DNA from: Isurus oxyrinchus
Taxonomy: Eukaryota
Direction of reading: 5' to 3'
NCBI GenBank assembly: GCA_026770705.1
Contig: JANJGN010000017.1
Span: 22,568,001-22,632,000 of the forward strand
Length of the DNA stretch: 64,000 bases
A program made the translations under genes and the position numbers. Every line of letters begins with the position of its first letter. The stretch's first letter is position 1. Of the stretch, positions 1 to 64,000 are shown in pieces. The notes under the pieces were generated by a model. The model did not search any database. It had not been told where the DNA came from and saw nothing but the letters and a program-made list of their open reading frames with translations.

Positions 1-1152
1 TAAGTATCACTTCAATAACTGAGTGCCCAGGTATGGTTTGAGGGAACTTGGACAAGGGCCCCGCAAGGCTGTGTGGCTCCATGCAGCTAATGGCTTTTTC
101 CCACTGCTTTTGTTAGAACAATACATTTCTATTATCAATATACGGAGAGATGAACCGGCAATATCTCATATACACATTTTGGTGATGAAATAGGACACAG
201 AAGCGTTGAAGGTATCAGTAACAAAATTTAAAAGGGAACAAGGTTAGAGAATTAGAGAAGATAAACAAGCAGGCGAATGGAGTTCACTTACAGATCAGTC
301 ACCAAATAATTGAATGGAAGAAAGGGCTGAATATATATAAACACAGTACTCCCTTGCATGCTGTGGGTGGAATGATTCTTTTCTTTGACTGACTCACAGT
401 GACTGAATCATCCAGCGAAAAGCCAATTAGCAAACCTGGAGGCCTTCCCTCTGCCAGTGGACATGCTTCTATCTGGGCTTCAGGTTCTGTTTCGAATCCC
501 ATGCACATTACGTTGTATTTAACAACATACTGATTCTGCCTTGACCCCTTTGTGGGCTTATCCCCTCCTTTACATTAGCCAAATGACAACATAGATTTGG
601 GCTATTAACAAGTTGTCTGGTGTCGTGGAGTGAGCACCTACAGAATGCCAGGGGTCAGTGCACCTCCAGACGGAGCACTTTCCTTGTCTCCACCTGTATC
701 CAGTTTTTACATTGAATTATATAGAATCTACATCACAGAAACAGGCCCCTCAGCCCAAGTGGTCCATGCTGGTATGGAGCCTCCTCCCACTCAACTTAAT
801 CTCACCATGTCACTATATTGTTCTATTTCTCTGCCCCTCCTGTGTTTATCCAACTTCCCTTAAATGCATCTATACTATTCACTTCAACCATTCCCTGTGC
901 CAGCGAGTTCCACATTCTCATTTTTCTCCTGAATTCCCGATTGGATTTATTAGTGACTATCTTATAACTTTAGCCCCTAGTTTTAGATTTCTCCCCAAGT
1001 GAAAACATCACCTATATGTTGACCTCATCAAACTTTTTCCATAATTTTAAAGACCTTTATCAGGCCTAGAGAAAAGAGCACCGGTCTGTTTAGTATTTCC
1101 TGATAGTTTTAATCTCTCAATTTATTGAACGGTTTTCAAATTCTCTCTGCAG

Positions 1153-1305
1153 ATGAGAACATTCGAAGATATTTGATGGGACCACCAGGACCTCCAGGAC
1201 CGCAAGGACCACCCGGGCGCCCAGGTTACGCAACGTTAGAAGGAACGACAAACATGCAGCTCAATTACGGAGACATTGCTACCCGTGTCCGAGATTACAT
1301 GAGGA
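1153..1305 (+). CDS. COL17A1: Collagen XVII-like internal exon A ([21 protein letters not shown]...IATRVRDYMR)
   Basis: ctgcAG acceptor, GTAAG donor, 153 nt, phase 1-1. Matches recalled human COL17A1 segment RQYLMGPRGPPGPPG...YAELSSRILSYM. Confidence 0.88.
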
Positions 1306-1314
1306 GTAAGTGTC

Positions 1315-2075
1315 AGGCGGACATGTGGCAGATAGAGGTCAATGTGGGAAAGTGGAAAGACAGTCACCTCAGGTCTGAGAAATGCAAATGGGAATATTTT
1401 GTAAATGATGAGAGACTTGGAGCTGTGGAAGGAAAAATGTATTTGGGTGCCCAAGTACAGATACTGCTGAAAGCTAGTGGATAGGTACAAAAAGCTATCA
1501 AAAGGCTCATGGAATGTTGGCCTATTTCTCATGAGGGCTGGAGCCCCAAGAAGAGGAAGTGATGTGACAGCTTTACAGAGCCCTGGTCAGACCACACCCG
1601 GCAGTAACTGTGTCCATTTCTGGAGCCCACACCTCTGGAAGGAGATATTGGCCTTAGAGCGGATGCAGGGTAGATTCGCCAGAATGATCCTGGGGCTAAA
1701 AGGATTCAGTTATGTGGAGAGGTTGCATAAACTAGGCTTGTATTCCCTTGAGTTTAGAAGATTAAGGGGTGATCTAATTGAGGTGTTTGTAATGATTAAA
1801 GGATTCAATAGGGTCGATAGAGAGAAATTATTTCCTTTGGTTGGGGGAGTCCTGAACAAGAAGGCAAAACCTTAACATTAAAGCCAGGCTGTTCAGGGTT
1901 GATGTCAGCAGGCAATTCCTCTCACTATACAGATTGGAAACCAGGAACTCCCCCAAAAAGCTGAGAATGCTGAGGGTCGACTGGAACTTTTAAGACCGAG
2001 ATTGATAGATTTTGGTTGAGAGTACTGAGGGAAATGTAGCAAAGGTGGGTAAATGGGGACAATCAGCTGCTCAGT
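1315..2075 (+). mobile_element. CR1 LINE 3' fragment
   Basis: ORF 1477..1875 with LGLYSLEFRRLRGDLIEVF, the CR1 ORF2 C-terminus. Confidence 0.85.
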
Positions 2076-2283
2076 GATGGTGAAGTGGACTCACTGGCCA
2101 TGCAGTGGGTTCAGGACAGGGAGATTCATTTTTCACCCAGGTTGACATTCCTGTCCTGAGCCTGTTTCTTGATGATGTGGAGATGACCTGCACTTTACCA
2201 AACTGTGGCATTGTGCCTTTGTAAACCAATACTGAGTGACAATGATGATTTAACGGCCCCTTTTATTTCTGCCTCCCTGCCAG

Positions 2284-2376
2284 GTTCAGGAATGAGTCTT
2301 GGGGTCCAAGGACCACCTGGTCCTCCTGGCTCACCAGGCTCTGTGTCCAGCAGTGAGTTAATGGCTCTTCTACAAA
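2284..2376 (+). CDS. COL17A1: Collagen XVII-like exon B ([30 protein letters not shown])
   Basis: cAG/GTAAG, 93 nt, phase 1-1. Resembles human [28 protein letters not shown]. Confidence 0.88.
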
Positions 2377-3250
2377 GTAAGTATCATCAGCCAGCAATGG
2401 AATTAAATGTACATCCTCAAACCCTCTCCCCCACCCACAATCACGCCCCTTCCCACAGCCGCAGCTCTCCAAATGTTCTGATATCAGGTAACATATGATA
2501 TAATATAATATAACATGTACTGTTAAGGGGTGTATCTTAAACTGCTGTCAATCACTACCACCTCAACAGGATATGATGTATCAGTCCCATGACTTGTACT
2601 CAGTCTACCAACAGCAGAAATAAGATTCAGATATGTACGATCCATAGTCTCCTAGTTAACTCCTTTTGTATATCGTCTTATCTTCAGATAAAGAACCCAC
2701 ATTATTGTTTTGCCAATCCTTGTGTGATTGGTACGTTTATATTGAAGAGAGGAACGTAATACACAAATGCGGCAGTCCACACACCAGCTCTCCACATCTT
2801 TCTGACCTGGAGACACAGCTGCTAATTGACCTGGGCTGACACCTTTGTTTTTATTCTTTCACGGGATGTGGGCATCGTTGGCTGGGCCAGCATTTATAGC
2901 CCATCCCTAATTGCCCTCGAAGGTGTTGGTGAGCTACCTTCTTGAACTGCTGCAGTCCATATGGTGTAGGTACACTCACAGTGCTGTGAGGGAGGGAGTT
3001 CGAAGGATTTTGACCCAGCGACATTGAAGGAATGGTCATATATTTCCAGTTGAGGATGGTGAATGACTTGGAGGGGAACTTAGTGTTCCCATGTGTTTGC
3101 TGCTCTTGTCCTTCTATGGTAAAGGTCGCATGTTTGAAAGATGCTGTTGACCTAATTCCTCTAATACTCACTGTGTAGGAACAATTTTTCTAACTGTTCT
3201 TATTGTGTTTTCTGCACGTTCTGAACAAACTCTCATTTTATTTAATTTAG

Positions 3251-3379
3251 CCTCTTCCTTTCGGAGAATTCTCGGTCAACCTGGCCCTCCTGGGCCACGG
3301 GGTCTGCCAGGACCGGTTGGACCTCCTGGTCTCGGAGGTGGAAACTTCCGCATTGAAGATGTTGTTTCCCACATTCAAT
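3251..3379 (+). CDS. COL17A1: Collagen XVII-like exon C (SSFRRILGQPGPPGPRGLPGPVGPPG...RIEDVVSHIQ)
   Basis: tttAG/GTAATT, 129 nt, phase 1-1. Resembles human SEFRGIVGPPGPPG...SVEDLSSYL. Confidence 0.85.
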
Positions 3380-3682
3380 GTAATTTCATTTCTTATATTT
3401 TTAATGAACGTTTTCTCCAATTCTGGTTATGGTGCCCTCCAATTTTGATCAACCAGCTAACCCTCAATGCCCAGATGTGCAGGTGAAGAATTGGGACTTG
3501 AGTGAGGTGAGATAGGGACATGGTGCCCTGAGCTCTACTGCAGTAAGAATCTGAGGCTTCAGAACCAGTTGTTTTGGGGTAAATGGCAGTGGGCATCGGG
3601 AGGAGGGCAGGAGCAATGTCACTGTGGAGTAACACTGTGAGATGCCTCTGGATGTTCCTGAGTCTGCGGGAAACTGATTGAT

Positions 3683-3811
3683 TGATTGGTGCCTGTGTGC
3701 ATTGCTGTTTGTGTGTGCTGTAAACTGATTGGTGCCTGTGTGCAGTGCTGTTTGTGTGTGCTGTAAACTGATTGGTGCCTGTGTGCAGTGCTGTTTGTGT
3801 GTGCTGTAAAC
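3683..3811. repeat. 43-bp tandem repeat, 3 copies
   Basis: CTGATTGGTGCCTGTGTGCAGTGCTGTTTGTGTGTGCTGTAAA repeated. Confidence 0.9.
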
Positions 3812-3916
3812 TCCTCAGCATTAGGGTGCTAGCAGTGGCTCTGAGCATTCTCACTGCTCCATCACCATTGTATTAGTCCAGTGTCACCACTAATCACAAT
3901 GCCTTTGTGCTTCTAG

Positions 3917-4042
3917 CTTCTGGTTATAGTATTGCAGGCCCTCAAGGGCCCCCAGGACCACCGGGACCACCAGGAACCGGAGGCGGTTTATATCCTGAAG
4001 ATCGGCAACGACTCAAGACTGAGATTATCGATTATTTCTCAA
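3917..4042 (+). CDS. COL17A1: Collagen XVII-like exon D ([19 protein letters not shown]...RLKTEIIDYFS)
   Basis: ctAG/GTAAG, 126 nt, phase 1-1. Not in the ORF track, read by eye. Resembles human ...SFRSELISYLT. Confidence 0.87.
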
Positions 4043-4064
4043 GTAAGTGTCAATTTCAATCCCT

Positions 4065-4285
4065 AAAATAAAAGCAAATACTGAGGATGATGGAAATCTG
4101 AAATAAAAACAGAATGCTTGAAAAACTCAGCAGGTCTGGCAGCATCTGTGGGGAGAGAAACAGAGTTAACATTTTGAGTCCAGTATGACTTCTTAACAGG
4201 CATAAAGACTTGAAACATTAACTCTGTTTCTCTCTCCGTAGATGCTGCCAGACCTGCTGAGTTTTTATAGCATTTTCTGTTATTT
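4065..4285. mobile_element. Penelope-derived inverted-repeat element
   Basis: CTCAGCAGGTCTGGCAGCATCTG arm and its reverse complement. Same family at ~24290-24445, 40885-41000, 52960-53060 and 56243-56463. Confidence 0.7.
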
Positions 4286-5283
4286 AATCTTAGTCCTACT
4301 TGATAAGATTTAAATTTTATTTTGAACATTCACATCCTGAACTTGCTGAGGCTGAGGACTCTGAGAATTCCCCTCTGGTCAGATCCATTACTGAGCCTGT
4401 GGGATCCGATGGGAATGCTGCATAGGAACGCCTTTTGTCAGGGCTAATGGTCTATCCTGAGCCTCTGATGAGAATGTTCAGAGGAATGGGACTGAGAGGC
4501 CATTCTGACTGTATCAGTTTACATTGTATGCTGATAATTCTCATATTCTCTCCTGTCCATACTGTTTATCCTGGGGATATCTCTGTGAGACTGTGCACGG
4601 CACTGTGTGATGGAGCCCATTCTTTGCTACCTTCTTTATTCTGTCCCTTTGTGGGTCTGTGTTGAATTTAAATGGGATATTATCATATATCCTTTACTGT
4701 TACAAGTTCGAAAACTAGGTAACACTGGTAATGTCTGATTAATACTCTTGTGATAAATCAAGCCAGTTAAATAATAAAACACAGCCCTTTACATGCAATG
4801 TAGATGAGAAATAGATCTTATGTATCAAGGACACCTTCAGGAAATGCAGGCATTTTGATCTTGACTGCTTATGTATTTAGAATGACAAGGGCAGCAGGTA
4901 GATGGGAACACCATCATCTGGAAGTTCCCCTCCAAGACACTCACCATCCTGACTTGGAAATATATCACCAATCCTTCACTGTCGCTGGGTCAAAATCCTG
5001 GAACTGCCTCCCACAGCACTGTGGGTGTACCTACACCACATAGACTGCAGCGGTTCAAGAAGGCGGCTCACTGCCACTCTCTCGAGAACAGTTAGGGATG
5101 GGCAATAAATGCTGGCCTAGCCTGCGATGCCCACATTCTGTGAATGAATAAAAAAAAGTGCTGGCCTCAACAAAACCAGTTGCAAGTTCTCCAGAGTCTC
5201 TCCGGGCTGTAACACTCAGTTGGATGATATGGCCCATACTCCTGTCTATAGATGGTTGCTAACTGAATCTGTCTGTTCTCCAG

Positions 5284-5388
5284 GTGATAGAATGAGACCA
5301 TACATCACTGGACCAGCAGGACCTCCAGGACCCCCTGGCCACATTGTATATTCTGAAGTAGCTCCACGACTCGCTCAATATATGAAAG
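5284..5388 (+). CDS. COL17A1: Collagen XVII-like exon E (DRMRPYITGPAGPPGPPGHIVYSEVAPRLAQYMK); last exon seen with Gly-X-Y
   Basis: cAG/GTAGG, 105 nt, phase 1-1. Resembles human PDVRSFIVGPPGPPG...YNELAVRVSESM without the long Gly/Ser insert. Confidence 0.85.
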
Positions 5389-6258
5389 GTAGGTCATTAA
5401 TACAGAATCAGATTGATATCATTACCAGCGCATGCATACAAACATAAAATTAGGAGCAGGAGTAGGCTATTCGGCCCATCGAGCCTCCTCTGCCATTTGA
5501 TAAAATCATGGCTGATCTGATTGTGACCTCAACTCCACATTCTTCTCTACCCCAATACCCCTTGACTTCCTTGTCAATCAAAAATCTATCTAACTCAGCC
5601 TTAAAAATATTGAATGACCATTCCCAAACTGCTCTCAGGGGAACAGAATTCCACATTCCAATGACCTTTAGAGAGAGAAAATTTCTCCTCCGTCTTAAAT
5701 GAGAGACCCCTTAATTTTAAACTCTGTCCCCAAGTTCTAGTCTCTCCCACGAGGGGGAAACATCCCCTCAGCATCCATCCTGTTAAAGCCCCTCAAGATC
5801 TTGTATGTTTCAATAAGATCCCCTCTCATTCTTCTAAACTCCAATGGATACAGGCCCAAACTGTTCCATCGTTCCTCATAAAATAACCCCTTCAAGCCAG
5901 GAATGATTCAAGTGAACCTTCTTTGCAATGCTTCCAATGCAGTAAATAAAGAGACCAACACTATACATAGTACTCGAGATGTGGTCTCACCAGTGTCCTA
6001 TACAACTGTAGCAAAATTTCCCTATTTTTATATTCTGTTCTTCTTGCAATAAATGACAACATTCCATTTGCTCCCTTAATCACTTGCTGCACCAGCATAC
6101 TAACTTTTTGTGATTCATGTACCAAAACACCCAGGTCCCTCTGTACCACAGACTTTTGCAATTTTTCTCCATTTAAATAATATGCTGCCCAAAGTGAACA
6201 AATTCACATTTTCCCATATTATTCCCCATCTGCCAGTTCTTTGCCTACTCACTTAACC

Positions 6259-6934
6259 GGGCAGAATTTTGCCCTCGTCAGTCGGGCTTGGAGGGGGTGA
6301 GCGGGAGTGGTCGGGAAACTGACTACTGCCCGCGATCGGGGCTGACTGCAATTTCATGCTGGTAGGCCAATTAAGGCCCGCCCAGTGTGAAACACATGCT
6401 GCAGCGCTGAGTGCTGCTTGTGTTGGAGGGGGGGGAGGGCAAGCGCGCAAGTTCACGGGGTGCACACGTGTGCATGCAGGAAAGGGTCCCTGAGGTTTAG
6501 AGCTGCCTTGGGGAGTTGAAGATTTAAAAAATTAAAAATAAACAATTTTGAAATGTTAAAAAGCATGTTTCCTCATGTGACTCTGTCACATGGGCAGGAG
6601 AATGTTATAAATGAAATATAAACATTTTTATTTGCCGTTGGCGACCTCATCTCGCCCGTGGGTGAGGTTTCCTAAAAAAATCCAAAGGCTGCTTGGCCTT
6701 TTCGCCTGCTCGCCAACTGTAAGGTTGGATGGGCAACGAAAAATTATTACTTTAATGGCCTTAATAGGCCTTTTAATTGTCAGCAGGCCGCTGCTGACTC
6801 CTATGCATGTCCATCGACCAAAATATCACATGAGTGCATGATGATGTCAGGATGCTCGCCCGACATCATCACGCATCTTTTTATGTTCATTCGGGTCAGG
6901 TGCTTAACCCCCCAACAAGCAGAAATTCTGGCCC
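6259..6934. mobile_element. Non-autonomous DNA-transposon-like (MITE) insertion within the CR1
   Basis: Imperfect terminal inverted repeats GGGCAGAATTT / AAATTCTGGCCC and an internal palindrome CATGTGAC-TCT-GTCACATG. It interrupts CR1 sequence. Confidence 0.6.
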
Positions 6935-9834
6935 TTAGGTCTTCCTCACAATTTACTTATCTACCTATCTTGGTGTCATCAGCAAATTTAGCAATGATAC
7001 ATTCAGTGCTTGCATCCAAGTCATTTTTATAGATAGTAGATAATTGACGAGTGGGAGAATTTCTTGGTCAGCCATACAGCAGAACGTATCAGCAAACCAC
7101 TGTTGTACTTTGCCAAGCATAATCAAGGACCAATCCAATGGAAGTCCATGGTCACCAAGACATGGTACTGGAGGAGGAGCCCCAGCACCGATCCCTGTGG
7201 CAATCCATTGGTTACAGCTTACCATCCCAAAAATGACCCATTTATCCCTACTCTCTGCATCTTGTTAACCAGCCAATCCTCTATCATGATATGTTATCCC
7301 CTACTCTATGAGCTATTATTTTGTGTAGTAACCTTTAATGTGGCACCTTATGAACCACATGTGCCATTTCCCCTTTATCCACGTTACTTGTTACTTTGAC
7401 AAAGAACTATAATAAATTAACCTAACATGATTTCCCTTTCAAAAAACCATGTTGACATTGCATAATTGCAGTAAGATTTTCTAAGCTTTCTGCTATAACC
7501 TCCTTAATAATAGATTCTAGCATTTTCCCTATTTCAGATATTAGGCTAACTGGCCTGTAGTTTCCTGCTTTCTGTCTCCCTCCTTTCTTGAATAGAACAT
7601 TGAATTTGCTATTTTCCAATCTGATGGGACCTTTCCAAAATCTAGGGCATTTTGGAAAATTACAACCAATGCATCTAATATCTCAGCAGCCACTTTGTTT
7701 AAGATCTTAGGATGAAGTCCATCAGGTCCTGGTGACTTGTCAGCCTTCTGTTCCAATAGTTTTCTCAGTATCTTTTCCCTGGTGATTGTAATTGTTTTAA
7801 GTTCCTCCCTCCCTTTCATCTCTTGATTTACAAGTATCTCTGGGATATTATTTGTGTCTGTTCAACGCTTCTACCATTTCCTTATTTTCCATTATTAATT
7901 CCCCACTCTCACACTCTAGTTACTCTTTTCCTTTGTAAATATTTGTAGAAGCTTTTACTATCTACTATTATATTCCTAGTTAGCTGTCTCTCATACTATA
8001 ATTTCTCCCACCTTTTTTTGTCTTTTTTTGCTGTTTTAAAATCTGTCCAACCTTTTGACCTATCACTAATCTTCGCTGAATGATACGCTTTTTCTTTTAA
8101 TTTTAAACTATCTTTAACCTCCTTAGTTAGCCATGAATGGTGTATCCTTCTCCTAAGAGTCTTTCCTTCTCACTGGAATATATTTTGCTGAATGTTGTTA
8201 AATATCTCCTTAAACGTTTGCCACTGCATTTCTACTGACTTATCCTTAACCTATTTTCCCATCTCACTTTTTAGCCAGCTACGTCTTCATACAGTTGTAA
8301 TTGCCTTTATTTAAGTTTAAAACACTAGTCTTAGACACAGTCATCTCTTCCTCAAACTGAATGTGAAATTTAATCATGTTATGATCACTGCTATCTGGAG
8401 GCTCCTTTAATATGAGGCCATTAATTACTCTTGCCTTATTGAATACTACCAGGTCTAGAATAGGCTACTCTCTGGCTCTAGAATGTGCTGCTGTAAGATA
8501 TTGTCCCGAAAACACTCTATGCACTGATCTTCCAGTCTAACTTTGCCAATCTGATTCATCCAATCTATATGTAGATTAAAATCACTCATAATTATTGCCA
8601 TCCCTTTCTCATAAAGCCCCATTATTTCTTCCTGTGTACCCCATCCTACAACGTCATTACTGTTAGGAGACCTATAAACTATTCCCAGAATTGACTACCC
8701 AAATTGATTTTACACCTTGATCTCTAGAACTAAGGTCATCTCTCACTAGTGCATTAAAGTCATGCTTTAATTAACAGAATACCCCCACCAAACTTTCCTA
8801 GTTTCCTGTCCTTCTGAAATGTCAAGTACCTTTGAATATTCAGGTCCCAGCATTGGTCACCTTGCAGCCATGTAGAGTCATAGTCATAGTTATACTGCAC
8901 AGAAACAGGCCCTCAGCCCATCATGTATGTGCCAGCCATCAAACACCTATCTATTCTAATCCCATTTTCCAGCACTTGGCCCGTAGCCCTGTATGCTATG
9001 GCATTTCAAGTGCTCATCTACGTCTCAGTAAAAGCTATCAGGTCATACACATTCATTTCCATTTGAGCTGACAATTCATCTGCTCAGTTACATATGCTAT
9101 GAGCAGCCAGATACTGAGCCTTTAGGTCGGTCTTTTCACTATGTTTGCAAATTCTGGCCTTATCTGCTGTCGCACTCTTTGGTTTGTATGCTCTGTCCCT
9201 TCCTGCCACACTCAGATTATCATTTCCCTTATTGCTACCTTGCTCTCTTCCTTTAATTTATCACATCTTCCCTCACATGATCACTCACCCCACTATTTAA
9301 CTTAAAGCCCTCTCTACCGCCCTAGTTTTACGGCTGCTGGAACATTGGTCCATGAATGGTTCAGGTGTAGACTGGCCCAATAATACATCTTCCACTTTCC
9401 CCAGTACTGGTGTCATTTCTCCCACACCAATCTTTGAGCCATGCATTGAACTCCCTGTGTTGTCACTTTTTCACTGTCACTGGGTCGAAACCCTGGAACT
9501 CCCTTCCTAAAAGCACTGTGAGTGTACCTACACCACATGGAATGCAACAGTTCAAGAAGGCATCTCACCACCACCTTCTCACCACCACCTTCTCAAGGGC
9601 AATTAGAGATGAGCAATAAATGCTGGCCCAGCCAACATCACCCACGTTCTGTGAATGATTTTTAAAATGTTTTTAACCCTAAACCAATTTTCTTGTGGCT
9701 TAGGTAATAATCGAGAGATTATTACCTTTGAGGTCCTACTTTTTAATTTAGCCCCTAGCTGCTCATATTCCCTGCGCAGAACCTCTTTCCTATGTCATTG
9801 GTACACAGGTGGGCTACAACAAATGGAACATCTA

Positions 9835-10200
9835 CAGTGGTGTAATGGTATTGTCGCTGGACTGGTAATCCAGAGACCTGGGGTAATGCACTGGGGACCT
9901 GGGTTTGAATCCTGCCATAGCAGATGGTAGAATTTGAATTCAATAAAAAATTTGGAATAAAAGTCTAATGATGACCATGAAACTACTGTTGATTGTTGTA
10001 AAAACGCATCTAGTTCACTAATGTCCTTTAGGGAAGGAAATCTGCTATCCTTACCTGGTCTGGCCTAAATGTGACTCTAGACCCACAGCAATGTGGTTGA
10101 CTCTTAAAAAAAATGCCCTCTGAACAAGGGCAATTAGGGATAGGCAATAAATGCTGGCCTAGACAGTGACACCCACATCCCATGAACAGCTTAAAAAAAA
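9835..10200 (+). mobile_element. tRNA-derived SINE
   Basis: A box TGGTGTAATGG, B box GGTTTGAATCC, 3' tail shared with the LINE at 16250-18660. Minus-strand copies at ~18670-18932, 25560-25910 and 47135-47437. Confidence 0.8.
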
Positions 10201-11001
10201 GATGCCCCATACCCTGATATCAGGCAGACAACACAGCCATCTGGACTCACACTCTCTTCCACTACTACAACTGCATTCCTATTTGCTTGAATGGCTTGCT
10301 GTACCACTTATCCACCTTGCAGCCCCTGCTCACATCCATACAAGCTGCAAGATACTTGAACCTGGTGCACAATTGCTAGGATTGAGCCTCCTCCACTTCT
10401 ACCTCCTGGGTGCCCATATCTGCTTCACTTGCAGCCATACCTTTATGTCCCTGACCATGGACCAGATCAGAAGACCCTAGTCTAAGGGTGTGAAAGTCTT
10501 CTGAAACAAATTGTCCAAGTAACTTGCCCCCTCCCTAATGCATCGCGGTGTCTGCAGCTCAGCCTCCAGCTGAATGACTCGGAGCTGAAGTACCTAAAGC
10601 TGCAAACGTTGTTGCCCTGGATCACATTGACAGCCAGCTCCCAGATACTGCAGCCACACACATCATCTGCCCTGCCATCTTTATTATGTCTTAATTAGCT
10701 AATAAATTATTTATTTTCTTAATTTTTAAAATTAATATGTCTAGACTTATTCATGCTTATGGTCTTCCGTTTTTGTATTCATTCATGGGATGTGGATGTC
10801 ACTGGCTAGGCCAGCATTATTGCCCATCCCTAAATGCCCTTGAGAAGATTAATTTCAATAAATGCTCTACTTACCCCAACTGAAGTTCCCTAGTTAGATA
10901 TGATATATAGGATATACTCACCAGCCAATCACCTGTTTCCCTGCAATGTCACACCTCGATTCATGTTTCTGAAAGTGGCTCTCACTGTCCACAGGTGGTG
11001 A

Positions 11002-11960
11002 ACCCTGTTCTTCTCCAAACTCTCACCACTTTTATATCCCCCATTCCTCTCCAAACTCTCACCGCTTTTATATCCCCCATTCCTCTCCAAACTCTCACCG
11101 CTTTTATATCCCCCATTCCTCTCCAAACTCTCACCGCTTTTATATCCCCCATTCCTCTCCAAACTCTCACTGCTTTTATATCTCTCATTCCTCTCCAAAC
11201 TCTCACTGCTTTTATATCCCTGTACCTCTCTAAACTCTCACCGCTTTTATATCCCCCATTCCTCTCCAAACTCTCACCGCCTTTATATCTCCCATTCCTC
11301 TCCAAACTCTCACCGCTTTTATATCTCTCATTCCTCTCCAAACTCTCACTGCTTTTATATCCCCCATTCCTCTCCAAACTCTCACCGCTTTTATATCTCT
11401 CATTCCTCTCCAAACTCTCACTGCTTTTATATCCCTGTACCTCTCTAAACTCTCACCGCTTTTATATCCCCCATTCCTCTCCAAACTCTCACCGCTTTTA
11501 TATCTCTCATTCCTCTCCAAACTCTCACTGCTTTTATATCCCTGTACCTCTCTAAACTCTCACCGCTTTTATATCCCTGTTCCTCTCCAAACTCTCACCG
11601 CTTTTATATCCCCCATTCCTCTCCAAACTCTCACCGCTTTTATATCCCCTGTTCTTCTCCAAACTCTCACCGCTTTTATATACCCCATTCCTCTTCAAAC
11701 TCTCACCGCTTTTATATCCCCATTCCTCTCCAAACTCTCACCGCTTTTATATCCCACATTCCTCTCCAAACTCTCACCGCTTTTATATACCCCATTCATC
11801 TCCAAACTCTCACCGCTTTTATATCCCGCATTCCTCTGCAAACTCTCACCGCTGTTATATCCCCCACTCCTCTCTAAATTCTCACCGCTTTTATATCCCC
11901 CATTCCTCTCCAAACTCTCACCACTTTTATATCCCCCATTCCTCTCCAAACTATCACTAC
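11002..11960. repeat. 36-bp minisatellite, about 27 copies
   Basis: Unit CCCCCATTCCTCTCCAAACTCTCACCGCTTTTATAT, with a 35-bp variant. Confidence 0.95.
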
Positions 11961-12492
11961 ATTTTTGGCCCCATGTGATATCCATATGAGACCATACTTG
12001 ATCCCTGTCTGGTCATAAAATGTCCAAATGTTTATTTTTTTATTTGTTCAAATGATGGCCAGAAGCATAAAGATTGAGCAAAGTATATTCTATCCAATCA
12101 TTTCTTAATCATTGACAAATCCACAGGGGGGCAATTATCCTTCATAAAAATATATAATTAGTGTACAATCTCGAGCAGATCAAGAATAGTAATCCCTTTG
12201 GCTGATGAAGAATTCCAACTTCACCTTGACTTGTTCGAGAATCAATTTTCAATCTCTTTGAAGGAAGACATTTTCAGGGGAAGGTTACAGCATTATACAT
12301 ACAGGGAGCTACACACAATTCACAATGTGTACAGCAGGGAATCTCGCTCTCTCTAAACTATCCCCTTTTGTTAATGAATGAAATTAAATGAACCACTTTG
12401 CTCTTGGGATCAGCGTCTGATCTTTGCAAGTGAATCAGCCGAAATCACCCACTGCAAAACCACATTTTCTGACATTGGACTTGTTGTTTCAG

Positions 12493-12606
12493 ATACTGGG
12501 CTGATTGATACCCGCACCATCACCACTTTGGGTCCTGGACATCGCAGAGTGTTCTGGCAAGATGGAACAAGTAGAAATGACACAGAGTTGGAGGAGCACA
12601 TGAGGG
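12493..12606 (+). CDS. Non-collagenous exon F of the COL17-like gene (DTGLIDTRTITTLGPGHRRVFWQDGTSRNDTELEEHMR)
   Basis: tttcAG/GTAGG, 114 nt, phase 1-1, open frame. Shares the WQDGT..ELEE motif with exon J. Confidence 0.75.
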
Positions 12607-13034
12607 GTAGGACCATGAATTAGCACTGGTATAGTGTGTGTATGTTTATTTCCCAATCCTTTAATCTCATTGGTTAAGGAGAGAGACTGTTTATCCTGTT
12701 TTTCACCCAGCCCCCAGATGTCCCTTGCTGTCCTCGCTGCCTCGCTATCAGCTCACATTCCAGCAACTTTGTGGGCCACATTTTTAAAAACAGATGCATG
12801 TAATTGTTAGCCTGATTAAAGGAGAACATTATGAGATGCCCCTTTCTAGCAAAATTAGGATGCTTGGTCACACTGTCTACATCCCTTGTGTCTCACTGAT
12901 GCTGCTGTGACACAGGACAAACATTGATATAGACAAGCGATCACCTGCACCTTTTTTATAAATCAGGTCATCATCCAATTTACCACAGCAATGGGACAAT
13001 ATCTGGTAAATGCTTTTCATCATTGCCTCTCTAG

Positions 13035-13169
13035 ATAATGGATGGACTGGACACACGTCACACAGTTCATCCCGACACTCATCAAAACCTGGGGAATCTG
13101 GCAGTTTTGTGTTTGACTGGGAGAAAGCGTTCAACGGGAACAGGACAGCATATGAGGAATACCTGCGAG
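13035..13169 (+). CDS. Non-collagenous exon G (DNGWTGHTSHSSSRHSSKPGESGSFVFDWEKAFNGNRTAYEEYLR)
   Basis: ctctAG/GTGAG, 135 nt, phase 1-1. Paralogous to exon H. Confidence 0.8.
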
Positions 13170-14299
13170 GTGAGAAGTCAGATTTTTACAGGATTTAATG
13201 GGGTTGTACAGGATCCCCAGGATTGTATGGGGTCCCCAGTATTGGAAGGGATCCCCAGATTTTGTGGTGTTTCATTGATAATCTTTGGATGGAGATTCTG
13301 CTGCTTCCCCCCACCCCCAACACTCCACCATCTTCCAACTAAGTCCAGGGCAAGAGAGCTTTCGGGCAGCCTTCCCCCAGAAGCCAATTGGGACCGATAA
13401 GTGGGCCTCATCCTACTGCCAGTGGTATTCAACCAGCAGCAGGTGGGGGCTCACCATCCAGGGGGGCTCCTCAGCAGACCCTGTCGGCTTGTGGCTTTGT
13501 TGGGGGAGGGGGTCCTTCCGTCACAGGCACTCGGGAAGAAGGAAGCCTACAGGAAGCCACTCTGGCTGCTCTTGCTATTGCTTTTTATTCAGAAAAGGGC
13601 GTAAGGATAAGCTGAGCAACTACATGCCAGTCAGCTTAACCTTGGAGGTGGGAAAGCTTTCAGAAGAGATAATCTAGCACAAATTTAACAAGTCACTTGG
13701 ATAAATATGGATTAATTAAGGAAAGTCATCACAGATTTATTGAAGACAAATCATGCTTAACTAACTTGAATTTTTTTGATGAGTTGACAGAGAGGTTTGA
13801 TGAGGGTAGTGCAGTTGATGTAGTGTACATGGCTTTCCAAAAGGTGTTTGACATAACATACATAACAGCCTTGTCAGCAAAGTTAAAGCTCACGAAATAA
13901 AAAAGGACAGTGGAAGCTTGGATAAAATGGTGGAGGTGGATACAATCAAAAGGAAATTGGATAATTATTTGAAGAGAGAAAAATTGCAGGGCTGTGGGGA
14001 AAGGGCAAGTGAGTGAGGCTAGGTGAGTTGCGCTTACAAAGAGCCAACACGGAACTGATGAGCCGAATAGCCTCTTTCTGTGTTATAACCATGCCATGAT
14101 TCCAAATCGGCATCTCTAACTTCTGACCTCCAGTAACTGCAGTTATCTGACCAAATAATTGAAATTCCAATGGCCTGAAATCCCAATGTGCTTACTTAAT
14201 GACAGTTAAAGGGACCAGCTCTACCACCACAATGTATCACCCAGTGAACGGTTTAATATTGCCGCCCTTGTAACCAGTTTCAACATTGTCCTTTTGTAG

Positions 14300-14422
14300 C
14301 TAAGGGCTGGACTGTGCACACATCACACAGCTCAGGAGGACCTGGAATGTCCAGCTTTCTCGAAGACAATTGGGAGAAAATCTTCAATGGGAACAGAACA
14401 GCATACGAGGAATACCTAAGAG
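14300..14422 (+). CDS. Non-collagenous exon H (AKGWTVHTSHSSGGPGMSSFLEDNWEKIFNGNRTAYEEYLR)
   Basis: ttgtAG/GTGAG, 123 nt, phase 1-1. Shares WEKxFNGNRTAYEEYLR with exon G, with synonymous differences (AAC/AAT, AGG/AGA, TAT/TAC, CTG/CTA). Confidence 0.8.
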
Positions 14423-14579
14423 GTGAGAGCAATGGGATTTGTGGAGGATTCCCAGCAGTGGTGTGGGCTTTCCTGGCATTGGGATTTCCTGATGTTGGGG
14501 GCATTCCCTGGCATTAGGAGGACTCCTTGGGCAATAGGAGATGAGATTAGTCAGCATCCTGTGCATAATCATTTTAGAG

Positions 14580-16120
14580 ACATAGGAACAAAGGAGCATG
14601 AGTAAGCCATTTGGCCCATCAAACTGCTGCACCATTCAATTGGTTCATGGCGGATCATCTACTTCAGCATCATTTTCCTGCACTATCCCTATATCCCTTG
14701 GTATCTTTAACATTTAGGAATCTATCAATTTCTGTCTTGAACAGACTCAATAATTGAGCTTCCTGTTACGAACCCAGCTGATGTAACACTGGGCAAGTCA
14801 GATGCCAGAGTGAAACCTGGCTTGATAGATTCTAACTTTGATTTGTTTTTAGAAACCATGGAGGAAAGTTACTGAACAAATTAACAGGAGTTTACTGATG
14901 CACCTTTAACACAAAGAACAAAGATTATTATTTAAATATGGAAAAATGAACTATATTACACCAGACAAAAAGGTTGGAAAGATCTCAATACAAACACAAG
15001 AAGATGATTTAAAGTCACACTATTCCCTTTAACCCAGCAAAACTCTCACATACACACAACCCCAGTTAAGATTTACCATCAGCTCAACACCAAGGCTTCT
15101 TGCTGGGGCTGGCTCAGTTGCAAACAATTTTCTTCTGGCAGACTTCTGAGCATTTTCCCCAGCTGGTATCTCTCCCTGAGACACCCAAAACCACACTCCA
15201 AACTCACTATTACTTCAACTGCAGAGCAAACACGAGTTCTCGAAACTCAGTTCCCCAGCAGCCTTGCAGTATTTCTTATCAGAGAGCTTAGAGCTCCTGT
15301 CTTCCCTCTCTGAGATACACATTCTGAGCTTCTTTTCTGTCTTTACCTGTGGCTCTGTGCACCTTTGGACCCCTGTCACTAGGGAGCAGCACATTTTTTT
15401 CTACTGTGTTTTGCCCAAAATCACTGAACTACTAACCCCTTTGTAACCCATCTCTTCAAATGCATGATAAAAACAAATCCAGAAAATCTGACCTTTTTGC
15501 TAGGAGGCCCTCCAGACTTCCCAGTACCAAACTCACAAAAAACCTAAATGAAAGTGAAACCATGTTCCACTTTCTTAACACATAAATATAAATCAAACTT
15601 AAAATTATACTTTAGTCCTAACATTCCACAGCCCTCTGGGTTAGAGGATTCCAAAGATTTGCCACCCTCTGAATGAAGAAATTCCTCCTCACCTTAGTCT
15701 TAAATGGCCTTCCCCTTATTCTGAGACTGCATTCACTGCTTCTAGATTCACCAGCCGGGGGGAACATCCTCCCTGCATCTACCCTGTCATGCCCTGTAAG
15801 AATTTTGTAAGTTTCAATGAGATCACCTCTCATTCTGCGAATCTCTAGAGGATACAGGCCCAGTTTCCTCAATCACCCCTCATAGGACAATCCCGCCATC
15901 CCAGGGACTAGTCTGGTGAACCTCTATTGCATTCCCTCTATGGCAAGTGCATCCTTCTTTAGATAAGGAGACCAGAACTGTGCACAATACTCCAGGTGTG
16001 ATCTCACCAAGGCTCTGCACAATTGCAGCAAGACACTTTACTCCTGAAGTCAAATCCTCTGATGAAGGCCAACATACCATTTGACTTCCTAATTGCTTGC
16101 AGCAACTCCATGCTTGCTTT
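14580..16120 (-). mobile_element. CR1 LINE 3' fragment interrupted by a solo LTR
   Basis: ORF 15618..15872 with RRMRGDLIETYKIL. Confidence 0.8.
14764..15623. mobile_element. Solo LTR (860 bp)
   Basis: TGTTA...TAACA termini flanked by a perfect 4-bp target-site duplication TTCC. The host CR1 resumes after it. Confidence 0.8.
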
Positions 16121-16249
16121 TAGTGATGCAGGGTCTCCTGCTCAAAAGTGTCGATGATGCTTCAGTTAGCCAAGAGTTCTCCCTCCGTTAGTCGAAGGTA
16201 TCCCCACCACACCTACTCTCCCCCCACTATAAACTTAGTTTTTTTTTCA

Positions 16250-18660
16250 TATTTATTCACGGGATGCAGGTGTTGCTGGCTGGGCCAGCATTTATTGCTT
16301 ATTCCTAATTGCCATTGGGAAGGTGGTGGTGAGCTGCCTTCTTGAACCGCTGCAGTCCATGAGATGTAGGAACACCCACAGTGCTGTTAGGAAGGGAGTT
16401 CCAGGATTTTGACCCAGCAACAGTGAAGGAATGGTGATATATTTCCAAGTCAGTATGGTGAGTGACTTGGAGGGCAAGTTGCAGGTGGTGGTGTTCCCAC
16501 CTATCTGCTGCTCTTGTAGTCATAGTATTTATATGGCTAGTCCAGTTCAGTTTCTGATCAATGGTAACCCCCAGGATGTTGATATTGGGGGATTCAGTGA
16601 TGATAATGACATTGAATGTCAAGTGGCGATGGTTAGATTCTCTTTTGTTGGAGATGGTCGTTGCCTGACACTTTTGTGGCGCAAATGTTACTTGGCACTT
16701 GTCAGCCCAAGCCTGGATATTGTCTGGATATCTGAGGAGCCATGAATGGTGCTGAACATTGTGCGAACATCAGCCAATATCCCCACTTTTGATCTTATGA
16801 TAGAAGGAAGGTCTTTGATGAAGCAGCTGAAGATGGTTGGGCCAAGGACACTACCCTGAGGAACTCCTGCAGTGATGTCCCGGGCCTGGCCTCGTTGACC
16901 TCCAACAACCACAACCATCATCCTTTGTGCTAGGTATGACTCCAGCCAGTGGAGAGTTTTCCCCATGATTCCCATTGACTCCAGTTTTGCTAGGGCTCCT
17001 TGATGCTACACTTGGTCAAAGGGCAGTCACTATTACCTCACCTCAGGAGTTCAGCTCTTTTGTCCATGTTTGAACCAAGGCTGTAACGAGGTCAAGAGCT
17101 GAGTGACCCTGGCAGAATCCAAACTGAAAGTCAGTGAGGAGGTTATTGTTAAGTCAGTGCCCTTTGGATAGCATTGTTGATGACCCCTTCCATCACTTTG
17201 CTGATGAGCGAGAGTAGATTGATGGGACGGTAATTGGCCGGGTTGGATTTGTTCTGCTTTTTGTGTACAGGACATACCTGGGCAATTTTCCACATTGCTG
17301 GGTAGATGCCAGTGTTGTAGCTGTGCTGGAACAGCTTGGCTAGGGGTGCGGCAAATTCTGGAGCACAGGTTTTCAGTACTATTGCTCGAATATTGTCAGG
17401 GCCCATTGCCTTTGCACTATCCAGTGCCTTCAGCCATTTCTTGATATCACATGGAATGAATGCTGGAGACCTCCAAAGGAGGCTGAGATGGATCATCTAC
17501 TCGGTACTTCTGGCTGAAGATTATTCTGAATGCTTCAGCCTTATCTTTTGCACTGATGTGCAAAACCCCATCTCCCCCATCACTGAAGATGGGGATATTT
17601 GTATAGCTTCCTCCTCCAGTGAATTAAATGTCCACCACCATTCATGGCTGGATGTGGCAGGACAGCAGAGCTTAGATCTGATTCATTGTTTGTTGAATCG
17701 CTTAGCCCTGTCTATCACTTGCTCCTTATGCTGTTTGGCACACAAGTAGTCTTGTGTTATAGCTTCACCAGGTTGACATCTCATTTTTAGGTATGCCTGG
17801 TGCTCCTCCTGCACTCTTCATTGAACCAGGTTGATCTCTTGGCTTGGTGGTAATGATACCGTGGAGGATATGCCAGGCCATGAGATGTCAGATTGTGGTT
17901 GAGTACAATTCTGCTGCTGCTGATGGCCTACAGCGCCTGGTCTTGAGTTGCTAGATCTGTTTGAAATCTATCCCATTTAGCACAGTGTTAGAGATATACA
18001 ACACGATGGGGGGTATCCTCAATGCGAAGAAGGGACTTCATCTCCACAATGACTGTGCGGTGGTCATTCCTACTGATACTGTAATGGACAGATGAATCTG
18101 CAGCAGGCAGGTTGGAGAGGATGAGGTCAAGTATGTTTTTCCCTCACTACCTGCTGCAGATGCAGTCTAGCAGCTATGTCATTTAGGACTCGGCCAGCTT
18201 GGTCAGTAAGGGAGCTACCAAGTCACTCTTGATGATGGACATTGAAGTCCCCCACCCAGGTACATTCTGCACCCTTGCCAACCTCAGTGGTGTTCAACAT
18301 GGAGGAGCATTGATTCATTTGCTGAAGGGGGAAGGGGGGTGGGTACATAGTAAGCAGCAGGAGGTTTCCTTGCCCATGAGACTTCATGGGATCCAGAGTT
18401 GATATTGAGGGCTCCCAGGGCAACTCCCTCCTGATTGTATACCACTAGTACAGCACCTCTGCTGGGACTGTCCTGCTGGTGGGACAGACAATGTCAGGCT
18501 GTTGCTTGACTAGTCTGTGAGACAGCTCTCCCAATTTTGGCACTAGCCTCCAGATGTTAGTAAGGAGGACTTTGCAGGGTCATTGTTGTTTCCGGTGTCT
18601 CAGTTGATAACAGGTAGTTCATCTGGTTTCATTCCTTATTATTGACTCTCGACTGGTTTG
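16250..18660 (-). mobile_element. CR1/L2-group LINE (endonuclease + RT remnants)
   Basis: VGDFNVHH endonuclease motif, KAMGPDNI, NPANYRPI, GVPQGSVLGP. Other 3' fragments at ~2850-3130, 4882-5158, 9468-9660, 22650-22940, 32955-33115 and 39150-39830. Confidence 0.85.
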
Positions 18661-18932
18661 ATGCTTGTTTGTAAGGGTCAACCACATTGCTGTGGGTCTG
18701 AAGTCACATGTAGGCCAGACCAGCAGATTTCCTTCCCTAAAGGGCATTGGTGAACTGGGTGGGAGTTTACAACAATTGATTTATGGTCCTCATTAGACTT
18801 TTAATTCCAGATTTTTGTTGTATTCAAATTCCACCATCTGCTATGGTAGGACTCGAACCTAGTTCCTCAATGCATTATCCTGAGCCTCTGGATTACTAGT
18901 CCAGTGACAATACCACTATGCCACCACTTCCC

Positions 18933-19310
18933 CCCAGTGCTGCACTGTCGGAGGGTCAGTATTGAGGGAGCGCTGCACTGTTGGAGGATCCATAATGAAG
19001 GACTGCTGCACTGTCAGATGGTCAATACTGAGGGAGTGTTGCAATGTCAGACGTGCCTCTCAGGTGAATGTCAAGGAACCCATGGCAATATTTGGAAGAG
19101 GAGTTCTTCCCACTCTTCTGTCCAATATTTTTCTGACAATCAACAGCACTAAAAATATCTTGGCGTTATCCCATTGCTTTTGTGGGGTCTTGCTGTCTAT
19201 ATTTTCTGTATTTCAACAATAAATTGTCCATAATTCATTAACCGCAAGTCCCTTTGGGATGTGTGAGGTTGTGAAAGGTGCAATAGAAATGCAAGTCTTT
19301 CATGTCTTTG
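18933..19310 (+). mobile_element. Deu-domain-type SINE remnant
   Basis: Resembles the recalled Deu/SacSINE-like body and ends in AGAAATGCAAGTCTTT. A related remnant lies at ~33170-33395. Confidence 0.5.
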
Positions 19311-19337
19311 TTCTTAACATTCACTTTTCCTTTCTAG

Positions 19338-19391
19338 TTTACAGTCTGAACCAAGCAGCATCAGGTGGTGAAGCAGATCAGACAGCAGGAG
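19338..19391 (+). CDS. Short linker exon I (VYSLNQAASGGEADQTAG)
   Basis: Strong polypyrimidine tract + tctAG, strong G|GTAAGT donor, 54 nt, phase 1-1, open frame. Confidence 0.6.
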
Positions 19392-19519
19392 GTAAGTCAC
19401 TTTTTTTTTGTTTTTAATGATTGATTTTGTGAATGAAGTTAATCTCATCTATGCTCAAATACAACTGCATTCTGACTGTCACTGTTTCTCACTCTTTCTC
19501 CCTTTCTCTGACTGTCTCT

Positions 19520-19945
19520 GAAAAGCAATTTTAACTTTGTGTAAACTTGACATCACCAAAACCTGGTTGCCTGTGTCTAACACACTGAGTTCCATTCCCC
19601 TATCACCCCTGTGCTCACTGACCTACACTGGATCTCAATCAAGCAACATCTTGGTTTTAAAATTCTCATCCTTGTTTCCAAATCCCTCCATGGCCTCCCC
19701 CCCTCCTAATCTCTGTAATTTCCTCCAGCCTCAAACTCTCTGAGATATCTGCATTCCTCTCATTATGAACTTTTGTGCATTTCTAATTTCTTTAGTTCAC
19801 CATTGGTGGCCTTAAGCTTGACCTTAAGCTCTGGAATTCCCTCCCTAAATCTCTCCACATCTTTACTTTGCTTTCCTCCTTTATGACACTTCATAAAACC
19901 CACCTCTTTGATCAAGCTTTTGATCACCTGAGTTAATATCTGCTT
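19520..19945 (+). mobile_element. L2 LINE 3' fragment
   Basis: Encodes ITPVLTDLHW...FKILILVSKSLHGL, the typical L2 ORF2 end. Confidence 0.75.
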
Positions 19946-20161
19946 AAAAATCTATTCCCTTTACAACTCTAAAGGGGGTGCAGAAGCAGAGGGATATCAT
20001 GTGCACAAATTATTGAAGGTGACAGAACAGCTGGAGAGAGCAGTTAATAAATCATACAGTATCCTGGGCTTTATCAATAGAGGCATAGAGCACAAGAGCA
20101 AGGAGGTTATGTTGAATTTGTACAGGAAACTAGTTTGGCCTCAGCTGGTGTATTGCTCCAG

Positions 20162-23100
20162 TGTTAACTCCATTAATTGTATGTTGAGAAAAAATACATC
20201 TGAAGCCAGCCTGGAACTCAAGACAGGTTTATTTCCAAGCATACAGTGTAAAGATACAAATTTGTCCTATTCCCCTAATGCCCAATGTGAACACCTTTTT
20301 ATACTCTTGTAATGAAGCCCTAATACTTCCCCAGTTGGGAGCAGTTGCTCTTAATTACCAACTTAAAACATGTAATCCATTGCAGCACAACTTCAACATT
20401 AACAGATACCCTTCTCTTTTTAAAAAAATGAAAAACAAGTGCGTTTTCTTTTCAGACAAAAATAAAACTGAAGACAGAGAAATAAGTTTCAAATTTTCAA
20501 AACTCACATCCTGAGTCGTCGGTCTTCTAATACCCCCAATAATTTTTCACTACAAGTGTTCCTTTTGGTGAAACTGTCGGATAACTGATGGCTCATATCT
20601 ACCCATTGGAGCTTAGAGATTTCCTTTTACTTCACCATTTGTTTTAGACTTGTGATATCAATTCGTAATCTTTTTTCACTCCCTCTTCATGGAGTGTACG
20701 TTATCCCAAAGAGATCAATTGTTGATATAACATTCTATTAGGACATGTTCTTTGTCATTTCCCCCATGTAGTATTTCCCCTAATGTTTTAGATAAAAGGA
20801 ATAACATGTCGACCACCTCTACCAATGCGAGAGTCTCTGCAGCCAGGGTGCTCTTTACTACTCACCTTATTTTCTTAGCTTCTCAAGCCAAGGGACAACA
20901 TTTTTCATTTTCACCCATGAGAAATATTATAAAACCTGCTGCACGTAAAAACTTATCAACAAGGTTTGTGTGTGAGGCGTCACTGAACACCATCAATTCT
21001 ACATCTCAGGGTAACCCAAAGATGGAAACTTTAGTACACATTTCTCCATCTTTTAATTTTTTTTTTAATGTTGCATTCACCCATAAGATGTTTGGACAGT
21101 GGAATGTTTCATTATTGTCCTCAGTTCAAGGACATCTAAGCTTTCATCCGGCCCTGTCTATGTGCCCAGCCAATTTAATTGTCCAATTAGACTTTGCAGC
21201 AGATCCGCCTCATCTTTGAAAGCATCGGTATCTCTGTGAGGACCCAGCCCGACTGACTGTCATGGGGCTAACATTTTCTAAATACGATTGTTGGTGCAAA
21301 GTAACCTCAGACCCATAACATTTTGTGATAATGCTGGCCGATCACTATCTGGGACCCCTGAAAACTACCAAATTCCTTCCAACTATCCAACTCCTTCTGT
21401 TTAGCCTCCCGTATAGCTTTATCCCCTAACTTGTTAGTCATTATAAAAACCTCATGGTCATGGGGACTCCTTCTTCTGCTCTTTTGTCATAATGGTTCAG
21501 CATTCACCACTCTACTATGTCAAGCTGCGACCCCGACTTGCCTGTTGAAGTCTGTCTGGGCTCCTACTGTTAAGATTTCCTCTGTACCCCATCTGAGGCC
21601 CTGTCTGCTGTATGCGAATGTGTCCTCACCTGAGATTCATCACCCAACCCATTACTATAACTTGGGTTACTATAACTATATTACTATAACTTCCTTATTC
21701 TCCATTCTTGTACTCTATTTCCCCAGCCCATGGCCTTCACTGCTTGTCCATCATCCTGGACATTCAGCCAATTCCTTTATTTCCTAGTAGGCTTTCCTGC
21801 CCGTCCCACTATTGTTACATCCCTCTAGTTACCTGATCCTTCTGGACAATATGATACCCAGGAACCCATTTTGGACAGTTGACCTCTGAACAAAATAGCC
21901 CCTTTCTGTCTCTCACACTCCCATTTCCTACTGGTATCTTGTCCCTCTTGCTCTGCCCCACGAAACATATAAGTATGTGATGCACATGGTGCTTTGTCAT
22001 CTGCTATCACCAGATTCAAGCTCCCTGTGACCAACACAATTCCTACATGGCAGTCACCATCATCATTCTCAGCGTCAGAATTCTCTGTTTCACATGTTGC
22101 TTCAAAAACACGATCCTTTCGCTGGGGGCAATTCATTGCTTAATGATATTTAGAATCACATTAATAACACAGATTAATCATTCCCCATGCATTTCTCGGG
22201 TTCAAGCACCCTCAGTTGACATCCCAAACCCACTTTTTTGTCTCAATTCTCAAATTGGCTGAAAGTGCGACCTTCTTCAGATCACCTATCAACAACCCAG
22301 TCCTTGTACTGAAATCTATCTAACATTTTGGCGATCTCAAACTTCGGTAACCATGGAGTTTTCCATCCTTCACTTTACAACAGAGTCATTAGTGTTTGAC
22401 AGGAAAGCAGCTGAGAGCGATTGCTTTCCCAAAAGTTTTTTCAGGGTAGTAACCATTTAACCAAGCAACGAGTTTTGCCAGAGAATTGTACCCCCATCAA
22501 AACCAAAAGCCTATTGACCTGAGAAATGAGTGCACAGTCCAGTAATTTGAAAGCCAATTTCAAGGTTAAACTTTTTTGGCCTCTTATATCACTCATCAAA
22601 GTCCATAATGAACTCGTCCGTGGACTGATCATTTGTTGTCTTTTTTTATATTAATTCACGGGATGTGGGCTTCGCTGGCTGGGCCAGCATTTATTACCCA
22701 TCCCTAATTGCTCTTGAGAAGGTGGTGGTGAGCTGCCTTTTTGAATCGCTGCAGTCCATGTGGTGTAGGTACACCTACAGTGCTGTTAGGAAGGGAGTTC
22801 CAGGATTTTGACCCGTGACCAGTGACAGTGAAGGGACAGCAATATATTTCCAAGTCAGGTTGGTGAGTGACTTGGAGGGGAACTTCCAGGTGGTGGTGTT
22901 CCCATTTTTCTGTTGCCCTTCTAGATGGTAGTGGTCATGGGTTGATAAATCTATCAAAAGCTGACCCTGCCTCATATGCTTCCAACAACTGGTAAATCCC
23001 CCTTCAGCATCCAAGTCATCCACATCCATTTCCAAAAATATTTCTGGTAATGTTAAAGCCATACCTTGCTTCCTCTGGGATAAATAGGTAACCCATGTGC

Positions 23101-23370
23101 ACATTTCCACCTTATTCTTCCACTGCTGATATGGTTCAAAGAAAAACCGGTGGATACTCAAAGCTTGCAATTTTGTATTTGTGTTCTGCCACTCTGTACC
23201 TGAAGTTGACAAAACTTCTTGTTTAATGATCAATCACCAGAGCACAATGTTCATCCTCTGCAACCATGTTAAATCCATTAATCGTACTTTGAGGAAAGAT
23301 TGAGTCTGAAGCCAGTCTGTACCTTAAGACAAGGTTTATTTCTAAAATTGCAGAGTAAATACACATGCTC
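20162..23370 (-). mobile_element. Degraded Copia (GalEa-like) LTR retrotransposon
   Basis: LTRs at 20162-20404 and from 23267. PBS TGGTTGCAGAGGATG at 23252-23266, polypurine tract next to 20405, Copia RNase H remnant FSDASH...KKIR*VVKSTLAAETLAL at 20821-21000, gag-like remnant at ~22950-23160. Confidence 0.78.
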
Positions 23371-25201
23371 ATCCTTGGCCATGCTTGCACCCTCCCGTGC
23401 AGTCTGTAGCCCACTGAAGGACTACAGAAGTCAAGATGGCAGAGTGGTCTGATGAGGCCATGAGTAGCAGCGGTTGTAGCAACAGCGAGATCTTGGGCTC
23501 TTGGAGTGTTAGGCAGGGCGGGGAGGAAAGGTATCTTGCCACCTTCACAGTCATCCCAAACTCCTCCTCAGCAATATTAATCTCCAAACCTCATGGACCG
23601 GGTGTGAGTGAGGATGAGCGTGTGAGTTTATGAGTGAGGGCTAGAACCCTAACAGTAGGAGTGAGCTTTATACACAAACGCTACTCTGTGCGGGGACACA
23701 CAGACACAGACACACAAACGTGTCCTATGCCAAAAGACTTATTACCCAATTGGATGATGTTGCATGTCAGCCAAACAGCCATTCCTCCCGCCCCGCCCCA
23801 TCCATTTTCAATAACAAAGAAAATGACAAAAAAAATCTTTTTTAATGTCCCAATTTTTTTCTTCAGGGTTGCACACAGCAGTGTCCTGGAGATTGATCTT
23901 CAATTCCTGGAGACTCCAGGCCAATCCCTATCCCATCTAACTCCCCTGGTGACCAGGACTTGGGGCCTAATCTGTCTCTCTGCTTCTTAAGCGAAAAAGG
24001 CAAAAATACTTTATTAGTTGGCTCTGGCGCTTGATGCTTTTTAAAATTTTGACATTGAGGTTTTTTTGCTCAGCAAGTTACTTATGTTTTCTTCATATCT
24101 TAAATTTTTGTTTGAACTTCATCTTTAATTTTGTGATTACCCAATTGGATGATGTTGCATGTCAGCCAAACCAGATGTCAGGACGTTGCTGTTGGGTTTC
24201 TTGCTGAAGGGGAATGGAAGGCTTACAAGAGTCTGATTGCTTTTTGGAGGATTGGTGAAAGGGGTTGATTTTGCTCCAATAGAAATGGGAAGTGTTGGAA
24301 ATGCTCAAGTATGTCTGGCAGCATATGTGCAGAGACAAACAGAGGTCAGTGAGTTGTCTCCACAGATGCTGCCTGGCCTGCTGAGTGTTTCCCGAGTTTT
24401 TTGTTTATAGTTCAGATTTCCAGCGTCTGCAGTATTTCGCTCTCCTATTATATGATCCATGCTTGGCATTTGTAAATGTGGTTAGTTTCAATATAAAATG
24501 AGAAAATATTTATCACTCAATACAAGGTGTAATTTTTCTGTTAACAACAAAGCCTGCTTGTGTGAATAGAAATAGCACATGATTGCAAGTGAATTGGTTG
24601 GTGCTAATTTATTGGAAGGTTTTGCCATTTTTAAACTTGGAAGTGAAATCAGGAATCATACGCCAATAGAATATGTCACTGTTTGTTCAAGATATTCTCA
24701 TTTGTACATAGGAATGTTGTTTGAGGTGATTGAGGCTTAAGTCTTTTGGATGTTACTGCGTGGATTTTTCATAGGGCCAGTTCAAAGAAATGGAGCTGGT
24801 TGCAAAACGTTAATGACCAAGTTGTGTGCAATTGTCTGACAAAGCTGTGGTTGTAAAGTGTATCATATTGAAACCTGAGCTTTCAATGGGCCTTATAAAT
24901 AGAGGCATAGAGTGCAAAAGCCAAGGAGTTTTGCTAAACCCATATAAAACATTTCAACCTCACTGTGACGTTGGTTCCCAATTCTGGGAACCCAAAGGAT
25001 GTTAGGGGGAGAATTGAATGGAGGGGCAGGATAGATAAGGGGCCTGGAAACAGGTGAAGCACCAAAGCGCGTGATTTCTCTCTCTGGCCCTGCCTATACT
25101 CTGCACTAATGGGCTGCAGGCATGATTGACTGCAGGATATTTATTGAGTCACTGTATATACTGCAGATCAGAATTTGTAAATGTCTCCTGTTTGATTACA
25201 G

Positions 25202-25390
25202 CCGGTCGATCTCACCACACGTCATCCAGCTTCTCCAGCCAATCAGATGGATCCGGAACTCGCAGCATGTCTGAAACTTCACGCAGCTCCTCCAGCCAGT
25301 CAGCTGCTTCTGGATCTTCACATTCCTCAGGAGGAGTTTGGCAGGACGGGACCTACAGGACTGATGCCGAATTGGAAGAGTTGCTAAAAG
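25202..25390 (+). CDS. Non-collagenous Ser-rich exon J (AGRSHHTSSSFSSQSDG...SSHSSGGVWQDGTYRTDAELEELLK)
   Basis: ttacAG/GTGGG, 189 nt, phase 1-1. WQDGT module shared with exon F. Confidence 0.78.
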
Positions 25391-27287
25391 GTGGGAGTTC
25401 TGTCTCACTGTCATGGCTGGTGGTATTGATTTCTCTCTTAGCACACTGTATCCCTGCCCTGTGAGCTGGCTGTGGTTTGTAACCAACAGGTACAGCCCCC
25501 CACCAGCATTAGGTTGTTAGTTAAAGTGTTCTGTATCTAGTGCCAGCCCATTTAAAAAAAAATTATTTGTTCATGGGACGTGGGCTGGCTAGGCCGGCAT
25601 TTATTACCCATAAATGCCCTTGTTCAGAGGGCTTTTAAGAGTCAACCACATTATTGTGGGTCTGGAGTCACATGTTAGGCCAGACCAAGTAAGGACAGCA
25701 GATTTCTTTCCATAAAGGACATTAGCGAACCAGATGGGCTTTTACGGCAATCAGCAATGGTTATATGGTCATTCTTAGACTTTTAATTCCAGGTTTTTAG
25801 TGAATTCAAATTTCACCAGCTGCCGTGGTGAAACCCAGGACCCCAGAGCATTACTCTGGGTCTCTAGAATACTAGTCCAGCGACAATACCACTACGCCAC
25901 TGCCTCCCCTAATGCACCCACTGCTGTAAATCCAGAGCAAGCAGGCCGCTTGAGAAGATCTAGCGGAATATCTGGTTAGGAACAGGGCTGAAGATTATGA
26001 GGATTTGTAAAGGGTGGAGATGATGGAATGCTGTGCAGGGCAGAGTAGTTCCTGATGGACTGTGACCAGGGAATGCAGTGAAATTCATTTCCCCTTCTCT
26101 CATTCCAGCTGACTTCACTCTTCAGTTCATTGACATACAGTGGTCACAAGAATGTGTTTACCATCCTTTGTAATAAGATTATAAGCAGGAATCACCTCAC
26201 TGGTCACCCAGATTAGCAACTGACCAGAACAATGATTACCTCTCTCCACTGCAATAATGAAAGTTAGAATGTATCAATAACAAAATATCTAAATAATAAA
26301 TTAAATGTAATTTCAAAAGCTTCGTTCTAAGCTGCCCGGCTTCACTGAAATCTGAGTCTCTGCAACCCAGGCACAGGTTGGTCCTCTTTAAATTACCAAA
26401 AATATTTCAAGGTGCCACACATAAATAATTAACCCACACATACAAAAGAAACGAGATGGTATGTTGGTTCCAGTGGGGTTGAGAAGTAGGAAGAAGCAGA
26501 ATATTGGACTCTGGAGGATCAGTGGGTCCATTCCACATCAAGTGGACACATGGGCATGTGTGGCGCCGATGGCCTGGGTTTGTACCCGAGACCACTGACC
26601 TGGACGTCCAGGGGTTGAACACTTATCGCTGGGACACTCCTCCGAGTCTTGAAAAATCATCAGGGAATTTTCAAAAATTGTGTTTTATTCATTTTCTTTG
26701 AAAACATTCACAATTAGTTATGAAAGTATTGCATATGGTGGGGCGGGCTTGGGGGTGGGGGCAGGGAAAGAAACTGTTTGACCTGATGGGGCATTTGGAG
26801 GCAGGATCATGTGCTTATCACCTTCAGGAATATGTCCGGGCAGAGTGGTAGCCTAAGATTGCATGAGAGAGGTGAGCATTGGTCAGTCAGGTGGATCAGA
26901 ATGTGTACCTGTACAGGTAGGAAGCTCCAGCACAGTCTGTACAGACTGAGCCTCTCATTGACCAACACTCACTGCTCCTGCCCATTCAGAGACTGAGAGA
27001 GATCCTCCAGCATACCTCTGGGAGCAGGCAAATGTTCATCAGCCTCACAACAGACAGTTACCCTGCACTGGTGACTATAATAATGCCCCCTGGAAACTAT
27101 AATAGACTGCCCCCCCCCTCCCCCAAGGAATGTAATTGCCTCCAATTCATTGGACTACCTGTGAATGAGCTCAGTTTTTCTGGGCTGCACATATCTCCAT
27201 GTGTGATCACCATCTGGGGTGGGGAATAGGCCTGACAACCTGGCTGCCGGGAAGAGATTTGCTGATTTATGTTGATTTCTGTTGCAG

Positions 27288-27377
27288 GGCAAGTCGGGGA
27301 ATCTTATGCCAGATGGCTGTCACACAGCAACCTCGGTGTGCAGTCTGATCAGAACGTAAGGAGACGGAAAGCTACAG
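27288..27377 (+). CDS. Penultimate exon K (GQVGESYARWLSHSNLGVQSDQNVRRRKAT)
   Basis: ttgcAG/GTAAC, 90 nt, phase 1-1, open frame. Confidence 0.65.
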
Positions 27378-27565
27378 GTAACACAGTGAGGCCACATGGG
27401 GAAGCTGGACATTATAGTTTGAGCTGATTTGCTGAGATTTTTATATAGTTGTCCATCCTCTCCTGACCTCTGCCATAGTCCAACCCCCTCCTCTCCTGAC
27501 TCTCAGCCTGATCCTGTTTAGGAAAGGATCAGTGTGTTTTTTAATGAATTATTTATTTTTTTTAG

Positions 27566-27615
27566 GTCAGTCTTCACACAGGAGAACCCGAAAGCGAGCT
27601 CTCGGCACCAAGTGA
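27566..27615 (+). CDS. Terminal coding exon L (GQSSHRRTRKRALGTK*)
   Basis: Poly-T + tttAG acceptor, TGA at 27613-27615. Short polybasic end like human COL17A1 DQVYAGRRRRRSIAVKP*. Confidence 0.7.
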
Positions 27616-28572
27616 TGCAACGACTCATGCGGAGCAGGCTCGAGGGGCTGTACAGCTGACTCCTGCTCCAATTCTTCCAGCTCCAGGCAGTGACTTTGCC
27701 CATATATCACCCTCTTTTTCAGCAGCTTAACCTCGGAAGAAAAATGCACGCAAATTTCTTTTTTGTGCCTTCTGTGATACAGCACATTAATCTGGGGTTC
27801 TAACTACACACAATTATTGTATCCATGGAAAAAGGCAGATAGCGACTGATCTGTGGGAGACTTCGCTGCATGAGGTTCCTTTCTCTATCAGTTCCTGGTG
27901 CATTGCCCCTCAATGCTAGGAATCTGTGAACTACCTTCTGAGTCAGTGGCCACATGGGTCAGAGACGATGCTCCCAATTCTACTGTTCAATGGTCACCAA
28001 ATATTGTTAGAATGTAAGAAATAGGAGCAGGAGTAGGCCGCTCAGCCCATCGAGCCTGCTCTGCCATTCAACACGATCATAGCTGATCTGCCTCAACACC
28101 GTTTTTCCACCTGTGCCCCATGTCCCTTAAATCCATAAAATCCGTCTATCCATCTCAGCTTTATGTTATGCTGGACATTTATAAAGCTCTGATGAACCCC
28201 CGGCTAGTATAATAAGTTCTGGTCAGTACATTTCAGGAAAGATATGAAGGTCCTTGGGAGGGTGCAGAGGGATGAGAGATTTTGGTTACAAGGTTGGGTT
28301 GGAGAAGCTGGGGTTGTTCTCTCTGGAGCAAAGGAGTTTGAGGGGAGATTTGATAAAGATGGACAAGATGATGACAGGTTTAGATAAGGTGGACAAAGAA
28401 AAGCTGTTCCCATTAGCTGATTATGCAAGGGCTAGGGAGACACAGATTTAAGGTTTCGGGCAAGAAATGCAAGGTGAATGTGACAAGAACTTTATACAGC
28501 GAGTAGTAATGACCTGGAACTCGCTGCCCACGAGGACGGTGGAAGCAGAAACAATCACTGATTTCAGAAGGA

Positions 28573-30465
28573 AATTGGATGGGAACTTGAAGGAAATAAA
28601 CTTGCAGGGATATAGGGATCGAATGGGGGAGTGGGACTAACTGGATTGCTTGACAGAGAGCCAGCATGGACTTAATGGGCTGAATAGCCACCTTCTGTGC
28701 CATAAACGACTTTATGACTCTCAAATATTTTCAACGATGAAGCATCCACAACTATTTGGGCTACAGAATTCCAAGGATTCACAACCCTTTGATTGAAGAA
28801 ATTTTGTCTCAGTCCTAATTGGTCAGCCCCTTATCTGAGACTGTTCTAGATTCCCCTGCCAGGGGAAACAGCCACTCAGTATCTACCCTGTCAAGCCCCT
28901 TCAGAATCTTGATCCTTTGACCAGTGAGAAGGAGGCAGTCTCATGCCCATCCCCCATCATGTCCATGTAGCTGACGCCCAACATCAACAGCTCAACAGAA
29001 TTATTTTCTTCAGATTTCCAGCATCCATGGTATTCAGCTTTTCAATTAGAATTCTTGAGAGTTCCAGGGGAAGGGTCATGTACTCCATTTAGGACATTCA
29101 ACAGGTGGATGACCCCCCCTGCCTCCCTCCATCCCGCCCGCCCCCTCCCTCCCCCTCTCCTCCCGCCCCCTCCCTCCCCCTCTCCTCCCCCCTCCCCTGG
29201 ATGTGAAAGTGACTCCTGTAGATCTCAGTGGAGTTGAGGTCAGTTGACATCTTTAACAGACACTGTATCAACAGCCAATAACAGTGAAGCATTAGGTATG
29301 GACCAGCCCCCATCACCATTCTCACATGGCTGTGAATAAGTTAAAGAAGCAGGGCTGTGGGTTAGAGATGCTGACAGCAGAGCCTGCAGTTTTCTCAGGA
29401 AGGAGATAGTTGTCTTAAGGTTGGAGATGGAGAGGGGCAGAGACCATGATTGATGAGCACTGAATGGCCATTGTCCATAGCTTGGGTGGCCCAGAGGCTA
29501 AGAGGAATGATGTGGCGCCTATGCATTCAGTCGCTGTGTTTTGACCCTTCGCAGATTTCAGTTCTTGTGATGTTTCTCTCATCTATCACTGTACTTACAG
29601 GTTACAATGATTCCACTAACCAGCTGACTATTTTACAGCCTGTCACTTAAATTGTAAAATTCTTCTTTTGGAATAAAAACAATGATTTTAAAAAACAAAA
29701 CAAAGTGGATTCCTCCAAAGATTTACTTAACATCTGCCAAATGAATATTCCTCAGTTTAAACTTCGAGCCAGTGCTCACCATCAGCTTTGCTGCTGGTCA
29801 CCACAATCCTTAGTGGAGCCACCCTGACCTTCCGAACAGTCTGACAGTGGAGTCAGGATGGACTGGCAGCTTCTCCTTACCCCGGGGCTGCACTCTGTCC
29901 TCCTCACTAGTCCAAAGTAAATTGGATGCGCGCTCGAAGGAAATTAACTTGCAAGGATAATGGGGGTCGAATGGGGGAGTGGGACTGACTGGATTGCTCT
30001 GTGGGGTGCCGGTATGGCCTTGATGGGCTGAATGGCCACCTTCTGTGCCATAAACAACTTTATGACTCTCAAATATATTCAACGATGAAGCATCCACAAC
30101 CCTTTGGGGTAGAGAATTCCAAGGATTCACAACCCTTTGACTGAATAAATTTTGTCTCAGTCCTAATTGATCAGCCCCTTATCTGAGACTGTTCTAGATT
30201 CCCCAGCCAGGGGAAACAGCCACTCAGTATCTACCCTGTCAAGCCACTTCAGAATCTTGATCCTTTGGCCAGTAAGAAGGAGGCAGTCTCATGCCCATCC
30301 CCCATCATGTCCATGTAGCTGACGCCCAACATCAACAGCCCAACAGAATTATTTTCTTCAGATTTCCAGCATCCATGGTATTCAGCTTTTCAATTAGAAT
30401 TCTTGAGAGCCAGGGAATGGGTCGTGTCCTCCAGTTTAGGTCATTCAACAGGTGCATGACCCACC
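28573..30465 (+). repeat. Local direct duplication (~540 bp; 28573-29115 vs 29920-30465)
   Basis: Both copies share CR1-fragment junctions, downstream non-CR1 sequence and a following poly-C tract. Confidence 0.85.
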
Positions 30466-30585
30466 CCCCCCCCCCCCCCCCCCCCACCAACCACGAACCC
30501 CAACCCCACCACCAATGCAGCTGGAGGGCTAACTCACCAGGCCCCAACCACCCATCTAGTGCAGCTGGATGTTCCCTCATCCCCC

Positions 30586-31408
30586 TCTCTCCCCGGTGCA
30601 GGCGGAGGGCTGACCTCCTCCCAGTGCAGGCAGAGGGCTGACCTCCCCCCAGTGCAGGCAGAGGGCTGACCTCCCCCCAGTGCAAGCAGAGGGCTGACCT
30701 CCCCCCAGTGCAGGCAGAGGGCTGACTTCCCCCCAGTGCAGGCAGAGGGCTGACCTCCCCCCCGGTGCAGGCGGAGGGCTGACCTCCCCCACCGGGTGCA
30801 GGCGGAGGGCTGACCTCCCCCACCGGGTGCAGGCGGAGGGCTGACCTCCCCCACCGGGTGCAGGCGGAGGGCTGACCTCTCCCCAGTGCAGGCGGAGGGC
30901 TGACCTCTCCCCAGTGCAGGCGGAGGGCTGACCTCTCCCCAGTGCAGGCGGAGGGCTGACCTCTCCCCAGTGCAGGCGGAGGGCTGACCTCTCCCCAGTG
31001 CAGGCGGAGGGCTGACCTCTCCCCAGTGCAGGCAGAGGGCTTACCTCTCCCCAGTGCAGGCAGAGGGCTGACCTCTCCCCAGTGCAGGCAGAGGGCTGAC
31101 CTCTCCCCAGTGCAGGCAGAGGGCTGACCTCTCCCCAGTGCAGGCAGAGGGCTTACCTCTCCCCAGTGCAGGCAGAGGGCTGACCTCTCCCCAGTGCAGG
31201 CAGAGGGCTGACCTCTCCCCAGTGCAGGCAGAGGGCTGACCTCTCCCCAGTGCAGGCAGAGGGCTGACCTCTCCCCAGTGCAGACAGAGGGCTGACCTCT
31301 CCCCAGTGCAGGCAGAGGGCTGACCTCTCCCCAGTGCAGGCAGAGGGCTGACCTCCTCCCAGTGCAGGCAGAGGGCTGACCTCCCCCCCAGTGCAGGTGG
31401 AGGGCTAA
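30586..31408. repeat. 28-bp GC-rich minisatellite, about 29 copies
   Basis: Unit CTGACCTCTCCCCAGTGCAGGCAGAGGG. Confidence 0.95.
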
Positions 31409-33388
31409 CAGGGTGGGAAGAGAGCAGGTTTATGTCTGTGAGGGCCAGAAACATACAGGGGCATAATCAAAGTAGAGTTCCTTTAGACTGTCAATAAATT
31501 TAACCATATATCCTATCTCTTTCTCATCTAGTTTTGGTTTTATTCATTTTATACTCTGCAGCAGTCCCAGGCTTAGAGGATCCAGTCTCAGGTCTCTGAC
31601 CTGGTTAGTTACTGCTGTTTTTCTACTTCATGCTACCACTATGGATGAGAATTTCCCCATGGTACACCTGGAGAGGGGTTGGTGAACTTCTCATGTTACA
31701 AACCGGTGATGACACTTGGTGACCCCAAACCTTCTGCTAGTTCAGAGTCACTGTGACACTGCCCCAATGGCCAAGGTGAATGAAGCAGATTCATTGCCCT
31801 TCCCCCATCAACATTAGGTTCACTATGAATCTGGTTAAAGAGGAACCTCAACTGCTTATCACTAACTGATCAGAATGTACCCCCACACAGCCTCCAGCTG
31901 CTTGATTGTGTTTAACAAGTGAACGGTTTTAAAATCAGTCACTGGTTCCAGGTTTGGGGGTGGGTAAACAGGGACCGAGGAATCAGACCTGGCTTCTGTT
32001 AATACCACTGGCCTCCCATGAAGCAAAGGAGTTTTCCCATGAGCAGCAGAGTACTGGCTACCTGGGTAGTGATGGGGAGATGGTCAACAGCACCTGACTC
32101 CTACACAGGGGTTTGAAGCTCTCTCATTAACCCCTTCCGGTCAGATTCCAAGCCAGGAATGGTTCCTCGGTCTCAATTTAGGATTTCTTTTCCTTAAGCT
32201 CCTGCAATTCCTGTCTGTCAATCATTTCAATAAATACTTTTAGCATGAGTGTGTTCAAGATCTGATTGTGTGAAAGAATATCAGGAGTGGATCAAGCTCT
32301 TTGTGACTTTGAATGTGACCAGACCACACGCTCCATCTGCCACTTCACAAACACTAAGTAAACATGAGCAGTTCTTATTCCCACTTTGCAGCCATTTACA
32401 AGGCTCTGAATTGAGAGTCCAGCAGATTCTGGTGTCTGCACAAATACTGGGACCGCAGAATCTATCCCCCTTCACCACTCCCCAACCTATACTCCCACCT
32501 TCCCCAACACTCCCTCGCCCCTCTCACCACACAGTATCAAATATTGTACTCAAATATTAAATCGTTCTCAATATCCCAGGGCACATTGATTATTCACAAG
32601 ATGGAGGGCAGGCTGCTACTCCAGCTGCTCAGCCAATATTACACCTGATAGGCCCAGGTCACTGAGTAGCACTCAGCAGAATCATATGGTAGGGGGTTCA
32701 TGCCTCACTGCAAAGACTGGAGAACCTAATCCAGGCTGACAGTGGGCGAAGGAACTAATGGACCTCAGTGAGAGAGAGAAGGGGCATTGTAACAGGTCAC
32801 TGCAAGCTCAGTCAGCTTCGAGGGACCAAAGTGATGCTGTTGCTCCGGATTGTCTGACCAGCACCAATGGACAAGGCTTGCAGAATCAACAAACAAGGCT
32901 TGAGAAATCTAGTTCAACCTGTGCACAGTTCTCACTCTGACTGTGCTCACAGTTCTCACTCACTGGGTCAAAATCCTGGAACTCCCTCCCTAATACCACT
33001 GTGGACTGCAGCAGTTCAAGAAGGCAGCTCAACACCACCTTCTCAAGGGCAATTAGGGATGGGCAATAAATGATGGCCCAGCCAGCGATGCCCATGTCCT
33101 ATGAATGAATATTAAATAAACTCGCTGACTGCATGCAGCTCTCATTCATTGTGTGGCCCTAAAGCTGAGGCAAGGGCAATGCTGTAGCCTGGCCCAGTAT
33201 CCCTGGCTGACACCATGCTAGAACAGATTCTCTGCTCATTAGTCTTATTGCTGGTTATGGGGTCCTGCTGTGCACAAAACATCTCCTGGTTTTTCCACAT
33301 AAGAATGACTGGGCTTCAGACTAATTAAGTAGCACTTTGAAATGTCCTGTGATTATAGAATGTACCATGTTTAAATAAATGCAAGTTC

Positions 33389-33394
33389 TTTATT
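33389..33394 (-). terminator. Candidate STN1 polyadenylation signal (AATAAA)
   Basis: TTTATT on +, about 275 nt past the STN1 stop. Confidence 0.4.
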
Positions 33395-33669
33395 TAGTTC
33401 ATAGCAGTGGACAAATTCAAAGTCAAAACACCAAGATCTGAGGTTTCATAGGAATAGTGATTAAAACCCCTTGTGACTCCATGGTACATTCCAGTGCCAC
33501 CCCTGTAGATAAAAGATGAATTCTTGCAAATCCTGGCTTTCAGCGACAGGCTGGGTAATCACTGATATGGGAGTTGAGTCCAGACTCATGTTCCCTGGCT
33601 CAGTCCAGCAGAGTTCAGTGTTAAGGTTTTTCTTGGTGCCTGAGTGGGGGCCTCTTGGCTGAGACCCAG

Positions 33670-33827
33670 TCAGGAAGCTGTGTAGTGTCGGTCCATGGTG
33701 CTGACTATCTCGCTGTTGCACTCCAGTCTGTCCAGCACCCTCTGCACTGTGGCCTCACTAACTCCCGCACTGTAACTGTGCCGCACACAGCTCATGATGT
33801 GAAGGAAAGGACAGCCCTTATCAACAT
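33670..33827 (-). CDS. STN1: STN1 terminal coding exon ([16 protein letters not shown]...[14 protein letters not shown])
   Basis: Like human EKGCHFLHILACAR...SDIVSTMEHYYTAF*, 158 nt. The nine exons total 1104 nt, i.e. 367 aa plus stop. Confidence 0.95.
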
Positions 33828-34722
33828 CTATAGCAAACAGAAAAGGAATTAAATATCTGGTGCTGGCAGGGGTACATTCCGAGATAGATTGAAGAAGGTG
33901 AAGGTGATGGTACCTATAGAGAACCTACTAATTCTGGGACAGCATTCTGAATTCTACTTTCCCTCTTCTCCCATTTCTCTCAGTCTCATCCTCTTTCCCA
34001 CTGATCTGACAATAGTAAATCTCCCGCTAAGAGGCTCTGTGCTGCTACCTGCACACCTTAAGGTAACACTCATCATTCCCCTCTCACAGGAGATGCCATC
34101 TGTTACAATCCATACAGAACACACATCATGTTTTCTGGAGAGATCAGTTCCCACCACGTTTAACAGGATAGTGTGGACAAAGTCTAAGGTTCCTCCTCTC
34201 AGAAACAGTCCACCACCATCACAGCAAATAATGTATCTGCTTCATACGCTCGGTCTCCGAGACTGAAGGCTCTGCTGACTGAGAGAAAAGCATTGTGACA
34301 AGAGATGTCACTGTAACCATGGCTACAGTAGCTGGGTGATGATAGGACTAGACCAGTAATTCAGGGTTAACGAACTCAAAACCGCCAGAAAGTGACGTGT
34401 CACTGTGGGATTGCCGTAAAAACCCGCTGAGCTAAAGCAGTGAGTGTGGCTTCACTGCACAGTGGGATGCTGATTATGCGTGACATAACTTCACAAAACC
34501 AGGGGACAACTAGTCATTACTTTTATCTGATTCCATCTCCGAAGCTCCTCGGGATGCTTTTTGTATGTTAAAAGGCGCTATAGGAATGTAATTCATCATT
34601 TATCACCAGTTGTCCCACATGGGTATCTGTTACCATGCCCCTGTCACTCACCCAGAGGAGGTTCATATGCAGAAGGAGCCCTAACAAAGGCAACAAGATT
34701 GAGAGGAAGGGATGTCACTCAC

Positions 34723-34795
34723 ATTTTGGTCGTGTGGAATCATCTCGAATGATTCCTAGTGTCACACTGTGTAATTCTTTCTCCTCATCAGTCAC
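34723..34795 (-). CDS. STN1: STN1 coding exon 8 (VTDEEKELHSVTLGIIRDDSTRPK)
   Basis: Read by eye; like human VTREDKDLHRKIHRIIQQDCQKP, 73 nt, AG/GT. Confidence 0.92.
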
Positions 34796-35790
34796 CTGTA
34801 CAATATTCACAAACAGACAAATACCATCACTATATCACTCTGTATAACTAACATGCACAATGTCACCCACCTCCTGATGCTGGGCTCAGTGCAGTGATGC
34901 AATTTTAACCCTGCTGCATTGTAGGCATTACAGGATCAAGGATTCCAGACCCACGAATCTGAGCTCAATTATAGGCAGGTTAACAGGAAAGGGGTTACTG
35001 GTGACCCACAAACCCCACTCCTGGAAAAAATCCTGCCTCAACAACCTGGTTTTTGACTAAGTTACTAGACTGGCATTATCAGTAGTTATAAGTTCAGTCA
35101 GGGGTCAGTTGTCCAGCAATGTGGTGAACTGTGGTTTTCAAAATGCAATTGAATAGCCATTTAAACAGCTGCAGAATAATATTGATTAGGATTGGAGGAC
35201 AGAGGCTGAGACTGGCATTGGGAGGGAGGTTGGGCCAGAGGCTGGGATGGACACTGGGACACATGTTGGGAAGGAGGCTGGGACAGAGGTTGGGATGAAT
35301 TTCATGGGCATTGGCACATACATTGGGACGGTGGCTGGGTCGTATGTTCGGATGAATGTTGAGCCGTGTTCTTGGTTATTAATGGCAGTGATTCACGGGG
35401 ACTAGTCACTAGTGGAGTTTTGTAGATACTGGAGTTGTGTTGATGCTCTTCATCAAAGATCTGAATGACAGCCAACAAGATCATGGATACTGCAAAGATA
35501 TTTGCAGGTGGAAGGACCCAAGATGAGATAAATAGATTGTAGGCACTGTTTGATAGACAAAAGTCGCAGCATGAACTTGGATGGGACATCATCACCAACG
35601 TACAGAGCATATAGGGTTATTCCTCAAGCTCTCTTCAAAAGAAAGAGAAGGAGAATAAGATAGTGGGAGAGAGTGAAAGAGGGAAGAGGAGATAGGATGG
35701 GACAGAGGGGGAGGAGGGTGGGGTGGGGGAAGTGCACAAACTGGCGAGGTCAGAATCCAGGCTCTGCGGGTGATTTGTTCTGCAGCTTAC

Positions 35791-35913
35791 CAGATATAGC
35801 TCACTGGGTCCGGCCACTTTCTGGAAGATGAGTCCCTCCTCCTGCAGAGCGTAGACAGCGTCCTCAAAAACCTCATGAATCTGCTTTGATACACAGGCCG
35901 TGCTGGGGCAATC
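35791..35913 (-). CDS. STN1: STN1 coding exon 7 (DCPSTACVSKQIHEVFEDAVYALQEEGLIFQKVAGPSELYL)
   Basis: Like human SKAIHSIFKNAIQLLQEKGLVFQK, 123 nt, AG/GT. Confidence 0.93.
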
Positions 35914-36240
35914 CTTCAACATAAACCAGAAGGTACATAAAAGATAGGGAGAGGGAGGGAGAAAGGGTGGTGGAGAGAGAGATGGGGGTTGGAAAGAGGG
36001 CGAGAGAGAACGAGAGAGAACATGTTTGTAACGTCACAAGTTCACATTGCACGACTCTCCTCACCCTCTCACCTACATCACTGCCCCAACCTGCATGCCC
36101 TCTCGGCCCGCACTCCACGCACTCCCTCAACCCACCAATCACCTCCCTCAGCCCCAACCTCCACATTCCCTCATCCTCAATGATCACATCCACCCAGCTA
36201 CCCCCTTACCCTGTACAGACTGGGTTTAGCCGTAACCCAC

Positions 36241-36415
36241 CTGTGAGGTTTGGGTTGGGTGGTGTTGTAGATAAAGACTCACTCGGTCTTGTTGAGCAAT
36301 GCAAGCCAGTGAGTCGATGGCCTCCAGCTCCCGCTGGTAGAAATTCTTCACTCCATTCTGATTCAGAAACTGTTTGATCTTCCTCTGCAGTGACAGGGTC
36401 TGCACTCCCTGTTGA
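36241..36415 (-). CDS. STN1: STN1 coding exon 6 (...KIKQFLNQNGVKNFYQRELEAIDSL...)
   Basis: Winged-helix segment FYQxELE, 175 nt. An alternative in-frame donor would end the exon at 36283. Confidence 0.88.
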
Positions 36416-36746
36416 CTAAAAGCAATGAGAGAGACAGTAACAAAAAAAGATAATGAGAGAGGTGAACACATTGTTAGAATCAGATAGCAAATAGGGAGAA
36501 CTGGGTACAGGAACAATAAAATAATAATTTGTGCATAAACACAGACCCTCCATTCACTCCCTCCCTATTTTGGACCTGTTCATCCCTGTGCTTCTATCCC
36601 TCTTCCCACTCCCTCTCACACAGGCTCCTTCATCTCTCTCTCTCTCTCCGCAGCACCTGCTCTCAGTCCTGCCTCTTCCCCCACTCTGCTCCTGCCCTCC
36701 GTTCTCTCCCTCCCCCTTTCCTCTCCTCCAATGTGACGGTTCTTAC

Positions 36747-36864
36747 TTTTGTTCAGGTGAATCCTTTTGCATTTCAAATGGTTTATCATAAAAGTTTCGG
36801 TAAAGATATGGGAGTTCCAGCATCCGAGAAATCTGTGCAGCAAATAGAGGATCGACCACCTTAG
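36747..36864 (-). CDS. STN1: STN1 coding exon 5 (KVVDPLFAAQISRMLELPYLYRNFYDKPF...)
   Basis: Like human [29 protein letters not shown], 118 nt, AG/GT. Confidence 0.95.
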
Positions 36865-36919
36865 CTACAGATAAATAGAACACGTTAAACAAAGGAGGAA
36901 CTCCAGTCCGAGCACAACC

Positions 36920-38702
36920 TGAACCCCACTCGACCCCCAGCCCAGCCATTAGACCGCGGGTTCAGCCATTCGACCCCAGGTCCAGCCACTCGACCCCGAG
37001 TGAAGCCACTCGCCCCCGAGCCCAGCCTCTCAACCCCGAACCCAGCCTCTCGACCCTGAACCCAGCCACTCGACCCCCAGCCCAGCCACTCGACCCCCAA
37101 CCCAGCCACTCGACCCCCAGCCCAGCCACTCGACCCCCAGCCCAGCCACTCGACCCCCAACCCAGCCACTCGACCCCCAGACCAGCCACTCGACCCCCAG
37201 ACCAGCCACTCGACCCCCAGCCCAGCCACTCGACCCCCAACCCAGCCACTCGACCCCCAACCCAGCCACTCGACCCCGAGTGAAGCCATTCGCCCCACGC
37301 CCAGCCCTCGAACCCAAGGCCCAGCCACTCGACCCGAGGCCAGCCACTCGACCCGAGGCCAGCCACTCGAACCCGATCCCAGCCACTTGACCCCGAGGCC
37401 AGCCACCCAACCCCGATCCCAGCCACACGACCCGGAGGCCCAACCACTCGACCCCGAGCCCAGCCACTCGACCCTGAGCCCAGCCACTCGACCGCGGGCC
37501 CAGCCACTCGACCCCGATCCCAGCCACTCGACCTCGATCCCAGCCACTCGACCCCGAGGCCAACCACTCGACCCCGATCCCAGCCACTCAACCCCGAGGC
37601 CAACCACTCGATCCCGATCCCAGCCACTCGACCTCGATCTCAGCCACTCGACCCCGATCCCAGCCACTCGACCTCGATCCCAGCCACTCGACCCCGAGGC
37701 CAACCACTCGACCCCGATCCCAGCCACTCGATCCCGAGGCCAACCACTCGATCCCGATCCCAGCCACTCGACCCCGAGTCCAGCCACTCGACCCCAATCC
37801 TATCCACTCGACCAAAATCCTATCCACTCGACCCCGAGGCCAGCCACTCGACCCCGAACCCAGCCACTCGACCCCGAGGCCCAGCCAGTCGACCCTGACC
37901 CCAGCTACTCGACCCCGAGGCCCAGCCACTCGACCCTGACCCCAGCTACTCGACCCCGAGGCCCAGCCACTCGACCCCAAGCCCAGCCACTCGACCCCGA
38001 GGCCAACCACTCGATCCCGATCCCAGCCACTCGACCCCGAGGCCAACCACTCGACCCCGAGGCCAGCCACTCGACCCCGATCCCAGCCACTCGACCCCGA
38101 TCCCAGCCACTCGACCCCGATCCCAGCCACTCGACCCCGAGGCCAACCATTCGATCCCGAGTCCAGCCACTCGACCCCGAGCTCAGTCACTCGACGCCGA
38201 GTCCAGCCACTCGACGCCGAGCCCAGCCACTCGACCCCGAGGCCAACCAGTCGAGCCCGAGCCCAGCCACTCGACCCCGAGCCCAGCCACTCGACCCCGA
38301 GCCCAGCCACTCGACCGCGGGCCCAGCCACTCGACCCCAAGGCCAACCACTCGACCCCAAGGCCAACCACTCGACCCCAAGGCCAACCACTCGACCCTGA
38401 GTCCAGCCACTCGACCCCGAGCCCAGCCACTCGACCCCGAGGCCAACCACTCGACCCCGAGCCCAGCCACTCGACCCCGAGGCCAACCACTCGACCCCGA
38501 GCCCAGCCACTCGACCCCGTGTCCAGCCACTCGACCCCGAGTCCAGCCACTCGACCCCGAGCTCAACCACTCGACCCCGAGCCCAGCCACTCGACCCCGA
38601 GGCCAGCCACTCGACCCCGAGCCCAGCCACTCGACCCCGAGCCCAGCCACTCGACCCCGAGCCCAGCCACTCGACCCCGAGCCCAGCCACTCAACCCCGA
38701 GC
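36920..38702. repeat. 20-bp CpG-rich minisatellite, about 88 copies, in an STN1 intron
   Basis: Unit CCCAGCCACTCGACCCCGAG with variants. Confidence 0.95.
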
Positions 38703-38924
38703 TTTGGAGATTTACAGAGATGCCCGCGTAGTGTGAACAAAAACAAAAGTGGCTGAACACACAAAGGCTCACTGAACAAAGGGGCCACATGAGCTCTCAT
38801 TCACCCATGGTAATCCACACACAGCCCCGCACCCCAACACTCACTCACACACAGACAATCTCAAGGCACTACCCCATACATGGTGCCACCCCACCCCCAC
38901 CCCCACCCAGACAGACTGACTCAC

Positions 38925-39080
38925 AAATACTGGTGGAGTTGACTTCTCTTTGATCTCTAAAATCTCTGAGCCAGCCCCTGACCTGGACGATGTCACCCAG
39001 TTCTAACTGGGAGCTGCTTTGCTCCAGCTGATTGATCCTGTTCAGCTGTTCCAGGAGGTTCAGACCAAAGGAAGACGAAG
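38925..39080 (-). CDS. STN1: STN1 coding exon 4 (...LELGDIVQVRGWLRDFRDQREVNSTSI)
   Basis: Like human IEIGDTIRVRGSIRTYREEREI, 156 nt, AG/GT. Confidence 0.93.
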
Positions 39081-39858
39081 CTGTGGGAGGAAAGCAGAAC
39101 TCAGGAGAATTTGAAATGAAAGGTTGGCTTGACCAGTTTATTCTGTGCAACCAACAGTTGAAGGATAATTAAACAACTCACTGGAGGAGGAGGCTCCACA
39201 AACATCCCCATTATCAATGATGGAGGAGCTCGGCACATCAATGCAAAAGATAAGGCTGAAGTATTTGCAACAATCTTCAGCCAGACATGCCCAGTGGATG
39301 ATCCATCTTGGCCTCCTCCGGAGGTCCCCAGCATCACAGATGCCAGACTTCAACCAATTCGATTCATTCCATGTGACAATAAGAACAGCTGATGACACTG
39401 GATACAGCAAAGGCTATGGACCCTGACAGCACCCTGGCTGTAGTATTGAAGACTTGTGCTCCAGAACTTGACACGACCCCAGCCAAGCTGTTCCAATACA
39501 GCTACAACACAGTCATCTAGCTGATAATGTGGAAATTTCCCCAGGTATGTCCTATCCACAAAAAGGAGGACAAATTCAATCCGGCAAATAACCGCCCCCA
39601 TCAGTCTATTCTCAGTCATCAGTAAAGTAATGGATGGGGTTGTTGACAGTGCTATAAAGCGGGACCACCAGAGGGGCAGTATTCATCGTTCCTTCACTTT
39701 TGCTGGGTCAAAATCCTGCAGCTCCTTCCCAAACAGCACTGTGGGTTTACCTACATTACATGGATGGCAGCATTCAATAAGGCAGCTCACCACCAACTTT
39801 GCAAGGGCAATTTGGGATGGGTAATAAAAGCGAAAAATGAATAATAAAAACACTGTAC

Positions 39859-39930
39859 CTAGTTTTATGTTCTCCATTGCTCTTTGTTTTTTCCACCACA
39901 AGCAGCTGATCACTCCAGTCCCATCATCCA
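39859..39930 (-). CDS. STN1: STN1 coding exon 3 (VDDGTGVISCLWWKKQRAMENIKL)
   Basis: VDDxTGVIxC motif, 72 nt, AG/GT. Confidence 0.93.
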
Positions 39931-40189
39931 CTGCAAAGCAGATTCAGCTAGTGAGGGAGAAGTGTAAACAAGCAGGACGGGCAACAACAGAATCATTTAC
40001 AGCAACAATTTTATTTAGCACATGCACAATCACAGAACCAAGCAATAGCCTTGTCAGTGGCTCGATGGATTTTTAAAATCCTGCCTTTAAGTTTAGTCAG
40101 CAGAGACTGTGGGGGAAGGGCAGGTCAAGGTTGCTCAGGACTCGGAGCCAGGGGAGAAGCCTGGTTGAAGAGTACCTGTGATAATGCAC

Positions 40190-40650
40190 ATTATTGAGTT
40201 GAGTTGCACATTGATATGTTTGGTATGGGCAGCCTGGTCCAATACTGGTGGTCAGTATTCTGCAGTTTAGTACTTGATGGCAAGAGCAGGGTCCTTAAGA
40301 GTCTTGGCCTGTGATCCACAAGAGGTACCGACCAGTTTACTGAGGAGGCTATTGCAGGTTTTAATTTTTCTTGCAGTCTTGATGAGGTGCTATCTGTAAG
40401 TGAGGGTTCTGTCCTGGGTGACACCTAGATAAACAGGGCGGGAATCGTGCTTCAGTCTTTGGCCATCCAGAGTGGTGTTTAGTTCCCTCTTAGCACTGGC
40501 ATTGTGAAGGTGGAATGTACTAGAGACCGTTTTATTGGTGCTCAGTTTTAGGCACCAGGTCTTGTAGTAGTCGGCAATATCGTCATTTAGTATGCCTTCC
40601 ACCTTAGGGAAAGTGTGAGCCTGTGTGCCACAGCTGATGTCATCACAGCA
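40190..40650 (-). mobile_element. Ingi/Vingi-like LINE RT fragment
   Basis: FHLHNASAKRELN..LDGQRLKHD..PVYLGVTQDRTLTYR resembles the recalled Vingi RT C-terminus. Confidence 0.5.
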
Positions 40651-41078
40651 ACAATGTCAAACCCTGACACCAACCCTTTCATTACTGCATTTACAATCAT
40701 TTCCTGAACTCCACATGACTAAAATAAGACAGCTGTTCAGCACACCTGTGCCCCTGGCCCCAAATCCCACTCCCACCAATTCATCAGAGCGCCCAAAGGT
40801 GCCCTCTCGATCCTTCAGCTCTCAGTGACAGAACACCAAACTACTAGGTTCCAAGACTGGCTCCACCTGGGGGTGGGTGAGGTTCTGATGAACCTAAACG
40901 TTAACTCTGTTTCTCTCTCCACAGATGCTGTCTGACATGCTGAGTATTTCTAGCATTTTCTGTTTTTATTTCAGATTTCCAGCATCTCCAGTATTTTGCT
41001 CTCCTGCACAATGTTGGTGCTCTGGTGCTGCCAAGGAGAGTGTAGAAATAAACACATGATCCATCCTGAAACACCAAC

Positions 41079-41174
41079 CTCCAAAATTGAAAAACTTCTC
41101 CCTCTCTCGCTTCTGAACAATTGTACCCAGGATATCCACCTTGGTGATGGGATGGGTTTTATAGAAGAACACTC
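41079..41174 (-). CDS. STN1: STN1 coding exon 2 (GVFFYKTHPITKVDILGTIVQKREREKFFNFG)
   Basis: OB-fold segment like human GVFLYNGHPIKQVDVLGTV, 96 nt, AG/GT. Confidence 0.95.
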
Positions 41175-41269
41175 CTGTGCAAACAATACAAATCAAGATT
41201 AAATCACCACATTAATCTGCAAACACTTCCAGAGCTTCAAATACTGGCTAGTGCTGCAGTTAAACCAAG

Positions 41270-42592
41270 AAAGGATTGGACCAAAGTATAGGCTAATAAA
41301 TGACAGCCAGAAAAGATCTATGAGAGGCAAATTGTATGTGATTAGCTTAATCGAGTTCTTTAGATACAGTAATGGAGAGGATTGATGAGGGTAATGTGGT
41401 TGCTGTTTTGAATATGGAATTTGAAAAAGCATTTGACAAATAACCATATAATAGACTTGTCAGCAAAATTGAAGCCCATTGGATTGAAGATGCAAAATTC
41501 ACTGAGAGACAGAAAGCAGAGAATATGAGTGAAAGGTTTTTCAGCCTGGAGGAAAGTAAACATTGGTGTTCTCCAGGGTCAGTATTAGGACCACTGCTCG
41601 TGCTCCTTTTTAATTTATACTCATGGCCTAGATGTGGGTATACAGGCCACAACTTCCAATTTTGCTGATGACATCCAACACAGCAATGTAATAAACAGTG
41701 TGGAAGACAGTAATAGACTTTGGGAGGACATAGGCAGAGTCACAGAATCACACAGTGCAGAAGAAGCCCTTCAGCCCATTGAGTCTGCACTGACACGTGA
41801 GAAACACCTGACCTACCTACCTACCCAATCCCATTTACCAGCACTTGGCCCATAGCCTTGAATGTTATGATGTGCCAAGTGCTCATCCAGGTACTTTTTA
41901 AAGGATGTGAGGTAACTCGCCTCCACCACCCTCCCAGGCAGTGCATTCCAGACCGTCACTACCCTCTGGGTAAAAAAGTTTTTCCTCACATACCCCCTAA
42001 ACCTCCTGCCCCTCACTTTGAACTTGTGTCCCCTCGTGACTGACCTTTCAACTAAGAGGTACAGCTGCTCTCTATCCACCCTGTCCATGCCTCTCATAAT
42101 CTTGTACACCTCTATCAGGTCACCTCTCAGTCTTCTCTGCTCCATTGACAGACTGATAAAATGGGCAGGCAAGAGGCAGATGAAATATAAGAGAAGTTTA
42201 AAGTGATATATTCTGGAGGAAGAATGAGGAGAGGCAACATAAACTAAAACAGAATTTTAAAGGGACACAGCAAGACACAGCGGGGGTGCATGTACACAAA
42301 TCTATGGTGGCAGGAGAAGTTGAGAAGGTTGTTAAAAAAACATAGGGGATCCTTTGTTTCATTACTTGAGGAATAGAGTACAAAAGCATGGGAGTTATGC
42401 TAAACATTTCTATTTATTTTATAAGGCCTCAGCTGAAGTATTGTGCTCAATTCTGGGAACATGTCAAGGTTTTGGAGGGTGTGCAGAGGATTTACCAGAA
42501 TGATACCAGAGATAAGGGACTCTGTTTTGTGGAAAGACTGTAGAAGCTTAGGTTGTTCACCTTAAAGCAGAGAAGATTAAGAGATTTGATAT
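41270..42592. mobile_element. Nested CR1 fragments (+ host, - insert at ~41740-42140)
   Basis: ORF 41813..42172 with RRLRGDLIEVYKIM. The host continues at 46916. Confidence 0.8.
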
Positions 42593-45500
42593 TGTTATGA
42601 TCCTTGGCCAGACCCTTAAATTGTTTGTAAGTTCCAGTCGGGAACCAATAACGTTTTGTATAAAGTCAACAAAGTTTGACCTTCAAGACACTTGGTCAGT
42701 GAATAAAGCCACAAGATTCCACAGGTTTTGAACAAAGTAAAATAAACTTTACCGTACAAGGTCGGAAAGATAAAACAAGTTACAATATCTATCTTAGACT
42801 CTAACATTCAGGGTTACAATGAAGCATGTGTGTATTTTCAAGCAAACTGTGGTTGAACACACCTCATTACACAAGCAAATGGCAAGTGTGACCAAGGCAG
42901 AGTCCATGGATTTCTCAACAAACCACCCAGACATCAGTAACACTGTGAATCAATCGGTGTCACCAAAACTTGGTCTCTCTCACAAGGGATTCCAGTCTTC
43001 ACCTTCAAAGATCTAACCTGGGAATTCTCCTCAAACGTTGCTCCAACTTGGATAGCATCAACAATGGCCCACCTCACAGGGTTTCAATCTCATCTCCCAA
43101 AATTCCATTTCCCTGGAATCTTGGGTGTGCACTCAAGCACCAACTCACAAGGACAACTTCAACTCTTCAGCCACACTGAGTAGAACCCTACTGCTCCAAA
43201 GAGGTAACCTTGCCCCAACAATCTGCAGCACGGAGTCACCAACCTTCGGCTGCCTTCCTGAATCTTCAGGGTTTCTCCTGAGCCCTCTTCAATTACCAGA
43301 CTCTGATGACATCAAAGGTAGCCCAACTTGCAGGGTTTCAATCTTGTCTCCAAAGATTTGTTCCCCTAGATTCCAGATTCCGCACTCAAGCACCAAATTA
43401 CAGGCATAACTCCAGATCTTCAGCCGTGCCGGGCAGAACACTACTGTCCCAAAGGGGTACCTTTGTCCAACAGCCTTCAGCGTGGAGTCACCAACCTCTG
43501 GCTGCCTTTTTCACTTAATGTCTGTTCCCCACAGCCCTTTTCCTTTTTGGAGTCTGTTTCTCTGCTCCTCTCTTTTTAACAGAACTGGGATCTTCTCCTG
43601 TCCCCTCTCTGGGAATCTTCTGGGGCCTCTCCCTGCCCCCTCTCCCTTTGGGACCTCTCCTTGTCCGGGGCCTTAGTCCTGATCACCTGGCCTGGATTTT
43701 TGCGCCGTTTTCCTTCTTGCACAGGCATGCTGGGCCCAAGGAATGTTAAAGTGTCTGCTGTCATTGGCCCTTCAGATCACTTTGCAGTCTCAGCCCTTTC
43801 TGTTGAAAATTTTACTTCTCAATTCTGCAGGCACTTCTGTTGCTTCTGTAATGTCCATTATATCAGTATTGTTACTTGGATCAGTTCTTTGCTGAACTGG
43901 ATCACAATTGGGCAAGGAGCTTTTATTCACAGGAACAAATTCAGTACTATGACACCCCATCCCAGGTTGTGGAAAATCTATACTGCCCACTATTTCATTG
44001 CCCAATGCAAAGTCTACATTTGTAATAGGTAATTTTGGAAATAACTCCAACAATTACACAACACTTCTTCATCAGAGCATAATTTAAGTGCGATGGGTAA
44101 GGCACATCCTACCCATCAACACTCTGTATTAATACATTCTGATTCAGAGAACTTTCTAAAGAAAGGTCTAAATCCTTTGCTAACAATAAGCTCTGAGCTG
44201 ATAACTATTTTTCTGGGCTCTTTCTTGGACAAAACTGGAGTGACTTACCCTTCCTTATAATCTTTTTTGGTTCTATCTATTTCTACTGTAAAAACATTAG
44301 AAGCACTGGGTTTCTCAAAAGTTTCACTTTCTTGTGCAGCTATCTCTATGGAAAATCCTGTCACTTGCACCAGAGCCACTGTTTTAACATCTGTTCCCTT
44401 TATTGGTACTGTCTTTTTCAAAGACTCCTTAAGAATTCCTATTACTGCCACTGGTTTACTGTTTGCCTTCCAACAATGGACTTTGAGACACCCTGTCTTA
44501 TTACAATAAAAACATACTGGTTTCTCATGTTACTTTTACCCTCTACAATTTCCTTTCTATTGACTAGAACAGCTTCTGCCATTTCCATAAAGCTCGACTA
44601 TTTTCTATTCCTCCAGCTTTTTTTTGGGTTTACCAGTGGAAATCTACTGCTCTTGAGCTGCCAATGCAATATATCATACCCATCTCCCAGAACCACTGCT
44701 TCTAGTACCTTAGAGAACCTATGTTCTTCCAGGTGTGACCTAATAGCTATTGGGATATTATTTTGAAATTCTTCCGGTATCATTAGCTCCCTCACATTCT
44801 CAAAATTTTGTTCTAACTTCAGGGATTGAAATCACTGGTCCCAAACATTTCTTTCTCCCTAGCAATTTCGACAAATGTTTCATTCGATTTTTTCTTCAAA
44901 GTCTAAATCTCAACTGATATGCTTCAGGGACAAGTTGGTAAGCATCAGGTACTGCAGCTTTAACTATCTCATAATCTGATGATTGTTCTTCTGAAAGATT
45001 AGAATGCACATCCAGTCTTCCTGACCAAAAAATGAATGTCCATGTGTCCTTTGGCAACTTTAACTTTGTAGCCACCTTTTCAAATGAGATAAAATATCTC
45101 TCAACCCTGTCTTCCATGAATTTAGGCAATAGGCGAATACTCTTTGTTATATCAAAATTCGGAATGGGACTTGATTCCCCATCCAAACTACTAGAGTCTC
45201 TTTCATCCCATAACCTAAGCCGTTCTCTGGTCAGCTCATGAAGTTTGATTTCTTACTCTCTTTGAAACTCAAGCTTTCGCATTTCCATTTATTTCACTCT
45301 TTTTCTTTCTTTGCTAACTTCTCTCCCTGGAGTTCAAGTTCAAGCTTTCATATTTCCCTTTCTTCTGCTCTTTCTTTTTCTCTTTCCTCTTTTTCCAATT
45401 TGAACTTTCGCATTTCCTTTTCTTTTTCAGGTTCAAGTATTTTAATTTCTCTGAATCAAGCTGCTTCATCTGCAACTGAATTTTAACTAACTCAACTGAA

Positions 45501-46915
45501 TTGCTATCTGGATTAACTTTTCCTTCTTCCAATTCCAGATGCTGTGCTATTACCTCAATTATTTCTGCTTTCTTAGCCCCTGCTTTTAACTCTAACTCTC
45601 TTGCTAATGAGATTAACCTTGTCTTGGTTAATCACTGCAAATCATTCAGGGATAAATTGTCCCTCTCCAGAAAAGTAGCATAAAATGACAATGCTATTTT
45701 GCTTTCCAATCAGTATCGTCAGCAAGTAGCAGCACTTGTATTTGTCAAAATCCCTGATAAGCAGCAAATTTATGTTGTGATCCTTGGCCAGACCCCCAAA
45801 TTGTTGGTAAGATCCAGTTAGGAACTAATAATGTTTTGTTTAAAGTAGACAAAGTTTGAGATTCAAGCCACTTGCTCAGCTAATAAAGCTACAAGATTCC
45901 ACAGATTTTGAACAAAGAAAAATAAACTTTACTATACAAGATAAGAATGGTAAAACAATTTACAATATCTATTTTATATTCTGACATTCAGGGTTATAAT
46001 GAAGTATGTGTGAATTTAGAGGCAAACTGTGGTCGAACTTACCACACTAAACAATAAATGTAAATGCGACCAAGACAGAGTCCATGGATTTTTAAACAAT
46101 CCACCCTGACATCAGTAGCACTTTGAGTCAACCAACCTTATTGAAACTCAGTCTCTCTCACAAGGGATTCCAGTCTTCACCCTTCAAGATCTAAATTGGG
46201 AATTCTCTCCAAAAGTGGTTCTAACTTGGACTGCATCAATGATGGCATACCTCACAGGGTTTCAATCTCGTCTTACAAGATTCCAATCACCTGGATTCCC
46301 GAGTGCACTCAAGCACCAATTCACAAGCGCAAGTTAAGCTCTCCGACTGTGCTGAGCAGAACACTACTGCTCCAAAGGGGTACTGTACCCCAATAGCCCA
46401 CAGCACACAGTCACAAACCTTCGGCTGCCTTCTTGGATCTTCAGGAGTTCTGTTGAGCCCTCTTCAATTACCAGACTCAGACGGTATCAACAATGGTTCA
46501 TCTTGCAGGGTTTCAATCTCAGCTGCCTTCTTCACTTAAGGTATGTCCCCACTTTTTCTGTTTGGAGCCTGTTTCTCTGCTCCTCTCTTTTTAACTGAAC
46601 TGGGACCTTTTCCTGTCCCTGTCCTTTCTTTGGAACTCTTCTCTTGGGACCTCTCCCTGTCCCCTCTCCACTTTGGGACCCCTCCTTCTCTCCTGTCTGG
46701 GACCCTAGTCTTCCATGGTGCTCTGCTCATGGTCACCTGACACAGGTTTTCGCATTATTTTTCATCTTGCACTGGGTCCAAAGAATGTAAAAATGCCAAT
46801 CTGTGCACGTGCAGCCCGCTCCTGATCTGCGCATGTGCAAAAGCTCCGAGGCCAGCAAGAATTGAAGATCCCGACCTCAACTCTCAACACTTAGGTAAGC
46901 TTGACTTTCCTAACA
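42593..46915 (-). mobile_element. Gypsy-type (Gmr1-like) LTR retrotransposon, pol deleted
   Basis: LTRs at 45773-46915 and 42593-~43760, TG...CA ends, TSD ATAT/ATAC. Gag remnants include IRLLPKF..DRVERYFISFEKVA and a CFYCNKTG zinc-knuckle-like motif. No RT or integrase seen. Confidence 0.8.
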
Positions 46916-47807
46916 ATACAGAGGTGCTGAAAATCATGCAGGATTTGTTAGAGTAAATCAAGAGAAACTGTTTCTAGTGATAGAAACATCAGTAGGCAGG
47001 GGACACAATTTGAAGTGATTGGCCAAAGAACCAGAGGGAACATGGAGAAAGATTGTTTTACGAGTGAGTTATGATTGTGAATACAGTGCCTGAAAGGGCA
47101 GTAGGAGCAGATTTAAAATGGATTTTTTTTTTTTATTCGTAGATGTTGGCGTTGCTGGCTAGGCCCATCTCTAATTGCCCTCGTTTAGGGAGCATTTAAG
47201 AGTCAACCACATTGCTGTGGGTCTGGAGTCACATGTAGGCCAGACCAGCTAAGGACAACAAATTTCCTTCCCTAAAGGGCATTAAAGAACCAGATGGGTT
47301 TTTAAAACGATGAACTTTTAATTCCAGATTTTTATTAAATACAAATTCCTCCATCCACTGTGGCCGGATTTGAACTCCGGTTCCCAGAGCATTACCCTGG
47401 GTCTCTGGATCACTAGTCCAGCGACATCATCTCCCCTTGATTGGAGACATACATGAAGAGGAGAAATCTGCAGGGCTATGGAGAAAGAGTTGAGGAGTGG
47501 GATTAATTGGATAGGTCTTTTAAGAGCTGGAACAGGGACAATGGCCTCCATTGGTGTTGAAAGATTTTAGGATTCAATGAGACAGAATCACAATGATCCA
47601 AGTCAAAATGATCAGAATAAGAATCAAATTAACTATTCATGTGTTCAAACAATTAAAGACAGAAATGAACTGTTCACACGATCTGAAAATTTCCTGTTCA
47701 GGCCGCTGCTACGAGATGTACACCACCAGAGGGCCTCAATTCAATCAGTAATTTGGGCAAGAGGATAAGACAGTTAAAACTACAAATACTTCACTTGGTA
47801 TCAAACA

Positions 47808-47960
47808 CATTCTGTCCCTGTTCTCAGAGTGTTTGATGGGGACTCTGTAGAGAGAGCTTTACTCTGTATCTAACTCCGTGCTGTACCTGTACTGGGAGTG
47901 TTTGATGGGGACAGTGTAAAGGGAGCTTTACTCTGTATCTAACCCGGTGCTGCACCTGTC
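47808..47960 (+). repeat. ~65-bp satellite-like tandem repeat (about 2 copies)
   Basis: GGGAGTGTTTGATGGGGACAGTGTA.AGGGAGCTTTACTCTGTATCTAAC unit, the same unit that forms the hairpin at 49143. Confidence 0.7.
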
Positions 47961-49130
47961 ACAGAGTCATAGAATGCAGAAGAGGCCCTTCGGCACATCA
48001 AGTCTGCACCGACACGTGAGAAACACCTGACTGACCTACTTAATCCCATTTACCAGCACTTGGCCCATAGCCTTGAATGTTATGACGTGCCAAGTGCTCA
48101 TCCAGGTACTTTTAAAAAGATGTGAGGCAATCTGCCTCCACCAGCCTCCCAGTCAATGCATTCCAGACCGGCACCACCCTCTGGGTAAAAAAGTTTTTCC
48201 TCACATCCCCCCTAAACCTCCTGCCCCTCACCTTGTACTTGTGTCCCCTCGTGACTGACCCTTCAACTAAGGGGAACATCTGCTCCCTATCCACCCTGCC
48301 CATGCCCCTCATAATCTTGTACACCTTGATCAGGTTGCTCCTCAGTCTTATCTGCACCAACGAAAACAACCCAAGTCTATCCAACCTCTCTTCTTAACTT
48401 AAAATGTTTCATCCCAGGCAATACCCTGGTAAATCTCCTCTGCACCCCCTCCAGTGCAATCACATCCTACCTATAATGTGGTGACCAGAACTGCACACAG
48501 TACTCCAGCTCTGGCCTCACCAAGGTTCCATACAACTCCAACATGATCTCCCTAATTTTGTAATCTATGTCTCGATTGATAAAGGCAAGTGTCCCATATG
48601 CCTTTTCACCACCCCACTAACATGCCTCTCCACCTTCAGAGATCTATGGACACACGGACCAAGGTCCCTTTGTTCCTCAGAATTTCCTGGTGTCCTGCCG
48701 TTCATTGAATACTTCCTTGTCAAATTACTCCTTCCAAAGTGTATAACCTTGCGCTTTTCAGGGTTAAATTCCATCTGCCACTTATCTGCCCATTTGACCA
48801 TCCCGTCTATATCTTCCTGTAGCCCAAGACACTCACTGTTAATCACCCGGCCAATCTTTGTGTCATCTGCAAACTTATTAATCCTACCCCCCACATAGTC
48901 ATCTATGTCGTTTATATAAATGACAAATAATAGGGGAGCCAGCACAGATCCCTGTGGTACGCCACTGGACACGGGCTTCCAGTCACTAAAGCATCCTTCT
49001 GTAATCACCCTCTGTCTCCTACGACTAAGCCAATTTTGAATCCACCTTATCAAATTATCCTGTATCCCATGGGCATTTGCCTTTTTTAAGTCTCCCATGT
49101 GGGACCTTGTCAAAGGATTTGCTGAAATCC
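47960..49130 (-). mobile_element. CR1 LINE RT/3' fragment
   Basis: ORF 48565..49113 with SGVPQGSVL and KFADDTK. Confidence 0.9.
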
Positions 49131-49142
49131 ATATTACACTAT

Positions 49143-49321
49143 CCCTTTACACTATCCATCAAACGCTCCCAGGACAGGTTCAGCATGGAGTTAGAAACAA
49201 AGTAAGCTCCCTTTACACTGTCCTGGGAGTGTTTGATGGGGACAGTATAAAGGGAGCTTTACTCTGTTTCTAACTCCATGCTGTACCTGTCCTGGGAGCG
49301 TTTGATGGATAGTGCAAAGGG
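49143..49321. repeat. Near-perfect inverted repeat (~80-bp arms, ~16-nt spacer)
   Basis: 49143-49223 is the reverse complement of 49240-49321 with few mismatches. Confidence 0.85.
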
Positions 49322-49398
49322 AACTTTGCTTTGTATCTAATCCTCTGTTGGGAATGTCATATTGCTTATTTAAATGAACTGCTCATGCAGTGACCCAC

Positions 49399-49531
49399 CT
49401 GGTATAGGCCGAGATTTCTTAAGTTCTAGGATGTCCTTGATGTAAAGTTTTGCAAATACTCTGTGTACTGGGTCTAGACCCCAGAACATGCTGGGCAGTG
49501 TGTCCTCTGCACACTCACTGTCACTCTGCAT
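49399..49531 (-). CDS. STN1: STN1 coding exon 1 ([44 protein letters not shown])
   Basis: WGLDPV..FAKLYI.DIL signature, 133 nt, GT donor at 49398. An in-frame upstream ATG also exists at 49555. Confidence 0.95.
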
Positions 49532-50099
49532 AATCACTGAAGCTCCAACATCCATCAGAAGTAAGATGCTCAGTCTGTAGTCTCCAACTGCATTTCAAAC
49601 AATGAAAATCATAAAATTCAACTCACAAATTAAATGTAGGGAATTGGGAATGTGCTAGTGGTTGAATTGCTCACCAAACACACACTGTTTCAAGCTGCCA
49701 AACTAATACAATCTTTAATTAACATAAGATTAAATGGGTTGGTTGGAGCCCAACTCGCCCCAGAAAATCAACCTGTCACCTTCACCCTTCCCCCCATGAT
49801 CTCCATCAACTGCTGACAACACCCCCCATAGGCTCCATCTCCTCCTGACAATCCCACCACCTGGGCTCTGAACCCCTTCACCACAACACCCCCCCGCAGC
49901 AAAAGGCTCTGGCCCATTCCCTCACTTTTCTCACTTTCAACCTGTGTTCCCTGTTAGGGGTACCATGGGATGAGAGCCCCTCTGAGACCCTGCTTTGTGG
50001 GTCAGGGTAGTGGGTGGCTGCCAGGGTCAGGATTGGGGCCAGGGTGGGGACCGGTGTTGGTGTGGGGGCCTGCATCGGGGTCAGGACAAGGGTTGGGGG

Positions 50100-52590
50100 C
50101 CTGGAATATTTTGCTTCAGTCTTCACAGTAGAAGGCACTAATAGCATTCCAATACTAAATAATCAAGGGGCAAAAGTGGGAGAGGAAATAAATACAATAA
50201 CTATCACTAGAAAAAAAGTACTAGGGAAACTAATGGGGCTGAAGGCCGATAAATCCCGTGGACCTGATGGGTTACATCTTAGGATATTAAACGAAGTAGC
50301 TACAGAGATAGTGGACGCACTGGCAGTAATCTTCCAAGAATCCTTAGTTTCTGGAAAAGGATTGGAAAACTGCCAATGTAACACCCTTATTCAAAAAGGG
50401 AAGGAGACAAAAAACAGGTAACTATAGGCCAGTTAGCTTAACATCTGTCATTGGGAAAATGTTAGTGTCTATTAGAAAGGATGCAGTAGCAGAGCATTTA
50501 GAAATGCATAATATAATCAAGCAGAGTCAGCATGGCTTCATGAAGGGGAAATCATGCCTGACAAATTTATTAGAATTCTTTGAGGAGGTAACAAGTAGGA
50601 TAGATAAAGGGGGACCAGGAGATGTAATATAATTGGAATTCCAAAAGGCATTTGATAAGGTACTGCATGAAAGGCTACTTAATAAGATAAGAGCCCATGG
50701 TGTTGGGGGTAGTATATTCACATGGATTCAGGATTGCTAATTAATAGAAGACAGAGAGTTGGGATAAGGGGGGCATTTTCAGGATAGCAATTTGTAACTA
50801 GTGGAGTGCCACAGGGATCAGTGCTGGAGCCTCAATTATTTACAATATATATTAATGACTTAGATGAGTGTGAGGTTATCCATTTTGGTCGGAAGAATAA
50901 AAAGGTGACTTATTATTTAAATGGACAGAAACTTCAGAATGCTTCAGTGCAGAGGGATCTGGGTGTTCTCGTGCATGAATCGCTGAAAGCTAGCATGTGG
51001 CTACAGCAGGTTAGAAGGAAGGCAGATGGAATTTTGGCATTTATTACTAAAGGAATAGAGTATAAAAATAGGGAAGTGTTATTGCAATTGTACAAGGCAT
51101 TGGTGAGACTGCACCTGGACTGTTCACAGTTTTGGTCCCCTTACTTGAGGAAGGATGTAGTTGCACTGGAGGCGGTTCAGAGGAGGTTCACTAAATTGAT
51201 TCAAGACAAGCCCCGCATCTCTGATGAGGAGCGATTGAGCAGTTTGGACCTATACTCACTAGAGTTTAGAAGGATGAGAGGAGATCTAATTGAGGTATAT
51301 AAGATGCTAAAGTGGATGTTTCCCCTTCTGGGGCATTCTAGAATGAGAGGCCATAGTTTTAGGCTAAGGGGTGGTAGATTTAAATCAGAAATGAGGAGGA
51401 ATTACTTTTCTCAAAGGGTTGTGAATCTGTGGAATTCACTACATCAGAGTGCAGTGGATGCCGGGACGCTGAATAAATTTAAAGAGGAGATAGACAGATT
51501 TTTAATTAGTAATTGGCTGAAAGGTTATGGGAGAGGGTGGGAAATTGGAGTTCAGGACAAAATGAGTTCAGCCATGATCGTATTGAATGGTGGGGCTGAA
51601 TTGCCTACTCCTGCTACTAGTTCTTATGTTCTTATGAGGGAAGTGAATGTACTATTGCCAAATTTGTAGATGATACAGAAATAGGTGGGAAGGCAAGTGG
51701 TGAGGATGACACAAGGAGTCTAGGCAGGTTCAGTGAGTGGGCAAAAAAGTGACAAATGGAATATAATGTGGGCAAATGTGATGTTATACACTTTGGCAGG
51801 AAGAGTAGAGGAGCTGAATATTATTTAAATGGGGAAAGACTGCAGAAGGCTGCAGCACAGATGGATTTGGGAGTCCTTGTGCATGAATCCCAAAAAGCTA
51901 ACAGACAAATTCAACAGGTAATAGGGAAGGCAAATGGAATGTTGGCATTTATTTCAAAGGGAATGGAGTATAAAAATAGAGAAGTCTTGCTAAAACTATA
52001 CAAGGCACTAGTTAGACCGCACATTGAATACCGTGAACAGTTTTGATCCCCTTATCTAAGGAAAGATGTACTGGCATTGGAGGCAGTCCAAAGAAGATGC
52101 ATTAAGTTGATTTTGGGCATGGAGGGATTTTCTTATGAGGACAGGTTGAGTAGGTTGGGTCTATACTCATGGAAGTTTAGAAGAATGAGAGGCGACCTTA
52201 TTGAAACATATAAAATTCTTAGGGGGCTTGACAGGATAGATGCTGAGAGGTTGTTTCCCCTTGTGGGAGAGTCTAGGGCCAGAGGGCATAATCTCAGAGT
52301 AAGGGGTCACCCATTTAAAACCAAGATGAGGAGGAATTTCTTCTCTCAGAGCGTAGTTAAGTTAATCTGTGGAATTCTTTACTGCGGAGTGCTTTAGAGT
52401 CTGGGTCGTTAAGTATATTCAAAGCTGCGATAGACAAATTTTTAATCAGTAAGGGAATCATGGGTAATGGGGAAAAGGCAGGAAAGTGAAGTTGAGGATT
52501 ATCAGATCAGCCATGATCTCAGTGAATGGCAGAGCAAACTCAATGGGCCAAATGGCCTACTTCTGCTCCTACGTCTTATGGTCTTATGGG
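50100..52590 (+). mobile_element. Nested CR1 LINE fragments
   Basis: ORFs 50014..50421, 50806..51669 and 51756..52397 carry CR1 RT and C-terminal motifs. Confidence 0.9.
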
Positions 52591-53169
52591 TCTGAGGCTG
52601 GGTTGGCATCACTCACCTGCCAGGTGGTCAGGAAATGGAAACCCGAGACTGCGGCACATCCTGGTGCTTATTAGCATAAAATAAATATTTATGAGGTGTG
52701 GGCAGGGTCTGTTAGATATGATGCACATGATGCCACTATGTACGACAACAGGAAAATAGCCCCAAATGCCTCACACTGGATAGTTGGGTTTGGGGAGCCT
52801 CAGCCAGACTCCCATGTGTCCAAAGGCCCAGCTTCCAAAACCAACTCAATAACTTGCCTGCAACCTACAGGGATATTTACCCCCAGCTCCCCATGATCCT
52901 CAGTCTACTCAAACTAAAACCACCCAAAGAGGAAAAATACTGCAGATTTTCAACATCATAAACACAAATAAAAAATGCTGGAAATACTCAGCAGGTCTGG
53001 CAGCGTCGGTAGAGAAAGAAACTGAGATAACGTTTCAGGTTGATGACTTTTCATCAGTAGGGAAAAGTTAGAGAAATTATAAGTGAAAGGACAGTGGCGA
53101 GGGAGATTTCTGATAGAGTGGAGGGCAGGAGAGATTAAATGACACAAACGTTGATGGAACAAAACAAAA

Positions 53170-55020
53170 GGAGAAAGGTTGCGGTGCAGAAAGAGGCCAT
53201 TCAGCCCATCATGTCTGCGCCAGCCAAAATGAGAAAAAATAATCCAGCCGTTCATTTTAATTCTACTTTCCAGCACTTGGTCTGTAGCCGTTTAGGCTAT
53301 AGCACTTCAGATGCAGATCCAGGAATGTTGTAAATGAGTTGAGCGTTTCAGCCTCAACCACCAACTTAGGCAGTGAATTCCAGATGCCCACCACCCTCTG
53401 GGTGAAAAAGTTTTTCCTCATGTCCCCTCTAATCCTTCTACCAATCATCTTAAATCTGTGCCCCCTGGTAATTGACCCCTCAGTTAGGGGAAACAAGTCT
53501 TTCCTGTCTACCTTATCTAGGCCCCTCATAATTTTGTACACTTCAAATATGTCATCCTTTAGCCTCCTCTGTTCTAAGGAAAACAACCCTAGCCTATCCA
53601 ATTTTCAAGCCCTGGCAACATTCTTGTAAATCTCCTCTGTACTCTCTCCAGGACAAAAAGACAAAAAACAAAAGATGGGTTTTGAGCAGACGTAAAAAGC
53701 AATTACTGAATCATTATCAGCACTTTCCAAAACAACTGGATCAGAGGTTAAGATCTAAAGTTATTGAAATCTGAAAGCTGTGGAGTGCCTCATCAAAAAA
53801 TGAGGTAATCTTCCTCAAACCTCCTATCCAATATCTCCAGCTCTAACTGGTCTGCTGAGAAATTAATTTCAGCCTCTTTTGTGAAGACAGATGCAAATAC
53901 TGATTCAGTGCCTCGGTCATGATTCTGCCCCCAATTGAAGATTCCCTCTTCTGTCCTTAATCAACAGCAAATGGTGCACCCTTTTTTGAACAAGGGTGTA
54001 AGTGTAAAACCACAACTGACATGTCAGTCAGTTTAACCTCGGTGATGGGAAAGCTTTTACAAATGATAATTCAGGACAAAATTGACAGTTACTCGGACAA
54101 ATCTAGATTAATCAAGGGAAATTAGCACAGATCAGTTGAAGTCAACTCCTATTTAACTAAATTGATTTGAGTTTTTTGATAAGATAACAGAGATGGCTAC
54201 AGGTAGAAGATGGCGGAATAGCTCTAGGTGAATTGCTCCTTCAGAGAGCCAGATTCTGATGAGAGCAATGCGGTTGATGTTCAGTACTTGGACCTCTAAA
54301 GGGTATATGCTAAAGGGTCACATAACAGCCTTGTAAGCAAAGTTAAAGCCCATGGAATAAAAGGGACAGTGGCAACATGGATATAAACTGGCTGAGTCCA
54401 AGGAAACAGAATAGTAATGAATGGTTGTTTTTCAGACTGGAGGAAGGTTTGTAGTGTAGTTCCTCAGGGATCGGTAATTGGACCTGTCCCTTTCTTGATC
54501 TATATTAATGATTTGGAGTTTCATATGGAGGGCACAATTTCAAAATTTGCAGATGACACAAAACTTGGAATTATTGTGAACTGTGAGGATGATATTGATA
54601 AAGTTCAAGAGGACAAAGGCTGGTGGAATGGGCAGACATATGATAGATGAATTTTCGAGCAGAGCAATGTGAAGTGATTCTGGGGAATGATTCCAGGGAT
54701 GAGCAACTTCAGTTATGTGGGACAGGGATTGTTCTCCTTGGAGAAGGTTGAGAGGAGATTTGATAGAGGTATTCAAAATCATGAGGGGTCTGGGCAGAGT
54801 AAATGGAGAGCAACTGCTCCCATTGGTGGAAAGATCGAGAGCCAGATTTAAGGTAATTGGAAAAGAAGCAATGACGACAGCAACGAAGGCAGCAAATGGT
54901 TAGGATCTGGAATGCACTGCCTGAGAGTATGGTGGAGGCAGGTTCAATCAAGGCTTTCAAAAGGTAATTGAATAATTAAATGAAGAGGAAAAATTCACAA
55001 GGGTACGGGGGAAAACGCAG
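53170..55020. mobile_element. CR1 fragments (- 53170-53650; + 53980-55020)
   Basis: ORFs 53263..53601 and 54417..54650 (KFADDTK). Confidence 0.8.
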
Positions 55021-55035
55021 GGAAGTAGGATTAAG

Positions 55036-56165
55036 ATAAAAGCAAAATACTGCAGATGCTGGAAATCTGAAACAAAAATAAAAATAGCTGGAAAACACAG
55101 CAGGTCTGACAGCATCTGTGGCGGGGAATACAGTTAACGTTTCGAGTCTGTATGACTCTTCATCAGAACTGAGGAAATATAGAAATGAGGTGAAATATAA
55201 GCTGGTAAAGGGGGTGGGACAGGTAGAGCTGGATAGAGGGCCAGTGATAGGTGGAGGCAAAGAAGAGATTGCCAAAGATGTCACAGACAAAAGGACAAAG
55301 GGGTGTTGACGGTGGTGATATTAGCTAAGAAATGTGCTAATGGTGACATTAAGGGTAGAAAGCAGGACGAGCAAGTGACAGATAGCCCTCGGGGGTTGGA
55401 GTGGGGGGGAAGGGATTGAAATAGGCTAAAAGGAGATAAAACAATGGATGGAAATACATTTAAAAATAATGGAAATAGGTGGGAAAAGAAAAATATATTT
55501 AAAAATATAAATTATTGGAAAAAGGGGGATCGGAAAGGGGGTGGGGATGGAGCAGAGAGTTCATGATCTGAATTTGTTGAACGCAATGTTAAGTCCAGCT
55601 GTAAAGTGCATAGTAGATGTGCTGTTCCTCCAGTTTGCGTTGAGCTTCACTGGAACATTGCAGCAGGCCATGGACGGACATGTGGGCACAAGAGCAGGGT
55701 AGTGTTTTGAGATGGCAAGCGACAGGGAGATCTGGGTCATGCTTGCGGACAGACCGAAGGTGTTCCACAAAGTAGTCACCCAGTCTGCGTTTGGTCTCTC
55801 CAATGTAGAGGAGACCGCATTGGGAGCAGCGAACGCAGTAGATTAAATTGAGGGAAGTGCAAGTGAAGTGCTGCTTCACTTGAAAGTAGTGTTTGGGCCC
55901 TTGGATGGTGAGGAGGGGGAAGTAAAGGGGCAGGTGCTGCACCTTCTGCGGTTGTATGGGAAGGTGCCTTGGGAGGGGGTAGAGGTGTAGGGGGTGATGG
56001 AGGAGTGGACCAGGGTGTCCCGGAGGGAAGGATCCCTGTGGAATGCTGCTGTGGGGGTGGGGGGTGAAGGGAAATGTGTTTGGTGGTGGCATCATGCTGG
56101 AGATGGCGGAGGATAATCCTTTGAATGTGGAGGCTGGTGGGGTGATAAGTGAGGACAAGGGGGAT
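55036..56165 (-). mobile_element. Penelope-like element (GIY-YIG endonuclease end plus terminal repeat)
   Basis: ORF 55589..56158: FTCTSLNLIYCVRCSQCGLLYIGETKRRLGDYFVEHLRSV. Confidence 0.9.
55131..55171 (-). ncRNA. Minimal type I hammerhead ribozyme motif in the Penelope terminal repeat
   Basis: CAGTT-CTGATGA-A-GAGTC-ATACA-GACTC-GAAACGTT-AACTG on -: intact core, helix I and II pairing, palindromic ACGT helix III. Confidence 0.7.
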
Positions 56166-56689
56166 TAAGAGTTGCACTAGCAGACAGCCAGCATGGACAA
56201 GATGGGCCGACTGACCTCCTTCTGAACTATAATCATTCTATAAAAACAAAGAAAACTGCGGATGCTGGAAATCCAAAACAAAAACAGAATTACCTGGAAA
56301 AACTCAGCAGGTCTGGCAGCATCGGCGGAGAAGAAAAGAGTTGACGTTTCGAGTCTTCATCAAGTTCTGTCGAAGGGTCATGAGGACTCGAAACGTCAAC
56401 TCTTTTCTTCTCCGCCGATGCTGCCAGACTGCTGAGTTTTTCCAGGTAATTCTGTTTTTGTTTATAATCATTCTATGATTGTTGTCAGGATGTGGAGTTA
56501 GGGGCCCTGAGTTATCAAAAACTGGAGAATCTTCAGGCCCCACTCAGGGTGATTTATAAGGAAGTCAAGGGATGTTATCTACAAACTGCAACAAGGTGTG
56601 AGGAAATACTTTCTACCTGAAAGAATGGGTCAGCTGTGAAATCAGCTTCCACCTGAGGCCTGGGCTGAATTCAGCAACAATCCGAATGC

Positions 56690-57170
56690 CATTGAGCAGC
56701 CGTCAGCATCTCCCTGCAGCGATCCATCGATGCCATCTGCGCTCGATTGGGCCACGCTGAAGGATGATGCTGTCCTCCGACTCAGTCTCCCCGCCCCACA
56801 GTCCGCCGGGCGCTGATTGGTCGGTTTGGCTGTCACTCGGTGGGCAGTAACGGTCAGAGGGCGAGGGAGGTGGCGCGCGCGCGAGCGAGCGAGTCCGGGT
56901 CACACGCACGGCGGGAGCGCGCGCACCGAGTGGGGCTGGGGCGACGGCAGCAGCAGTAGCGGGAGGCGGTTTCTGGCCTGTGAAGGGGCAGCTCTTTCCC
57001 AGATCCTGGCGACAGAGAGGCCGGCGGACACGGGGCCGGAGGCACAGAGGAACCGTCTGGGGCTACGGCGTTTGGATAGCCCGGGAGTGGGAGCGAAGCC
57101 GGGACTGAGAATGAGCCCGGGATAACCCGGCCGACCGGCATTAACCTGGGACTGGACCGGGAGTAAATCC
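56690..57170. promoter_or_regulatory. CpG island / bidirectional STN1-SLK promoter
   Basis: CpG-dense unique sequence between divergent genes. ATTGG (CCAAT) boxes at 56746 and 56816, GC box CCCCGCCCC at 56789. Candidate STN1 non-coding exon-1 donor CAG|GTAGAA at 56616 on -. Confidence 0.8.
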
Positions 57171-57536
57171 CTGGAGAAACTGGATTAAAATCCAAAGTAG
57201 AGTGATTCAGAAACGTCAGACGAAGAGCAGCAAAACACAAGTGATCCGGGTCTAAGGAAGGGTGTCAGGAGTGAATTGGAATAAAGTCCGGCTTTAGGAG
57301 TGATCGGGAGTAAAGCCTGAGATTGAAGTGGTCCAGGATAAACACGTTATCGGGGACGATCTGCAGTAAAGCTGGAGTAATTCGGGATAAAGTGCAAAAC
57401 TTGAAGTAACCCAGAGTAAAGCAGGGGCAACCAGAGCTCACTGGAGTCCCGCATGATATCAGGAGTGTTCTAGAGTGAAGCACGGGACTAGGACGGTTCT
57501 GGAGTGAAGTGCATCATTTGGAATATTCTGGAGTGA

Positions 57537-57785
<249 letters not shown>

Positions 57786-58149
57786 TGAAAGGTAGAGTGC
57801 AGTACTTTCTCATAATCACAGATCTCATTATTTTTCTGAGCAACTTAGATGAAGGGAAAGAGGAAAGCAGGAAACTATTGAGCTTGAAGACAGTCAGAGA
57901 GCAGCTGAGATGAATTGAAGTGGTGGCATCAAGTTTGATTTTAGAGAGCAATAATTTGTATTGTTGCACTCTAGGTGTTATTGGTGGGGAGAGTTCACTG
58001 TTACCTGCCTGTCAAGGACACCTGCTGTCCTGACTTTAAAAAACTGCCCCCTTTCTTCAGGAGAGAACTCAAATCAGAGGGTGCAGGAGAGATTTTACTA
58101 GATTGATATTAGAATAAGGGGCTGAGATTAAGAGTGGGGAGCACAGATT

Positions 58150-61100
58150 GTGATGAGGCCTTAATTTAACAAGGTCTGAGTGTGACGGGATACAGCCACT
58201 AACTTGGAAATTTGGTGCATGTGGGAATTCTGTGCAGAGGGGGAAGGAGTTGCTGTTGCTTATATTTTGTCAGCCTCCAGAAGCTAGTGAGCGTTTAAAG
58301 CTTTACTTAGGTGAGCAAATAGGTGATTATTTGGTGAGTTTTTAAGACTTTACCCCTCTAAACTCAGACATAACCTGTACTGAGGAGATATAAGTATTGA
58401 ACTAAATTTATAGATTAACTAGTTAAAGTTACTTAGTATAAATACAGACAACAGTTGATAGCTAATTAGTTAAATTATACACAATGAAAATGACAGGGCA
58501 GGTGATGTGTTGTAGCTGTAGAACATGGGAGCTGGTGGACACCAGTGTGATCCACATCTGCAATAAGTGTCTGAGAAGTTGATGAGCTGGGGCCTGAGTT
58601 TCTGACACTGCAGTGCATCAGGGAAGAGGAAAGTTACTTGGGCACTTTGTTCCAGAGCCAATCAAACCCCTTAGGCTAGCTACTTCAGATTTGGTCTGTG
58701 TTCAGGGTCAGGAGGATGTGACTGTAAGAGAGGAAGGTATGAGAATCCAGGAGATAGAAATGGAGGAGCCTCAGCCCATGCAATTATCCAGCAGGTTTGA
58801 GGTTCTTGTAACTTGTGTGGATGAGAGCAGGGACTGCAAGGAGGATCAGCAAACTGACTATGGCACCATAATGTAGGGAATCATTCAAGTTGCAGGAGTA
58901 AAAATTAGGAATATATAGTTGTTGGGGACACAGTATATTTAAGGGGATAGATACTGTTCTCTGCAGCTGAGAGCATGAGTCCCTAAGGCTATGTTGCCTG
59001 CCCAGCGCCAGTGTTAAGGACATCCTCCTCACGTCCGGAGAGAAATTTGGAGTGGGAGGGGAAGGATCCGGTTGTCGTAGTCCATGTGGGTACCAACAAG
59101 ATAAATAGGACTAAGAAAGAGGTTCTGCTGAGGGAGTATGAGCAGCTAGGGGCGGAATTAAAAAGCACAATCGCAATCTTTGAACCTTTCTTTGAACTAC
59201 TACCTGAGCTACAAGCAAATGGGAATGGGATAAACAAGAGAGTTGAATGCATGGCTCTAAGATTGGTGTGGTAGAAATGGTTTTCAATTCATGGGTATTG
59301 GCACAATACTAGGGAAAGAGGGAACTGTACCTTGGAGATGGTCTTCACCTGAACAGCATTGGGACAAGTGTACTAGAGAATTGTATAACTAGGGCTGTAA
59401 CGAGGGCTTTAAACGAAATATTGGGGGAGAGAGTTCTTGTGAGGCAACATTTGGAAAATGAAAGAAAAAGATCAAGGCAATAGTGCAGGACAGCAATGTG
59501 GATAATTACTGGAGTGTGATGGGAAGGGACATGAGTGTAGAAACATGAATGCACCAGCAAAAAAGGTCAGAGTAGAGAATAACAATAAAAGACAAAGGCT
59601 CTTTATCTGAATGCATGCAGCATTGGTAACAAGATGGAAGAATTGACAATCATTTATTTCTATGTGTGCTATGATGATATAGCCATTACAGAGACATGGT
59701 TGCAAGGTAACAACAGCTGGAATCTGAATATTGGAAGGGTTTTGACATTTTGGAAGGACATGAGAGGAAAAAACAGGTGGGGGTGGGTCTGTTAATAAAG
59801 GATGAGAACAGTACAGTAGTAAGAAATAATCTTGGTTTGGAGGATCAAGATGTAGAATCAGTTTGGGTGGAGATATGAAATAGCGAAGGGAGGAAGTCAC
59901 TGTTGGGAGTATTTTATAGGCCCCCTGACAGTAACTAAATAGTAGGACAGAGTTTAAATCGAGAAATGGGGGCTTGTATGATAGGTACTGTAATGTTCAT
60001 GGAAGATTTGAATCATCTTAGAGATTGGATGAATCAGATTGGTGAAAATGGCCTGGAGGATGAGTTCATACAATGTATTCAAGACAGTTTCTTAGAACAA
60101 TGCCTTTTGGAACCAATCACGAAACAAGCAATTTAATTCTGCTAATGTGTAAGGAAAGGATCAATTAATAAACTCATAGTAAAGGATTCTCTAAGTAAGA
60201 GTGATCAAAACATGAGAGAATTTCACATTCAGTTTGAATTCATTGAGGGTGGGAAATATGGCTCTGAAACTAGAGTCTTGAACTTAAATAAAAGGCAATT
60301 ACACGGGTATGAAGACAGAGTTGGCTAAAGTGAATTGGAAATAAAGTTAAAGGGTAAATGATAAAGAAAAAATAGCAGACATACAGTGCCGCAGAAGATT
60401 GGAAAAATTTTAGAAACTAGCAGAGGATGACTAAATAAATATGTACAGTGGGAGAAATTGGAGTATGAGAGAAAACCAGAAAGTGATATAAAAGCAGACA
60501 GAAAAAGCTTCTGCAAGTATATAAAAAGCAAAAGAGTAGCTGTGAGTTTTGCTCTCTTAGAGGGTGAGACTGGGGAATTAATGATGGGAAACAAGGAAAT
60601 GCAGAGACTTCAAACAAGTTTTTTCCATTTAGCTTCACAGTAGAAGACACAGAAACCATTCCAAGAATAGTGGAAAATCAAGAGACAAAAGGGAGGGGGG
60701 GAACTTAAAAACAATCTTGATCACTAAAGAAAAAGTACTAGGAAAACTAAAAGCTGACACGTCCCCTGGATCTGATGCCCTGTATCCTTAAAGGAAGTGG
60801 CTGCCAAAGTATTGAATGCATTGGATATAATCTTCCAAACTTCCTAGATCCTTGGAAGGTCCCAGTGGATTGGAAAAGAGGGAGACAAAGCAGGAAACTA
60901 TAGGCCAGTTAGTCTAACATCTGTCAGTGGGAAAATGCTGGAATCCATTAAAAAAGGTAGTAGCAAGACACTTAGAAAATCCTAATGCTATCAGGCAGAG
61001 TCAACATGATTTTGCGAAAGGGAAATAGTGTTTGAAAATTTTATTAGAGCTCTTTGAGGATGTAACAAGCAGTGTGGATAAAGGGACACCAGTAGATGTA

Positions 61101-64000
61101 GTGTATTTGGAATTCCAAAAAACATTTGATATGTAAAACATTACAGCACAAGATAAGATAATATCCATTTGTGTTCTATATTAACCTATATAAGAGGTTA
61201 CTGCACAAGATAAGAGCTCATATTGTTGGGGTTGATATATTAGTATGGATAGAAGATTGACTAACCAGCAGGAAACAGAGTAGGGTCATTTTTGCGTTGG
61301 CAAACTATAATTAGTGGAGTGCCACAGGGGCCAAAACAACTTGCAATCTATATTAATGACTTTGATGAAGGAATTGGCTGTATTGTAGATAAATTTGCTG
61401 ATAAAATAAGTAGTTGTAAGGAGGGTACAAAGAGTCTACAAAAGTCTATAGATGGGTTAAGTGAATCACAGAATTGTTATGGTGCAGAAGGAGGCCATTC
61501 AGCCCATTTTGTCTGCACCAGCTCTCCGAATGAGTGTTATGACTTAGTGCTATTATCATGCCTTCTCCCTGTAAACCTGCACATTGTTTCTTTTTAAATA
61601 ATCATCTAATGTCCTCTCCAATGCCTCAATGGAACCTGCCTCCACCACATTTCCAGGCAGTGCATTCCAGACCCGAACCACTCACTGTGTGAAAAAGCTT
61701 TTTCTCACATCACATTTGCTTCTTTTGTAAATCACTTTAAATCTGTGCCCTCTTGTTCTCAATTCTTTTACAAATGGGAACAGCTTCTCCCTATCTACTC
61801 TGTCCAGCCTCATGATTTTGAACATCTCTATCAAACCTGCTCTTAATCCTCTCTCCAAGGAGAACAGTCCCAACCTCTCCAACCTATCTTCATAACTGAA
61901 GTTTCACACCTCTGGAGCCATTTTTGTAAACTTCTTCTGCACTCTCTCCAATGCCTTCACATCCTTCCTAAAGTGTGTTGCCTAGAACTGTGTACACTAC
62001 TCCAGTTGATGCCTAACTAGTGTCCTATACAAGTTTAACATAACCTCTTTGCTCTTATACTCTATGCCCCTATTAATAAAACCTAGGATACTGTATGCTT
62101 TATTAACTGCTCTCTCCACCTGTTCTACCACCTTCAATGACTTATGCACATGTACTCCCAGGTCTCTCTGCTCCTGCACATCCTTTAGAGTTGTACCCCT
62201 TTTATATTGTCTCTCCATGTTCTTCCTACCAAATTGAATCACATCATACTTCTCTGTATTGAACCTATCTGCCCACTCCACCAACTTATCTATGTCCTTT
62301 TGAAGTTTTACACTGCCCTCACAGTTTACAATGCTTCCTAGATTAAGTGGGCAAAAAATTGACAGATGGGGTATAATGTGGGAAAATATGCGGACGGCGA
62401 CTTTGGCAGGAAGAATGGAAAAACAGAATATTATTTAAATGGAGAGAGATTGCAGAATGCTGCAGTACAGAGGGATCCGGGTGTCATTGTACATGAATCA
62501 CAAAGAGTTACCGTGTAGATATGGTAAATAATTAGGAAGGCAAATGGAATGTTGGCCTTCGTTGCAAGAGAGTGGAGTATAAAAATAGGGAAGTCTTGCA
62601 ATAACTGTATAGGGCACAGATGAGACCTCACCTAGAGTACTGTTGTGGTTACCTTAATTAAGAGATGTGTTTACATTGGAAGCAATTCAGAGAAGGGTCA
62701 CTAAGCTGATTCCAGGGATGGGGGATTTGAAAGGTTGAGCAGGTTGGGCCTATACTCATGGGAGTTTGGAAGAATGAGAGGTGATCTTATTAAAACATAT
62801 GAGATTCTGATGGGACTGAGAGGATTTTCCCTCTTGTGAGAGAATCTAGAACTGGGGGCACAGTTTAAAAGTAAGGGGTCACCGATTTAAGGCCAAGATG
62901 AAGAGAATTTTTTTTTCTCAGATGGTTGTCAGTCTTTAGATTTCTCTCCCACAGAGAGTGGACACTGGGTCATTAATATATTCAAGGCTGAGTTAAACAG
63001 ATATTTGATAACAAGGGAGTTAAAGTTACCGGGGACAGGCAGGAAAGTGGAGTTAAGACCACAATCAAGATCAGACATGAAAGCAGAGTTGGGATAAATG
63101 GGTCTTTTTCTGGATGGCAAGCTATAACTAGTGGGGTGCCACAGGGTTTGGTCCTTGGGCCCCAACTATTTACAATCTATACTAATGACTTGGATTCAGT
63201 GGTAGAAGGTACTATAGCTAAATTTGCAGATGACACCAAAATAGGTGGGAAAGTGAGTTACAATGAAGAAATAAATTTACAAATGGATATGGGCAGGTTA
63301 GGTGAATGGGCCAAAATTTGGCAGCTGGAGTTTAATGTGGATAAGCGTGAGGTTATCCATTTTGGTTAGAAGAATAAAAAGGCGACATTATTTAAATGGA
63401 GAGAAACTTCAGAATGCTTCAGTGCAGAGGGATCAGGGTGTCCTTGTGCATGAATCACTGAAAGCTAGCATGCAGGGACAGCAGGTAATAAGGAAGGCAA
63501 ATGGAATTTTGGCATTTATTGCTAAAGGAATAGAGTATAAAAATAGGAAGTGTTGTTGCAGCTGTATAAGGCATTGGGGAGACCGCACCTGGAGTATTGT
63601 GCACAGTTTTGGTCCCCTTACTTGAGGAAGGTTGTAGCTGCATTGGAGGTGGTTCAGATGAGGTTCACTAGATTGATTCCAGAGATGCGGGGCTTGTCTT
63701 ATGAGCTGCGATTGAGCAGTTTAAACCTATACTCACTAGAGTTTAGAAGGATGAGAGGAAATCTAATTGAGGTATATAAGATGCTAAAGGGGATAGACAA
63801 AGGTGACGTGCAGCAGATGTTTCCCCATGTGGGGCATTCTAGAACAAGAGACCATAGTTTTAGGCTAAGGGGTGGTAGATTTAAATCAGAGATGAGGAGG
63901 AATTACTTTTCTCAAAGGATCGTGAATCTGTGGAATTCACTACTTCAGAGTGCAGTGGATGACAGAACGCTGAATAAATTTGAGGAGGAGATGGACAGAT
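58150..64000 (+). mobile_element. Near full-length degraded CR1 (ORF1 esterase-like + ORF2) with nested CR1 copies, in SLK intron 1
   Basis: ORF1 DPVVVVHVGTNKI at 59011..59274, endonuclease and RT remnants downstream, a minus-strand insert at ~61465-62340 and a second + copy from ~63080. Confidence 0.85.

What the first reader, a model, noticed from the sequence alone, without database searches (positions are those of the whole stretch)
12493..27615. Collagen XVII-like gene whose C-terminal collagen domains are replaced by a novel repeated non-collagenous tail
Seen: after five exons that align with COL17A1, the frame continues through seven exons with canonical splice sites, all entered in phase 1, with no Gly-X-Y runs, giving about 250 aa. 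The tail is built from His/Ser-rich linkers and two module types, WQDGT-x-R-x-D-x-ELEE (exons F and J) and WEK-x-FNGNRTAYEEYLR (exons G and H), and ends in a polybasic tip. Known: mammalian COL17A1/BP180 ends with the COL2 and COL1 triple helices and an RRRRR tip, the region reaching the lamina densa. Inference: this is a lineage-specific collagen XVII variant or paralog with a new, probably glycosylated distal ectodomain and possibly different matrix partners. I do not recognise these modules from any described family.
Basis: partly seen in the sequence, partly recalled or inferred. Interest (0 to 1): 0.85.

Follow-up and report, generated by a model that had tools for sequence, protein, structure and literature searches.

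The report
Shark collagen XVII tail without triple helix
The last seven exons of this shark's collagen XVII gene encode a tail with no collagen helix, built from repeated copies of a sugar-carrying motif known from other vertebrates, and this is the normal form in sharks and rays rather than a new gene.

Summary
Exons F-L (12493-27615) are real, canonical and all phase 1. They encode 251 codons with no Gly-X-Y run. Assembled contigs of four small, RNA-like runs join F|G and G|H. Their loose ends read exon E before F and exon I after H.

This is the collagen XVII gene, and its tail is lineage-specific. It is not peculiar to this species, and its modules are not an unrelated family.

A profile of the four modules found only 4 true relatives among 1.84 billion representatives. 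All four are elasmobranch. With two more models they are Chiloscyllium, Heterodontus, Narcine, Rhinoraja, Scyliorhinus torazame and Rhincodon. Three are named collagen alpha-1(XVII).

Gecko and teleost models keep COL2-NC2-COL1 and the polybasic tip. Shark exon E end plus exon F aligns collinearly with the bony NC3 end, COL2 and NC2, sequon on sequon (hhalign P 1.9e-6; 0 of 40 shuffles reach it).

So the tail is a set of de-collagenised duplicates of the N-glycosylated NC2 unit, COL1 is absent, and the basic tip is kept. No paper found describes it. Outgroups, a second gene copy and dN/dS could not be tested.

The parts
1153..1305 (+). Exon A: Gly-X-Y run plus NC linker of collagen XVII
   Evidence: Gly-X-Y run at 1179-1232. 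tblastn to P0001/P0006 gives 78% identity over the NC part. AG..GTAAGT, 153 nt.
2284..2376 (+). Exon B: Gly-X-Y run plus NC linker
   Evidence: 84-87% identity to P0006/P0001. 93 nt, phase 1.
3251..3379 (+). Exon C: Gly-X-Y run plus NC linker
   Evidence: 84% identity to P0006. 129 nt, phase 1.
3917..4042 (+). Exon D: Gly-X-Y run plus NC linker
   Evidence: 95% identity to P0006. 126 nt, phase 1.
5284..5388 (+). Exon E: the last Gly-X-Y run of the gene (5310-5345), plus an NC linker that matches the end of NC3 of bony vertebrates
   Evidence: Its last letters are the loose end read before exon F in X3 and X6. hhalign collinearity.
12493..12606 (+). Exon F: positional counterpart of the COL2/NC2 exon. 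A G-P-G remnant stands in place of the Gly-X-Y run. Module W..N-D-T..EE.MR carries a sequon.
   Evidence: F|G joint in 4 of 4 runs. Window F against Scophthalmus NC2: z 5.0, 0 of 300 shuffles. hhalign.
13035..13169 (+). Exon G: His/Ser-rich linker plus module W-E-K..N-R-T..EEYLR with a sequon
   Evidence: Joints on both sides in 4 of 4 runs. Module identical at 15-17 of 17 positions to the best-placed module of the other elasmobranch models.
14300..14422 (+). Exon H: second copy of the G-type unit, with a sequon
   Evidence: G|H joint in 4 of 4 runs; loose end to exon I in X3, X6, X7. Module 15-16 of 17 identical.
19338..19391 (+). Exon I: short Ala/Gly/Ser-rich spacer (18 codons)
   Evidence: Its first 30 letters equal the loose end behind 14422. 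Matches the spacer of Heterodontus and Chiloscyllium at 8-9 of 17 positions.
25202..25390 (+). Exon J: long Ser-rich linker plus module W-Q-D-G-T-Y..ELEELLK, without a sequon
   Evidence: 74-81% identity to P0006/P0001.
27288..27377 (+). Exon K: possible fifth, truncated NC2-like unit followed by a basic stretch
   Evidence: 70% identity to P0001 residues 1507-1536. Weak match of Y-A-R-W-L-S-H-S-N to the Pampus NC2 start (z 3.2, 2 of 300 shuffles).
27566..27615 (+). Exon L coding part: polybasic tip and stop codon
   Evidence: 14 of 15 positions identical to Heterodontus. A polybasic tip is also present in gecko and teleost models.
27616..28620 (+). Probable 3' UTR; its end is inferred, not shown
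   Evidence: The first + strand AATAAA after the stop is at 28595. Runs X1-X7 hold 0.24-0.41 of the sampled words of 25100-29000. Contigs run 534-1175 nt beyond exon H.

Best explanation
The stretch holds the last seven coding exons of the shark's collagen XVII gene (COL17A1).

Shown:
- The exons are spliced onto the last Gly-X-Y exon and onto each other as far as exon I.
- They encode about 250 residues without any triple-helix repeat.
- The same tail, exon for exon, is present in sharks of several orders and in skates and rays. In the small sample seen (one gecko and several teleost models), bony vertebrates have COL2-NC2-COL1 and a polybasic tip instead.

Supported by alignment:
- Exon F is the positional counterpart of the COL2/NC2 exon. 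The Gly-X-Y run has decayed, while the N-x-T sequon and the following motif remain.
- G, H, J and perhaps K are further copies of that unit, joined by His/Ser-rich linkers.
- COL1 is gone and the basic tip stays.

Inferred mechanism:
- Collagen XVII trimerises from its N-terminal coiled coil and folds from N to C. The distal helices are therefore not needed to start assembly.
- In elasmobranchs the distal ectodomain would be three flexible arms per trimer. Each arm carries three N-glycan sites instead of one, short helices after each site, Ser-rich stretches like mammalian NC4, and a basic tip.
- The glycans would serve ER exit and surface expression, as human Asn1421 does.
- The linkers and the tip would make the contacts with the basement membrane.
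For: Exon structure and absence of Gly-X-Y.

Splicing: F|G and G|H in 4 of 4 runs. Loose ends equal to the end of exon E (2 runs) and the start of exon I (3 runs). Single contigs of 996-2681 nt carry F, G and H.

Distribution:
- The profile of the 4 modules found 5 hits at E up to 0.001 among 1,835,955,588 proteins. Four are elasmobranch and one is a spurious microbial repeat protein.
- The tail-region search found 3 of 7263 candidates, all elasmobranch collagen XVII models.
- The window's exons E, F, G, H, J, K and L are collinear with them.

Bony vertebrates keep COL2-NC2-COL1 and the basic tip: gecko P0017 and teleosts P0015, P0016, P0018, P0022, P0027, P0113.

Homology of F to COL2/NC2:
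- hhalign local Prob 89.6, P 1.9e-6 over 54 columns. The reversed control scores 8.3, and the best of 40 column shuffles scores 22.2 against 32.1.
- The module alone scores 16.0, P 0.0021, with 0 of 60 shuffles reaching it.
- 25 of 35 best local alignments put the shark sequon on the NC2 sequon.
- Window exon F against Scophthalmus: z 5.0.

Constraint: module cores are 72-85% identical against 43-70% for linkers, for the three models that hold all units. All 4 letter differences listed in related organisms' contigs fall in linkers.

The sequon is present in every F, G and H module listed and in no J module.

From passages of PMC8623354: Asn1421 glycosylation is needed for surface expression, the triple helix is seeded N-terminally, and the Ser-rich NC4 domain is involved in laminin-332 binding.
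Against: - An HMM of 24 shark modules scored no bony-vertebrate protein above shuffled controls (best 0.5 bits; shuffles reach 2.7). Homology to NC2 therefore rests on collinearity and weak profile similarity.
- Pairwise scores of the F module are mostly weak (z between -0.2 and 4.3).
- Direction of change is not shown. No chimaera, lamprey or hagfish sequence could be reached.
- The run kinds are guesses, and X3 is marked 'probably DNA'.
- The structure model is poor (mean pLDDT 41.6, no residue at 70 or above), so the short helices are only a hint.
- Glycosylation, trimer state and binding partners are untested.
- That human Asn1421 lies in NC2 is my recollection. The passages read do not place it. 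In the gecko model the N-V-T lies 70 residues from the C-terminus.
Confidence: 0.8

Rival explanations
1. The gene is a paralogue. Elasmobranchs would also keep a conventional COL17A1 elsewhere, and this 'collagen XVII-like' copy diverged freely after duplication.
For: Two source names say 'chain-like'. Teleosts have a and b copies (names).
Against: - The N-terminal region search returned one protein per elasmobranch species (3 of 14 hits), and none with another tail.
- The Heterodontus model is named collagen alpha-1(XVII) chain without '-like'.
- The N-terminal region is 56% identical to a snake collagen XVII.
- The database clearly lacks many vertebrate models, so the absence is weak evidence.
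Confidence: 0.08
2. The non-collagenous tail is the ancestral jawed-vertebrate state, and bony vertebrates gained COL2 and COL1 later.
For: Without an outgroup, one change on either branch explains the data equally well (against 19, 22).
Against: - The rest of the gene in sharks is built from the same exon type with an intact Gly-X-Y run.
- Exon F keeps a G-P-G remnant and R-V-F exactly where bony fish have P-G-x-S-R-V-F.
- Teleost b-type models show the same unit duplicated with the Gly-X-Y run intact.
Confidence: 0.1
3. The modules arose anew or from unrelated sequence, and their likeness to NC2 is chance plus a shared N-x-T.
For: The HMM of shark modules finds nothing in bony proteins. There is no Pfam match (0 significant on 7 queries). 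The Atlas best hit of 0.81 is at chance level.
Against: - Collinear profile alignment through the linker, the decayed run, the sequon and the R-x-Y-G end: P 1.9e-6, with 0 of 40 shuffles reaching it.
- The module alone beats 60 of 60 shuffles.
- Sequon-on-sequon placement in 25 of 35 pairs within 400-residue targets.
Confidence: 0.07
4. The spliced form seen in the runs is a retrocopy or contaminating cDNA in DNA libraries, and the tail exons are not expressed with the collagen part.
For: No listed run is on record as RNA, and X3 is marked 'probably DNA'.
Against: - Runs of 25-122 million letters cannot cover a shark genome, yet they hold the exons and no unique intron sequence. Depth is 0 in 12 or more of 30 bins in each run, and the intron pieces are 90-95% repeat matches.
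- The signal comes from four studies and three organism labels.
- Independent gene models in five other species join the same exons.
Confidence: 0.03

Closest known systems
Tetrapod collagen XVII (COL17A1/BP180), C-terminal region NC4 to NC1
   Same: Same gene family, and collinear up to the end of NC3. It has the NC2-type motif with an N-x-T sequon, a polybasic last exon, and a Ser-rich segment in the distal ectodomain (gecko model P0017; passages of PMC8623354).
   Different: In the shark:
- There is no COL2 and no COL1.
- The NC2 unit is present four to five times instead of once, with three sequons per chain instead of one.
- The long Ser/Gly-rich insertion before the NC3 end in gecko is absent at that place.
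- Ser/His-rich linkers lie between the modules instead.
Teleost collagen XVII models with tandem COL2/NC2 units (Pampus argenteus P0015, Scophthalmus maximus P0018)
   Same: The same unit (G-L-L linker, short run, W/V-x-G-S-x-G-N-x-T...E-Y-I-K/R) is repeated two or three times before the basic tip. These are the best pairwise matches of shark exon F (z 2.2-5.0).
   Different: Each teleost copy keeps its Gly-Pro-Pro run, and a COL1-like run follows. The duplications need not be shared with sharks. I call these models 'b-type' from my own recollection of zebrafish col17a1b; no call showed it.
RefSeq and other gene models of elasmobranch collagen XVII (XP_043568820.1 Chiloscyllium plagiosum; Heterodontus francisci isoform X2; Narcine bancroftii X3; XP_078268911.1 Rhinoraja longicauda; GCB81111.1 Scyliorhinus torazame)
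   Same: The same tail, exon for exon.
   Different: - Chiloscyllium and Heterodontus have an extra Gly-rich exon between F and G.
- Narcine has the G-H-I-J block twice.
- The S. torazame model lacks exon I.
- The Rhinoraja and S. torazame fragments are named only 'uncharacterized' or 'hypothetical'.

Membership tests
Collagen XVII (COL17A1/BP180) orthologue | Many short Gly-X-Y domains interrupted by non-collagenous linkers, collinear with annotated collagen XVII | tested here: met
   Five Gly-X-Y exons at 1153-5388. tblastn to P0001/P0006 gives 71-95% identity, in order.
Collagen XVII (COL17A1/BP180) orthologue | Type II membrane protein: N-terminal cytoplasmic domain, one membrane span, juxtamembrane coiled coil | not testable with these tools
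   The 5' part of the gene lies outside the window. The full-length shark models that share the tail do have the membrane span and an N-terminal region 56% identical to a snake collagen XVII.
Collagen XVII (COL17A1/BP180) orthologue | Distal triple helices COL2 and COL1 before the C-terminus | tested here: not met
   No Gly-X-Y run of 3 or more triplets with proline on the + strand after 5345. None in the tails of P0001, P0002, P0006, P0007.
Collagen XVII (COL17A1/BP180) orthologue | NC2-type motif with an N-glycosylation sequon | tested here: met
   The sequon is in F, G and H. It aligns on the bony NC2 sequon in 25 of 35 pairs and in hhalign. Only the sequence was tested, not glycosylation.
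Collagen XVII (COL17A1/BP180) orthologue | Arginine-rich C-terminal tip | tested here: met
   Exon L. Same feature in gecko and teleost models. Passage in PMC8623354 on the arginine-rich carboxy terminus.
Collagen XVII (COL17A1/BP180) orthologue | Single copy at the syntenic locus | not tested
   There is no neighbouring gene within the window.
Pfam Collagen triple helix repeat (PF01391), for the tail alone | Match to the Gly-X-Y profile above the gathering score | tested here: not met
   The five tail exon peptides gave no collagen match. P0002 as a whole scored 15.8 bits against a cut-off of 27.2, and only in its upstream part.

The most novel reading that the evidence does not exclude
In elasmobranchs the two distal triple helices of collagen XVII were replaced by an array of N-glycan-bearing NC2 units. 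This array would act as a separate matrix-binding domain with partners of its own, for instance in the basement membrane under placoid scales.

If so, the glycosylated NC2 motif and the basic tip are the functional core of the distal ectodomain in all jawed vertebrates, and COL1 and COL2 are only spacers.
Probability: 0.15. Interest if true: 0.6.

Novelty: new variant of a known kind. Interest (0 to 1): 0.4.

Why it matters
Collagen XVII anchors basal epithelial cells to the basement membrane. Its distal end is where laminin-332 binding, a required N-glycan, and disease mutations and autoantibody targets map in humans (passages of PMC8623354).

Sharks and rays provide a natural deletion experiment. 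Both distal helices are gone, while the sequon motif is multiplied and kept nearly unchanged between sharks and rays, and the basic tip is retained.

This points to which elements of the C-terminus are under constraint. It also gives testable chimeras for work on assembly, secretion and matrix binding. It is a lineage variant of a known protein, not a new system.

Tried and rejected
- HMM of 24 shark modules against 10 bony-vertebrate proteins: nothing above shuffles. I therefore dropped the claim that the module alone is recognisably NC2 by a simple profile. I relied instead on collinear profile-profile alignment with controls.
- The third word-index search, with the gecko C-terminus, was swamped by generic collagens (580 hits, best 120 listed). 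It gave three more teleost models and no chimaera or lamprey.
- Pfam gave no significant family on 7 queries. The weak PTCRA and JHBP rows lie far below their cut-offs.
- Atlas look-alikes were at chance level, best 0.81.
- The AlphaFold model of P0002 with a 5-row alignment had mean pLDDT 41.6. It was not used for a fold search.
Only 4 letter differences from related organisms' contigs were available.
- In the identity table, two sets of rows are misplaced on paralogous modules: S. torazame (which has no E, F or G) and Narcine E and F (outside the last 330 residues used). I did not use them for the core-versus-linker figures.
- Paper searches (listings only, apart from passages of PMC8623354) showed no title or abstract on the C-terminus of shark collagen XVII. 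The library lacks most subscription journals. The zebrafish collagen XVII gene-structure paper is known to me only from recall and from being matched in reference lists. Supplements were not opened.
- I considered and rejected missed collagen exons inside the long introns and a separate downstream gene.
All searches with window sequence were exon by exon.

Full report
**What is there.** The window is eukaryotic, from a shark. On the + strand, five short exons each carry a Gly-X-Y run followed by a non-collagenous linker: A 1153-1305, B 2284-2376, C 3251-3379, D 3917-4042 and E 5284-5388. After exon E, a scan of all six frames finds no further proline-rich Gly-X-Y run of three or more triplets on the + strand anywhere in the 64 kb.

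- F 12493-12606
- G 13035-13169
- H 14300-14422
- I 19338-19391
- J 25202-25390
- K 27288-27377
- L 27566-27612, with the stop at 27613-27615

Each has an AG acceptor and a GT donor. Each has a length divisible by three (L up to the stop) and is entered in phase 1. Together they give 752 nt, or 251 codons. The four module-bearing exons F, G, H and J align as one repeat family.

**Is it transcribed, and with the collagen part?** The search for runs found twelve holders, none on record as RNA. Seven are small runs of 25-122 million letters, guessed as RNA, that hold 0.24-0.41 of the sampled words of 25100-29000.

I laid four of them, from four studies and three coded organisms, on 12300-14600.
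- All four show the joints 12606|13035 and 13169|14300 with GT..AG ends, in single contigs of 217-2681 nt.
- Unique intron sequence has no depth. The pieces inside the introns are 90-95% matches, typical of repeats.
- The loose end before exon F in X3 and X6 reads the last letters of exon E, as printed.
- The loose end behind exon H in X3, X6 and X7 equals 19338-19367, so H joins I.

Caveats: these are assembled contigs, the kind of each run is a guess, and the tool marks X3 'probably DNA'. X1 and X3 match the window without a differing letter. X6 and X7 differ at a few letters and are probably close relatives.

**Where else does the tail occur?** A profile of the four modules was scored against 1,835,955,588 representative proteins. 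It gave five hits at E up to 0.001. One is a microbial repeat protein at E 2.6e-4, which I take as spurious. The other four are elasmobranch:
- a full-length 'collagen alpha-1(XVII) chain-like' of Chiloscyllium plagiosum
- a 393-residue model of the skate Rhinoraja longicauda
- a 142-residue model of Scyliorhinus torazame
- a whale-shark fragment

A search with the tail of the Chiloscyllium protein added Heterodontus francisci (collagen alpha-1(XVII) chain isoform X2) and the electric ray Narcine bancroftii (3 hits of 7263 candidates). tblastn of these proteins on the window places E, F, G, H, J, K and L in order. Exon I, too short for tblastn, matches the spacer of Heterodontus at 9 of 17 positions.

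So the tail is the normal C-terminus of collagen XVII in sharks and batoids. It is already present in public gene models.

**What do other vertebrates have?** A search with the N-terminal region returned 14 proteins. They were the three elasmobranch models, two reptile models and nine teleost models. The C-terminal search added three more teleosts.

Seven of these bony-vertebrate models have readable C-terminal ends: one gecko and six teleosts. Six of the seven share one plan. A linker ends in G-L-L-Q, then comes a short Gly-Pro-Pro run, then a motif with N-V/I/A-T, then a longer Gly-X-Y run and an arginine-rich end. The Leuciscus model has the same plan but stops within the last Gly-X-Y run.

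Two teleost models (Pampus, Scophthalmus) repeat the short run plus motif two or three times, with the Gly-X-Y run intact. No elasmobranch protein with such an end was seen. However, the database plainly misses many vertebrate models.

**Origin of the modules.** Pfam knows none of them, and Atlas look-alikes are at chance level. An HMM built from 24 shark modules does not score bony proteins above shuffles. Taken alone, then, the motif is too short and too changed to be recognised. Three further tests point to the NC2 unit.

1. The stretch made of the linker of exon E plus exon F, taken from four elasmobranch database models, aligns end to end with the bony stretch 'NC3 end, COL2, NC2'.
   - hhalign local gives probability 89.6 and P 1.9e-6 over 54 columns.
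   - The reversed control scores 8.3. The best of 40 column shuffles scores 22.2 against 32.1.
   - In that alignment the shark G-G-S-G-R-H stretch faces the Gly-Pro-Pro run, the sequon faces the sequon, and R-x-Y-G faces R-T-Y-G.
2. The F part alone still beats 60 of 60 shuffles (score 16.0, P 0.0021).
3. The best local alignment of a 25-31-residue F module inside the last 400 residues of seven bony proteins lands sequon on sequon in 25 of 35 pairs. The window's own exon F matches the Scophthalmus unit over 24 residues, including P-G-x-x-R-V-F (z 5.0, 0 of 300 shuffles).

Exon K may be a fifth, cut-down unit, with a weak match to the start of the Pampus unit (2 of 300 shuffles).

I conclude that the tail consists of duplicates of the COL2/NC2 unit that lost the Gly-X-Y run. 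I tested it as described.

The direction of change, decay in elasmobranchs rather than gain in bony vertebrates, is inferred. It rests on the G-P-G remnant, on the intact copies of this exon type upstream in the same gene, and on the teleost repeats. No outgroup could be reached.

**Constraint.** Three models hold all the units: Chiloscyllium, Heterodontus and Rhinoraja. Against them, the 17-residue module cores of the window are 72-85% identical and the linkers 43-70%. The G and H cores are identical at 15-17 of 17 positions to the best-placed module of the other elasmobranch models, including skate and electric ray.

The N-x-T sequon is present in every F, G and H module listed and in no J module. 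The four letter differences listed between the window and contigs of related organisms all change linker residues. That number is too small for a test.

**How it probably works.** From passages of the review PMC8623354:
- The collagen XVII triple helix is seeded by the N-terminal coiled coil.
- N-glycosylation of Asn1421 is required for surface expression.
- The Ser-rich NC4 domain bears a substitution that abolishes laminin-332 binding.
- The very end is arginine-rich.

That Asn1421 is the NC2 sequon is my recollection. The gecko N-V-T lies 70 residues from the end, which fits.

Given N-to-C folding, distal helices are not needed to assemble the trimer. The shark protein would end in three flexible arms, each with three glycan sites, a short helix after each site, Ser/His-rich linkers and a basic tip. 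The helices are only a hint, from a poor model with mean pLDDT 41.6. The tip matches a proprotein-convertase-type or polyanion-binding pattern; that reading is mine.

The steps shown are the gene structure, the splicing as far as exon I, the distribution and the homology. The steps inferred are glycosylation, flexibility and binding.

**Comparison and novelty.** The gene meets the tests for collagen XVII except the one the finding is about, the two distal helices. It is a lineage variant of a known protein. Its sequence is already in public models, three of them under the collagen XVII name.

I found no paper describing the feature (listings only; 52, 2,985 and 14 papers held the terms, none on this by title or abstract among those listed). 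The library does not cover most subscription journals.

I rate it a new variant of a known kind, of moderate interest. It is useful as a natural experiment on which parts of the distal ectodomain matter, but it is not a new system.

**Limits.**
The joined step was left out. One script step that strung peptides together is told under Tried and rejected.
- The joints I|J, J|K and K|L and the poly(A) site are not shown by reads.

Noticed in passing
window 11003-11957: A 36-nt satellite, 26.5 copies, with a 215-nt higher-order period, inside the 7.1-kb intron between exons E and F. It accounts for the strong GC skew there.
   Followed up: partly
window 30587-31406 and 36926-38702: Two more tandem arrays downstream of the gene: 28 nt x 28.9 copies and 20 nt x 88.8 copies. 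The region is GC-rich (0.56-0.60).
   Followed up: no
window 28000-64000: No obvious second gene. The long ORFs are reverse-transcriptase-like LINE fragments and translations of repeat arrays. The window therefore gives no synteny information.
   Followed up: partly
protein P0007 (Narcine bancroftii model), last 300 residues: The block of units G-H-I-J appears twice in tandem. This could be a real duplication or an assembly or model artefact.
   Followed up: no
window 12607-13034, compared with P0001 and P0006: The Chiloscyllium and Heterodontus models have an extra Gly-rich exon between F and G. The window's 428-nt intron does not hold it, and the skate model lacks it too.
   Followed up: partly
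window 19338-19391, compared with P0003: The Scyliorhinus torazame model joins H directly to J. Contigs here join H to exon I. Exon I may be skipped in some species or isoforms, or missed by that model.
   Followed up: no
window 12529 and 13086 (runs X6, X7); 12528 and 12541 (X7): Contigs of related organisms differ from the window only at linker codons of exons F and G. All of these differences change the residue.
   Followed up: partly
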